Source: a virus
Taxonomy: Duplodnaviria; Heunggongvirae; Uroviricota; Caudoviricetes
Reading direction: 5' to 3' (one strand)
Virus record (IMG/VR): IMGVR_UViG_2585427657_000002
Length of the DNA: 44,098 nucleotides
In this document: positions 1-44,098 of the stretch, piece by piece
Layout of the letters: every line of letters begins with the position of its first letter
Position numbering within the stretch: position 1 is the stretch's first letter
Notes under the pieces: model-generated
Seen by the model: the letters and a program-made list of their open reading frames with translations, nothing else
The model's database searches: none
Told to the model about the DNA's origin: nothing
Position numbers and translations under genes: made by a program

Positions 1-428
1 CTATGCTGTTTTGATATCTACGATAATCCAGTCTTTACCACGATCATCATTGTATCGGTCGGTCATTTTTCTGGATTTATGACCTAACAACTTTTGCGTA
101 TCCAGACCCTGTTCCCGATATAACCGTTCTGACAGAGATCGCTGCTCATGAAATGTGGGCGCAGTTCCTGGCTCCCATTTTATGCCACATTTTTCCCTGG
201 CCTTTTTAAAAGCCGTTGTAAGAGTATTTGCAGACACCTGGTCTCCTCTGTTTGCTTGAGAGGTAGTGTGACGGTAATGGACCAGATATTTACTAACAAC
301 AGCATCCCTGCACTGAGATATAACTTCACGAAGGGTAATATTCAGAGCATCGCATTTCAGGTTAAGCGGAATAGCAAGTTTTGAACCGGTTTTTTCCTGA
401 GTAATGTGCAACATGTCGTCCCAGATAT
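1..428 (-). pseudogene. int: lambda-type tyrosine integrase, C-terminal ~140 codons only
   Basis: ORF 1..414 (-) carries the catalytic C-terminus of lambda-family Int (...PTFHEQRSLSERLYREQ...LLGHKS...DRYNDDRGKDW); the frame runs upstream straight into the IS911 terminus at 429 and no N-terminal part is present elsewhere. Confidence 0.8.
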
Positions 429-458
429 TGAAGTGGTCAACAAAAACTGGCCACCGAG

Positions 459-1606
<1,148 letters not shown>

Positions 1607-1664
1607 TATGGCACCTGTGTTGTTCTGAGGTGAGCATATCACCTCTGTTCAGGTGGCCAAATTC

Positions 1665-2018
1665 TGGCCACACTCACGTGGGTGGACTGGTATAACAATC
1701 GACGATTGCTGGAAAGGCAGGGCCATACTCCTCCGGCAGAAGCAGAAAAAGCTTATTATGCTTCCATCGGAAACGATGATCTGGCAGCCTGAGTTCACAG
1801 ATAAAACACTCTCCAGGAAACCCGGGGCGGTTCACAGTAAACCACTTCTGGCCACACTCACGTGGGTGGACTGGTATAACAATCGACGATTGCTGGAAAG
1901 GCAGGGCCATACTCCTCCGGCAGAAGCAGAAAAAGCTTATTATGCTTCCATCGGAAACGATGATCTGGCAGCCTGAGTTCACAGATAAAACACTCTCCAG
2001 GAAACCCGGGGCGGTTCA
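1665..2018 (+). repeat. Two tandem copies of a 170-bp IS3-type right-end fragment, separated by 14 bp
   Basis: 1665..1834 and 1849..2018 are identical; each encodes a transposase C-terminus (...LTWVDWYNNRRLLERQGHTPPAEAEKAYYASIGNDDLAA) and ends in ...CCCGGGGCGGTTCA, an IS3-type terminus. Confidence 0.7.
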
Positions 2019-2043
2019 TACAGAGAGCAAAAGAGAAACGCCG

Positions 2044-2625
2044 ATGAACAACTCATGGTGGCAGGAACTAATGCATTTTTTCCTGCAAGGAATGACACTT
2101 AAACAGTTGATTCATATGCTAATCATCCTGATCATATTGATTATTGTTATGCCGGTAAGCGTAAAAGAATGGATAAACCTGCATAGTCCAGAAATCCTTC
2201 CTCATTACTGGATGTATTACATCCTGTTGTTTTGCGTTAGCTATGTGCTTAACGGCGTTGTTAATTCCGCTTATCACGCTGTGACTGAAAGAATTGAGGT
2301 ATTCGCTGCTCAGAAGCGCAAATCTAAAGAAGAAAAATATGTGCAAGATTTGTTTGATTCGTTAACTCTTGGAGAAAGAGCGTATTTGGCATTCGCTGTA
2401 GCCGCTAATAACCAGCTACAAACGGAAAAGGGCGCTCATGAATCAATTTCATTGCTCAAAAAAGGACTCCTCGTTCGAAGGCCTCCTGCTGTTGGATATC
2501 CTGATACCGACCGTTTCGTTATCCCTGAAAGCTATAGACATGAGTGCTACATTAGGTTTGCCGGGAAGGCAGACAGCCTTATGGATGAACTTATCGCTCA
2601 GGATAAGCATGGCAAAAACAAGTAA
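2044..2625 (+). CDS. sieB: superinfection exclusion protein B
   Basis: Starts MNNSWWQELMHFFLQGMTLKQLIHMLIILIILIIVMPVSVKEW...; N-terminal membrane helices then soluble domain; convergent with N as in lambda. ORF-track start 1942 is read-through from the IS fragment. Confidence 0.7.
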   Translation: MNNSWWQELMHFFLQGMTLKQLIHMLIILIILIIVMPVSVKEWINLHSPEILPHYWMYYILLFCVSYVLNGVVNSAYHAVTERIEVFAAQKRKSKEEKYVQDLFDSLTLGERAYLAFAVAANNQLQTEKGAHESISLLKKGLLVRRPPAVGYPDTDRFVIPESYRHECYIRFAGKADSLMDELIAQDKHGKNK

Positions 2626-2641
2626 TTAGCAAATGAATTTA

Positions 2642-2914
2642 TCATCTCGCCGTCAGTTGTTTTGATTTCCGGTAGCCTGCCGCGTAAAGAGCTACGTTCG
2701 GAAGACAAGTTGAACCTTCATATTTTCTGGTCAACGTTGTCAGAGTTATCACTTCTGCTCTCATTGCTGGTTTGAGCTTGCATTGCAAGACCACTCGTGA
2801 AGGGGTTGGCCTGTGTAGCTTGTCGGAGCTGATCGCCTCCTGACTTTGCAGATTTGCGCGACGAGCTCTACGGCGAGAAGCTGCGGTGCCTTTAAATTCT
2901 GTTTTTCTGGACAT
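2642..2914 (-). CDS. N: N-type transcription antiterminator (arginine-rich motif protein)
   Basis: 90-aa product from ATG at 2914 with strong upstream GGGAGGAA; N-terminal arginine-rich motif MSRKTEFKGTAASRRRARRANLQ; first leftward gene beyond the presumed pL region. Confidence 0.6.
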   Translation of the reverse strand: MSRKTEFKGTAASRRRARRANLQSQEAISSDKLHRPTPSRVVLQCKLKPAMRAEVITLTTLTRKYEGSTCLPNVALYAAGYRKSKQLTAR

Positions 2915-3099
2915 GGATTCCTCCCGAATAAACTTTGGCGATGCAATCTCGAAGCTCCTCCTGAGACGGTTGCTTCGGCATTGCATCCCACAGCTTATGT
3001 GGTTGGGTGATCTGGCTTTTCAGCCACGTAGTCGAGAGTCGACGTTGTTTAAAGAGCCTGCCAGTCTGTTCCATTTGGCTTCCAGCGTCCTGCTGACGG

Positions 3100-3320
3100 T
3101 TAAATAGTACGATATGTACTTTACAAGATCAATACAATTTGTTGTAAGTTGGCGTGGTTTTTTATAACGCTTTGTATTTAATAGTGTTGTTTTTTAGCGT
3201 GGATGTATTGCCTCGGCGATGTAAGGAGAGATCAGAATTGCGTGGTTTAGTGGGTTGCATCTATTTATTTTTCAATAAATATAATTGGTTATGTGTTTTT
3301 AGGTGGGCGAACGTGAGGCA
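3100..3320 (-). promoter_or_regulatory. Putative pL / oL operator region, with nutL expected between it and N
   Basis: AT-rich intergenic block between the cI-operon terminator and N; contains TGTACTTTACAAG and TTACAA...TTGTAA motifs resembling motifs in the cI-cro intergenic region. Exact operators not resolved. Confidence 0.3.
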
Positions 3321-3324
3321 AAGA

Positions 3325-3348
3325 AAACCCGGCGCTGAGGCCGGGTTG
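3325..3348 (-). terminator. Intrinsic terminator ending the cI operon
   Basis: Minus-strand hairpin CCCGGCCTCAGCGCCGGG followed by TTTTCTTT, immediately after the stop of the 250-aa gene. Confidence 0.6.
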
Positions 3349-3350
3349 TA

Positions 3351-4103
3351 TTATGCTGCAAGTCTCTTAACCCAAGTCTCTCTTTTGGAGAATGGTAGAA
3401 CTTGGCTTGATTCATGGAAGAGTAAGGAGAGTTGTTGCATTTGATCACCAATTGCTTCGCTGTCTATAACAACAAATCTGTTGTTATACTCCTCACTTGA
3501 AGCTTTAAGATCAATTAGTTTCCCAAGCAATGAGTAAGCACTATTCCAGCTTCCTCCGTGTTTCACGCTTGATGTAAAAACGTATTTAGGTATGTCGGTT
3601 TTTATTGTTACAGGGACGGTAATTTGATGTCCACTCAAGCCATATACGTTTTCACGAAGAGAAAGTGCGTCTCTAAGCTCTGTGTGATATAGATAATCAA
3701 TAACCATACTTTCAAACTTTTCAGCTTGAACTGGCTGATACCAGTCTAACGACAAAGTTGATGCGAGTATACCAGCTCTAATTATGTTCGATGTAATCGC
3801 ACCGACATCCTTTTCTGTTGCCCAAGCAATGATTTCTCCTCGAGCATTGAGTTCTGCGCCTTCTTTAAGCAGTAATTGTCGTATCTCATCAAGTCGTTTT
3901 TTGGTAAGCGAGATCCCTCTTGCCTCCATATTCATTAAGGCATCGCATCTGTCACTAACTAAATACCTACCATTGACTTCACGGATAAAGGCACCGACAT
4001 GCTCTCCATCATCACAGTAAGTGAATGGACTGATAATTCTCAAGGTCTTGCCTATTGGATGGCATTCGAAACCTAGTTGTGAGATCACTGTTGAGCACAT
4101 CAT
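3351..4103 (-). CDS. Hypothetical protein (250 aa), distal gene of cI-linked two-gene operon
   Basis: ATG ATG start overlaps the stop of the upstream 185-aa gene by 4 nt; no transmembrane segment or motif I can assign; followed by terminator. Confidence 0.7.
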   Translation of the reverse strand: MMCSTVISQLGFECHPIGKTLRIISPFTYCDDGEHVGAFIREVNGRYLVSDRCDALMNMEARGISLTKKRLDEIRQLLLKEGAELNARGEIIAWATEKDVGAITSNIIRAGILASTLSLDWYQPVQAEKFESMVIDYLYHTELRDALSLRENVYGLSGHQITVPVTIKTDIPKYVFTSSVKHGGSWNSAYSLLGKLIDLKASSEEYNNRFVVIDSEAIGDQMQQLSLLFHESSQVLPFSKRETWVKRLAA

Positions 4104-4657
4104 ATTCCAAACCCCATTTGCCCCGACTCATCTTCAAGCGGTAAAGGTATTCTCCCAGAGTAAGTTATGTTCAGATGTTTACAGAAGTAATTCCAATACC
4201 CTACCAGGTCATCTGGGTTTATGTCATCTTCGATTGGAAACGCTATTCTATCACTATAGTATCCAGCTTCTTCATAGTATACATGGTAGTGAGCACCGTA
4301 AATGATATCTTGGTACTTCGGATGATCGACCTTGTAACTATTCGTGTGTTTGTCAAAGTGATAGGTATCTACCGCGAAAACCCTCTTGTTATGATAGAAA
4401 GCAATAATATTTATTTTAGGGTAAGAAATCGGGTCATCAGGTTCTGAATCCTGATCTGGTTTCCATTTCAGTTCAAACTTTAGCCCTTGTATAGGTATAC
4501 AATCCTCATCCAAGGGGATGATATGGGCTTGTAGCCACATATCAGAGCGACTTGGTTTCTGTTTCCATTTAACGCCAGAAAAGTTAACTATTTTTTTACA
4601 ATAAAGTACTTTATCAACTTCTACTTGGCTTGGCTGATAATCATCTATTTTTGCCAA
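4100..4657 (-). CDS. Hypothetical acidic Tyr/Asp-rich protein (185 aa), proximal gene of cI-linked operon
   Basis: ORF begins at a TTG codon 40 nt downstream of the cI stop (in-frame stop two codons upstream, so no longer extension is possible); only alternative start is an ATG at codon 40. Confidence 0.6.
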   Translation of the reverse strand: MAKIDDYQPSQVEVDKVLYCKKIVNFSGVKWKQKPSRSDMWLQAHIIPLDEDCIPIQGLKFELKWKPDQDSEPDDPISYPKINIIAFYHNKRVFAVDTYHFDKHTNSYKVDHPKYQDIIYGAHYHVYYEEAGYYSDRIAFPIEDDINPDDLVGYWNYFCKHLNITYSGRIPLPLEDESGQMGFGI

Positions 4658-4696
4658 TGTTTACCGCCCTGTAAATTGTAGATAAAAGTGGTTTCA

Positions 4697-5362
<666 letters not shown>

Positions 5363-5404
5363 GTCCTTATTATTACGCTCTGTACTGGAACCATCCATGC
5401 ACAA

Positions 5405-5474
5405 TGTGTATTTTTACTTGTATTCGCAAAGTACATATTGTATTTTTTTTATTCGTGTTTACTATGGAGGGCAT
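5405..5474. promoter_or_regulatory. Putative oR operators with divergent pRM / pR
   Basis: 70-bp AT-rich divergent intergenic region between cI and cro with repeated TGTA/TACA half-site-like motifs (e.g. CTTGTATTCGCAAAGTACA). Confidence 0.4.
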
Positions 5475-5690
5475 ATGAGCAACCTACGAAAATATCGAGA
5501 GTCACTGAATATCTCTCAAACAACACTTGCTAAGGCAGTTGGATGCACACAGGGAGCTATCGGACATTGGGAATCTGGTCGTCGCTTCCCAGACCTTAAA
5601 ACATGCCGTGCTCTTGTTGCGTGCCTAAACAAGTTAGGCGCAAAAGTCAGTCTTGATGACGTGTTCCCGCCGGAACACAAAGCCGCTTAA
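5475..5690 (+). CDS. cro: Cro-like HTH regulator (XRE family)
   Basis: 71 aa from ATG 5475 preceded by GGAGG; HTH segment ISQTTLAKAVGCTQGAIGHWESG; divergent from cI. Confidence 0.75.
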   Translation: MSNLRKYRESLNISQTTLAKAVGCTQGAIGHWESGRRFPDLKTCRALVACLNKLGAKVSLDDVFPPEHKAA

Positions 5691-5707
5691 TAAGCGGATC
5701 CGCTCTT

Positions 5708-5758
5708 TGTAACAACGGACATTCGTCCTACGTCGCTGAAAAGCGAGTTCCAAGATAT
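5708..5758 (+). promoter_or_regulatory. Candidate nutR / tR1 region
   Basis: boxA-like CGCTCTTTG at 5710..5718 and a short hairpin TCGCTGAAAAGCGA downstream; spacing is longer than in lambda nutR, so assignment is tentative. Confidence 0.3.
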
Positions 5759-5831
5759 CTGACCAACTAAGGCCATATGCGTTTCCACGCATACCTTTCA
5801 ACTAACTATTCACTATTGGAAATCTTAAGAA

Positions 5832-6128
5832 ATGGAAAGAACAAGTTACAGCAAACTATCACAGCGTGACGTTGATCGCGCAGAAACAGATTTACTTATC
5901 AATCTGTCAGCTATTACCCAGCGCGGTCTGGCAAAGATGATTGGCTGTCATGAATCGAAGATAAGCAGAACGGACTGGAGATTTATTGCTTCGGTCTTGT
6001 GTGCTTTCGGAATGGCATCAGACATCAGTCCGATTAGCAGGGCTTTTAAGTATGCGCTTGATGGACTCACCAATAAAAAACGCCCGGCGGCAACCGAGCG
6101 TTCTGAACAAATCCAGATGGAATTCTGA
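5832..6128 (+). CDS. cII: cII transcriptional activator
   Basis: C-terminus ...LTNKKRPAATERSEQIQMEF matches lambda cII as recalled; N-terminal two-thirds differ. Confidence 0.8.
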   Translation: MERTSYSKLSQRDVDRAETDLLINLSAITQRGLAKMIGCHESKISRTDWRFIASVLCAFGMASDISPISRAFKYALDGLTNKKRPAATERSEQIQMEF

Positions 6129-6160
6129 GGTCATTACTGGATCAATCCACAGGAGTCATT

Positions 6161-7060
6161 ATGACAAATACAGCAAAAATACTCAACTTCTGCAGAGGTA
6201 ACTTTGCCAAACAGGAGCGTAATGTGGCAGATCTCGATGATGGTTACGCCAGACTATCAAATATGCTGCTTGAGGCTTATTCAGGCGCAGATCTGACCAA
6301 GCGACAGTTTAAAGTGCTGCTTGCCATTCTGCGTAAAACCTATGGATGGAATAAACCAATGGACAGAATCACCGATTCTCAACTTAGCGAGATTACAAAG
6401 TTACCCGTCAAACGGTGCAATGAAGCCAAGTTAGAACTCGTCAGAATGAATATTATCAAGCAGCAAGGCGGCATGTTTGGACCAAATAAAAACATCTCAG
6501 AATGGTGTATCCCTCAAAACGAGGGAAAATCCCCTAAAACGAGGGATAAAACATCCCTCAAATTGGGGGATTGCTATCCCTCAAAACAGGGGGACACAAA
6601 AGACACTATTACAAAAGAAAAAAGAAAAGATTATTCGTCAGAGAATTCTGGCGAATCCTCTGACCAGCCAGAAAACGACCTTTCTGTGGTGAAACCGGAT
6701 GCTGCAATTCAGAGCGGCAGCAAGTGGGGGACAGCAGAAGACCTGACCGCCGCAGAATGGATGTTTGACATGGTGAAGACCATCGCGCCATCAGCCAGAA
6801 AACCGAATTTTGCAGGGTGGGCTAACGATATCCGCCTGATGCGTGAACGTGACGGACGTAACCATCGCGACATGTGTGTACTGTTCCGCTGGGCATGCCA
6901 GGACAACTTCTGGTCCGGTAACGTGCTGAGCCCGGCCAAACTCCGCGACAAGTGGACCCAGCTCGAAATCAACCGTAACAAGCAACAGGCAGGTGTGACA
7001 GCCTGCAAACCAAAACTCGACCTGACAAACACTGACTGGATTTACGGGGTGGATTTATGA
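6161..7060 (+). CDS. O: Replication initiator O
   Basis: Starts MTNTAKILNFCRGNFAKQERNVADLDDGYARLSNMLLEAYSGADLTKRQFKVLLAILRKTYGWNKP...; lambda O architecture with internal origin iterons. Confidence 0.95.
   Translation: MTNTAKILNFCRGNFAKQERNVADLDDGYARLSNMLLEAYSGADLTKRQFKVLLAILRKTYGWNKPMDRITDSQLSEITKLPVKRCNEAKLELVRMNIIKQQGGMFGPNKNISEWCIPQNEGKSPKTRDKTSLKLGDCYPSKQGDTKDTITKEKRKDYSSENSGESSDQPENDLSVVKPDAAIQSGSKWGTAEDLTAAEWMFDMVKTIAPSARKPNFAGWANDIRLMRERDGRNHRDMCVLFRWACQDNFWSGNVLSPAKLRDKWTQLEINRNKQQAGVTACKPKLDLTNTDWIYGVDL
6509..6640 (+). repeat. ori-lambda-type origin: four ~18-bp iterons plus A+T-rich region inside O
   Basis: Four repeats of the ATCCCTCAAAACGAGGGA type (6509..6594) followed by an AT-rich run (CACAAAAGACACTATTACAAAAGAAAAAAGAAAAG). 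Confidence 0.8.
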
Positions 7061-7758
7061 AAAACATCGCCGCACAGATGGTTAATTTTGACCGTGAGCA
7101 GATGCGTCGGATCGCCAACAACATGCCGGAACAGTACGACGAAAAGCCGCAGGTACAGCAGGTAGCGCAGATCATCAACGGTGTGTTCAGCCAGTTACTG
7201 GCAACTTTCCCGGCGAGTCTGGCTAACCGTGACCAGAACGAACTGAACGAAATCCGCCGCCAGTGGGTTCTGGCTTTCCGGGAAAACGGGATCACCACAA
7301 TGGAACAGGTTAACGCAGGAATGCGCGTAGCCCGTCGGCAGAATCGACCATTTCTGCCATCACCCGGGCAGTTTGTTGCATGGTGCCGGGAAGAAGCATC
7401 CGTTATCGCCGGACTGCCAAACGTCAGCGAGCTGGTTGATATGGTTTACGAGTATTGCCGGAAGCGAGGCCTGTATCCGGATGCAGAGTCTTATCCGTGG
7501 AAATCGAACGCGCACTACTGGCTGGTTACCAACCTGTACCAGAACATGCGGGCCAATGCGCTGACTGACGCGGAATTACGACGCAAGGCTGCCGATGAAC
7601 TGACCTGTATGACAGCGCGAATTAACCGTGGTGAGACGATACCTGAACCAGTAAAACAACTTCCTGTCATGGGCGGCAGACCTCTAAATCGTGTTCAGGC
7701 GCTGGCGAAGATCGCAGAAATTAAAGCTAAGTTAGGACTGAAAGGAGCAAGTGTATGA
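7057..7758 (+). CDS. P: Replication protein P (DnaB helicase loader)
   Basis: 233 aa, starts MKNIAAQMVNFDREQMRRIANNMPEQYDEKPQVQQVAQIINGVF...; overlaps O stop. Confidence 0.95.
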   Translation: MKNIAAQMVNFDREQMRRIANNMPEQYDEKPQVQQVAQIINGVFSQLLATFPASLANRDQNELNEIRRQWVLAFRENGITTMEQVNAGMRVARRQNRPFLPSPGQFVAWCREEASVIAGLPNVSELVDMVYEYCRKRGLYPDAESYPWKSNAHYWLVTNLYQNMRANALTDAELRRKAADELTCMTARINRGETIPEPVKQLPVMGGRPLNRVQALAKIAEIKAKLGLKGASV

Positions 7759-8045
7759 CGGGCAAAGAGGCAATTATTCATTACCTGGGGACGCATAATA
7801 GCTTCTGTGCGCCGGACGTTGCCGCGCTAACAGGCGCAACAGTAACCAGCATAAATCAGGCCGCGGCTAAAATGGCACGGGCAGGTCTTCTGGTTATCGA
7901 AGGTAAGGTCTGGCGAACGGTGTATTACCGGTTTGCTACCAAGGAAGAACGGGAAGGAAAGATGAGCACGAACCTGATTTTTAAGGAGTGTCGCCAGAGT
8001 GCCACGATGAAACGGATATTGGCGGTATATGGAGTTAAAAGATGA
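7755..8045 (+). CDS. ren: Ren
   Basis: 96 aa, starts MTGKEAIIHYLGTHNSFCAPDVAALTGATVTSINQAAAKMARAGLL...; overlaps P stop. Confidence 0.85.
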   Translation: MTGKEAIIHYLGTHNSFCAPDVAALTGATVTSINQAAAKMARAGLLVIEGKVWRTVYYRFATKEEREGKMSTNLIFKECRQSATMKRILAVYGVKR

Positions 8046-8070
8046 CCATCTACATCACTGAGCTAATAAC

Positions 8071-8108
8071 AGGCCTGCAGGTCAGGTAATCGCAGGCCTT
8101 TTTATTTG
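8071..8108 (+). terminator. Intrinsic terminator (tR2 position)
   Basis: Hairpin AGGCCTGC...GCAGGCCT followed by TTTTTATTT between ren and ninB. Confidence 0.6.
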
Positions 8109-8123
8109 GGGGAGAGGGAAGTC

Positions 8124-8564
8124 ATGAAAAAACTAACCTTTGAAATTCGATCTCCGGCACATCAGCAAAACGCTATTCACGCAGTACAGCAAATCCTTCC
8201 AGACCCAACCAAACCAATCGTAGTAACCATTCAGGAACGCAACCGCAGCTTAGACCAAAACAGGAAGCTATGGGCCTGCTTAGGTGACGTCTCTCGTCAG
8301 GTTGAATGGCATGGTCGCTGGCTGGATGCAGAAAGCTGGAAGTGTGTGTTTACCGCAGCATTAAAGCAGCAGGATGTTGTTCCTAACCTTGCCGGGAATG
8401 GCTTTGTGGTAATAGGCCAGTCAACCAGCAGGATGCGTGTAAGCGAATTTGCGGAGCTATTAGAGCTTATACAGGCATTCGGTACAGAGCGTGGCGTTAA
8501 GTGGTCAGACGAAGCGCGACTGGCTCTCGAATGGAAAGCGCGATGGGGAGATCGGGCTGCATGA
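8124..8564 (+). CDS. ninB: NinB (Orf recombination mediator)
   Basis: Starts MKKLTFEIRSPAHQQNAIHAVQQILPDPTKPIVVTIQERNRSLDQNRKLWACLGDVSRQVEWHGRWLD... Confidence 0.9.
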   Translation: MKKLTFEIRSPAHQQNAIHAVQQILPDPTKPIVVTIQERNRSLDQNRKLWACLGDVSRQVEWHGRWLDAESWKCVFTAALKQQDVVPNLAGNGFVVIGQSTSRMRVSEFAELLELIQAFGTERGVKWSDEARLALEWKARWGDRAA

Positions 8565-9088
8565 CTATCAAATCAAATACGCCAGCACACGACAAGGACT
8601 GCTGGCAAACGCCGCTTTGGCTTTTTGATGCACTGGATATTGAGTTTGGATTCTGGCTGGATTCGGCAGCGAGCGACAAAAATGCTCTGTGCGCTCACTG
8701 GCTAACTGAGGACGACGACGCGCTCAATTCTGAGTGGGTAAGCCACGGTGCAATCTGGAATAACCCACCGTACAGCAATATCAGGCCGTGGGTGGAAAAA
8801 GCCGCTGAGCAGTGTATACAACAGCGACAGACGGTAGTGATGCTTGTGCCAGAGGATATGTCTGTCGGATGGTTCAGCAAGGCTCTGGAGAGTGTTGACG
8901 AAGTTCGTATTATCACTGATGGACGGATTAATTTTATCGAACCATCGACAGGGCTGGAGAAGAAGGGAAACAGCAAAGGCTCCATGCTGCTGATTTGGCG
9001 ACCGTTCATCAGTCCTCGACGGATGTTTACTACCGTATCCAAAGCGGCATTGATGGCGATCGGGCAGGGCGTCAGGAGGGCTGCATGA
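8561..9088 (+). CDS. Phage N6-adenine DNA methyltransferase (Dam-like)
   Basis: 175 aa with DxxCWQTPxWLF and NPPY motifs ([13 protein letters not shown]); ATGA overlap with ninB stop; sits where lambda carries ninC. Confidence 0.8.
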
Positions 9089-9261
9089 GACGACAGCGAC
9101 GAAGCATCACCGACATAATCTGCGAAAACTGCAAATACCTTCCAACGAAACGCTCCAGAAATAAACGCAAGCTAATCCCAAAAGAATCTGACGTAAAAAC
9201 CTTCAATTACACAGCCCACCTGTGGGATATCCGGTGGCTAAGATATCGTGCGAGGAAATGA
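9085..9261 (+). CDS. ninE: NinE
   Basis: 58 aa, [58 protein letters not shown]; ATGA overlap with upstream gene. Confidence 0.8.
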
Positions 9262-9605
9262 CAATGGATTATTCACAGTTAAGTGATTTTGAAATTAACA
9301 GAATGGTAGGAGACATAATTTTTAAAGGCCTTTGGGCAAGTAAACCGGAAACATCAGGGAATAACACCAACAAATGGTATTACGGAAATGCTGATACAAC
9401 TTTTGAGCCATTAAATCATTTGCCTGACTACTGCAATGATCCGAGCGCTTCATGGCCGATTATTGAGAAATACAGGATTTCTATCTTAGACCAGTTAACT
9501 GAATGGTGTGTGGATGCAAAAGGCGTAAGCCCAATATTTGATACCAGACCTCTCCGCGCCGCCATGATTGTCTTTCTCCTGATGCAGGAGGCCAATAATG
9601 CTTAG
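9258..9605 (+). CDS. Hypothetical nin-region protein
   Basis: 115 aa from [26 protein letters not shown]...; translationally coupled (ATGA) to ninE; no function assignable. Confidence 0.55.
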
Positions 9606-9792
9606 CCCATCTCAATCCCTTCAATACCTGAAAGAAAGCATAGAGCGGGCTTCAATGTGCACAGAGTGGATTCTATCTAGGTTTAGCGCATACAGAAGAT
9701 TGCCGGTAAAGGGCATGCCAAGCAAGTCGATGCTGCATATGCAAAAGAATGCGCGCTGGAAGGTATGGCGAGAACACAGGTTATGTGGCTGA
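9598..9792 (+). CDS. NinF-like small protein
   Basis: N-terminus [10 protein letters not shown] resembles lambda NinF as recalled; the rest diverges. Confidence 0.35.
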
Positions 9793-9811
9793 AAGAGGGG
9801 GTTATTAAGGC

Positions 9812-10174
9812 GTGAATACCTACAGCATCACATTACCCTGGCCTCCGAGCAATAATCGCTATTACCGCCATAATCGCGGGCGCACGCACGTCAGCGCAGA
9901 GGGGCAGGCATACCGCGATAACGTCGCCCGAATCATTAAAAACGCAATGCTGGATATCGGCCTGGCTATGCCTGTGAAAATCCGCATTGAGTGCCACATG
10001 CCGGATCGCCGTCGCCGTGACCTGGATAATCTGCAAAAAGCCGCTTTTGACGCACTCACTAAAGCAGGTTTCTGGCTGGATGATGCTCAGGTCGTTGATT
10101 ACCGCGTTGTGAAGATGCCTGTTACCAAAGGTGGGAGGCTGGAACTGACCATCACCGAAATGGGGAATGAATGA
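9812..10174 (+). CDS. rusA: RusA Holliday-junction resolvase
   Basis: 120 aa from a GTG start, [46 protein letters not shown]...; catalytic Asp-rich core ([25 protein letters not shown]). Confidence 0.9.
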
Positions 10175-10311
10175 TGTTTGAGTTTAATATGGCAGAACTT
10201 CTTCGCCACCGCTGGGGGCGTCTGCGCTTATATCGTTTCCTCGGTTCTGTTTTGACCGATTACCGAATACTGAAGAATTACGCCAAAACCCTGACAGGAA
10301 CAGGAGTATGA
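10171..10311 (+). CDS. ylcG: YlcG-like small protein (46 aa)
   Basis: [46 protein letters not shown]; below the ORF-track length cut-off, found by reading the sequence; overlaps rusA stop. Confidence 0.5.
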
Positions 10312-10396
10312 AGTCAGAGATAACAATCAACTAATACTGTTTTGTTGATTTTTGCTTGTAATTGGCGTTCTGGTCTGATTTTTGTGGAGTAAGTTG

Positions 10397-10780
10397 ATGC
10401 GTGATATTCAGATGGTTCTTGAGCGTTGGGGTGCGTGGGCGGCTAATAATCATGAAGATGTGACCTGGTCGTCCATTGCCGCCGGTTTTAAGGGATTAAT
10501 TCCTTCAAAAGTAAAATCTCGCCCGCAATGTTGTGACGATGACGCGATGATCATTTGCGGGTGCATGGCCCGTCTGAAAAAGAACAACAGCGATTTACAC
10601 GATTTATTAGTAGATTATTATGTATGTGGTATGACATTCATGTCACTGGCAAGTAAGCATTGCTGCTCGGATGGTTATATCGGGAAAAGGTTACAGAAGG
10701 CTGAGGGCATAATTGAAGGGATGTTAATGGCATTAGATATCCGGTTAGATATGGATATCGTTGCTAATAATTCTAATTGA
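10397..10780 (+). CDS. Q: Late-gene antiterminator Q (phage 82 / DLP12 QuuD type)
   Basis: 127 aa from ATG 10397 (GGAG 7 nt upstream): [36 protein letters not shown]...; Cys-rich zinc-binding region. Confidence 0.85.
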
Positions 10781-10916
10781 TATGCAATTGTTTACTAAAA
10801 GTTATTAAAAATGGGGCGTGGAAACGCCCCCAAAATAAAGGGTAATATATAACAGAAGGTTTATATAGTAAGAAGCAAGGTAGTGCTTCTAAAGGAAGTG
10901 GCTTGAGGGCTCCACT

Positions 10917-10957
10917 TATATGTTGCGGAGGCAAAGCCTCCCGCAACATATCTTTTT
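10917..10957 (+). terminator. Intrinsic terminator between Q region and porin gene
   Basis: Near-perfect hairpin ATATGTTGCGGAGGC-AAA-GCCTCCCGCAACATAT followed by CTTTTT on the + strand. Confidence 0.6.
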
Positions 10958-10968
10958 CGTAAGTCAGA

Positions 10969-12051
10969 TTAGAACTGATAAACCAGACCTACAGCGACGA
11001 TGTCGTCGGTATCAATACCAGCTGTTTTGGTAAACTTACTATCGTCAATTAAGTTGATTTTGTAATCAACAAAAGTGGACATGTTTTTATTAAAGTAGTA
11101 AGTAGCACCGACATCGACATACTTGACTAAGTCTCGGTCACCATGAACACCAAGGTCTTTACCTTTTGACTGAAGGTAAGCAACAGATGGACGCAGACCG
11201 AAGTCAAACTGATATTGTGCTACTGCTTCAAAGTTTTGTGCTTTGTTTGCAATATGGTTATTACCAAAAACGGTCATATTCTGAGTTTCAGAATATGTGG
11301 TAGCCAGATAGATATTGTTCGCATCATATTTCAGGCCTGCAGCCCATACTTCCGCATTTTTGCCGGAGGCATTGAATTTGCTCTTACCATAGGCGACCTG
11401 ACCGTCAGTGCGATCTGATTTAGCATAGGTTGCACCCACGCCGAATCCTTCATACTCATAAGTAGTGGAGAAACCGAAACCATCACCATTGGCTTCAGTT
11501 ACGTCAGTGCGGTCATTTTTACCCTGATACTGAGCAGCAAAGTTCAGGCCATCGACCAGACCAAAGAAGTCGTTGTTACGATAAGTTGCAACACCAGTAG
11601 TGCGACCAGTCATGAACACATCTGTTTGGGTCCAGGTATCACCACCGAATTCTGGCAGAACGTCAGTCCACGCACCGATGTCGTATGCTACACCGTAGTT
11701 ACGGCCGTAATCGATTGAGCCGTAATCACCAAATTTCAGGCCTGCAAATGCAAGACGGGTTTTGTCTTTGGAAGAACCTTGAGATTCAGCACGGTTGCCT
11801 TTGAATTCATATTCCCACTGACCGAAACCAGTCAGTTGATCGTTGATTTGGGTTTCACCTTTGAAGCCAAGACGGGCATAAGTAGTATCACCATCATCTG
11901 CATCATTAGAGGAGAAGTAGTGCTTGGCATTAACTTTCCCGTATAGATCCAGCTTGTTACTGTCTTTATTATAAATTTCAGCTGCCTGAGCAGACATCGC
12001 CATCAGTACTGATGCAGCTACAGCAGAAATTGCCACTGTTAATTTTTTCAT
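10969..12051 (-). CDS. nmpC: Outer-membrane general porin, phage-encoded OmpC-family (NmpC/Lc type)
   Basis: Signal peptide [23 protein letters not shown] then AEIYNKD...; C-terminal ...VAVGLVYQF; opposite orientation to phage late genes. Start taken as ATG 12051, not the longer ORF-track start. Confidence 0.9.
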
Positions 12052-12477
12052 TGTACGCCCTTTTTTTGAACTTTTATTAAAAAATGATGTCACTGCGCGA
12101 TAAATATTCATCTAATCAATGTGATTATTTCAAGATGTAAGTTTTAGTTTCTCATTTAATTTGTGAAGTAGATCTCTATTTTTATCTGAACCTTTTCTAT
12201 CTAATCCTATTCATGGCTCTTGTCTGAACAAAAATAAATCTATTAGCTAATTTATATTAATGGCACTTATTTATAAGTGCTCTATAATTCTTTAGCTTAA
12301 TTTAAACAAACTAAAAATAACATCGGAAATTATTAACTGGTTATTTGTTGAAGTTTTCTTATGCATTTGTGGTGGTGTTTTGAACACTCGGTGGCATTCT
12401 CACAAATATCATTTAGTAGTTTACGTACGTAAAAAATTGGTTATGCTGTTAAGAGTGGTTACTTCGTCACACAGCTT

Positions 12478-12510
12478 AAACCCGCCGTCGAGCGGGTTTT
12501 TCCATTTTTT
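12478..12510 (+). terminator. Intrinsic terminator upstream of the lysis cassette (candidate tR')
   Basis: Hairpin CCCGC-CGTCGA-GCGGG followed by TTTTTCCATTTTTT, about 130 bp before the holin start. Confidence 0.55.
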
Positions 12511-12639
12511 GAGTCTCGATATTAGCTGATAACCCAATACCTGAGTTATTCACTGACTCCGAATCTGTTACGTTTCTGCCTTTATTGCGATACGTAGTAT
12601 CCCCTTAATTTACACCCGCTTTGTCTGCGAGGTGGGGTT

Positions 12640-12855
12640 ATGAAATCCATGGATAAGTTAACAACGGGTGTCGCCTATGGTACCTCAGCAGGTAGTGCCG
12701 GGTACTGGTTTTTACAGTTGCTCGATAAAGTCACGCCCTCACAGTGGGCGGCAATAGGTGTGCTGGGTAGCCTGGTATTTGGCCTGCTGACGTACCTGAC
12801 AAACCTTTATTTCAAGATTAAAGAAGATAAGCGCAAGGCTGCGAGAGGTGAATAA
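12640..12855 (+). CDS. S: Holin, phage-21 pinholin type
   Basis: 71 aa, [71 protein letters not shown]; two TM segments, dual-start motif MKSM. Confidence 0.9.
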
Positions 12856-13352
12856 TGCCTCCATCATTACGAAAAGCCGTTGCTGCTGCTATTGGTGGCG
12901 GAGCAATTGCTATAGCATCAGTGTTAATCACTGGCCCAAGTGGTAACGATGGTCTGGAAGGTGTCAGCTACATACCATACAAAGATATTGTTGGTGTATG
13001 GACTGTATGTCACGGGCATACAGGAAAAGACATCATGCTCGGTAAAACGTATACCAAAGCAGAATGCAAAGCCCTCCTGAATAAAGACCTTGCCACGGTC
13101 GCCAGACAAATTAACCCGTACATCAAAGTCGATATACCGGAAACAATGCGCGGCGCTCTTTACTCATTCGTTTACAACGTGGGTGCTGGCAATTTCAGAA
13201 CATCGACGCTTCTTCGCAAAATAAACCAGGGCGATATCAAAGGCGCATGTGATCAGCTACGTCGCTGGACATATGCTGGCGGTAAGCAATGGAAAGGTCT
13301 CATGACTCGTCGTGAGATTGAGCGTGAAATCTGTTTGTGGGGTCAGCAATGA
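12855..13352 (+). CDS. R: SAR endolysin (lysozyme with signal-anchor-release N-terminus)
   Basis: 165 aa; N-terminal weakly hydrophobic SAR segment [20 protein letters not shown] followed by lysozyme domain; overlaps holin stop. Confidence 0.9.
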
Positions 13353-13810
13353 ACAGAGTAACCGCGATTATCTCCGCTCTGGTTATCTGCATCATCGTCT
13401 GCCTGTCATGGGCTGTTAATCATTACCGTGATAACGCCATTACCTACAAAGCCCAGCGCGACAAAAATGCCAGAGAACTGACGCTGGCGAACGCGGCAAT
13501 TACTGACATACAGATGCGTCAGCGTGATGTTGCTGCGCTCGATGCAAAATACACGAAGGAGTTAGCTGATGCGAAAGCTGAAAATGATGCTCTGCGTGAT
13601 GATGTTGCCGCTGGTCGTCGTCGGTTGCACATCAAAGCAGTCTGTCAGTCAGTGCGTGAAGCCACCACCGCCTCCGGCGTGGATAATGCAGCCTCCCCCC
13701 GACTGGCAGACACCGCTGAACGGGATTATTTCACCCTCAGAGAGAGGCTGATCACTATGCAAAAACAACTGGAAGGAACCCAGAAGTATATTAATGAGCA
13801 GTGCAGATAG
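13349..13810 (+). CDS. Rz: Rz i-spanin
   Basis: 153 aa, [38 protein letters not shown]...; N-terminal TM then coiled-coil; ATGA overlap with R. Confidence 0.9.
13569..13751 (+). CDS. Rz1: Rz1 o-spanin lipoprotein, embedded in the +1 frame of Rz
   Basis: [20 protein letters not shown]... lipobox, proline-rich mature part; entirely nested within Rz. Confidence 0.85.
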
Positions 13811-13841
13811 AGCTGCCCATATCGATGGGCAACTCATGCAA

Positions 13842-14135
13842 TTATTGTGAGCAATACACACGCGCTTCCAGCGGAGTATAAATGCCTAAAGTAATAAAAC
13901 CGAGCAATCCATTTACGAATGTTTGCTGGGTTTCTGTTTTAACAACATTTTCTGCACCACCACAAATTTTTGCTGCATCGACAGTTTTCTTCTGCCCAAT
14001 TCCCGAAACGAAGAAATGATGGGTGATGGTTTCCTTTGGTGTTACTGCTGTAGGTTTGTTTCCAACAGTAAACGTCTGTTGAGCACATCCTGTAATAAGC
14101 ATTGCCAGAGCGGCAGAAAACAACATTTTTTTCAT
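13842..14135 (-). CDS. bor: Bor lipoprotein (serum-resistance moron)
   Basis: 97 aa from MKKMLFSAALAMLITGCAQQTFTV... (lipobox LITGC). Confidence 0.9.
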   Translation of the reverse strand: MKKMLFSAALAMLITGCAQQTFTVGNKPTAVTPKETITHHFFVSGIGQKKTVDAAKICGGAENVVKTETQQTFVNGLLGFITLGIYTPLEARVYCSQ

Positions 14136-14615
14136 CTTATTATCCTGCATTGTTAAAAACGGCAGAATCCTATGTGACAACAATTAAACGATAGTTAAAT
14201 GGATTGATGAAAATTAAAACTACACAGGTGGGCTCAGACTATTGGAGGAAGTTGGGGACACTCAGAATCCTGTGGAATGAAATAAACCGGTCTATCCGTC
14301 CATTACCCTTTTAGCTGCGCTGTATCGTCGCCGTATTCCCGCATTAACCATGACCGTAGCCCGACGGGGAATTCCTTCTGCGTGAGTGTGCGGGAATAAT
14401 TAAAAACGATGCACACCGGGTTTTTACCGCGTTAATGATTCGCGGGTTTATCCCGGTGCGATGGTGGAAGAAACAGGAAGCTGTATTACAGAAAGTGCTA
14501 CTACTGTATCCCGATGCGATGTATGTAATGTGAGTCAGATAATGGCACAGGATGTGGTGATGTGGCAGTCTGGAACACAGGATATATTGTCAGAATAAGA
14601 CCCGTAGGAATAAAA

Positions 14616-14942
14616 ATGAAAAGACGCCTTTTACTACTTTTTCTGTTATCTGTCCTGGCAGTGGGATGCTCGCAGCAAAAAGCTGATGAGCCCCGGCAAT
14701 TAGTGACGGTGTATCCACGATATCCGGAATATGCTGCAGCAAATTATATCAAGGGGCTGGTTGAGGTTAAGTTCGATATTGGTGCTGATGGGACTGTGAC
14801 ACGGATCGTTTTTCTCCGCTCAGAGCCTCATAATTTGTTTCGTGATGAAGTGGTGAAGGCCATGGCGAAATGGCGATTTGAAAAGAATCGCCCCTGTCAG
14901 GGAGTGAAGAGACAATTTATCTTTACGCCGTCACGTCCTTGA
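14616..14942 (+). CDS. Lipoprotein with TonB C-terminal-like domain (moron)
   Basis: MKRRLLLLFLLSVLAVGCSQQ signal/lipobox, then VYPRYPEYAAANYIKGLVEVKFDIGADGTVTRIVFLRSEPHNLFRDEVVKAMAKWRFE, which matches the TonB_C pattern (YP..A...G.V.V.F.I..DG.V..I.......F...V..A...WR). Confidence 0.7.
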   Translation: MKRRLLLLFLLSVLAVGCSQQKADEPRQLVTVYPRYPEYAAANYIKGLVEVKFDIGADGTVTRIVFLRSEPHNLFRDEVVKAMAKWRFEKNRPCQGVKRQFIFTPSRP

Positions 14943-15064
14943 TGCTTCCAGGTAGAGAGGGGCTGGAAGCAGGAGAAAAATGAAAGAGCCAGCGGTTATA
15001 TTTTTGTCATGGCTGACGAGGAATGATGGAAGAAGGCGTTGTATGCCACACAACGCCTCACTGT

Positions 15065-15418
15065 TCATTTCTTCTTTTTCTCTGGTGGAACCCGATGAAT
15101 AAGAGTTGCACTGGTTTCCGATGAGATGGCGATATACTCGGGCAAAGTATGCTGGCAGTTTTCCAACTGGTCAAAAATACCTGCTCTCGTCTGTTGCAAT
15201 GCCTGCAGCATGCGGCGGCAATGCGCCTTGCTTTTACTAACCATCTTTCCTTCCTCTATCAGTCGCTGCGTGAACTCATCATGGAATACCAGGTAAATGC
15301 GGATGTTATCGGTTTTGGCTACGCAGCATAGTACAAAACGGACAGGTGCATCCCGGGACGGGGGAGGCGTCACATGTCCCTGTGATGGTTGTTCCGGGTA
15401 ATGTACTGTGTGGGGCAT
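15065..15418 (-). CDS. Hypothetical ORF (117 aa), coding status uncertain
   Basis: Open frame only; overlaps the small secretory ORF 15306..15557 and a + strand 60-aa ORF; identical copy at 19418..19771. Confidence 0.25.
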   Translation of the reverse strand: MPHTVHYPEQPSQGHVTPPPSRDAPVRFVLCCVAKTDNIRIYLVFHDEFTQRLIEEGKMVSKSKAHCRRMLQALQQTRAGIFDQLENCQHTLPEYIAISSETSATLIHRVPPEKKKK

Positions 15419-15557
15419 AAAAATGTCCGATAATTTTACTTTCTACCGCAGTTAGTTGATTCGTTGGTCCTGGTAGCACATTGGGCGAGGATTTAAATGC
15501 CAGGCAACTGAAGGATGATGTCGCAAGGGAGATAGCGAGAATATTTCTGATTTTCAT
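15306..15557 (-). CDS. Small predicted secreted Cys-rich protein (83 aa)
   Basis: MKIRNILAISLATSSFSCLA-FKSS signal peptide; mature part has four Cys (C..C.C..C near the C-terminus); identical copy at 19659..19910. Confidence 0.3.
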   Translation of the reverse strand: MKIRNILAISLATSSFSCLAFKSSPNVLPGPTNQLTAVESKIIGHFYAPHSTLPGTTITGTCDASPVPGCTCPFCTMLRSQNR

Positions 15558-15705
15558 TTGATGATGCCTCTGTGTGAAATGACGGTAAACGACGCACTTG
15601 TGCCGGCACATAATAGCAAGCACCATAATAGATCAGATTCGATTCTTGCTGTAAGTGATAATTATTCTCGTTTTCGGGTCCTTTCCGTCGATCCAACAGG
15701 TTACG

Positions 15706-15717
15706 GGGCGGCGACCT
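15706..15717 (+). other. cos: cosN cohesive-end site GGGCGGCGACCT (copy 1)
   Basis: ...ATCCAACAGGTTACG|GGGCGGCGACCT|CGCGG... matches the lambda right-end/left-end junction as recalled; cosB-like inverted GTCCGACATGAAAG / CATGTCGGGC elements lie between it and Nu1. Confidence 0.85.
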
Positions 15718-15893
15718 CGCGGTTTTTCACTATTTATGAAAATTTTTCAGGGAAAATCGTGTCGGTACTTCTCGAATATAACTTTTTGTTTTTTTTAATA
15801 TTGCATCCGTAAAGGTCCGACATGAAAGTGTCCGAAAATGCCTTTTTCTGGCGTTTTCATGTCGGGCCTTGTATTTGATAATGGGTTGTTTTC

Positions 15894-16158
15894 ATGAAGG
15901 TTAATAAAAAGAGGCTTGCCGAAATTTTCAACGTGGACCCGCGGACGATTGAACGCTGGCAGTCTCAGGGACTCCCTTGCGCCTCCAAAGGTAGTAAGGG
16001 CATTGAATCTGTATTTGATACTGCCATGGCAATTCAGTGGTATGCGCAGAGGGAAACTGATATCGAAAACGAAAAGCTCCGCAAAGAACTGGACGATTTG
16101 CGTGCGGCAGCGGAGTCAGATTTACAACCCGGCACCATTGACTATGAACGCTACCGGC
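15894..16158 (+). pseudogene. nu1: Terminase small subunit Nu1, 5' copy truncated after codon ~88 by a rearrangement junction
   Basis: [33 protein letters not shown]...TIDYERYR then sequence switches to the reverse complement of the porin upstream region. Confidence 0.7.
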
Positions 16159-16323
16159 ACATCTTGAAATAATCACATTGATTAGATGAATATTTATCGC
16201 GCAGTGACATCATTTTTTAATAAAAGTTCAAAAAAAGGGCGTACAATGAAAAAATTAACAGTGGCAATTTCTGCTGTAGCTGCATCAGTACTGATGGCGA
16301 TGTCTGCTCAGGCAGCTGAAATT
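16159..16323. repeat. Fold-back arm: reverse complement of 11974..12138 forming a perfect palindrome with 16327..16491
   Basis: 16159..16323 reads as the exact reverse complement of the porin 5' end and upstream region; symmetry centre at about 16325 (GCTGAAATT-ATA-AATTTCAGC). Confidence 0.85.
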
Positions 16324-16830
16324 ATAAATTTCAGCTGCCTGAGCAGACATCGCCATCAGTACTGATGCAGCTACAGCAGAAATTGCCACTGTTAATTTTT
16401 TCATTGTACGCCCTTTTTTTGAACTTTTATTAAAAAATGATGTCACTGCGCGATAAATATTCATCTAATCAATGTGATTATTTCAAGATGTAAGTTTTAG
16501 TTTCTCATTTAATTTGTGAAGTAGATCTCTATTTTTATCTGAACCTTTTCTATCTAATCCTATTCATGGCTCTTGTCTGAACAAAAATAAATCTATTAGC
16601 TAATTTATATTAATGGCACTTATTTATAAGTGCTCTATAATTCTTTAGCTTAATTTAAACAAACTAAAAATAACATCGGAAATTATTAACTGGTTATTTG
16701 TTGAAGTTTTCTTATGCATTTGTGGTGGTGTTTTGAACACTCGGTGGCATTCTCACAAATATCATTTAGTAGTTTACGTACGTAAAAAATTGGTTATGCT
16801 GTTAAGAGTGGTTACTTCGTCACACAGCTT

Positions 16831-16863
16831 AAACCCGCCGTCGAGCGGGTTTTTCCATTTTTT
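16831..16863 (+). terminator. Duplicate of terminator 12478..12510
   Basis: Identical sequence at offset +4353. Confidence 0.5.
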
Positions 16864-16992
16864 GAGTCTCGATATTAGCTGATAACCCAATACCTGAGTT
16901 ATTCACTGACTCCGAATCTGTTACGTTTCTGCCTTTATTGCGATACGTAGTATCCCCTTAATTTACACCCGCTTTGTCTGCGAGGTGGGGTT

Positions 16993-17208
16993 ATGAAATC
17001 CATGGATAAGTTAACAACGGGTGTCGCCTATGGTACCTCAGCAGGTAGTGCCGGGTACTGGTTTTTACAGTTGCTCGATAAAGTCACGCCCTCACAGTGG
17101 GCGGCAATAGGTGTGCTGGGTAGCCTGGTATTTGGCCTGCTGACGTACCTGACAAACCTTTATTTCAAGATTAAAGAAGATAAGCGCAAGGCTGCGAGAG
17201 GTGAATAA
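16993..17208 (+). CDS. S: Holin (duplicate copy)
   Basis: Identical to 12640..12855. Confidence 0.85.
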
Positions 17209-17705
17209 TGCCTCCATCATTACGAAAAGCCGTTGCTGCTGCTATTGGTGGCGGAGCAATTGCTATAGCATCAGTGTTAATCACTGGCCCAAGTGGTAAC
17301 GATGGTCTGGAAGGTGTCAGCTACATACCATACAAAGATATTGTTGGTGTATGGACTGTATGTCACGGGCATACAGGAAAAGACATCATGCTCGGTAAAA
17401 CGTATACCAAAGCAGAATGCAAAGCCCTCCTGAATAAAGACCTTGCCACGGTCGCCAGACAAATTAACCCGTACATCAAAGTCGATATACCGGAAACAAT
17501 GCGCGGCGCTCTTTACTCATTCGTTTACAACGTGGGTGCTGGCAATTTCAGAACATCGACGCTTCTTCGCAAAATAAACCAGGGCGATATCAAAGGCGCA
17601 TGTGATCAGCTACGTCGCTGGACATATGCTGGCGGTAAGCAATGGAAAGGTCTCATGACTCGTCGTGAGATTGAGCGTGAAATCTGTTTGTGGGGTCAGC
17701 AATGA
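17208..17705 (+). CDS. R: SAR endolysin (duplicate copy)
   Basis: Identical to 12855..13352. Confidence 0.85.
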
Positions 17706-18163
17706 ACAGAGTAACCGCGATTATCTCCGCTCTGGTTATCTGCATCATCGTCTGCCTGTCATGGGCTGTTAATCATTACCGTGATAACGCCATTACCTAC
17801 AAAGCCCAGCGCGACAAAAATGCCAGAGAACTGACGCTGGCGAACGCGGCAATTACTGACATACAGATGCGTCAGCGTGATGTTGCTGCGCTCGATGCAA
17901 AATACACGAAGGAGTTAGCTGATGCGAAAGCTGAAAATGATGCTCTGCGTGATGATGTTGCCGCTGGTCGTCGTCGGTTGCACATCAAAGCAGTCTGTCA
18001 GTCAGTGCGTGAAGCCACCACCGCCTCCGGCGTGGATAATGCAGCCTCCCCCCGACTGGCAGACACCGCTGAACGGGATTATTTCACCCTCAGAGAGAGG
18101 CTGATCACTATGCAAAAACAACTGGAAGGAACCCAGAAGTATATTAATGAGCAGTGCAGATAG
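17702..18163 (+). CDS. Rz: Rz i-spanin (duplicate copy)
   Basis: Identical to 13349..13810. Confidence 0.85.
17922..18104 (+). CDS. Rz1: Rz1 o-spanin (duplicate copy)
   Basis: Identical to 13569..13751. Confidence 0.8.
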
Positions 18164-18194
18164 AGCTGCCCATATCGATGGGCAACTCATGCAA

Positions 18195-18488
18195 TTATTG
18201 TGAGCAATACACACGCGCTTCCAGCGGAGTATAAATGCCTAAAGTAATAAAACCGAGCAATCCATTTACGAATGTTTGCTGGGTTTCTGTTTTAACAACA
18301 TTTTCTGCACCACCACAAATTTTTGCTGCATCGACAGTTTTCTTCTGCCCAATTCCCGAAACGAAGAAATGATGGGTGATGGTTTCCTTTGGTGTTACTG
18401 CTGTAGGTTTGTTTCCAACAGTAAACGTCTGTTGAGCACATCCTGTAATAAGCATTGCCAGAGCGGCAGAAAACAACATTTTTTTCAT
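18195..18488 (-). CDS. bor: Bor lipoprotein (duplicate copy)
   Basis: Identical to 13842..14135. Confidence 0.85.
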   Translation of the reverse strand: MKKMLFSAALAMLITGCAQQTFTVGNKPTAVTPKETITHHFFVSGIGQKKTVDAAKICGGAENVVKTETQQTFVNGLLGFITLGIYTPLEARVYCSQ

Positions 18489-18968
18489 CTTATTATCCTG
18501 CATTGTTAAAAACGGCAGAATCCTATGTGACAACAATTAAACGATAGTTAAATGGATTGATGAAAATTAAAACTACACAGGTGGGCTCAGACTATTGGAG
18601 GAAGTTGGGGACACTCAGAATCCTGTGGAATGAAATAAACCGGTCTATCCGTCCATTACCCTTTTAGCTGCGCTGTATCGTCGCCGTATTCCCGCATTAA
18701 CCATGACCGTAGCCCGACGGGGAATTCCTTCTGCGTGAGTGTGCGGGAATAATTAAAAACGATGCACACCGGGTTTTTACCGCGTTAATGATTCGCGGGT
18801 TTATCCCGGTGCGATGGTGGAAGAAACAGGAAGCTGTATTACAGAAAGTGCTACTACTGTATCCCGATGCGATGTATGTAATGTGAGTCAGATAATGGCA
18901 CAGGATGTGGTGATGTGGCAGTCTGGAACACAGGATATATTGTCAGAATAAGACCCGTAGGAATAAAA

Positions 18969-19295
18969 ATGAAAAGACGCCTTTTACTACTTTTTCTGTT
19001 ATCTGTCCTGGCAGTGGGATGCTCGCAGCAAAAAGCTGATGAGCCCCGGCAATTAGTGACGGTGTATCCACGATATCCGGAATATGCTGCAGCAAATTAT
19101 ATCAAGGGGCTGGTTGAGGTTAAGTTCGATATTGGTGCTGATGGGACTGTGACACGGATCGTTTTTCTCCGCTCAGAGCCTCATAATTTGTTTCGTGATG
19201 AAGTGGTGAAGGCCATGGCGAAATGGCGATTTGAAAAGAATCGCCCCTGTCAGGGAGTGAAGAGACAATTTATCTTTACGCCGTCACGTCCTTGA
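18969..19295 (+). CDS. TonB-C-like lipoprotein (duplicate copy)
   Basis: Identical to 14616..14942. Confidence 0.65.
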   Translation: MKRRLLLLFLLSVLAVGCSQQKADEPRQLVTVYPRYPEYAAANYIKGLVEVKFDIGADGTVTRIVFLRSEPHNLFRDEVVKAMAKWRFEKNRPCQGVKRQFIFTPSRP

Positions 19296-20058
19296 TGCTT
19301 CCAGGTAGAGAGGGGCTGGAAGCAGGAGAAAAATGAAAGAGCCAGCGGTTATATTTTTGTCATGGCTGACGAGGAATGATGGAAGAAGGCGTTGTATGCC
19401 ACACAACGCCTCACTGTTCATTTCTTCTTTTTCTCTGGTGGAACCCGATGAATAAGAGTTGCACTGGTTTCCGATGAGATGGCGATATACTCGGGCAAAG
19501 TATGCTGGCAGTTTTCCAACTGGTCAAAAATACCTGCTCTCGTCTGTTGCAATGCCTGCAGCATGCGGCGGCAATGCGCCTTGCTTTTACTAACCATCTT
19601 TCCTTCCTCTATCAGTCGCTGCGTGAACTCATCATGGAATACCAGGTAAATGCGGATGTTATCGGTTTTGGCTACGCAGCATAGTACAAAACGGACAGGT
19701 GCATCCCGGGACGGGGGAGGCGTCACATGTCCCTGTGATGGTTGTTCCGGGTAATGTACTGTGTGGGGCATAAAAATGTCCGATAATTTTACTTTCTACC
19801 GCAGTTAGTTGATTCGTTGGTCCTGGTAGCACATTGGGCGAGGATTTAAATGCCAGGCAACTGAAGGATGATGTCGCAAGGGAGATAGCGAGAATATTTC
19901 TGATTTTCATTTGATGATGCCTCTGTGTGAAATGACGGTAAACGACGCACTTGTGCCGGCACATAATAGCAAGCACCATAATAGATCAGATTCGATTCTT
20001 GCTGTAAGTGATAATTATTCTCGTTTTCGGGTCCTTTCCGTCGATCCAACAGGTTACG

Positions 20059-20070
20059 GGGCGGCGACCT
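20059..20070 (+). other. cos: cosN (copy 2)
   Basis: Identical to 15706..15717 with the same flanks. Confidence 0.8.
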
Positions 20071-20246
20071 CGCGGTTTTTCACTATTTATGAAAATTTTT
20101 CAGGGAAAATCGTGTCGGTACTTCTCGAATATAACTTTTTGTTTTTTTTAATATTGCATCCGTAAAGGTCCGACATGAAAGTGTCCGAAAATGCCTTTTT
20201 CTGGCGTTTTCATGTCGGGCCTTGTATTTGATAATGGGTTGTTTTC

Positions 20247-20795
20247 ATGAAGGTTAATAAAAAGAGGCTTGCCGAAATTTTCAACGTGGACCCGCGGACG
20301 ATTGAACGCTGGCAGTCTCAGGGACTCCCTTGCGCCTCCAAAGGTAGTAAGGGCATTGAATCTGTATTTGATACTGCCATGGCAATTCAGTGGTATGCGC
20401 AGAGGGAAACTGATATCGAAAACGAAAAGCTCCGCAAAGAACTGGACGATTTGCGTGCGGCAGCGGAGTCAGATTTACAACCCGGCACCATTGACTATGA
20501 ACGCTACCGGCTCACAAAAGCGCAGGCAGATGCGCAGGAACTGAAAAATGCCCGTGAAGACGGAGTAGTGCTGGAAACTGAACTGTTTACCTTCATTCTG
20601 CAACGTGTGGCACAGGAGATTTCGGGGATACTTGTGCGTGTGCCGTTGACATTACAGCGTAAATATCCGGACATTTCACCATCACACCTTGATGTGGTGA
20701 AAACTGAAATCGCGAAAGCCTCCAATGTTGCAGCTAAGGCCGGTGAAAACGTGGGCGGGTGGATCGATGATTTCAGACGCGCAGAAGGCAGCTAA
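20247..20795 (+). CDS. nu1: Terminase small subunit Nu1 (full length, in duplicated copy B)
   Basis: 182 aa; ...[54 protein letters not shown]...; winged-helix N-terminus. Confidence 0.85.
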
Positions 20796-21358
20796 TGCAG
20801 CCGGTGCGATAGCTACAGGGCTTTTATCTCTCATTATTCCTGTTCCACTGACGACAGTTCAGTGGGCCAATAAACATTATTACCTTCCTAAAGAGTCGTC
20901 TTATACCCCGGGGCGATGGGAAACACTGCCGTTTCAGGTTGGCATCATGAACTGTATGGGCAACGATCTGATTCGCACGGTTAACCTGATTAAATCTGCC
21001 CGTGTTGGTTATACAAAGATGTTGCTGGGAGTGGAGGCTTATTTTATTGAGCATAAATCACGCAACAGCCTTCTTTTTCAGCCCACGGACTCAGCTGCTG
21101 AAGATTTTATGAAATCTCATGTTGAGCCAACGATAAGGGATGTTCCTGCATTGCTGGAGCTGGCTCCATGGTTCGGAAGAAAACACCGCGATAATACGCT
21201 CACCCTGAAGCGTTTTTCCTCCGGTGTGGGGTTCTGGTGTCTGGGTGGTGCGGCAGCAAAAAACTACCGTGAAAAATCCGTGGATGTGGTCTGTTATGAC
21301 GAGCTTTCCTCGTTCGAACCGGATGTTGAAAAAGAGGGTTCGCCAACCCTGCTGGGGG
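20725..21358 (+). pseudogene. A: Terminase large subunit A, 5' fragment ending at a rearrangement junction
   Basis: Identical to the first ~210 codons of 22889..24859, then joins sequence equivalent to 15426 onward (...PTLLG then GTCCGATAATTTTAC...). Confidence 0.7.
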
Positions 21359-21638
21359 TCCGATAATTTTACTTTCTACCGCAGTTAGTTGATTCGTTGG
21401 TCCTGGTAGCACATTGGGCGAGGATTTAAATGCCAGGCAACTGAAGGATGATGTCGCAAGGGAGATAGCGAGAATATTTCTGATTTTCATTTGATGATGC
21501 CTCTGTGTGAAATGACGGTAAACGACGCACTTGTGCCGGCACATAATAGCAAGCACCATAATAGATCAGATTCGATTCTTGCTGTAAGTGATAATTATTC
21601 TCGTTTTCGGGTCCTTTCCGTCGATCCAACAGGTTACG

Positions 21639-21650
21639 GGGCGGCGACCT
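21639..21650 (+). other. cos: cosN (copy 3)
   Basis: Identical 12-mer and flanks. Confidence 0.8.
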
Positions 21651-21826
21651 CGCGGTTTTTCACTATTTATGAAAATTTTTCAGGGAAAATCGTGTCGGTA
21701 CTTCTCGAATATAACTTTTTGTTTTTTTTAATATTGCATCCGTAAAGGTCCGACATGAAAGTGTCCGAAAATGCCTTTTTCTGGCGTTTTCATGTCGGGC
21801 CTTGTATTTGATAATGGGTTGTTTTC

Positions 21827-22092
21827 ATGAAGGTTAATAAAAAGAGGCTTGCCGAAATTTTCAACGTGGACCCGCGGACGATTGAACGCTGGCAGTCTCA
21901 GGGACTCCCTTGCGCCTCCAAAGGTAGTAAGGGCATTGAATCTGTATTTGATACTGCCATGGCAATTCAGTGGTATGCGCAGAGGGAAACTGATATCGAA
22001 AACGAAAAGCTCCGCAAAGAACTGGACGATTTGCGTGCGGCAGCGGAGTCAGATTTACAACCCGGCACCATTGACTATGAACGCTACCGGCT
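21827..22092 (+). pseudogene. nu1: Nu1 5' fragment (third copy), truncated after codon ~88
   Basis: ...TIDYERYRL then joins sequence equivalent to 15576 onward. Confidence 0.7.
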
Positions 22093-22222
22093 GAAATGAC
22101 GGTAAACGACGCACTTGTGCCGGCACATAATAGCAAGCACCATAATAGATCAGATTCGATTCTTGCTGTAAGTGATAATTATTCTCGTTTTCGGGTCCTT
22201 TCCGTCGATCCAACAGGTTACG

Positions 22223-22234
22223 GGGCGGCGACCT
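22223..22234 (+). other. cos: cosN (copy 4, the one contiguous with the intact packaging/head operon)
   Basis: Identical 12-mer and flanks, about 190 bp upstream of the intact Nu1 at 22411. Confidence 0.85.
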
Positions 22235-22410
22235 CGCGGTTTTTCACTATTTATGAAAATTTTTCAGGGAAAATCGTGTCGGTACTTCTCGAATATAACT
22301 TTTTGTTTTTTTTAATATTGCATCCGTAAAGGTCCGACATGAAAGTGTCCGAAAATGCCTTTTTCTGGCGTTTTCATGTCGGGCCTTGTATTTGATAATG
22401 GGTTGTTTTC

Positions 22411-22959
22411 ATGAAGGTTAATAAAAAGAGGCTTGCCGAAATTTTCAACGTGGACCCGCGGACGATTGAACGCTGGCAGTCTCAGGGACTCCCTTGCGCC
22501 TCCAAAGGTAGTAAGGGCATTGAATCTGTATTTGATACTGCCATGGCAATTCAGTGGTATGCGCAGAGGGAAACTGATATCGAAAACGAAAAGCTCCGCA
22601 AAGAACTGGACGATTTGCGTGCGGCAGCGGAGTCAGATTTACAACCCGGCACCATTGACTATGAACGCTACCGGCTCACAAAAGCGCAGGCAGATGCGCA
22701 GGAACTGAAAAATGCCCGTGAAGACGGAGTAGTGCTGGAAACTGAACTGTTTACCTTCATTCTGCAACGTGTGGCACAGGAGATTTCGGGGATACTTGTG
22801 CGTGTGCCGTTGACATTACAGCGTAAATATCCGGACATTTCACCATCACACCTTGATGTGGTGAAAACTGAAATCGCGAAAGCCTCCAATGTTGCAGCTA
22901 AGGCCGGTGAAAACGTGGGCGGGTGGATCGATGATTTCAGACGCGCAGAAGGCAGCTAA
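22411..22959 (+). CDS. nu1: Terminase small subunit Nu1
   Basis: 182 aa, identical to 20247..20795; followed by overlapping terminase A. Confidence 0.9.
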
Positions 22960-24859
22960 TGCAGCCGGTGCGATAGCTACAGGGCTTTTATCTCTCATTA
23001 TTCCTGTTCCACTGACGACAGTTCAGTGGGCCAATAAACATTATTACCTTCCTAAAGAGTCGTCTTATACCCCGGGGCGATGGGAAACACTGCCGTTTCA
23101 GGTTGGCATCATGAACTGTATGGGCAACGATCTGATTCGCACGGTTAACCTGATTAAATCTGCCCGTGTTGGTTATACAAAGATGTTGCTGGGAGTGGAG
23201 GCTTATTTTATTGAGCATAAATCACGCAACAGCCTTCTTTTTCAGCCCACGGACTCAGCTGCTGAAGATTTTATGAAATCTCATGTTGAGCCAACGATAA
23301 GGGATGTTCCTGCATTGCTGGAGCTGGCTCCATGGTTCGGAAGAAAACACCGCGATAATACGCTCACCCTGAAGCGTTTTTCCTCCGGTGTGGGGTTCTG
23401 GTGTCTGGGTGGTGCGGCAGCAAAAAACTACCGTGAAAAATCCGTGGATGTGGTCTGTTATGACGAGCTTTCCTCGTTCGAACCGGATGTTGAAAAAGAG
23501 GGTTCGCCAACCCTGCTGGGGGATAAACGTATTGAGGGCTCTGTATGGCCAAAATCCATTCGCGGCTCGACGCCTAAAATCAAAGGCTCCTGCCAGATCG
23601 AAAAAGCCGCTAACGAGTCGGCACACTTCATGCGTTTTTATGTGCCCTGTCCGCACTGTGGGGAGGAGCAGTATCTGAAATTTGGCGATGATGCCTCGCC
23701 TTTCGGTCTTAAGTGGGAGAAGAATAAGCCAGAAAGTGTTTTCTACCTTTGTGAGCATCATGGCTGTGTGATCCATCAGTCTGAGCTTGACCAGAGTAAC
23801 GGGCGGTGGATCTGTGAAAACACGGGCATGTGGACCCGTGACGGCCTGATGTTTTTCAGCGCCCGGGGTGATGAAATTCCGCCGCCGCGCTCCATCACTT
23901 TCCATATCTGGACGGCGTACAGTCCGTTCACCACCTGGGTACAGATTGTCTATGACTGGCTGGATGCACTGAAAGATCCCAACGGCCTGAAAACCTTTGT
24001 GAACACCACGCTGGGCGAGACCTGGGAAGAGGCTGTGGGCGAAAAACTCGATCACCAGGTGCTGATGGATAAGGTTGTGCGTTACACGGCGGCGGTGCCT
24101 GCCCGGGTGGTTTATCTGACGGCGGGCATTGACTCGCAGCGAAACCGTTTTGAGATGTATGTCTGGGGATGGGCTCCGGGAGAGGAAGCCTTTCTGGTGG
24201 ATAAAATCATCATTATGGGGCGTCCCGATGAGGAAGAGACGCTGTTACGTGTGGATGCGGCGATCAACAAAAAATACCGCCATGCAGACGGAACCGAAAT
24301 GACCATTTCCCGTGTCTGCTGGGACATCGGGGGGATCGATGGCGAAATCGTTTATCAGAGGTCAAAAAAACACGGTGTTTTCCGGGTGCTGCCGGTAAAA
24401 GGCGCGTCTGTCTATGGCAAGCCGGTGATCACCATGCCGAAAACCCGCAATCAGCGGGGCGTTTATCTGTGTGAAGTGGGGACGGACACCGCAAAAGAAA
24501 TTCTCTATGCCCGTATGAAAGCCGAGCCCACGCCTGCGGATGAAGCCACGTCGTATGCCATCCGTTTTCCTGATGATCCGGAGATTTTTTCGCAGACAGA
24601 GGCGCAGCAACTGGTCGCGGAAGAGCTTGTGGAGAAGTGGGAAAAAGGAAAGATGCGTCTGCTGTGGGATAACAAAAAGCGGCGTAACGAAGCGCTGGAC
24701 TGCCTGGTGTATGCCTACGCGGCATTACGTGTGTCCGTGCAACGCTGGCAGCTTGATCTGGCTGTACTGGCAAAATCCCGGGAAGAAGAGACGACCCGGC
24801 CAACCCTTAAAGAACTGGCAGCGAAGCTGTCCGGAGGAGTGAATGGTTACAGTCGCTGA
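22889..24859 (+). CDS. A: Terminase large subunit A
   Basis: ...[32 protein letters not shown]...[14 protein letters not shown]...[19 protein letters not shown]... lambda gpA pattern; start could alternatively be the ATG at 22931 (MISDAQ...). Confidence 0.9.
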
Positions 24860-25049
24860 ACTGCAGGCGCTGCGTCAGGCGCGCCTTGATTTATTAACCG
24901 GTAAACGGGTGGTGTCTGTCCAGAAAGATGGTCGCAGAATTGAATATACGGCGGCTTCTCTGGATGAGCTTAACCGGGCGATCAATGATGCGGAGTCGGT
25001 ACTGGGGACAACCCGGTGTCGCCGTCGTCCGCTGGGAGTGAGGTTATGA
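24843..25049 (+). CDS. W: Head-tail joining protein W
   Basis: 68 aa, ...LLTGKRVVSVQKDGRRIEYTAASLDELNRAINDAE... Confidence 0.9.
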   Translation: MVTVAELQALRQARLDLLTGKRVVSVQKDGRRIEYTAASLDELNRAINDAESVLGTTRCRRRPLGVRL

Positions 25050-26638
25050 AACGAACGCCTGTCCTGATTGATGTGAACGGCGTTCCGCTTCGTGAGAGTC
25101 TCAGCTACAACGGGGGCGGTGCAGGATTTGGCGGGCAAATGGCTGAGTGGTTGCCACCGGCGCAGAGTGCCGATGCGGCCCTGCTGCCCGCGTTGCGTCT
25201 GGGGAATGCCCGGGCAGATGATCTGGTGCGCAATAACGGAATAGCGGCTAATGCGGTGGCTCTGCATAAGGATCACATTGTCGGGCATATGTTTCTGATC
25301 AGCTACCGTCCGAACTGGCGCTGGCTGGGGATGCGGGAGACCGCAGCAAAAAGCTTTGTCGATGAGGTGGAGGCGGCCTGGTCGGAATACGCCGAAGGGA
25401 TGTTTGGCGAGATCGACGTGGAAGGAAAACGCACGTTCACGGAATTTATCCGTGAAGGTGTGGGCGTTCATGCGTTTAACGGCGAAATCTTTGTGCAGCC
25501 GGTCTGGGATACGGAAACCACGCAGTTATTCCGTACGCGTTTTAAAGCCGTGAGTCCGAAACGGGTGGACACGCCTGGACACGGTATGGGGAACCGTTTT
25601 CTGCGGGCCGGTGTGGAGGTCGATCGATATGGCCGTGCCGTCGCGTACCATATCTGTGAGGATGATTTTCCGTTCTCTGGTAGTGGACGATGGGAACGGA
25701 TCCCGCGTGAACTTCCCACCGGGCGTCCGGCCATGCTGCATATTTTCGAGCCGGTGGAGGACGGGCAGACCCGTGGGGCTAATCAGTTTTACAGCGTCAT
25801 GGAACGGCTGAAGATGCTCGATTCCCTGCAGGCAACACAGCTTCAGTCGGCCATAGTGAAGGCGATGTATGCAGCGACGATTGAAAGTGAACTTGATACC
25901 GAAAAGGCCTTTGAATATATCGCCGGCGCGCCACAGGAGCAGAAGGATAATCCGCTTATTAATATTCTGGAGAAGTTCTCCAGCTGGTATGACACGAATA
26001 ACGTGACACTGGGCGGTGTCAAAATTCCGCACCTTTTCCCTGGTGATGATCTGAAACTACAGACTGCGCAGGATTCAGACAATGGATTTTCTGCGCTTGA
26101 ACAGGCGCTGCTGCGGTATATCGCCGCCGGTCTTGGCGTTTCCTACGAACAGTTGTCCCGTGATTACTCGAAGGTCAGTTACTCAAGTGCCCGCGCCTCC
26201 GCCAATGAGTCGTGGCGCTATTTTATGGGGCGGCGAAAATTTATTGCGGCCCGGCTGGCCACGCAGATGTTTTCCTGCTGGCTGGAAGAGGCACTTCTTC
26301 GGGGGATTATTCGTCCGCCACGGGCACGTTTTGATTTTTATCAGGCGCGATCAGCCTGGTCACGGGCAGAGTGGATTGGTGCCGGAAGAATGGCCATTGA
26401 CGGGCTCAAGGAAGTCCAGGAATCAGTGATGCGCATTGAGGCCGGACTGAGCACGTATGAGAAAGAGCTGGCGCTGATGGGCGAGGATTATCAGGACATT
26501 TTCCGCCAGCAGGTCAGGGAATCTGCTGAGCGGCAAAAAGCCGGACTCTCACGTCCGGTGTGGATAGAGCAGGCGTATCAGCAGCAGATAGCGGAGAGTC
26601 GTAGGCCGGAAGAGGAGACAACACCACGTGAGACGTAA
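25046..26638 (+). CDS. B: Portal protein B
   Basis: Starts MKRTPVLIDVNGVPLRESLSYNGGGAGFGGQ...; lambda gpB pattern throughout (...EPVEDGQTRGANQFYSVMERLKMLDSLQATQLQSAIVKAMYAATIESELD...). Confidence 0.9.
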   Translation: MKRTPVLIDVNGVPLRESLSYNGGGAGFGGQMAEWLPPAQSADAALLPALRLGNARADDLVRNNGIAANAVALHKDHIVGHMFLISYRPNWRWLGMRETAAKSFVDEVEAAWSEYAEGMFGEIDVEGKRTFTEFIREGVGVHAFNGEIFVQPVWDTETTQLFRTRFKAVSPKRVDTPGHGMGNRFLRAGVEVDRYGRAVAYHICEDDFPFSGSGRWERIPRELPTGRPAMLHIFEPVEDGQTRGANQFYSVMERLKMLDSLQATQLQSAIVKAMYAATIESELDTEKAFEYIAGAPQEQKDNPLINILEKFSSWYDTNNVTLGGVKIPHLFPGDDLKLQTAQDSDNGFSALEQALLRYIAAGLGVSYEQLSRDYSKVSYSSARASANESWRYFMGRRKFIAARLATQMFSCWLEEALLRGIIRPPRARFDFYQARSAWSRAEWIGAGRMAIDGLKEVQESVMRIEAGLSTYEKELALMGEDYQDIFRQQVRESAERQKAGLSRPVWIEQAYQQQIAESRRPEEETTPRET

Positions 26639-28133
26639 TCTTTCACACATTATTGCCGCAGCATTCAATGAACCGCTGCTTCTGGAGCCCGCCTATGCGC
26701 GGGTTTTCTTTTGCGCGCTCGGGCGCGAGATGGGGGCAGCAAGTCTTTCGGTACCACAACAGCAGGTACAGTTTGATGCTCCCGGAATGCTGGCTGAAAC
26801 GGACGAGTACATGGCCGGAGGTAAACGACCGGCCCGTGTTTACCGGGTGGTGAACGGTATTGCTGTACTGCCGGTGACCGGCACGCTGGTGCACCGGCTG
26901 GGTGGTATGCGGCCATTTTCCGGAATGACAGGCTATGACGGCATTGTCGCCTGTCTTCAGCAGGCAATGGCGGATAGCCAGGTGCGGGGCGTACTGCTGG
27001 ACATTGACAGTCCGGGCGGGCAGGCCGCCGGCGCGTTTGACTGCGCTGACATGATTTACCGCCTCCGTCAGCAGAAGCCGGTCTGGGCACTGTGCAATGA
27101 CACGGCCTGTTCTGCAGCCATGCTGCTGGCGTCGGCCTGCTCCCGACGGCTGGTTACCCAGACATCCCGTATCGGCTCCATTGGCGTGATGATGAGCCAT
27201 GTCAGCTATGCCGGTCATCTGGCGCAGGCCGGTGTGGATATCACGCTGATTTACTCAGGGGCGCACAAGGTGGATGGCAATCAGTTTGAAGCGTTGCCGG
27301 CAGAGGTTCGCCAGGACATGCAGCAGCGGATTGATGCGGCGCGCCGGATGTTTGCCGAAAAAGTGGCGATGTATACCGGTCTGTCTGTTGATGCCGTCAC
27401 GGGAACAGAGGCTGCCGTTTTTGAAGGTCAGTCCGGCATTGAGGCCGGGCTGGCGGATGAATTAATCAATGCGTCGGATGCCATCAGTGTGATGGCCACG
27501 GCGCTGAACAGTAATGTCAGAGGAGGCACTATGCCGCAATTAACTGCAACGGAAGCCGCCGCGCAGGAGAACCAGCGAGTGATGGGGATCCTGACATGCC
27601 AGGAAGCGAAAGGACGTGAACAGCTTGCCACGATGCTGGCAGGACAACAGGGCATGAGCGTTGAACAGGCCCGGGCGATTCTGGCCGCGGCGGCACCGCA
27701 GCAGCCGGTGGCATCCACGCAGAGTGAAGCCGATCGCATTATGGCGTGTGAAGAAGCGAACGGTCGTGAACAACTGGCGGCAACGCTGGCGGCGATGCCG
27801 GAGATGACGGTGGAAAAAGCCCGCCCGATCCTGGCTGCTTCACCGCAGGCGGATGCCGGACCATCACTCCGTGATCAGATCATGGCACTGGATGAGGCAA
27901 AAGGGGCTGAGGCGCAGGCTGAACAGCTGGCTGCCTGCCCGGGAATGACAGTGGAGAGCGCCCGGGCTGTGCTGGCTGCGGGATCAGGTAAGGCAGAACC
28001 GGTCTCTGCATCCACAACCGCCATGTTTGAACATTTCATGGCGAACCATTCACCGGCAGCGGTACAGGGTGGCGTGGCACAGACGTCAGCAGACGGTGAT
28101 GCGGACGTGAAAATGCTCATGGCCATGCCATGA
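26628..28133 (+). CDS. C: Prohead protease C (S49/ClpP-like) with C-terminal scaffold (Nu3-equivalent) region
   Basis: GTG start; N-terminal ...AAFNEPLLLEPAYARVFFCAL... and protease core; C-terminal third contains three tandem ~36-aa modules. Confidence 0.85.
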   Translation: MRRNLSHIIAAAFNEPLLLEPAYARVFFCALGREMGAASLSVPQQQVQFDAPGMLAETDEYMAGGKRPARVYRVVNGIAVLPVTGTLVHRLGGMRPFSGMTGYDGIVACLQQAMADSQVRGVLLDIDSPGGQAAGAFDCADMIYRLRQQKPVWALCNDTACSAAMLLASACSRRLVTQTSRIGSIGVMMSHVSYAGHLAQAGVDITLIYSGAHKVDGNQFEALPAEVRQDMQQRIDAARRMFAEKVAMYTGLSVDAVTGTEAAVFEGQSGIEAGLADELINASDAISVMATALNSNVRGGTMPQLTATEAAAQENQRVMGILTCQEAKGREQLATMLAGQQGMSVEQARAILAAAAPQQPVASTQSEADRIMACEEANGREQLAATLAAMPEMTVEKARPILAASPQADAGPSLRDQIMALDEAKGAEAQAEQLAACPGMTVESARAVLAAGSGKAEPVSASTTAMFEHFMANHSPAAVQGGVAQTSADGDADVKMLMAMP

Positions 28134-28169
28134 AGTCAGTGCTGACCATCAATAGGAGGTTTTTACAAT

Positions 28170-28517
28170 ATGGTGACGAAAACCATCACTGAACAGCGTG
28201 CGGAAGTACGTATTTTTGCCGGTAATGATCCGGCTCATACCGCCACAGGCAGCAGCGGGATTTCCTCGCCAACACCGGCACTGACGCCCCTGATGCTGGA
28301 TGAAGCCACCGGGAAACTGGTGGTCTGGGACGGACAGAAAGCCGGTAGTGCGGTTGGCATACTGGTACTGCCGCTTGAAGGCACAGAGACGGCGCTGACG
28401 TATTACAAGTCGGGAACCTTTGCGACGGAGGCAATCCACTGGCCTGAAAGTGTGGATGAACACAAAAAGGCCAACGCCTTTGCTGGCAGTGCCCTGAGTC
28501 ACGCGGCGCTGCCGTAA
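28170..28517 (+). CDS. D: Head decoration protein D
   Basis: 115 aa, ...NDPAHTATGSSGISSPTPALTPLMLDEATGKLVVWDGQKAGSAVGILVLPLEG... Confidence 0.9.
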   Translation: MVTKTITEQRAEVRIFAGNDPAHTATGSSGISSPTPALTPLMLDEATGKLVVWDGQKAGSAVGILVLPLEGTETALTYYKSGTFATEAIHWPESVDEHKKANAFAGSALSHAALP

Positions 28518-28574
28518 CACGTTATCAGGCCACCGCGGTGGCCTGACTGATTTCTGAATGAAAGGAACTGATTT

Positions 28575-29603
28575 ATGGGATTGTTTACGACCCGCCAGTT
28601 ACTCGGTTATACCGAACAAAAAGTTAAATTTCGTGCGCTGTTTCTGGAGCTGTTTTTCCGCCGTACGGTGAATTTCCATACCGAAGAGGTGATGCTGGAC
28701 AAAATTACCGGAAAAACGCCGGTGGCGGCCTATGTCTCCCCGGTTGTTGAAGGAAAAGTGCTGCGTCATCGTGGTGGTGAAACCCGCGTGTTGCGTCCGG
28801 GCTACGTCAAGCCGAAACACGAATTTAATTACCAGCAGGCGGTTGAGCGCCTTCCTGGTGAAGATCCATCTCAACTGAATGATCCGGCTTACCGCCGTCT
28901 GCGTATCATTACCGATAACCTCAAACAGGAAGAGCACGCGATTGTCCAGGTGGAAGAAATGCAGGCGGTAAATGCTGTGTTGTATGGCAAATACACCATG
29001 GAAGGAGACCAGTTCGAGAAAATTGAGGTCGATTTTGGCAGGTCGACGAAGAATAACATCACTCAGGGTAGTGGTAAGGAGTGGTCAAAACAGGATCGTG
29101 ACACGTTCGATCCTACACATGATATTGACCTCTACTGCGACCTGGCCAGCGGTCTTGTGAATATTGCCATTATGGACGGTACCGTCTGGCGTCTTCTGAA
29201 TGGTTTTAAGCTGTTCCGCGAAAAACTGGATACCCGTCGCGGTTCAAATTCTCAACTCGAAACGGCAGTGAAAGATCTGGGCGCAGTGGTGTCCTTCAAG
29301 GGGTATTACGGCGATCTGGCCATTGTGGTGGCGAAAACGTCTTATATAGCAGAAGACGGTATCGAAAAACGTTATCTTCCAGATGGCATGCTGGTTCTGG
29401 GGAATACTGCTGCAGATGGGATCCGTTGTTACGGTGCCATTCAGGATGCTCAGGCGTTGTCCGAAGGTGTGGTGGCCTCTTCCCGTTATCCGAAACACTG
29501 GCTGACGGTAGGGGATCCCGCCCGTGAATTTACCATGACGCAGTCCGCGCCGCTGATGGTGTTGCCGGACCCGGATGAGTTTGTGGTGGTACAGGTGAAA
29601 TAA
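28575..29603 (+). CDS. E: Major capsid protein E
   Basis: 342 aa, ...LDTRRGSNSQLETAVKDLGAVVSFKGYYGDLAIVV...GDPAREFTMTQSAPLMVLPDPDEFVVVQVK. Confidence 0.95.
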   Translation: MGLFTTRQLLGYTEQKVKFRALFLELFFRRTVNFHTEEVMLDKITGKTPVAAYVSPVVEGKVLRHRGGETRVLRPGYVKPKHEFNYQQAVERLPGEDPSQLNDPAYRRLRIITDNLKQEEHAIVQVEEMQAVNAVLYGKYTMEGDQFEKIEVDFGRSTKNNITQGSGKEWSKQDRDTFDPTHDIDLYCDLASGLVNIAIMDGTVWRLLNGFKLFREKLDTRRGSNSQLETAVKDLGAVVSFKGYYGDLAIVVAKTSYIAEDGIEKRYLPDGMLVLGNTAADGIRCYGAIQDAQALSEGVVASSRYPKHWLTVGDPAREFTMTQSAPLMVLPDPDEFVVVQVK

Positions 29604-29611
29604 TCCGTGAG

Positions 29612-29640
29612 CGGGGGCGAAATGCCCCCGTGTCTTTTTT
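29612..29640 (+). terminator. Intrinsic terminator-like hairpin right after the major capsid gene
   Basis: CGGGGGC-GAAAT-GCCCCCG followed by TGTCTTTTTT. Confidence 0.55.
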
Positions 29641-29654
29641 CACAGGGGGCTGAT

Positions 29655-30029
29655 ATGGCAACGAAAGAGCAAAATCTGAAACGGCTTGATGAACTGGCCC
29701 TGATTCTGGGGCGTGAGCCGGATATATCCGGGAGTGCCGCAGAGATAGCGCAGCGGGTGGCAGAATGGGAAGAGGAAATGCAGTCATCCGGCGATGATGT
29801 ACAGGTTATGAATATGGATATCCGGGAGCGGGAAACCGCGGCTCATGATGTTCGTGAGGAAACATCCGGCGCGTTAACGCGCATCAGAGTTCTGACCTGC
29901 CTCCATCTCTGTGGCGTTGATGGTGAAACGGGGGAATCCGTTGAGCTTGCGGATGTTGGTCGGGTGATTCTGATTATGTCCTCAGATGCAAAAACACACG
30001 TTGATGGTGGAATGGCTGTTTATGCGTGA
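29655..30029 (+). CDS. FI: FI (DNA-packaging / head assembly accessory)
   Basis: ATG 29655 preceded by GGGGG; MATKEQNLKRLDELALILGREPDISGS...; position between E and FII. Confidence 0.75.
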   Translation: MATKEQNLKRLDELALILGREPDISGSAAEIAQRVAEWEEEMQSSGDDVQVMNMDIRERETAAHDVREETSGALTRIRVLTCLHLCGVDGETGESVELADVGRVILIMSSDAKTHVDGGMAVYA

Positions 30030-30375
30030 TTTTCAGAATGCCTTTGATGCCGCCCTTGCCGGGGTGGACAGTACGATTGTTGAAGTGATGGGCATCAGTG
30101 CGCAGTTCACCTCCGGTGCACAGCGTGGCGGCGAGGTTCATGGCGTTTTTGACGATCCGGAGTCGCTGGGTTTTGCCAGTAGTGGGATCCGTATTGAAGG
30201 AAGTAACCCGTCATTATTTGTGCTTACGGATACGGTTTGTGCTGTACGGCGTGGTGACACGCTGACCATTAACGGCGAGATGTTCTGGGTGGACCGTGTT
30301 TCTCCGGATGACGGAGGGAGTTGTTATCTCTGGCTCAACCGGGGGCAACCACCTGCCGCCAGCCGTCGCCGCTGA
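30022..30375 (+). CDS. FII: Head completion protein FII
   Basis: MRDFQNAFDAALAGVDSTIVEVMGISAQFTSGAQRGGEVHGVFDDPESLGF...WVDRVSPDDGGSCYLWLNRGQPPAASRRR. Confidence 0.85.
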   Translation: MRDFQNAFDAALAGVDSTIVEVMGISAQFTSGAQRGGEVHGVFDDPESLGFASSGIRIEGSNPSLFVLTDTVCAVRRGDTLTINGEMFWVDRVSPDDGGSCYLWLNRGQPPAASRRR

Positions 30376-30386
30376 AAGGGGGATGT

Positions 30387-30965
30387 ATGGCCATAAAAGG
30401 TCTTGAGCAGGCCGTTGAAAACCTCAGCCGTATCAGCAAAACGGCAGTGCCTGGTGCCGCCGCAATGGCCATTAACCGCGTTGCTTCATCCGCGATATCG
30501 CAGTCGGCGTCACTGGTTGCCCGTGAGACAAAGGTACGCCGGAAACTGGTAAAGGAAAGGGCCAGGCTGAAAAGGGCCACGGTCAAAAATCCGCAGGCCA
30601 GAATCAAAGTTAACCGGGGGGATTTGCCCGTAATCAGGCTGGGTAATGCGCGGGTTGTCCTTTCGCGCCGCAGGCGTCGTAAAAAGGGGCAGCGTTCATC
30701 CCTGAAAGGTGGCGGCAGCGTGCTTGTGGTGGGTAACCGTCGTATTCCCGGCGCGTTTATTCAGCAACTGAAAAATGGCCGCTGGCATGTCATGCAGCGT
30801 GTGGCCGGGAAAAACCGTTACCCCATTGATGTGGTGAAAATTCCGATGGCGGTGCCGCTGACCACGGCGTTTAAACAGAATATTGAGCGGATACGGCGTG
30901 AGCGTCTTCCGAAAGAGCTGGGCTATGCGCTGCAGCATCAACTGAGGATGGTAATAAAGCGATGA
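30387..30965 (+). CDS. Z: Tail completion protein Z
   Basis: MAIKGLEQAVENLSRISKTAVPGAAAMAINRVASSAISQSAS... from ATG 30387. Confidence 0.85.
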   Translation: MAIKGLEQAVENLSRISKTAVPGAAAMAINRVASSAISQSASLVARETKVRRKLVKERARLKRATVKNPQARIKVNRGDLPVIRLGNARVVLSRRRRRKKGQRSSLKGGGSVLVVGNRRIPGAFIQQLKNGRWHVMQRVAGKNRYPIDVVKIPMAVPLTTAFKQNIERIRRERLPKELGYALQHQLRMVIKR

Positions 30966-31357
30966 AACATACTGAATTCCGTGCAGCCGTACTGGATGCA
31001 CTGGAAAAACATGACACCGGGGCGACGCTTTTTGATGGTCGCCCCGCTGTTTTTGATGAGGCGGATTTTCCGGCAATTGCCGTTTATCTCACCGGCGCTG
31101 AATACACGGGCGAAGAGCTGGACAGCGATACCTGGCAGGCGGAGCTGCATATTGAAGTTTTCCTGCCTGCTCAGGTGCCGGATTCAGAGCTGGATTCGTG
31201 GATGGAAAGCCGGATTTATCCGGCGATGAGCGATATCCCGGCACTGTCAGATTTGATCACCAGTATGGTGGCCAGTGGCTATGACTACCGGCGCGACGAT
31301 GATGCGGGCCTGTGGAGTTCAGCCGATCTGACTTATGTCATTACCTATGAAATGTGA
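30962..31357 (+). CDS. U: Tail terminator protein U
   Basis: 131 aa, [63 protein letters not shown]... Confidence 0.9.
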
Positions 31358-31364
31358 GGACGAT

Positions 31365-32105
31365 ATGCCAACACCAAATCCTCTGGCACCGGTGAAAGGG
31401 GCCGGAACCACACTGTGGGTTTATAACGGGAGCGGCGACCCTTATGCAAACCCGCTTTCAGACAATGACTGGTCGCGTCTGGCAAAAATTAAAGACCTAA
31501 CGCCCGGCGAACTGACCGCTGAGTCCTATGACGACAGTTATCTCGATGATGAAGATGCGGACTGGACCGCGACCGGGCAGGGGCAGAAATCCGCCGGAGA
31601 TACCAGCTTCACGCTGGCGTGGATGCCCGGAGAGCAGGGGCAGCAGGCGCTGCTGGCGTGGTTTAATGAAGGTGATACCCGTGCCTATAAAATCCGCTTC
31701 CCGAACGGCACGGTCGATGTGTTCCGTGGCTGGGTCAGCAGTATCGGTAAGGCGGTGACGGCGAAGGAAGTGATCACCCGTACGGTGAAGGTCACCAATG
31801 TGGGCCGTCCGTCAATGGCAGAAGATCGCAGTACGGTGACGGCGGCAACCGGTATGACCGTGACGCCTGCCAGCTCCTCGGTGGTGAAAGGGCAGAGCAC
31901 CACGCTGACCGTGGCCTTCCAGCCGGAGGGCGCAACTGACAAGAGCTTCCGTGCGGTGTCAGCGGATAAAACAAAAGCCACCGTGTCGGTCAGTGGTATG
32001 ACCATCACCGTGAACGGCGTTGCTGCAGGCAAGGTCAACATTCCGGTTGTATCCGGTAATGGTGAACTTGCTGCGGTTGCAGAAATCACTGTCACCGACA
32101 GTTAA
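31365..32105 (+). CDS. V: Major tail protein V
   Basis: [57 protein letters not shown]...; C-terminal Ig-like extension. Confidence 0.9.
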
Positions 32106-32120
32106 TCCGGAGAGTCAGCG

Positions 32121-32543
32121 ATGTTCCTGAAAACCGAATCATTTGAACATAACGGCGTGACCGTCACGCTTTCTGAACTGTCAGCCCTGCAGCGTATTGA
32201 GCATCTCGCCCTGATGAAACAGCAGGCAGAACAGGCGGAGTCAGACAGCAACCGGCAGGTTACTGTGGAAGACGCCATCAGAACCGGTGCTTTTGTGGTG
32301 GCGATGTCCCTGTGGCATAACCATCCGCAGAAGACAAAGCAGCCTTCCATGAATGAAGCCGTTAAACAGATTGAGCAGGAAGTGCTTACCACCTGGCCCG
32401 CGGAGGCAATTTCTCATGCTGAAAACGTGGTGTACCGGCTGTCCGGTATGTATGGGTTTGTGGTGAATGATGCCCCTGACCAGGCAGAGGACTCCGGGCC
32501 TGCAGAGCCTGTTTCTGCGGGAAAGTGTTCGACGGTGAGCTGA
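32121..32543 (+). CDS. G: Tail assembly chaperone G
   Basis: 140 aa, MFLKTESFEHNGVTVTLSELSALQRIEHLALMKQQAEQAESDSN... Confidence 0.9.
   Translation: MFLKTESFEHNGVTVTLSELSALQRIEHLALMKQQAEQAESDSNRQVTVEDAIRTGAFVVAMSLWHNHPQKTKQPSMNEAVKQIEQEVLTTWPAEAISHAENVVYRLSGMYGFVVNDAPDQAEDSGPAEPVSAGKCSTVS
32519..32525 (+). other. Programmed -1 frameshift slippery heptamer G GGA AAG (G to G-T fusion)
   Basis: GGGAAAG sits in the G frame just before the G stop, with the T ORF open in the -1 frame from this point. Confidence 0.8.
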
Positions 32544-32959
32544 GTTTTGCCCTGAAACTGGCGCGAGAGATGGGGCGACCTGACTGGCGCGCCATGCTTG
32601 CCGGGATGTCATCCACGGAGTATGCCGACTGGCACCGCTTTTACAGTACCCATTATTTTCATGATGTTCTGCTGGATATGCACTTTTCCGGGCTGACGTA
32701 CACTGTGCTCAGCCTGTTTTTCAGCGATCCGGATATGCATCCGCTGGATTTCAGTTTGCTGAACCGGCGTGAGGATGACGAAGAGCCTGAAGATGATGTG
32801 CTGATGCAGAAAGCGGCAGGGCTTACCGGAGGCGTCCGCTTTGACCCGGACGGAAATGAAGTTATCCCCGCTTCCCCGGATATGGCGGGCATGACGGAGG
32901 ATGACGTAATGCTGATGACAGTATCAGAAGGGATCGCAGGAGGAGTCCGGTATGGCTGA
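32525..32959 (+). CDS. T: T segment of the G-T tail assembly chaperone (expressed by frameshift from G)
   Basis: -1 frame relative to G; ...LKLAREMGRPDWRAMLAGMSSTEYADWHRFYSTHYFHDVLLD... Confidence 0.85.
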   Translation: MFDGELSFALKLAREMGRPDWRAMLAGMSSTEYADWHRFYSTHYFHDVLLDMHFSGLTYTVLSLFFSDPDMHPLDFSLLNRREDDEEPEDDVLMQKAAGLTGGVRFDPDGNEVIPASPDMAGMTEDDVMLMTVSEGIAGGVRYG

Positions 32960-35513
32960 ACCGGTAGGCGATCTGGTCGTTGATTTAAGTCTGGATGCGG
33001 CCAGATTTGACGAGCAGATGGCCAGAGTCAGGCGTCATTTTTCCGGTACGGAAAGTGATGCGAAAAAAACAGCGGCAGTCGTTGAACAGTCGCTGAGCCG
33101 ACAGGCGCTGGCTGCACAGAAAGCGGGGATTTCCGTCGGGCAGTATAAAGCCGCCATGCGTATGCTGCCTGCACAGTTCACCGACGTGGCCACGCAGCTT
33201 GCAGGCGGGCAAAGCCCGTGGCTGATCCTGCTGCAACAGGGTGGTCAGGTTAAGGACTCCTTCGGCGGGATGATCCCCATGTTCCGGGGGCTTGCCGGTG
33301 CGATCACCCTGCCGATGGTCGGGGCCACCTCGCTGGCGGTGGCGACCGGTGCGCTGGCGTATGCCTGGTATCAGGGTAACTCAACCCTGTCCGATTTCAA
33401 CAAAACGCTGGTCCTTTCCGGCAATCAGTCGGGTCTGACGGCAGATCGTATGCTGGTCCTGTCCAGAGCCGGGCAGGCGGCAGGGCTGACGTTTAACCAG
33501 ACCAGCGAGTCACTCAGCGCACTGGTTAAGGCGGGAGTAAGCGGTGAGGCTCAGATTGCATCCATCAGCCAGAGTGTGGCGCGTTTCTCCTCTGCATCCG
33601 GCGTGGAGGTGGACAAGGTCGCTGAAGCCTTCGGGAAGCTGACCACTGACCCGACGTCGGGGCTGACGGCGATGGCGCGCCAGTTCCATAACGTAACGGC
33701 GGAGCAGATTGCGTATGTTGCTCAGTTGCAGCGTTCCGGCGATGAATCCGGGGCATTGCAGGCGGCGAACGAGGCCGCAACGAAAGGGTTTGATGACCAG
33801 ACCCGACGCCTGAAAGAGAACATGGGCACGCTGGAAACCTGGGCAGACAGGACAGCACGGGCATTCAAATCCATGTGGGATGCGGTGCTGGATATTGGTC
33901 GTCCTGATACCGCTCAGGAGATGCTGATTAAGGCAGAGGCTGCGTTTAAGAAAGCGGACGACATCTGGAATCTGCGCAAGGATGATTATTTTGTTAACGA
34001 TGAAGCGCGGGCGCGTTACTGGGATGATCGTGAAAAGGCCCGTCTTGCGCTTGAAGCCGCCCGAAAGAAGGCTGAACAGCAGAGTCAACAGGACAAAAAT
34101 GCGCAGCAGCAGAGCGATACCGAAGCATCACGGCTGAAATATACCGAAGAGGCGCAGAAGGCTTACGAACGGCTGCAGACACCGCTGGAGAAATATACCG
34201 CCCGTCAGGAAGAACTGAACAAGGCACTGAAAGACGGGAAAATCCTGCAGGCAGATTACAACACGCTGATGGCGGCGGCGAAAAAGGATTATGAAGCGAC
34301 GCTGAAAAAGCCGAAACAGTCCGGCGTGAAGGTGTCTGCGGGCGATCGTCAGGAAGACAGTGCTCATGCTGCCCTGCTGACGCTTCAGGCTGAACTCCGG
34401 ACGCTGGAGAAGCATGCCGGAGCAAATGAGAAAATCAGCCAGCAGCGCCGGGATTTGTGGAAGGCGGAGAGTCAGTTCGCGGTACTGGAGGAGGCGGCGC
34501 AACGTCGCCAGCTGTCTGCACAGGAGAAATCCCTGCTGGCGCATAAAGATGAGACGCTGGAGTACAAACGCCAGCTGGCTGCACTTGGCGACAAGGTTAC
34601 GTATCAGGAGCGCCTGAACGCGCTGGCGCAGCAGGCGGATAAATTCGCACAGCAGCAACGGGCAAAACGGGCCGCTATTGATGCGAAAAGCCGGGGGCTG
34701 ACTGACCGGCAGGCAGAACGGGAAGCCACGGAACAGCGCCTGAAGGAACAGTATGGCGATAATCCTCTGGCGCTGAATAACGTCATGTCAGAGCAGAAAA
34801 AGACCTGGGCGGCTGAAGACCTGCTTCGCGGGAACTGGATGGCAGGCCTGAAGTCCGGCTGGAGTGAGTGGGAAGAGAGTGCCACGGACAGTATGTCGCA
34901 GGTTAAAAGTGCTGCCACGCAGACCTTTGATGGTATTGCGCAGAATATGGCGGCGATGCTGACCGGCAGTGAACAGAACTGGCGCAGCTTCACCCGTTCC
35001 GTGCTGTCCATGATGACAGAAATTCTGCTTAAGCAGGCAATGGTGGGGATTGTCGGGAGTATCGGCAGCGCTATTGGCGGGGCTGTTGGTGGCGGCGCAT
35101 CCGCGTCAGGCGGTACAGCCATTCAGGCCGCTGCGGCGAAACTCCATTTTGCAACCGGAGGATTTACGGGAACCGGCGGCAAATATGAGCCAGCGGGGAT
35201 TGTTCACCGTGGTGAATTTGTCTTCACGAAGGAGGCAACCAGCCGGATTGGCGTGGGAAATCTCTACCGGCTGATGCGCGGCTATGCCACCGGCGGTTAT
35301 GTCGGTGGCACCGGAAGTCCGGCGCAAATGCGGCGTTCAGAGGGTATCAGGTTTGAGCAGAACAACAACGTGGTGATTCAGAACGACGGTACGAATGGTC
35401 TGCCAGGTCCACAGATGATGAAGGCGGTGTATGACATGGCCCGCAAGGGTGCCCGTGATGAAATCCAGGCACAGATGCGCGATGGTGGTCTGTTCTCCGG
35501 AGGTGGACGATGA
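32952..35513 (+). CDS. H: Tail tape-measure protein H
   Basis: 853 aa, coiled-coil-rich with Gly-rich C-terminal segment; between G-T and M. Confidence 0.95.
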   Translation: MAEPVGDLVVDLSLDAARFDEQMARVRRHFSGTESDAKKTAAVVEQSLSRQALAAQKAGISVGQYKAAMRMLPAQFTDVATQLAGGQSPWLILLQQGGQVKDSFGGMIPMFRGLAGAITLPMVGATSLAVATGALAYAWYQGNSTLSDFNKTLVLSGNQSGLTADRMLVLSRAGQAAGLTFNQTSESLSALVKAGVSGEAQIASISQSVARFSSASGVEVDKVAEAFGKLTTDPTSGLTAMARQFHNVTAEQIAYVAQLQRSGDESGALQAANEAATKGFDDQTRRLKENMGTLETWADRTARAFKSMWDAVLDIGRPDTAQEMLIKAEAAFKKADDIWNLRKDDYFVNDEARARYWDDREKARLALEAARKKAEQQSQQDKNAQQQSDTEASRLKYTEEAQKAYERLQTPLEKYTARQEELNKALKDGKILQADYNTLMAAAKKDYEATLKKPKQSGVKVSAGDRQEDSAHAALLTLQAELRTLEKHAGANEKISQQRRDLWKAESQFAVLEEAAQRRQLSAQEKSLLAHKDETLEYKRQLAALGDKVTYQERLNALAQQADKFAQQQRAKRAAIDAKSRGLTDRQAEREATEQRLKEQYGDNPLALNNVMSEQKKTWAAEDLLRGNWMAGLKSGWSEWEESATDSMSQVKSAATQTFDGIAQNMAAMLTGSEQNWRSFTRSVLSMMTEILLKQAMVGIVGSIGSAIGGAVGGGASASGGTAIQAAAAKLHFATGGFTGTGGKYEPAGIVHRGEFVFTKEATSRIGVGNLYRLMRGYATGGYVGGTGSPAQMRRSEGIRFEQNNNVVIQNDGTNGLPGPQMMKAVYDMARKGARDEIQAQMRDGGLFSGGGR

Positions 35514-35839
35514 AAACCTTCCGCTGGAAAGTGAAACCCGGGATGGATGTGACATCGGCTCCTTCCGTCAGGGAGGTGCGCTTTGGTGATGGCTATTCCC
35601 AGCGTGCGCCTGCCGGGCTGAACGCTGACCTGAAAACGTACAGCGTGACGCTGTCTGTCTCCCGTGAGGAGGCCACGGCGCTGGAGTCGTTTCTGGCTGA
35701 GCACGGGGGCTGGAAGGCCTTTCTGTGGACGCCGCCTTATGGTTACAGGCAGATAAAGGTGACCTGCGCAAAATGGTCGTCGCGGGTCAGTATGCTGCGT
35801 GTTGAGTTCAGCGCAGAGTTTGAACAGGTGGTGAACTGA
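35510..35839 (+). CDS. M: Tail tip protein M
   Basis: 109 aa, MKTFRWKVKPGMDVTSAPSVREVRFGDGYSQRAPAGLNADLKTYSV... Confidence 0.9.
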   Translation: MKTFRWKVKPGMDVTSAPSVREVRFGDGYSQRAPAGLNADLKTYSVTLSVSREEATALESFLAEHGGWKAFLWTPPYGYRQIKVTCAKWSSRVSMLRVEFSAEFEQVVN

Positions 35840-36537
35840 TGCAGGATATCCGGCAGGAAACATTGAATGAATGCACCCGTGCGGAGCAGTCGGCCAGCGT
35901 GGTGCTCTGGGAAATCGATCTGACAGAGGTCGGTGGAGAACGTTATTTTTTCTGTAATGAGCAGAACGAAAAAGGTGAGCCGGTCACCTGGCAGGGGCGA
36001 CAGTATCAGCCGTATCCCATTCAGGGGAGTAGTTTTGAACTGAATGGCAAAGGCACCAGTACGCGCCCCACGCTGACGGTTTCTAACCTGTACGGTATGG
36101 TCACCGGGATGGTGGAAGATCTGCAGAGTCTGGTCGGCGGAACGGTGGTCAGGCGTAAGGTTTACGCCCGTTTTCTGGATGCGGTGAACTTCGTCAACGG
36201 AAACAGCGACGCCGATCCGGAGCAGGAGGTGATCAGCCGCTGGCGCATCGAGCAGTGCAGCGAACTGAGTGCGGTCAGTGCCTCCTTTGTACTGTCCACA
36301 CCGACGGAAACGGATGGTGCCGTTTTTCCGGGGCGCATCATGCTGGCTAATACCTGCACCTGGACCTATCGCGGTGATGAGTGCGGTTATCACGGTCCGG
36401 CGGTCGCGGATGAATATGATCAGCCGACTTCCGATATCACGAAGGATAAATGCAGCAAATGCCTGAGCGGCTGTAAGTTTCGCAATAACGTCGGCAACTT
36501 TGGCGGCTTCCTTTCCATTAACAAACTTTCGCAGTAA
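35839..36537 (+). CDS. L: Tail tip protein L
   Basis: 232 aa; C-terminal Cys cluster (KCSKCLSGCKF). Confidence 0.9.
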   Translation: MQDIRQETLNECTRAEQSASVVLWEIDLTEVGGERYFFCNEQNEKGEPVTWQGRQYQPYPIQGSSFELNGKGTSTRPTLTVSNLYGMVTGMVEDLQSLVGGTVVRRKVYARFLDAVNFVNGNSDADPEQEVISRWRIEQCSELSAVSASFVLSTPTETDGAVFPGRIMLANTCTWTYRGDECGYHGPAVADEYDQPTSDITKDKCSKCLSGCKFRNNVGNFGGFLSINKLSQ

Positions 36538-36542
36538 ATCCC

Positions 36543-37286
36543 ATGACAGAGACAGAATCAGCGATTCTGGCGCATGCCCGGCGATGTGCGCCAGCGGAGT
36601 CGTGCGGCTTCGTGGTGAGAGCGCCGGAGGGGGAAAGATATTTTCCCTGCGTGAATATCTCCGGTGAGCCGGAGGCGTATTTCCGGATGGCTCCGGAGGA
36701 CTGGCTGCAGGCAGAGATGCAGGGTGAGATTGTGGCGCTGGTCCACAGTCATCCCGGTGGTCTGCCCTGGCTGAGTGAGGCCGACCGGCGGCTGCAGGTG
36801 CAGAGTGATTTGCCGTGGTGGCTGGTCTGCCGGGGGGCGATTCATAAGTTCCGCTGTGTGCCGCATCTCACCGGGCGGCGCTTTGAGCACGGGGTGACGG
36901 ACTGTTACACGCTGTTCCGGGACGCTTACCATCTGGCGGGGATTGAGATGCCGGACTTTCATCGTGAGGATGACTGGTGGCGTAACGGCCAGAATCTCTA
37001 TCTTGATAATCTGGAGGCCACAGGGCTGTATCAGGTGCCGTTGTCAGCGGCGCAGCCGGGCGATGTGCTGCTGTGCTGCTTTGGTTCATCGGTGCCGAAT
37101 CATGCCGCTATTTACTGTGGTGACGGCGAGCTGCTGCACCATATTCCTGAACAACTGAGTAAACGAGAGAGGTATACCGACAAATGGCAGCGACGCACAC
37201 ACTCCCTCTGGCGTCACCGGGCATGGCGCGCATCTGCCTTTACGGGGATTTACAACGATTTGGCCGCCGCATCGACCTTCGTGTGA
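36543..37286 (+). CDS. K: Tail tip assembly protein K (JAB/MPN plus NlpC/P60-like)
   Basis: 247 aa; ...VALVHSHPGG... and ...GVTDCYTLFRDAYHLAG... motifs. Confidence 0.9.
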   Translation: MTETESAILAHARRCAPAESCGFVVRAPEGERYFPCVNISGEPEAYFRMAPEDWLQAEMQGEIVALVHSHPGGLPWLSEADRRLQVQSDLPWWLVCRGAIHKFRCVPHLTGRRFEHGVTDCYTLFRDAYHLAGIEMPDFHREDDWWRNGQNLYLDNLEATGLYQVPLSAAQPGDVLLCCFGSSVPNHAAIYCGDGELLHHIPEQLSKRERYTDKWQRRTHSLWRHRAWRASAFTGIYNDLAAASTFV

Positions 37287-37855
37287 AAACGGGGGCTGAA
37301 GCCATCCGCGCACTGGCCACACAGCTCCCGGTGTTTCGTCAGAAACTGAGCGACGGCTGGTATCAGGTACGGATTGCCGGGCGGGACGTCAGCACGTCCG
37401 GGTTAACGGCGCAGTTACATGAGACTCTGCCTGATGGCGCTGTGATTCATATTGTTCCCAGAGTCGCCGGGGCCAAGTCAGGTGGCGTATTCCAGATTGT
37501 CCTGGGGGCTGCCGCCATTGCCGGATCATTCTTTACCGCCGGAGCCACCCTTGCAGCATGGGGGGCAGCCATTGGGGCCGGTGGTATGACCGGCATCCTG
37601 TTTTCTCTCGGTGCCAGTATGGTGCTCGGTGGTGTGGCGCAGATGCTGGCACCGAAAGCCAGAACTCCCCGTACACAGACAACGGATAACGGCAAACAGA
37701 ACACCTATTTCTCCTCACTGGATAACATGGTTGCCCAGGGCAATGTTCTGCCGGTTCTGTACGGTGAAATGCGCGTGGGGTCACGCGTGGTTTCTCAGGA
37801 GATCAGCACGGCAGACGAAGGGGATGGTGGTCAGGTTGTGGTGATTGGTCGCTGA
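37184..37855 (+). CDS. I: Tail tip assembly protein I
   Basis: 223 aa, ...RICLYGDLQRFGRRIDLRVKTGAEAIRALATQLP...; overlaps the 3' end of K in another frame; true start may be the internal ATG at 37223. Confidence 0.8.
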   Translation: MAATHTLPLASPGMARICLYGDLQRFGRRIDLRVKTGAEAIRALATQLPVFRQKLSDGWYQVRIAGRDVSTSGLTAQLHETLPDGAVIHIVPRVAGAKSGGVFQIVLGAAAIAGSFFTAGATLAAWGAAIGAGGMTGILFSLGASMVLGGVAQMLAPKARTPRTQTTDNGKQNTYFSSLDNMVAQGNVLPVLYGEMRVGSRVVSQEISTADEGDGGQVVVIGR

Positions 37856-37915
37856 TGCAAAATGTTTTATGTGAAACCGCCTCCGGGCGGTTTTATCGTT
37901 TATGGAGCATGAGGA

Positions 37916-40900
37916 ATGGGTAAAGGCAGCAGTAAGGGGCATACCCCGCGCGAAGCGAAGGACAACCTGAAATCATCCCAGATGCTGAGCGTGATAGACG
38001 CCATCAGCGAAGGGCCGGTTGAAGGTCCGGTGGATGGATTAAAAAGCGTGCTGCTGAACAGTACGCCGGTGCTGGACAGTGAGGGGAATACCAATATATT
38101 CGGCGTCACGGTGGTGTTCCGGGCCGGTGAGCAGGAGCAGACACCGCCGGAGGGATTTGAATCCTCCGGCTCCGAGACGGTGCTCGGTACAGAAGTGAAA
38201 TATGACACGCCGATCACCCGGACCATCACGTCGGCAAACATTGACCGTCTGCGTTTTACTTTCGGCGTGCAGGCACTGGTGGAAACCACCTCAAAGGGGG
38301 ACAGGAATCCATCGGAAGTCCGCCTGCTGGTTCAGATTCAACGTAACGGTGGCTGGGTGACGGAAAAAGACATCACCATTAAGGGCAAAACCACGTCGCA
38401 GTATCTGGCCTCGGTGGTGGTGGATAACCTGCCGCCGCGCCCGTTTAATATCCGGATGCGCAGGATGACGCCGGACAGCACCACAGACCAGTTGCAGAAC
38501 AAAACGCTCTGGTCGTCATACACCGAAATCATCGATGTGAAACAGTGCTACCCGAACACGGCACTGGTCGGCGTACAGGTGGACTCGGAGCAGTTCGGCA
38601 GCCAGCAGGTGAGCCGTAATTATCATCTTCGCGGGCGCATTCTGCAGGTGCCGTCGAACTATAACCCGCAGACGCGGCAATACAGCGGTATCTGGGACGG
38701 AACGTTTAAGCCAGCATACAGCAACAACATGGCCTGGTGTCTGTGGGATATGCTGACCCATCCGCGCTACGGCATGGGGAAACGTCTTGGTGCGGCAGAT
38801 GTGGATAAATGGGCGCTGTATGTCATCGGCCAGAATTGCGACCAGTCAGTGCCGGACGGCTTTGGCGGCACGGAGCCGCGCATCACCTGTAATGCGTACC
38901 TGACCACACAGCGCAAGGCGTGGGATGTGCTCAGTGATTTTTGCTCGGCGATGCGCTGTATGCCGGTATGGAACGGGCAGACGCTGACATTCGTGCAGGA
39001 CCGACCGTCGGATAAGGTGTGGACCTATAACCGCAGTAATGTGGTGATGCCGGATGATGGCGCGCCGTTCCGCTACAGCTTCAGCGCCCTGAAAGACCGC
39101 CATAATGCCGTTGAGGTGAACTGGATTGACCCGGATAACGGCTGGGAGACGGCGACAGAGCTTGTGGAGGACACGCAGGCCATTGCCCGTTACGGTCGTA
39201 ACGTCACGAAGATGGATGCCTTTGGCTGTACCAGCCGGGGGCAGGCACACCGCGCCGGGCTGTGGCTGATTAAAACGGAGCTGCTGGAAACGCAGACCGT
39301 GGACTTCAGCGTGGGTGCAGAAGGGCTTCGCCATGTACCGGGCGATGTCATTGAAATCTGTGATGATGACTATGCGGGGATCAGCATCGGCGGGCGCGTG
39401 CTGGCGGTGAACAACCAGACGCGGACACTGACGCTCGACCGTGAAATCACGCTGCCATCCTCCGGCACCACGCTGATAAGCCTGGCTGACGGACAGGGGA
39501 ATCCGGTCAGCGTGGAGGTCCAGTCCGTCACCGACGGCGTGAAGGTAAAAGTGAGCCGTGTTCCTGACGGCGTTGCAGAATACAGCGTGTGGGGGCTGAA
39601 GTTGCCAACGTTGCGCCAGCGCCTGTTCCGCTGTGTGAGTATCCGTGAGAACGATGACGGCACGTATGCCATCACTGCCGTGCAGCATGTACCGGAAAAA
39701 GAGGCCATCGTGGATAACGGGGCGCACTTTGACGGCGACCAGAGCGGCACGGTGAATGGTGTCACGCCGCCAGCGGTGCAGCACCTGACTGCCGAAGTCA
39801 CCGCAGACAGCGGGGAATATCAGGTGCTGGCGCGCTGGGACACGCCGAAGGTGGTGAAGGGGGTGAGCTTTATGCTTCGCCTGACCGTGGCAGCGGATGA
39901 CGGCAGTGAGCGGCTGGTCAGCACGGCCCGGACGACGGAAACCACATACCGCTTCAGGCAACTGGCGCTGGGGAACTACAGGCTGACAGTCCGGGCGGTA
40001 AATGCGTGGGGGCAGCAGGGCGATCCGGCATCGGTATCGTTCCGGATTGCCGCACCGGCAGCGCCGTCGCAGATTGAGCTGACACCGGGGTATTTTCAGA
40101 TAACCGCCACGCCGCATCTTGCGGTTTATGATCCGACGGTACAGTTTGAGTTCTGGTTCTCGGAAAAGCGGATTGCGGATATCAGGCAGGTTGAAACCAC
40201 AGCACGCTATCTTGGCACGGCGCTGTACTGGATAGCCGCCAGTATCAATATCAAACCGGGCCATGATTATTATTTTTACATCCGCAGTGTGAACACCGTT
40301 GGCAAATCGGCATTTGTGGAGGCTGTTGGCCAGCCGAGTGATGATGCATCCGGCTATCTGAATTTTTTCAAAGGAGAGATAGGGAAAACCCATCTGGCTC
40401 AGGAGTTGTGGACGCAGATTGATAACGGTCAGCTTGCGCCTGACCTGGCTGAAATCAGGACGTCCATTACGGGTGTCAGCAATGAAATCACGCAGACCGT
40501 CAATAAGAAACTGGAAGACCAGAGTGCAGCGATCCAGCAGATACAGAAGGTTCAGGTTGATACAAATAATAACCTGAACAGCATGTGGGCTGTGAAGCTG
40601 CAGCAGATGCAGGACGGACGCCTTTATATCGCGGGTATTGGTGCCGGTGTTGAGAATACTCCTGACGGTATGCAGAGTCAGGTGCTGCTGGCGGCGGACA
40701 GGATTGCGATGATTAATCCTGCGAATGGCAACACAAAGCCGATGTTTGTTGGGCAGGGCGATCAGATATTCATGAACGAAGTGTTCCTGAAATATCTGAC
40801 GGCTCCCACCATTACCAGCGGTGGCAATCCCCCAACGTTTTCACTGACACCTGATGGTCGACTTTCTGCGAAAAATGCGGATATCAGCGGTAACGTGAAC

Positions 40901-41398
40901 GCGAACTCCGGGACGCTCAACAACGTCACGATTAATCAGAACTGTCGGATTCTGGGAAAACTGTCAGCTAACCAGATTGAAGGTGATATTGTCAAAACGG
41001 TGGGAAAAGCCTTTCCGAGAAATGGCAGTTATGCCAGCGGTACAATAACGGTCACTGTGTACGATGACCAGGCTTTTGACCGTCAGATAGTAGTCCCCCC
41101 CGTTCTGTTTCGTGGGGGTAAGCATGAAAACTTCAACAGCAACAACCAACAGTCATACTGGTATTCAACCTGTAAGCTGCAGGTACTGAAGAACGGACAG
41201 GAAATCTTTCAGCAACCCGCGACGGATGTCAGCAGGGTATTTTCATCAGTCATTGATATGCCTGCCGGACACGGCCATGTCACCCTGACTTTCAATGTTT
41301 CTTCATATGGTGCTAATAACTGGACGCCAACGACCAGTATCAGCGACCTTCTTGTTGTTGTGATGAAGAAATCTACAGCCGGTATCAGTATCAGTTGA
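37916..41398 (+). CDS. J: Central tail fibre / host-specificity protein J
   Basis: 1160 aa; conserved lambda-J N-terminus ([37 protein letters not shown]...) and a C-terminal receptor-binding region. Confidence 0.95.
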
Positions 41399-41416
41399 AT
41401 TTTATAACCCAGATAC

Positions 41417-41443
41417 GGGCGCCAGAAATGGCGCCTTTTTTAT
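41417..41443 (+). terminator. Intrinsic terminator after J
   Basis: GGCGCC-AGAAAT-GGCGCC followed by TTTTTTATTT. Confidence 0.6.
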
Positions 41444-41450
41444 TTGTGGA

Positions 41451-43517
41451 GTGAATATGGCAGTACAGATTTCAGGCGTGCTGAAAGACGGTGCAGGAAA
41501 ACCGATACAGAACTGCACCATTCAGCTCAAAGCAAAACGTAACAGCACCACGGTTGTGGTGAACACGGTGGCCTCAGAAAATCCGGATGAAGCCGGACGT
41601 TACAGCATGGATGTCGAGTATGGCCAGTACAGCGTTATCCTGCTGGTTGAAGGTTTTCCGCCTTCACATGCCGGGGCCATCACCGTGTATGAGGATTCTA
41701 AGCCGGGGACATTGAATGATTTTCTGGGCGCTGCAACAGAAGATGATGTTCGTCCGGAGGCACTGTATCGTTTTGAAAAGATGGTGGAAGAGGTGGCACG
41801 CAACGCTGAAGCCGCCTCTCAGAGCGCAGCGGCAGCAAAGAAATCAGAAACAGCAGCGGCATCGTCCAGGAATGCGGCGAAAACATCAGAGACGAATGCA
41901 GGTAACAGCGCGAAAGCGGCAGCTTCTTCAAAAACAGCCGCACAAAACGCAGCAACAGCGGCAGAACGTTCAGAGACAAATGCCCGTGCGTCAGAAGAAG
42001 CCTCCGCAGACAGTGAAGAGGCTTCCCGCCGTAATGCAGAGTCAGCCGCTGAAAATGCCGGAGTCGCCACCACAAAAGCGCGGGAGGCCGCAGCAGACGC
42101 AACAAAGGCCGGGCAGAAAAAGGATGAGGCTCTGTCGGCAGCGACACGGGCTGAAAAGGCGGCAGACCGCGCAGAAGTCGCAGCGGAAGTGACTGCAGAG
42201 CCCTATGCGAATATAGTGCCGCCGCTGCCTGATGTGTGGATACCGTTTAACGATTCACTGGATATGATTGCGGGTTTTTCTCCGGGCTATAAAAAAATAG
42301 CTATTGGTGACGATGTGGTTCAGGTCGCCAGTGATAAACAGGTTAATTTCAGTCGCGCATCAACGGCAACATATATCAACAAATCTGGCGAACTGAAAAC
42401 GGCGGAAATTAATGAGCCGCGATTTGAGTGTGATGGCCTGCTTATTGAGGGACAAAGAACGAACTACATGCTCAATTCGGAAAGTCCAGCCAGCTGGGGG
42501 AAGTCATCAAACATGGATGTGCCCGAAACCGGGACAGATAGTTTTGGTTTTACTTATGGAAAGTTTGTCTGCAACGATTCTCTGGTTGGGCAAACTTCGG
42601 CTATTAATATGGCATCAATTGCTGCAACAAAGTCAGTTGATGTCTCAGGCGATAACAAGTACGTGACAACCTCATGCCGTTTTAAAACAGAACGACAGGT
42701 AAGGTTACGTATACGGTTTGATAAGTATGATGGTAGTGCAACAACTTTTCTTGGCGATGCGTACATTGATACGCAAACGCTTGAAATTAATATGACAGGT
42801 GGGGCTGCCGGCAGAATTACGGCACGAGTCAGGAAGGATAAGACCACAGGCTGGATTTTTGCAGAGGCAACGATTCAGGCAATTGATGGTGAGTTAAAAA
42901 TAGGCTCTCAGATACAGTATTCTCCTGAGCGGGGTGGGGCAACAGTATCTGGTGACTATATTTATCTTGCCACCCCACAAGTAGAGAATGGGCCGTGTGT
43001 ATCATCATTTATTATTTCAGGAGGCAGCGCAACGACAAGAGCCAGTGATTTGGTTAGTATCCCCACCAGAAATAATCTTTATAAGTTACCATTTACTTTT
43101 TTACTTGAGATTCATAAAAACTGGGATATTGCACCAAACGCCGCACCCCGCGTGTGGGATATAGCAGCAGCCAATACCGGGCAATCAGCAATTGCAGCAA
43201 TCAACAGAGGTAGTGGTAAGTTATATATGAGTCTGTCAAACCCTTCAGGCTTGTATGTTAATAGTGCAGCGACAGATGTATTTGCAGAGAAAACCACATT
43301 TGGATGTATTGCAAAAGCTGATGGTCACTTTCATGTGGTGACAAATGGTAAAGCGGTTAATGAAGTTTATTGTGAATATAATGGTGTGACCGCTGATAAA
43401 AATATCCGATTTGGAGGGCAGACGAATACTGGAGAACGACATCTGTTTGGCCATATTCGCAATTTCCGCATATGGCATAAAGAATTAAATGACAGGCAAT
43501 TAAAAGAGGTCGTATGA
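41451..43517 (+). CDS. stf: Side tail fibre protein (Stf-type N-terminus and Ala-rich shaft; divergent C-terminal distal domain)
   Basis: N-terminus MAVQISGVLKDGAGKPIQNCTIQLKAKRNSTTVVVNTV...GRYSMDVEYGQYSVIL resembles lambda Stf; Ala/Ser-rich repeats with recurring SETNA motif; last ~430 aa unrelated to lambda Stf, ending ...RNFRIWHKELNDRQLKEVV. Confidence 0.8.
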   Translation: MNMAVQISGVLKDGAGKPIQNCTIQLKAKRNSTTVVVNTVASENPDEAGRYSMDVEYGQYSVILLVEGFPPSHAGAITVYEDSKPGTLNDFLGAATEDDVRPEALYRFEKMVEEVARNAEAASQSAAAAKKSETAAASSRNAAKTSETNAGNSAKAAASSKTAAQNAATAAERSETNARASEEASADSEEASRRNAESAAENAGVATTKAREAAADATKAGQKKDEALSAATRAEKAADRAEVAAEVTAEPYANIVPPLPDVWIPFNDSLDMIAGFSPGYKKIAIGDDVVQVASDKQVNFSRASTATYINKSGELKTAEINEPRFECDGLLIEGQRTNYMLNSESPASWGKSSNMDVPETGTDSFGFTYGKFVCNDSLVGQTSAINMASIAATKSVDVSGDNKYVTTSCRFKTERQVRLRIRFDKYDGSATTFLGDAYIDTQTLEINMTGGAAGRITARVRKDKTTGWIFAEATIQAIDGELKIGSQIQYSPERGGATVSGDYIYLATPQVENGPCVSSFIISGGSATTRASDLVSIPTRNNLYKLPFTFLLEIHKNWDIAPNAAPRVWDIAAANTGQSAIAAINRGSGKLYMSLSNPSGLYVNSAATDVFAEKTTFGCIAKADGHFHVVTNGKAVNEVYCEYNGVTADKNIRFGGQTNTGERHLFGHIRNFRIWHKELNDRQLKEVV

Positions 43518-43792
43518 AAGATTTAACTTTGAAGTTTCATGACAAACTGCAGTTTAAGGCCTTCCTGTCATCTCTTGACTGGGAGGAGGATGAAGACCTC
43601 CAGAATAAACTGTTAGTCGATGAAATTGGTTTCACCTACACAGAAACAGGGGTAACAGAAGAGGGAGAACCTGTCTGTGTCCGGAATGACGGTTATTTTG
43701 TCAACATTCGCATTCTTGATGACTTGTTTGATGTTTCTGTATTCTCTGATTATGTCGTGGAGCTGGAAACACCGCTTCGGGAATGGAGCTGA
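43514..43792 (+). CDS. Hypothetical acidic protein (92 aa), translationally coupled to stf
   Basis: ATGA overlap with stf stop; MKDLTLKFHDKLQFKAFLSSLDWEEDEDLQNKLLVDEIGFTYTE...; not a recognisable Tfa. Confidence 0.5.
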   Translation: MKDLTLKFHDKLQFKAFLSSLDWEEDEDLQNKLLVDEIGFTYTETGVTEEGEPVCVRNDGYFVNIRILDDLFDVSVFSDYVVELETPLREWS

Positions 43793-43804
43793 AAGGAGGA
43801 AATA

Positions 43805-44098
43805 ATGGATATAAGCCCCTTACTTCATGCGCTTTGTGCTGTGGCTGCGCAGATACTGGTTGGTCTTTTTACCGGAAACTGGGCTTACGGAGCGATAGCC
43901 GGTTGTACGTTCTTCATTGCGCGTGAACATACCCAGGCAGAATATCGCTGGATTGAAATGTTCGGGCATGGCAAGCGAATGAATATGCCGTGGTGGGGCG
44001 GTTTTGATCCGCGAGCTTGGGATGTGGCAAGCCTGATGGATTTTGCTGTGCCGGTGGTGGCGTGTCTGCTGGTCTGGCTGTTGGTTAATCGTGGGTGA
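43805..44098 (+). CDS. Hypothetical small integral membrane protein (97 aa)
   Basis: GGAGG 6 nt upstream of ATG; hydrophobic segments LLHALCAVAAQILVGLF, AYGAIAGCTFFIA, FAVPVVACLLVWLLV; stop codon is the last three bases of the window. Confidence 0.5.
   Translation: MDISPLLHALCAVAAQILVGLFTGNWAYGAIAGCTFFIAREHTQAEYRWIEMFGHGKRMNMPWWGGFDPRAWDVASLMDFAVPVVACLLVWLLVNRG

Follow-up and report, generated by a model that had tools for sequence, protein, structure and literature searches.

A perfect 333-bp palindrome in a record of the lambdoid prophage of Escherichia coli Nissle 1917 is probably an assembly or library artefact

Can a long perfect palindrome stand in the chromosome of a wild-type enteric bacterium, or does it belong only to the record in which it is found? 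The question is raised by a 44,098-nt stretch of DNA deposited as a Caudoviricetes genome (IMGVR_UViG_2585427657_000002), referred to here in its full length as the window. Judged by its sequence, the window is the lambdoid prophage located at icd of E. coli Nissle 1917. This prophage is common to CFT073, ATCC 25922 and other ST73-type strains, and the window spans it from a truncated integrase gene, interrupted by ISEc52, to the last prophage gene. At the normal locus, the late region is present in a single copy and comprises the porin, the lysis genes, iss/bor, cos and terminase. Both the Nissle genome CP022686.1 and CFT073 carry this region once, colinear and in normal order, and a published gene list of Nissle prophage 3 contains the porin, holin, Rz, Bor, terminase small-subunit and terminase large-subunit genes once each (Bury et al., PMC5987069 Table S2). 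At the left end of the window (1-1664; L001 8388-10051), the integrase gene is cut by ISEc52 and the early-left region of CFT073, with exo, bet, gam, kil and cIII, is absent. The cut integrase and the missing early-left region fit the reported non-inducibility of Nissle prophage 3 (PMC5987069). Within the late region, the window departs from the normal locus in a set of duplications, at the boundary of which the palindrome is found. The sequence comparisons described below suggest that the palindrome and the surrounding duplications are probably, with a rough probability of 0.85, an assembly or library artefact and not a feature of the Nissle chromosome.

A repeat search of the window placed the arms of the palindrome at 16159-16323 and 16327-16491. 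Each arm is 165 nt long, the two are 100% complementary and 3 nt apart, and the total length is 333 bp. In the raw letters, the centre reads ...GCTGAAATT ATA AATTTCAGC..., with ATA at 16324-16326 and its T at 16325. A preliminary description had reported perfect 165-bp arms and an ATA turnaround at about 16325, and both statements proved exact to the base. When folded as a single strand, the palindrome forms one unbroken hairpin of -208 kcal/mol, compared with -38.8 +/- 4.0 kcal/mol in shuffled sequences (z = -42), which excludes chance as its origin. The left arm (16159..16323, + strand) is the exact reverse complement, at 100% identity, of 11974-12138. The right arm (16327..16491, + strand) is the beginning of the second copy of a direct duplication, and the parental copy of the arm (11974..12138) lies within the first. 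Self-BLAST showed this duplication to be 4,191 bp long with 100% identity (11968-16158 = 16321-20511), and its limits place the palindrome at the duplication boundary, where it had also been put before.

Which genes does the palindrome touch? Its arms derive from the first 26 codons of the prophage porin gene and the 87 nt upstream of it. The full-length gene (10969..12051, - strand) encodes a porin of the OmpC/NmpC family and is annotated as porin OmpC at L001 19002-20084 of CP022686.1. In the left arm, the porin promoter region and the first 26 codons now lie on the + strand. The extra porin 5' fragment claimed at 16246..16323 on the + strand was recovered by translation, with an ATG at 16246 followed by 26 porin codons (the signal peptide plus AEI) that reach 16323. 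The same frame reads across the palindrome centre to a stop, giving a chimeric ORF of 39 aa (16246..16365, + strand). The first copy of the direct repeat (11968..16158, + strand) contains, according to the CP022686.1 annotation, the porin 5' end, the lysis genes, iss/bor and cos, and it ends 265 nt into the gene for the small subunit of terminase (Nu1). The truncated Nu1 copy at its end had been described as fused to the reverse complement of 11974..12138. This fusion is confirmed by the 100% match of the arm and by a junction at 16158/16159; by translation, the truncated copy (15894..16172, + strand) is a chimeric ORF of 92 aa made of 88 native codons up to 16158 and 4 codons from the inverted arm.

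The fold-back is one of four junctions that self-BLAST revealed around cos: J1 at 16158/16159, J2 (the fold-back) centred at 16325, J3 at 21358 and J4 at 22092. The last two were not among the features listed earlier. With r as the coordinate in the unduplicated sequence, the window runs up to r16158, continues with the reverse complement of r12138-r11974, then with r11971-r17005, then with r15425-r16158/9, and finally with r15575 onward. At J1 (16158..16159), r16158 meets the reverse complement of r12138 bluntly, and comparison with both parents shows 0 nt of homology. J2 coincides with the central ATA (16324..16326), as seen from the raw sequence, the repeat search and the comparison with the parental sequences; bases 16321-16323 fit the inverted arm as well as the direct copy, which amounts to 3 nt of microhomology (ATT/AAT in the parent). 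The junction homology at J1, J2, J3 and J4 is 0, 3, 1 and 1 nt, respectively.

The segments between these junctions were delimited by self-BLAST and by comparison with CP022686.1. The third segment, S3 (16321..21358, + strand; r11968-r17005), consists of the second direct-repeat copy and its continuation, and carries a full Nu1 gene (20247-20795) followed by a truncated terminase large-subunit gene (20767-21358). The fourth, S4 (21358..22092, + strand; r15425-r16159, 735 nt), is bounded by J3 and J4 with 1 nt shared at each. It lies entirely inside S3 in parental terms and contains cos and a third, truncated Nu1 copy (21827-22091). The fifth, S5, begins at 22092 and continues from r15575 onward; the fourth cos lies in its beginning (22092..24859, + strand), along with complete genes for Nu1 (22411-22959) and for the terminase large subunit (22931-24859). 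Every repeated copy is 100% identical to its counterparts. All of the junctions jump backwards and the segment starts rise monotonically (before r1, r11971, r15425, r15575), such that each segment overlaps its predecessor and starts further right. The left arm and S3 together measure exactly 5,200 nt (16159-21358). In r coordinates, S5 starts exactly 150 nt after S4. These two round figures may be fingerprints of a pipeline or may be coincidence.

The repeated segments have cos in common. An exact DNA search for the cosN cohesive-end sequence GGGCGGCGACCT returned four matches on the + strand of the window (15706..15717, 20059-20070, 21639-21650 and 22223-22234; 0.21 expected by chance), one per repeated segment. 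The copies are direct, are accompanied by their flanking sequence and lie at intervals of 4,353, 1,580 and 584 nt. Real copies would offer terminase several close cut sites in the chromosome. As a separate observation, about 57-60 nt between cosN and the Nu1 start codon (15814-15873) match other lambdoid prophages in inverted orientation at 90-93% identity. A further regularity is that r16158 is the last base of parental sequence before J1 and before J4 (...GAACGCTACCGGC; window positions 16158 and 22091/22092); this base lies 265 nt into Nu1 and 452 nt to the right of cosN. At r16158, no repeat boundary, cos cleavage site or other sequence motif was found that would account for the shared breakpoint.

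Two accounts of the breakpoints were considered in this connection. The first holds that they are repeat boundaries. The 584-bp block r15575-16158 does occur in three places in Nissle, and the next 847 bp in only one. Paralog homology in other genomes stops at r16199-16225, which is 40-70 nt beyond r16158, and in three paralog types no exact block of at least 20 nt ends at r16158, r15575 or r15425; Nissle's own paralogous copies were not found in four 50-kb stretches of its genome. Repeat boundaries are unsupported as an explanation, given where the homology ends and that no such block ends at the breakpoints. The second account, that the breakpoints are cos cleavage sites, was rejected: cosN is at r15706-15717 and no junction falls there.

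Are the junctions found in any other genome? A 751-nt query across J1 and J2 was covered to 80% by none of 5,426 complete E. coli genomes, and in the same search 394 records carried the component sequence of J1/J2 at 99% identity or more. The J1/J2 query was absent from 50,697 phage records. Exact patterns for J1 and for the palindrome centre had no match in IMG/VR, in GTDB representative genomes or in JGI metagenome contigs, and J1/J2 had no junction-spanning match in the other assemblies searched, many Nissle-lineage genomes among them. The best of the matches listed for the J3/J4 query were all split into three pieces on the normal locus, which is 1,581 bp long. A public gene-call collection had no record of four window-specific ORF products (the chimeras at J1, J3 and J4 and a fragment of cI). 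The length of the window is accounted for exactly by the Nissle reference plus additions: the 37,227 bp of the CP022686.1 prophage, 6,517 bp of the cos block, 342 bp of two insertion sequence (IS) tails and 12 bp of small insertions sum to 44,098. To the right of the last junction, 22092-44098 is 100% identical to CP022686.1.

The IS tails and small insertions bear on the quality of the record as a whole. Within 5104-5443, the window contains six C's and one T that CP022686.1 lacks. In alignment, these extra bases coincide exactly with the spurious N's or extra bases of the 2002 genome of CFT073 (NC_004431.1), whose N contexts in cI are CTCNATATT, GGCCNGATG and TATTNCGCC. At the true SNP columns of the cI-region alignment, the window has the Nissle alleles. 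The cI-type repressor of the LexA family, intact in CP022686.1, is split by the extra bases into three minus-strand ORFs (4697-5107, 4995-5213 and 5201-5404). Window positions 2019-8082 align with the 2002 CFT073 sequence with zero gaps. In CFT073, an IS3-family element lies between ren and ninB with CAGGT on both sides; at 8078-8087 (CAGGTCAGGT), the window has both CAGGT target-site copies and lacks the element, and CAGGT is present only once in real Nissle. The last 171 nt of the CFT073 element, comprising the transposase 3' end and the terminal repeat, are inserted twice in the window (1664-1834 and 1848-2018), 13 nt and 1 nt from the ISEc52 tip, where they form a 173-nt direct repeat with a spacing of 184 nt. 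This two-tail structure (1664-2018) was matched to 80% in none of the 5,426 complete genomes, and the 171-nt tail was not found in about 240 kb of sampled Nissle sequence.

The record is thus patched from a reference, and the templating, as far as the alignments reveal it, covers only part of it. The second poor stretch of the 2002 CFT073 sequence, in a tail gene with several indels and one N, is represented in the window by the correct Nissle sequence (31484-31728, compared with L004 34006-34247). Taken together, the CFT073-type errors and the correct Nissle stretches identify the record as a mosaic of reference-templated and independent sequence and as a low-quality assembly. The CFT073-derived errors are confined to 1664-8087, away from the junctions, some of them within a few kb of the palindrome. 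From 8082 on, CFT073 and Nissle are too alike to tell which template was used.

How could such a record have come to contain a palindrome? The junctions themselves most likely originated in library preparation or assembly. Four overlapping stretches would have been laid end to end in reference order with their overlaps unmerged: S1 up to r16158, S2 plus S3 (the 165-nt fold-back followed by r11971-r17005), S4 (r15425-r16159) and S5 from r15575. The second stretch would open with a 165-nt fold-back of its own end. Snap-back priming at the 3-bp inverted repeat ATT-ATA-AAT could have given rise to this fold-back, either in a chimeric read or at the hairpin end of a contig; a fold-back read, a hairpin at a contig end and some other pipeline error fit equally well. 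A size that suggests reads is shared by the 165-nt arm, the 171-nt IS tails and the 150-nt offset of S5 from S4. The shared r16158 breakpoint of J1 and J4 is unaccounted for by simple concatenation of contigs.

Fold-back and palindromic chimeras are documented library artefacts, known as fold-back reads and hairpin contig ends (Heinz, Meyerson and Li 2026, PMC12870357), from Pacasus (PMC6218980) and as end-repair microhomology chimeras (PMC8674242). The window resembles them in its perfect symmetry, its tiny centre and a microhomology of a few bases. It also resembles them in its short, read-like arm (165 nt), which opens a block whose remainder agrees with the reference, and in being known from one record only. 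It differs in that the fold-back is fixed in the consensus and that the centre holds no adapter remnant. A missed SMRTbell or other adapter was itself considered as a source and rejected as visible evidence, the centre consisting of parental bases only. The preliminary description had already named an artefact as the leading explanation, and this assessment is strengthened by the lack of junction matches elsewhere, the CFT073 errors in the record, the junction homology of 0-3 nt and the contig-like order of the segments.

The size of the palindrome matters to whether a cell could keep it. E. coli cells that are rec+ tolerate a chromosomal palindrome of 246 bp with 24 bp of spacer (PMC4245961). 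A perfect palindrome of 460 bp is cut by SbcCD on both sister chromosomes, which kills even rec+ cells (PMC4245961). By analogy, a 333-bp palindrome with a 3-nt centre would be unstable at best in a wild-type strain. The earlier statement that such a palindrome is unstable in enteric bacteria agrees with the lethality of the 460-bp perfect palindrome in sbcCD+ rec+ E. coli (PMC4245961). The palindromes engineered in the Leach laboratory (246-bp interrupted, 460-bp perfect and 480-bp interrupted; PMC4245961, PMC3315005) are comparable to that of the window as long inverted repeats of the E. coli chromosome that form a hairpin on replication and are substrates of SbcCD, and 333 bp lies between the tolerated and the lethal sizes. 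They differ in being purpose-built, in that the perfect one was kept only without SbcCD, and in their spacers of 20-24 bp compared with a centre of 3 nt. The palindrome of the window would, in addition, have to persist in a wild-type, sbcCD+ probiotic strain.

The alternative that survives best is a real chromosomal rearrangement in the sequenced clone, of the type called tandem inversion duplication (TID), and it is unlikely. TIDs of Salmonella and E. coli are the subject of a paper by Kugelberg et al. (2010, Genetics 185:65; cited in PMC4689423). The known examples reportedly came from selection for gene dosage and, for the most part, no longer had a perfect palindromic junction. Under such a scheme, the strand would snap back at ATT-ATA-AAT within the porin gene and turn round again on the right-hand side of cos, producing three copies in a direct-inverted-direct arrangement. 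The inverted copy would then be trimmed to 165 nt by a deletion that starts at r16158 and reaches into it, capping the arms at 165 nt and explaining the blunt J1, and two further small tandem duplications would arise around cos. The trigger could be breaks made by terminase in a prophage that does not excise. The order of direct, short inverted and direct copies does have the look of a remodelled TID. Like the TIDs of Salmonella and E. coli, the window may be read as combining this order with one junction at a short quasi-palindrome and with an asymmetric other junction, as would be left when a deletion remodels a symmetric precursor. Unlike them, it retains a perfect junction with 165-bp arms, has a parental stem of only 3 bp and contains two extra tandem junctions.

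Several details of the sequence can be read in favour of this scheme. J2 has a 3-bp inverted microhomology with a 3-nt loop, cos is present in every duplicated segment, three junction positions lie within 1.3 kb of cosN, and a preference for breaking at r16158 could underlie its use by both J1 and J4. ISEc52 interrupts the integrase gene, and the prophage has been reported to be non-inducible (PMC5987069). Inverted duplications primed by hairpins form in E. coli, though they were seen in sbcCD recA mutants (PMC3315005). Since rec+ E. coli can live with interrupted palindromes of about 246 bp (PMC4245961), arms of 165 bp are not strictly impossible. Against the scheme, no other Nissle-lineage or E. 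coli genome searched has a junction-spanning match, and at least four independent illegitimate events would be needed within 10 kb, with 0-3 nt of homology. In a wild-type host, SbcCD should attack the near-perfect 333-bp palindrome, several errors in the same record are proven to be non-biological, and no selection for extra copies of these genes is evident. The copy pattern consists of two direct 4,191-bp copies that flank a 165-nt inverted piece, and its fit to a TID requires that a large deletion be assumed. The parental sequence at J2 offers a 3-bp stem with a 3-nt loop centred at r11972; a better stem of 5 bp (TTTAT-T-ATAAA, centred at r11970) was left unused. J1 is without an inverted motif.

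Inverted triplications of eukaryotes (ODIRA and DUP-TRP/INV-DUP; PMC4689423) offer a more distant likeness. They too have interstitial inverted copies formed at short inverted repeats, one arm of which is later deleted. They differ in being eukaryotic, tens of kb long, origin-dependent and verified by snap-back assays. A more specific form of the chromosomal account, which must be considered improbable, would be that in one stock of Nissle 1917 a break near cos, possibly made by the prophage's own terminase, was repaired by snap-back and template switching into a remodelled TID with four cos sites, and that the 333-bp palindrome was kept in an sbcCD+ wild-type chromosome. If true, this would be a rare case in nature: wild-type E. 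coli would have kept a long palindrome that is nearly perfect, and a prophage cos site would be the centre of a complex rearrangement.

Could the junctions instead belong to real molecules that were never part of the chromosome? Minority molecules might have been threaded into the chromosome by the assembler. They could be rearranged cos DNA from abortive replication or packaging of the defective prophage, or products of rearrangement in vitro by whole-genome amplification or end-repair snap-back. The extra segments are all centred on cos; amplification and end repair typically give rise to artefactual chimeras that fold back or are short-range and show little microhomology (PMC6218980, PMC8674242); and the 165-nt arm, the 171-nt IS tails and the 150-nt offset would suit molecules of read size as well. 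Set against these points, no breakpoint is at the cosN nick sites and the prophage was reported not to be inducible (PMC5987069). This origin is very improbable. It also overlaps with the artefact explanation, and under it, too, the structure stays outside the chromosome.

Nissle 1917 is a common chassis for engineering and its lambdoid prophage a known target of modification, and the duplicated blocks of 584-735 bp match the size of homology arms, as might be left by homology-arm integration in a deliberately engineered derivative; yet no vector, marker or scar separates the duplicated blocks, the native prophage accounts for every base of 11968-23522, such a design would not include a palindrome on purpose, and this origin is effectively refuted by the composition of the junctions, which contain no sequence from outside the prophage. 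An engineering scar was rejected likewise, no foreign DNA being present at the junctions.

To conclude, the probable origin of the palindrome in library preparation or assembly has consequences for how this record can be used. Read in this way, the record carries about 6.9 kb of spurious sequence in one prophage, and the main value of the finding is as a quality flag. The spurious content would comprise the multiplication of cos to four sites, the duplicated lysis and iss/bor genes, the extra truncated terminase genes, the broken cI and the stray IS tails. Analyses of prophages, gene content or structural variants that use the record would be misled. Nissle 1917 is a widely engineered probiotic chassis, and such errors can therefore spread.

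Follow-up and report, generated by a model that had tools for sequence, protein, structure and literature searches.

Side tail fiber gene of a phage-21-like lambdoid prophage, with a lambda-type collar and a predicted tandem jelly-roll head

Genes and features of the locus

The window analyzed here is the whole 44,098-nucleotide stretch of viral DNA (IMGVR_UViG_2585427657_000002), which has the order of a prophage and reaches as far as the stop codon of a membrane-protein gene. Internal duplications were also seen in the window, outside the fiber region. The gene for J, the central tail fiber or tip attachment protein, occupies positions 37916–41398 on the plus strand. It was predicted as an ORF of 1160 amino acids with Pfam J domains including Ig_GpJ_C, shares 82.6% identity with lambda J (tblastn), and has a counterpart annotated as central tail fiber in the phage 21 record. 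A spacer of 58 nt, too short for any gene, separates the end of J at 41398 from the start codon of stf. Within this spacer, an intrinsic-terminator-like hairpin followed by a T run was identified at 41417–41445 (plus strand). The hairpin has an 8-bp stem with 6 G-C pairs (GGGCGCCA-GAAA-UGGCGCCU, then the U run) and a folding energy of -22 kcal/mol (z = -4.0 relative to shuffled sequences), in agreement with a preliminary description that had placed a terminator right after J. The phage 21 record annotates the same terminator at this hairpin, together with the same ribosome-binding site.

The next gene, stf, encodes a side tail fiber of 686 amino acids plus stop codon at 41457–43517 on the plus strand, as identified from its ORF, its ribosome-binding site and its alignment to lambda Stf. 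It is the only long ORF in the region 41399–43517 and can be opened either at GTG 41451 or at ATG 41457. The start is almost certainly ATG 41457, because a GGAG box lies upstream at 41449–41452, lambda Stf and PDB 9e7m both align with the resulting product from Met1, and databases contain the 686-aa form, in a cluster of 2,232 member sequences. The GTG start was dropped in favor of this ATG, so that the length of 688 aa given earlier is two residues too long. One RefSeq record of E. coli Nissle 1917 carries the gene as a partial pseudogene plus a second CDS. Since the two DNAs are 100% identical and no interruption occurs in the ORF here, this split looks like an annotation artefact; the pseudogene reading was rejected, and the stf gene is intact.

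The stop codon of stf overlaps the ATG of a small gene (ATGA) that encodes a 92-aa protein at 43514–43792 on the plus strand and is preceded by an AGAGG box. In phage 21 and in Nissle 1917, the 92-aa ORF precedes the gene of a small membrane protein, after which sitDCBA lies on the opposite strand. Searches of the whole 44-kb window by tblastn returned no match to lambda Lom (best E 2.2), to lambda orf-314, the C-terminal half of Stf (best E 1.2), or to lambda Tfa (best E 1.1). Therefore lom, the lambda-type tip and its chaperone are absent from the window, and the lack of a lom-like gene between J and stf, which had been proposed before, follows both from the Lom search and from the 58-nt spacer.

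The 2,119 bases of positions 41399–43517 show 100% nucleotide identity to phage 21 (OL657228), in which the gene CPT_21_22 is annotated as "side tail fiber", and are also 100% identical to phage ev017 and to the lambdoid prophage of E. coli Nissle 1917. A copy at ≥80% query coverage is present in 575 of 5,426 complete E. coli genomes, and the C-terminal module of the protein was found in 218 phage records. The gene thus encodes the side tail fiber of a lambdoid prophage that resembles phage 21 (Jouyvirus). It is not a new gene: phage 21 is publicly annotated, family models already cover the domains, and a homolog has been treated in the literature. Nothing relevant on the function of the phage 21 or Nissle side fiber was found in the literature searched. 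A preprint on capsules and prophages was set aside, as it concerns a P2-like phage.

Anchor, shaft and distal head of Stf

Residues 1–91 of Stf (41457–41729, plus strand) form the collar or anchor domain, which docks the fiber on the tail. The N-terminus matches PF08400 with an E value of 9.8e-69 (230 bits against a Pfam cutoff of 26.6) and residues 1–94 of PDB 9e7m (Ur-lambda gpStfN) with an E value of 1.4e-49. The alignment with lambda orf-401 contains 117 identities in 158 positions, with approximately 85% identity over residues 1–120, so the first 100 or so residues are indeed Stf-like as first described. The docking role of the Stf collar domain is known from cryo-EM of Ur-lambda, where 12 copies at the gpV/gpM junction give rise to four trimeric fibers (PMC12617516). 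The collar is followed by an Ala/Ser/Glu-rich repetitive shaft at residues 102–248 (41760–42200, plus strand), recognized from its composition and from the lambda Stf alignment. It contains 15–18 Ala per 50 residues over residues 101–250 and shares 53% identity with lambda Stf 239–345, which bears out the Ala-rich, Stf-like shaft of the preliminary description. The coiled-coil rod of lambda Stf spans residues 102–393 (PMC12617516). The shaft found here is about half as long as the proximal rod of lambda and, by homology, is presumed to be a trimeric coiled coil.

The similarity to lambda ends beyond the shaft. Neither BLASTP nor tblastn revealed a resemblance of residues 255–686 to lambda orf-401, orf-314 or Tfa, and the C-terminal 430 or so residues thus differ from lambda, as had been noted. 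The left edge of this exchangeable module is a conserved junction at residues 255–297 (PLPDVWIPFNDSL...; 42219–42347, plus strand), which was delimited by low column entropy and is the common start point of homologs with differing N-termini. Two domains follow. Domain 1 (residues ~298–538; 42348–43070, plus strand) is a concanavalin-A-like jelly roll homologous to the head spike fiber of the gene transfer agent RcGTA, with a hypervariable body at residues 346–498. Domain 2 (residues ~539–686; 43071–43514, plus strand) is a predicted Laminin_G_3-like jelly roll (PF13385) with a hypervariable body at residues 545–655 and the conserved closing motif LFGHIRNFRIWHKELNDRQLK.

Domain 1 was assigned from NCBIfam NF048003 ("phage head spike fiber domain"), which covers residues 329–529 with 55.3 bits against a cutoff of 36, and from the match to the PDB sequence for RcGTA's head spike fiber Rcc01080 (E 1.4e-9, or 3.2e-36 with the family profile). 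The match of domain 2 to Laminin_G_3, at residues 562–683, has an E value of 5e-5 and scores 23.9–25 bits, below the gathering cutoff of 27.6; the C-terminal motif NFRIWHKELNDRQL lies inside it. In the alignment used for modeling, which comprises 71 sequences including distant homologs at 24–87% identity, 31 sequences match LamG_3 at E ≤ 0.001, with a best E value of 9.9e-11.

AlphaFold2 predicted residues 249–686, modeled as a monomer, to be all-beta (pLDDT 87.6, pTM 0.85), with lower model confidence in the junction at 255–297 (pLDDT 66–87). The predicted head has the two-sheet jelly-roll beta-sandwich fold. In the fold comparison, the highest score was obtained with domain 4 of the arabinanase AbnA (20.9), followed by the lectin-like Hc N-domain of botulinum and tetanus toxins (17–20), sialic-acid-binding CBM40 modules (14–16), and pentraxins, laminin-G and neurexin LNS domains (13–15). 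The best of these matches align 188–191 residues, more than the length of the last domain, and therefore report on domain 1; the fold assignment of domain 2 comes from the Pfam LamG_3 match in 31 of the 71 homologs. Many phage proteins with the same tandem concanavalin-A-like arrangement were recovered by Foldseek against BFVD. Enzymes from this superfamily scored about 12. It is judged very improbable that the head is an enzyme of the concanavalin-A-like glucanase superfamily, either glycanase or lyase, that breaks down O-antigen or capsule in the manner of a tailspike.

No gp37-, lambda- or T5-type tip appeared among the fold matches of the head. The lectin-like reading is therefore favored over a canonical lambda Stf or gp37-type tip, and fold prediction and comparison were carried out on the C-terminal 430 or so residues as the preliminary description had proposed. 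Its lectin-like C-terminal domain stands as regards the predicted jelly-roll fold, and is corrected in number: two jelly rolls are predicted in tandem where one had been supposed. No Pfam match to Peptidase_S74 (pfam13884), the autocleaving chaperone, was found here at E ≤ 1. Homologs in PDB 6tb9 (RcGTA) and 9occ (Sf11 Dit) were considered as solved structures for the head and rejected, as neither has the homologous domain resolved; it is resolved only in E217 gp45 and Pa193 gp46. In the Sf11 distal tail protein, the domain is a per-chain appendage without resolved coordinates.

Mosaicism of the head and its partner gene

The C-terminal module is joined to at least three families of N-terminal anchors (PF08400, PF12571 and PF03406), and it also occurs on the fiber anchors of T1-like, T5-like, Dhillonvirus, Queuovirinae and rV5-like phages. 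Column entropy divides it into conserved frames (residues 255–345, 499–535 and 659–686) that flank the hypervariable bodies (346–498 and 545–655), with mean pairwise identities of 0.50–0.62 in the frames versus 0.22–0.30 in the bodies.

Relatives of the fiber display the exchange directly. In ev203, the N-terminus and shaft are 93–100% identical up to residue 270, the domain 1 body is 23–50% and the domain 2 body 10–40% identical, and the C-terminal motif (85%) and the 92-aa gene (93%) are conserved. In PhiR63_1, the N-terminus is 90–97% identical with a partly divergent shaft, the domain 1 body is 90–100% and the domain 2 body 20–30% identical, and the C-terminal motif and the 92-aa gene reach 69% and 54%. 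Among 300 homologs, a sample biased to relatives of the query, the domain 1 type of the query is paired with seven domain 2 types, and for each domain there are 21 types that pair with two or more types of the other. The two domain bodies reassort independently of each other. The exchange of the receptor-binding domain suggested in the preliminary description is thus borne out by the many anchors that carry the module and by the divergent bodies behind identical N-termini and shafts. This is a genuine instance of module exchange in phage host recognition, and one that had been catalogued before. If the conserved frame segments act as recombination joints, the bodies that sit between them would for that reason be swapped as cassettes, each independently.

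In 145 phage records, which come from several families and include IrisVonRoten (gene 23), a homolog of the 92-aa gene lies directly 3' of the module, and the pairing spans siphoviruses and myoviruses. A 110-aa gene located 3' of the fiber gene in rV5-like phages is a distant homolog (hhalign 98.2%, E 6e-14). The 92-aa protein is unrelated to Tfa, and its predicted fold matches nothing informative. As the comparison with ev203 and PhiR63_1 indicates, its divergence does not follow that of the variable bodies, and any contact is therefore more likely to be with the conserved frame. The translationally coupled 92-aa protein occupies the genomic place of Tfa, and it probably either helps the head to fold or assemble or is carried on it. 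From the position of the gene, our guess is that it is a chaperone or a tip subunit.

Conserved frames together with a conserved 92-aa partner suggest a conserved protein–protein interface, and the module could accordingly be read as a structural platform that docks a second fiber or the 92-aa protein and is not the receptor-binding domain itself. A precedent is found in IrisVonRoten, where the module is carried by the proximal fiber Gp22 and the T-shaped fiber Gp24 is predicted to attach there (PMC11990801). However, no second fiber gene follows stf in the window or in phage 21, and two hypervariable, independently exchanged bodies would be needless for a pure platform, which makes a mere docking role improbable. 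A receptor-binding head is preferred here.

Proposed role of the head and comparison with known systems

We propose, as a probable though by no means certain reading, that this side fiber combines a lambda-type collar, a short shaft and, on each chain, a two-jelly-roll lectin head that reversibly binds surface polysaccharide. Residues 1–91 would dock twelve chains as four trimeric fibers at the junction of tail tube and tail tip, and each chain would end in its own self-contained head, with domain 1 of the GTA head-spike-fiber type and domain 2 of the Laminin_G_3 type. The heads may act as lectins that reversibly bind O-antigen, capsule or LPS core, with avidity arising from the three heads of a fiber. 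Glycan binding would concentrate virions on the cell until J reaches its outer-membrane receptor, and specificity would be seated in the two hypervariable domain bodies.

Glycan binding by the head is plausible by analogy, the ligand class being taken from the fold neighbors and the distant GTA homolog. The RcGTA head spike fiber is the only experimentally studied homolog; in tagged form it bound 100% to the capsulated wild type and approximately 4% to a capsule-less mutant (PMC10218006), and each head spike has one flexible chain of it (PMC7296036). The corresponding domain of IrisVonRoten Gp22 was described as "galectin-like" and as a possible additional receptor-binding domain (PMC11990801). 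In siphoviruses, the first receptor of the side fibers is generally O-antigen or another exposed glycan, and it is dispensable. Together, these parallels support, for this fiber, a putative reversible binding of glycans by three separate heads. Domain 1 is also found in non-trimeric settings, namely Sf11 Dit gp17 and E217 gp45, which supports a fold that is autonomous in each chain. The baseplate wedge proteins of E217 and Pa193 carry it.

Some points count against the lectin explanation. The conserved frame holds invariant acidic residues (NEPRFE..GLLIEG and PQxE) for which it does not account, the LamG_3 match of this sequence falls below the gathering score, concanavalin-A-like and LamG domains bind proteins as well, and the best-matching neurotoxin Hc N-domain is not known to have a ligand. 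The jelly rolls could also be protein-binding modules with which the head recognizes an outer-membrane protein instead of a glycan, on the model of lambda Stf, which recognizes OmpC. Against this, the only studied homolog, the RcGTA head spike fiber, is capsule-dependent, the strongest fold matches are the carbohydrate-binding modules AbnA domain 4 and CBM40, and the 115 and 116 body types in 300 sequences resemble glycan-directed rather than porin-directed domains. A protein receptor for the head therefore seems unlikely, and a polysaccharide is preferred as its ligand.

In phages 4A7, 1W, 3W and 4C10, an IS insertion removes the last ~44 codons of stf, including the conserved C-terminus. If these are propagated phages, as the record names suggest, the fiber would be dispensable in the laboratory. 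The side fiber is likewise dispensable in the laboratory in lambda PaPa.

A broader proposal is offered tentatively, and we hold it more doubtful than the reading of this single fiber. The head and its 92-aa partner may form a portable receptor-binding cassette that works without Tfa or an intramolecular chaperone and is common to lambda-like, T1-like, T5-like, Dhillonvirus, Queuovirinae and rV5-like phages, with domain 1 also in gene transfer agents. Each chain would carry a non-intertwined lectin head, the bodies would be swapped independently to give dual or combinatorial specificity, and the partner would be a new class of fiber chaperone or a tip subunit.

As a discovery this is modest, being an example of the well-known modular exchange of tail-fiber tips in a gene already deposited and annotated. 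The C-terminal module is common, however, in E. coli genomes and phages, and occurs in the active prophage of the probiotic strain Nissle 1917. At present, lambda-based delivery particles are made with foreign tips fused onto the lambda Stf (PMC11338833). Should each chain carry a lectin head with two specificity cassettes that can be exchanged independently at clear joints, the head would be a handy scaffold for retargeting such particles and would aid host-range prediction for lambdoid and Stx-type prophages. Experiments would be most worthwhile on the independent exchange of the cassettes and on the conserved partner gene.

Several known systems can be compared with this fiber. Ur-lambda Stf resembles it in the collar (approximately 85% identity over residues 1–120), in the Ala-rich coiled-coil shaft that comes next, and in the position of the gene after J in the late operon. 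The hinge, the gp37-like six-stranded rod, the HxH-rich tip, the Tfa gene and the lom gene between J and stf are missing here. In the lambda fiber, a hinge and an intertwined, gp37-like rod and tip come after the shaft, with Tfa as chaperone, whereas separate two-domain heads are predicted for the present fiber. The Stf of Gifsy-1, which binds LPS core galactose, was considered as a homolog and rejected, as it is a lambda-type Stf with 50% identity to that of Ur-lambda throughout. The fibers of phage 21 (CPT_21_22) and Nissle 1917 do not differ from the one described here and are followed by the same 92-aa and membrane-protein genes.

RcGTA Rcc01080 is homologous in domain 1, to which the alignment is limited. 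It is anchored to capsid pentons by an N-terminal Ile/Leu-Gly repeat peptide, which binds a pentameric base (PMC7296036). This GTA-type capsid anchor is absent from Stf, whose N-terminus is the lambda collar domain and which sits on the tail. AbnA domain 4, CBM40, the neurotoxin Hc N-domain, pentraxins and laminin-G share 7–15% sequence identity with the head, and their ligand sites are not transferable; these jelly rolls are not components of phage fibers. T5 pb1 and LtfA/LtfB of DT57C are siphovirus side fibers for which O-antigen is a dispensable primary receptor, and the functional model used in this account is taken from them. Intertwined trimers make up their tips, which carry a C-terminal chaperone of the autocleaving type, pfam13884 (PMC4728585). 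This chaperone is absent here, and the LtfA of DT57C and DT571-2 was accordingly rejected as a characterized homolog, its pfam13884 autocleaving tip being a different module. In the T5-like phage IrisVonRoten (Bas32), Gp22 has a T5-type N-terminus, a longer shaft and the T-shaped fiber Gp24 encoded downstream, none of which is found here. The whole two-domain module is nevertheless homologous, with 46% identity over a 589-residue BLASTP alignment, and Gp22 is followed by a homolog of the 92-aa protein with 49% identity.

The 92-aa gene and the insertion element near the stf 3' end

A gene encoding a 92-aa protein (window 43514-43792) overlaps the stop codon of the side tail fibre gene, stf. 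The jelly-roll module, the distal head of Stf, has this gene as its conserved partner across lambdoid, T1-like, T5-like, Dhillonvirus and Queuovirinae phages; in rV5-like phages, a distant relative of the gene accompanies the module. Fold prediction for the 92-aa protein returned no informative match. In phage 4A7 (NC_049946; 5794-8460), an insertion element lies near the 3' end of stf, carrying three transposase ORFs and standing between stf and the 92-aa gene. The same arrangement is found in the related phages 1W, 3W and Lambda_4C10, and in all four genomes stf loses its conserved C-terminal motif through the insertion.

The stf annotation in Nissle 1917 and the window end

The RefSeq annotation of the E. 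coli Nissle 1917 prophage (NZ_CP022686; 6059-8119) divides stf into a 'partial' pseudogene and a separate CDS for a 'phage head spike fiber domain-containing protein'. This splitting is probably an annotation artefact, because at the DNA level the Nissle 1917 gene shows 100% identity to the ORF of the window, which is uninterrupted. The last ORF of the window (43805-44098; phrog_1443) encodes 97 aa, and its stop codon is the exact end of the window. The phage 21 annotation describes its product as a putative membrane protein that has two transmembrane segments as well as a signal sequence. In both phage 21 and Nissle 1917, the sitDCBA iron/manganese transporter operon follows next on the opposite strand.

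Repeated sequences within the window

Large direct repeats, 100% identical and with offsets of 4353 and 2164, were found in the late-gene region, flanked by early genes on one side and the large terminase gene on the other. The repeat copies occupy 11968-15874 and 16321-20227, with further repeated stretches at 21358-21807 and 22092-22391 and repeated ORFs at 20247-20795 and 22411-22959. Related phages match window 1-24000 in 5-6 pieces only. The repeats look like a tandem duplication, or an artefact of assembly or concatenation.

The region encoding the Ala-rich shaft of Stf (window 41698-42192, both strands) also contains long ORFs in alternative frames and in antisense orientation, with lengths of 149, 158 and 84 aa. 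Most likely, these ORFs arise incidentally from the Ala/Ser codon composition, which is repetitive and GC-rich. In lambda, an antisense ORF, orf206b, is annotated at the equivalent place.

What the first reader, a model, noticed from the sequence alone, without database searches (positions are those of the whole stretch)
43514..44098. Two small unassigned genes after the tail fibre where a tfa chaperone is expected
A 92-aa acidic protein overlaps the stf stop codon (coupled translation), and a 97-aa protein with three hydrophobic segments follows with its own RBS. Neither resembles the ~190-aa Tfa chaperone. The first may be a novel fibre chaperone; the second is a candidate inner-membrane exclusion or immunity-type protein, typical cargo at the tail-fibre end of prophages. 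The window ends at its stop codon, so downstream context is unseen.
Basis: partly seen in the sequence, partly recalled or inferred. Interest (0 to 1): 0.35.

Follow-up and report, generated by a model that had tools for sequence, protein, structure and literature searches.

The report
Fibre partner gene plus membrane gene
Both small genes after the side tail fibre are real: the first is a dedicated partner of a widely shared sugar-binding fibre tip, and the second belongs to a separate, widespread membrane-protein family that phages of many kinds carry right after their host-recognition genes; neither has a known function.

Summary
orf92 (43514-43792) overlaps the stf stop codon (ATGA). orf97 (43805-44098) follows with an AAGGAGG ribosome-binding site. 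This stretch is 100% identical to phage 21 genes CPT_21_23 and CPT_21_24, annotated "hypothetical protein" and "putative membrane protein".

orf92 (phrog_1361) is not a Tfa. It always abuts a fibre gene whose C-terminal ~430 residues match Stf 255-688. This holds in lambdoids, phage-plasmids and virulent T5-like, Drexlerviridae, Nonagvirus and Dhillonvirus phages. A P1-like Leclercia element has two tandem module-plus-orf92 pairs. The most likely role is a dedicated assembly partner or bound subunit of that lectin-type fibre tip. A joint for a distal fibre is the rival.

orf97 (phrog_1443) is a separate mosaic module. It is a three-helix membrane protein with an invariant REHTQAEYRWI...MPWWGGFD loop, found across Proteobacteria. 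In 13 of 16 contexts it sits just after receptor-binding genes of sipho-, myo- and podophages. It is also a syntenic chromosomal gene in five Aeromonas species. An envelope-acting conversion or exclusion role is plausible but untested.

Neither protein matches Pfam, NCBIfam, PADLOC or PDB. These are useful leads, not discoveries.

The parts
41451..43517 (+). stf, the side tail fibre gene (688 aa). It has an N-terminal phage_tail_N anchor, an Ala-rich coiled stalk and a C-terminal lectin-type module.
   Evidence: ORF table. Pfam phage_tail_N E 9.8e-69 and Laminin_G_3 at residues 562-683. NCBIfam GTA_spike_fiber at residues 331-531. phrog_1419. 100% identical over the sequence compared (window 43400-44098) to CPT_21_22 'side tail fiber' of phage 21.
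42213..43514 (+). C-terminal module of Stf (residues ~255-688). This is the part that co-occurs with orf92 in other phages.
   Evidence: It is 45-71% identical to the C-termini of fibres in a DT57C/T5-like-tailed prophage (L007/L008), JenP1, tonn, Bas32, PhiR63_1, IdasGreatGrand and ev243, while the N-termini differ. It is 31-33% identical to two proteins of a P1-like Leclercia element. It also matches a 405-aa protein of a metagenomic siphophage, 26% identity over Stf 295-538 only, E 3e-10.
43504..43509 (+). Ribosome-binding site (AAGAGG) of orf92, inside the end of stf.
   Evidence: Read from the sequence. Annotated as an RBS in phage 21.
43514..43792 (+). orf92: a 92-aa acidic soluble alpha/beta protein (phrog_1361), the proposed dedicated partner of the Stf C-terminal module.
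   Evidence: ATGA overlap with the stf stop. pI 4.10. AlphaFold2 pLDDT 89.7. Found in 145 phage records, all next to fibre genes in the rows listed or inspected. Purifying selection. No PDB or viral structural relative with a known function.
43793..43799 (+). Ribosome-binding site (AAGGAGG) of orf97, 5 nt before its ATG and directly after the orf92 stop codon.
   Evidence: Read from the sequence. Annotated as an RBS in phage 21.
43805..44098 (+). orf97: a 97-aa three-helix membrane protein (phrog_1443) with an invariant R40-I50 stretch and an MPWWGGFD loop. It is a separate mosaic module.
   Evidence: ORF. AlphaFold2 pLDDT 95.1 with helices at 4-23, 26-53 and 74-96. 577 clusters at 90% identity across Proteobacteria, with 26 invariant columns. 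It is 92-95% identical among lambdoids whose stf C-terminal modules are only 51-71% and whose orf92 only 42-80% identical.

Best explanation
The two genes are independent modules.

(1) orf92 is a dedicated partner of the lectin-type C-terminal module of the side tail fibre (a GTA-spike-fibre-like domain plus a ConA/Laminin-G-like domain, Stf residues ~255-688). It is made by coupled translation with the fibre. It acts on or binds that module, either as a folding/assembly chaperone that takes the place of Tfa, or as a small subunit that stays on the fibre tip. What is shown: the obligatory genetic linkage, the 1:1 pairing, its presence in virulent phages, purifying selection, and the absence of any Tfa features. 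What is inferred: the physical interaction and the chaperone activity.

(2) orf97 is a different mosaic unit. It is a small, highly conserved inner-membrane protein that phages of all three tail types place at the 3' end of their receptor-binding gene cluster. It most likely acts on the host envelope, through its invariant loop and intramembrane polar residues, on a target conserved across Proteobacteria. In that way it would change the susceptibility of the lysogen or infected cell to phage (conversion or superinfection exclusion), rather than take part in fibre assembly. What is shown: the family, its conservation and its positional association. What is inferred: the target and the phenotype.
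For: orf92:
- In every context inspected its start overlaps or abuts the stop of a fibre gene carrying the same ~430-aa module (ATGA, TAATG, GTGA, TGATG). This covers 4 lambdoids, the phage-plasmid PhiR41_1, a prophage with a DT57C/T5-like distal tail protein, Bas32 and L6jm (T5-like), tonn (Drexlerviridae), JenP1 (Nonagvirus) and Ioannina (Dhillonvirus).
- It is found in 145 phage records, many of them virulent, so it is a virion-morphogenesis gene and not lysogenic cargo.
- The P1-like Leclercia element has two tandem pairs: a 700-aa protein plus a 94-aa one, then a 437-aa protein that is essentially the module alone plus a 95-aa one. Each module therefore has its own orf92 homologue.
- A distant metagenomic siphophage has a 405-aa protein matching the first half of the module (Stf 295-538), followed with ATGA overlap by a protein whose N-terminus is orf92-like.
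- Phage 21 and ev243 have no distal fibre gene yet keep an intact orf92 (dN 0.30, dS saturated).
- It is soluble, acidic and confidently folded. Its C-terminal tail is conserved (V81, V82, P87, L88, E90, W91) but has lower pLDDT, as expected for a docking peptide.

orf97:
- It is 92-95% identical (dS 0.13-0.22) among phages whose orf92 is 42-80% identical (dS saturated in most pairs), so a recombination boundary lies between the two genes.
- The same family follows a P22-like tailspike (Gally), a Tfa in Halomonas phiHAP-1, P2-like fibres in Aeromonas and Leclercia, a pectate-lyase spike in Citrobacter, and gpJ in Comamonas. It lies between two tailspike genes in a Salmonella myoprophage, and after the fibre cassettes of a P1-like element.
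- In Gally a 9-bp GC-rich hairpin with a T-run and a 190-nt AT-rich spacer separate it from the tailspike gene, which is moron architecture.
- 26 columns are invariant at only 62% mean column identity, including H8, Q16 and D79 within helices and the contiguous R40-I50 stretch.
Against: orf92:
- There is no direct evidence of binding or chaperone activity.
- Pairwise identity of orf92 does not track that of the module (Spearman -0.13).
- In all 7 virulent-phage contexts and 2 of 4 lambdoid contexts a distal fibre gene with a shared N-terminal motif follows at 9-12 nt (85 nt in Ioannina). This fits an adaptor role equally well.
- Humolli et al. modelled the Bas32 proximal and distal fibres without assigning any role to the homologue gp23.

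orf97:
- In this phage it is 12 nt after orf92, with no promoter-like or terminator-like site nearby. Expression from the prophage is therefore not indicated.
- It is a syntenic, non-phage chromosomal gene in five Aeromonas species.
- It has no PADLOC hit and matches only PHROG families of unknown function.
- The same protein accompanies receptor-binding proteins of unrelated specificity, so it cannot be a receptor-specific mask like Cor or Llp.
- Its membrane topology is unresolved: positive-inside counting puts the loop in the cytoplasm, while the phage 21 annotators' TMHMM run puts it in the periplasm.
Confidence: 0.45

Rival explanations
1. orf92 is a structural joint or adaptor. It stays in the virion at the end of the proximal fibre and docks the N-terminus of a distal receptor-binding fibre, working like the T4 gp35/gp36 knee. 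In phage 21 the distal fibre has been lost and orf92 persists as a cap.
For: In Bas32, L6jm, tonn, JenP1, Ioannina, PhiR63_1, IdasGreatGrand and the L008 prophage, a second fibre gene follows orf92 at 9-85 nt. Seven of these share the N-terminal motif M[AV]T.T.IP.DI..LK..V..LK.D; the Ioannina N-terminus was not read. orf92 of PhiR63_1 and IdasGreatGrand is 80% identical, as are their distal N-termini, whereas their Stf modules are only 57% identical. Humolli et al. 2025 describe the Bas32 fibre as a proximal fibre carrying a T-shaped distal receptor-binding protein.
Against: Phage 21, ev243 and about 27 closely related lambdoid records have no distal fibre yet keep an intact orf92 under selection. 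In the P1-like element each module has its own orf92 homologue, and the second 'fibre' is the module itself, without the distal N-terminal motif. No fusions of orf92 to fibre proteins were found among 1.84 billion representative proteins.
Confidence: 0.25
2. orf97 is a host-type housekeeping membrane protein, for example a small subunit or regulator of a conserved envelope enzyme or transporter. Prophages carry it as a fitness moron with no anti-phage role.
For: There is a fully syntenic chromosomal locus (pirin - orf97 homologue - RIO1 kinase - two lipid A acyltransferases) at 81-88% DNA identity in A. rivipollensis, A. aquatica, A. media (two strains) and A. taiwanensis, with no phage genes nearby. 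Sequence conservation is very high across alpha-, beta-, gamma- and delta-proteobacteria. Its neighbour in this phage type is another fitness moron, sitABCD.
Against: This does not explain why the gene sits directly after receptor-binding genes in 13 of 16 contexts, sometimes overlapping their stop codon or lying between two tailspike genes inside late operons.
Confidence: 0.25
3. orf97 is lysis-related: a holin, antiholin or lysis-timing factor.
For: It is a small three-helix membrane protein. In a Comamonas prophage and a metagenomic siphophage it directly precedes two holin-like membrane proteins; in the metagenomic phage these are followed by a GH108 endolysin. In the P1-like element it precedes a 104-aa gene placed where lydA would be, followed by lydB.
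Against: It has no charged C-terminal tail (it ends LLVNRG). It is far more conserved than holins are. It is chromosomal in Aeromonas. Those phages already have holin candidates. In lambdoid, P2-like and P22-like phages it lies far from the lysis genes.
Confidence: 0.08
4. One or both ORFs are non-functional remnants or chance ORFs.
For: Both are annotated only as hypothetical, and some database copies are truncated.
Against: Full-length PHROG matches, hundreds of intact homologues, dN/dS well below 1, strong ribosome-binding sites and confident folds.
Confidence: 0.01

Closest known systems
Tail fibre assembly proteins of the Tfa / Caudo_TAP type (lambda Tfa, P2 gpG, Mu gpU)
   Same: The gene lies immediately downstream of the fibre gene and travels with the fibre's C-terminal receptor-binding module during mosaic exchange. 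A role in folding the fibre tip, possibly while staying bound, is plausible.
T4 long-tail-fibre joint proteins gp35/gp36, and the proximal/distal branched fibres of T5-like phages (DT57C LtfA/LtfB; Bas32 Gp22/Gp24 in Humolli et al. 2025, PMC11990801)
   Same: A small gene sits between a proximal and a distal fibre gene in most carriers. The distal fibres share an N-terminal docking motif.
   Different: There is no sequence or fold similarity. orf92 is retained where no distal fibre exists, and it is duplicated together with the module in a P1-like element. Its presence in virions has not been shown.
Receptor-binding-gene-adjacent exclusion proteins: Cor (phi80, N15, HK022) and Llp (T5)
   Same: The gene lies next to the receptor-binding genes. 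The protein is small and located in the envelope.
   Different: Cor and Llp are outer-membrane lipoproteins specific for FhuA. orf97 has no lipobox (C11 is not conserved and the -1 residue is Leu), it is an integral helical membrane protein, and it accompanies receptor-binding proteins of unrelated specificity.
Inner-membrane superinfection-exclusion proteins (T4 Imm, P22 SieA, HK97 gp15)
   Same: Small helical inner-membrane proteins encoded by phages. HK97 gp15 is likewise embedded among tail genes.
   Different: orf97 matches only PHROG families of unknown function and no PADLOC model. It is far more widely and strongly conserved, and it has chromosomal orthologues in Aeromonas. No phenotype is known.
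Lysogenic-conversion loci after the P22-like tailspike gene (gtrABC in P22, oac in Sf6; from general knowledge)
   Same: In the P22-like phage Gally the orf97 homologue occupies this very slot between tailspike and int, behind a terminator-like hairpin.
   Different: It has no similarity to GtrA, GtrB, GtrC or Oac. It is a single 95-97-aa protein, too small to be a typical transferase.

Membership tests
Tfa / Caudo_TAP tail fibre assembly proteins | Sequence match to the Pfam tail-fibre-assembly families | tested here: not met
   orf92 and 19 homologues were scanned against Pfam at E up to 5. Only scattered sub-threshold hits appeared (LUD_dom, Integrin_b_cyt), none to a Tfa family. NCBIfam gave none.
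Tfa / Caudo_TAP tail fibre assembly proteins | Two-domain protein of ~175-200 aa with a Tfa fold | tested here: not met
Tfa / Caudo_TAP tail fibre assembly proteins | Gene directly downstream of, and co-inherited with, the fibre's C-terminal module | tested here: met
Tfa / Caudo_TAP tail fibre assembly proteins | Required for folding or trimerisation of the fibre tip | not testable with these tools
   This needs co-expression or genetics. No multimer prediction tool was available.
Intramolecular chaperone (Peptidase_S74) fibres, an alternative that would make a separate chaperone unnecessary | S74 domain at the fibre C-terminus | tested here: not met
   Stf has phage_tail_N, GTA_spike_fiber and Laminin_G_3 domains but no Peptidase_S74.
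phrog_1361 (unknown function) | Full-length profile match | tested here: met
   E 8.1e-42, residues 1-91 of 92.
phrog_1443 (unknown function) | Full-length profile match | tested here: met
   E 2.4e-58, residues 1-96 of 97.
Known anti-phage defence or exclusion proteins | Match to a PADLOC model or to a PHROG family annotated as superinfection exclusion | tested here: not met
   PADLOC returned 0 families for both proteins at E up to 1. The PHROG hits are all of unknown function.
Cor/Llp-type exclusion lipoproteins | Signal peptide with a lipobox cysteine | tested here: not met
   No lipobox. C11 is present in only 34% of family members and is preceded by Leu.
Holins | Small membrane protein with a charged C-terminal tail, encoded next to the endolysin | tested here: not met
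   Transmembrane helices are present, but the protein ends right after helix 3. In phage 21-type genomes it is not adjacent to the lysis genes. Adjacency to lysis-type genes was seen only in three other contexts: a Comamonas prophage, a metagenomic siphophage and a P1-like element.
Tai/Ati tail-assembly-inhibition systems (He et al. 2024, PMC11364771) | Location upstream of the packaging module, with the central tail fibre as target | tested here: not met
   [quoted passage not shown] This is a different locus and no relationship is indicated.

The most novel reading that the evidence does not exclude
orf97 represents a large, unrecognised family of phage-borne inner-membrane proteins, recruited from a cellular gene, that sipho-, myo- and podophages across Proteobacteria place after their receptor-binding genes. 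Through its invariant REHTQAEYRWI/MPWWGGFD loop it would act on a universally conserved envelope component, such as a polyprenyl-phosphate-dependent step of surface-polysaccharide synthesis or a DNA-entry factor. That would make it a general conversion or superinfection-exclusion function independent of receptor type. In parallel, orf92 would define a new, non-Tfa class of chaperone for lectin-tipped lateral fibres.
Probability: 0.3. Interest if true: 0.65.

Novelty: new variant of a known kind. Interest (0 to 1): 0.4.

Why it matters
The Stf-type C-terminal module is one of the most widely exchanged lateral-fibre parts among coliphages. It occurs in lambdoids, T5-like phages, Drexlerviridae, Queuovirinae, Dhillonvirus, and P1-like and SSU5-like phage-plasmids.

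If it needs the 92-aa partner, then swapping fibres to retarget therapeutic or engineered phages must carry orf92 along. Structural models of these fibres, such as the one for Bas32, would also be incomplete without it.

The orf97 family is a conserved, unannotated membrane protein that marks the end of receptor-binding clusters in many prophages. A phenotype would add a new and very common class of prophage-encoded envelope function. It would also give a function to a conserved Aeromonas gene.

Tried and rejected
- Pfam, NCBIfam and PADLOC scans of both proteins and of 20 and 35 homologues gave nothing above threshold. A weak PhoR N-terminal hit for orf97 (7 of 35 members, E about 0.04) reflects only a membrane-hairpin likeness.
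- Foldseek against viral predicted structures matched orf92 only to uncharacterised small phage proteins.
- PDB sequence-profile searches found nothing.
- An exhaustive profile search with orf92 looked for fusions to fibre proteins. It found 78 representatives, nearly all stand-alone proteins of under about 150 aa. Nine long hits appeared; the five scanned are TPR or PKD repeat proteins matched by short repeated stretches and were rejected as spurious.
- Co-variation of orf92 identity with Stf-module identity was inconclusive. The Pearson value of 0.51 is driven by one identical pair, and Spearman is -0.13.
- Tai/Ati tail-assembly-inhibition systems are at a different locus and unrelated.
- Literature searches on phage 21, Jouyvirus, the FIG and PHROG identifiers and sitABCD found no functional statement on either gene. 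The BASEL papers describe the homologous Bas32 fibre but not the small gene.
- The consensus promoter/terminator scan around orf97 in phage 21 found no + strand site near orf97; the only hit was a promoter-like site on the - strand.
- Per-locus classification of the 50 genome loci was attempted by scanning the largest upstream ORF. It showed a mixture of tail-fibre and ordinary chromosomal neighbours, but the crude ORF calls in GC-rich genomes make the proportions unreliable.
Full report
**Observation.**
The end of the window holds three co-oriented genes.
- stf runs 41451-43517.
- orf92 runs 43514-43792. Its ATG overlaps the stf stop as ATGA, and AAGAGG lies 4 nt upstream.
- orf97 runs 43805-44098, with AAGGAGG 5 nt upstream. 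Its TGA is the last base of the window.

orf92 is acidic (pI 4.10; 22 D+E against 8 K+R). orf97 is hydrophobic with three predicted helices.

**Identity.**
Window 43400-44098 is 100% identical to phage 21 (OL657228.1), ev017 and PhiR63_2, and 94-99.7% identical to about 20 more lambdoid coliphages.
- In phage 21 the genes are CPT_21_22 'side tail fiber', CPT_21_23 'hypothetical protein' and CPT_21_24 'putative membrane protein'.
- The context missing from the window is a convergent sitDCBA operon starting 91 nt after orf97, then attP and int.
- The rest of the window matches PhiR57_1, PhiR63_2 and ev017 at 99.9%, starting at the integrase.

**Neither gene is assigned.**
- orf92 matches phrog_1361 and orf97 matches phrog_1443, both of unknown function.
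- Pfam, NCBIfam and PADLOC give nothing significant for the two proteins or for 20 and 35 aligned homologues.
- Both fold confidently (pLDDT 89.7 and 95.1).
- PDB sequence-profile searches are empty.
- In BFVD, orf92 resembles only uncharacterised small phage proteins.
- No paper found discusses either gene.

**orf92 belongs to the fibre.**
- Stf has a phage_tail_N anchor, an alanine-rich stalk, and a C-terminal part with a GTA_spike_fiber domain (residues 331-531) and a Laminin_G_3 / ConA-like domain (residues 562-683).
- A 57%-identical orf92 homologue lies in a quite different siphophage prophage. The gene order there is portal, capsid, a 704-aa fibre, orf92, an S74 fibre, then the tail tube. 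Its 704-aa fibre shares only the last ~435 residues with Stf, at 54% identity.
- A tblastn search finds orf92 in 145 phage records. The rows listed overlap a fibre gene wherever the record is annotated, and many records are virulent phages: T5-like Bas32, L6jm and T5_ev219; Drexlerviridae such as tonn; Nonagvirus JenP1; Dhillonvirus Ioannina.
- In each inspected case the upstream fibre carries the same module, 45-71% identical to Stf 255-688, and the orf92 start overlaps or abuts its stop.
- A P1-like Leclercia element carries two tandem pairs. The first is a 700-aa protein followed by a 94-aa one. The second is a 437-aa protein, essentially the module alone, followed by a 95-aa one. Both small proteins are orf92 homologues (E 1e-16 to the family profile).
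- A metagenomic siphophage has a 405-aa protein homologous to Stf 295-538, followed with ATGA overlap by a protein whose N-terminus is orf92-like.
- An exhaustive search of 1.84 billion representative proteins finds only 78 matches. Nearly all are stand-alone proteins shorter than about 150 aa. Nine long hits appeared; the five scanned are TPR or PKD repeat proteins and are artefacts, so no fusion to a fibre protein was found.
- Non-synonymous divergence is 0.30-0.57 while synonymous sites are saturated, so the gene is under purifying selection.

**Chaperone or joint?**
- In all seven virulent-phage contexts and in two of four lambdoid contexts, a distal fibre gene follows orf92 (at 9-12 nt in most; 85 nt in Ioannina).
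- These distal fibres share an N-terminal motif, M[AV]T.T.IP.DI..LK..V..LK.D; the Ioannina and L6jm N-termini were not read.
- Humolli et al. (PMC11990801) model Bas32 Gp22 as a proximal fibre with a protruding galectin-like C-terminal domain, on which the T-shaped receptor-binding protein Gp24 docks. The orf92 homologue gp23 receives no role in that model.
- An adaptor or knee function is therefore a serious rival.
- Against it, phage 21, ev243 and their many relatives lack a distal fibre yet keep orf92 intact.
- Also against it, in the P1-like element the pairing is one orf92 per module.
- I therefore favour a dedicated partner of the module, either a chaperone or a retained subunit, at about 0.5, against about 0.25 for the joint.
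- Identity of orf92 does not co-vary simply with identity of the module, so that test was uninformative.

**orf97 is a separate module.**
- Among the four lambdoids compared, orf97 is 92-95% identical (dS 0.13-0.22), while orf92 is 42-80% and the Stf module 51-71% identical, with dS saturated in most pairs. A recombination boundary therefore lies between orf92 (or the distal fibre) and orf97.
- The family is large: 577 clusters at 90% identity, in Escherichia, Salmonella, Citrobacter, Enterobacter, Leclercia, Aeromonas and Comamonas. A pattern scan of one genome per species adds Pantoea, Silvania, Acidovorax, Pigmentiphaga, Chelativorans, Sphingomonas, Halomonas and Desulfovibrio.
- Members at 57-64% identity still share 26 invariant positions: D2, H8 and Q16 in helix 1, C34, the contiguous stretch R40-E41-(H42)-T43-Q44-A45-E46-Y47-R48-W49-I50, G56, R58, M61-P62, G65-G66-F67-D68, W72, and D79 and P83 in helix 3.
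- The loop between residues 40 and 73 carries about 5.5 basic residues, which suggests a cytoplasmic location. The phage 21 annotators' TMHMM run suggests the opposite. Topology is unresolved.

**Genomic position of orf97.**
In 13 of 16 distinct contexts it comes directly after receptor-binding genes:

| Context | Position |
|---|---|
| Lambdoids | after stf-orf92, with or without a distal fibre |
| Phage-plasmid PhiR41_1 | after stf-orf92 |
| P22-like Gally | after the tailspike, before int |
| Halomonas phiHAP-1 | overlapping the Tfa stop |
| P2-like prophages of Aeromonas and Leclercia | abutting or overlapping the fibre stop |
| Salmonella myoprophage | between two tailspike genes |
| Citrobacter siphoprophage | after a pectate-lyase spike |
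| Comamonas prophage | after gpJ and a 72-aa gene |
| P1-like element | after the two fibre cassettes, before a lydA-position gene and lydB |
| Metagenomic siphophage | after the orf92-like gene, before a holin/GH108 cassette |
| Virulent phage HC6 | truncated, unannotated copy after an 859-aa late protein |

- In Gally a 9-bp GC-rich hairpin with a T-run, followed by an AT-rich spacer, precedes the gene. This is moron-like architecture.
- In phage 21 nothing of the kind is seen.

**Counter-evidence for orf97 as phage cargo.**
- In A. rivipollensis, A. aquatica, A. media (two strains) and A. taiwanensis the gene sits in one syntenic, phage-free locus: pirin, orf97 homologue, RIO1, two lipid A acyltransferases. 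DNA identity is 81-88% over 12 kb.
- The family therefore has a cellular member, and phages probably recruited it.

**Mechanism chosen for orf97.**
- It accompanies receptor-binding proteins of unrelated type and specificity, in all three tail morphologies. It is an integral membrane protein. It is sometimes a separate transcription unit.
- It is therefore not a fibre chaperone and not a receptor-specific mask.
- The best-supported reading is an envelope-acting conversion or superinfection-exclusion function directed at a target conserved across Proteobacteria (about 0.35-0.4).
- The rivals are a host-type fitness gene (about 0.25) and a lysis-related role (about 0.08). The lysis role is disfavoured by the missing charged tail, the strong conservation and the chromosomal orthologues.
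- None of these is shown; all are inferred from position and conservation.

**Comparison with known systems.**
- orf92 works like a Tfa in its genetics, but it fails every testable membership criterion of the Tfa family: sequence, size and fold.
- orf97 resembles Cor, Llp, Imm and HK97 gp15 only in position or size. It has no lipobox, no profile match and no known phenotype.
- Tai/Ati systems are unrelated.

**Verdict.**
- The genes themselves are already deposited as hypothetical proteins of phage 21.
- What this analysis adds:
  - the fibre module and orf92 travel as a cassette across temperate and virulent phages;
  - orf97 is separate from that cassette;
  - the orf97 family is broad, sits consistently at receptor-binding loci, and has a chromosomal counterpart in Aeromonas.
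- Interest is moderate (0.4). These are good experimental leads, with no mechanism demonstrated.

Noticed in passing
window 11968-22391: There are perfect (100%) direct repeats. A block starting at 11968 recurs 4353 bp later at 16321. A 300-nt segment occurs four times, at 15575, 19928, 21508 and 22092. ORFs are duplicated accordingly (12855-13352 = 17208-17705, 13337-13810 = 17690-18163, 14562-14942 = 18915-19295, 20247-20795 = 22411-22959). This looks like a tandem duplication or an assembly artefact of the region between about 12 and 22.4 kb (gene content not examined).
   Followed up: partly
L016:3792-4832, L017:3792-4496, L011:4289-6013, L012:4292-4966, L013:4289-5344: Distal fibre proteins encoded after orf92 homologues share a short N-terminal motif, M[AV]T.T.IP.DI..LK..V..LK.D, although their bodies differ (T-shaped receptor-binding protein, endosialidase-like, short forms). 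It is probably the docking peptide for the proximal fibre.
   Followed up: partly
L075:2892-7288: A P1-like Leclercia phage-plasmid replaces the P1 S/U fibre region with two tandem cassettes, each a module followed by an orf92 homologue (700 aa + 94 aa, then 437 aa + 95 aa). These are followed by an orf97 homologue, then a 104-aa gene where lydA would be, and lydB.
   Followed up: yes
L004:8001-8309 and L023, L025, L029, L030: The chromosomal orf97 orthologue of Aeromonas lies between a pirin gene and a RIO1 kinase gene, 1.2 kb from two lipid A acyltransferase genes (LpxL/LpxM type). This may be a hint of an envelope or LPS connection, or it may be coincidence.
   Followed up: no
L072:3501-3662 (Escherichia phage HC6): An unannotated 54-residue match to orf97 residues 41-94 (42% identity) lies in the gap right after an 859-aa late protein of a virulent 47-kb siphophage. 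The same match is seen in ST1UNAM, ZCEC08, PBM-2 and PBM-3. It may be a truncated or shorter family member.
   Followed up: partly
L014:4789-4855 (Escherichia phage Gally): Between the P22-like tailspike gene and the orf97 homologue lies a terminator-like hairpin (ACCACCTCCATTGGAGGTGGT followed by a T-run), and then a weak promoter-like site. This is the slot where P22 carries gtrABC.
   Followed up: partly
L001:6791-10240 (phage 21), immediately beyond the window end: A convergent sitDCBA iron/manganese transporter operon follows orf97 in the identical phages. Mathieu et al. 2020 report it on 70% of infant-gut lambda phages, with a Fur box upstream.
   Followed up: no
PMC11990801, Fig 12 legend versus main text: The BASEL paper names the Bas32 proximal fibre Gp22 in the figure legend but Gp23 in the text. 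Gp23 is in fact the 92-aa orf92 homologue, annotated 'tail fiber protein' in MZ501075.1.
   Followed up: yes
L078:7296-8900 and L003:8300-9521: In beta-proteobacterial-type siphophages the orf97 homologue is followed by two conserved holin-like membrane proteins (132/125 aa and 99/99 aa, 49% and 64% identical). In L078 these are followed by a GH108 endolysin. This puts the gene at the boundary between the tail and lysis modules.
   Followed up: partly
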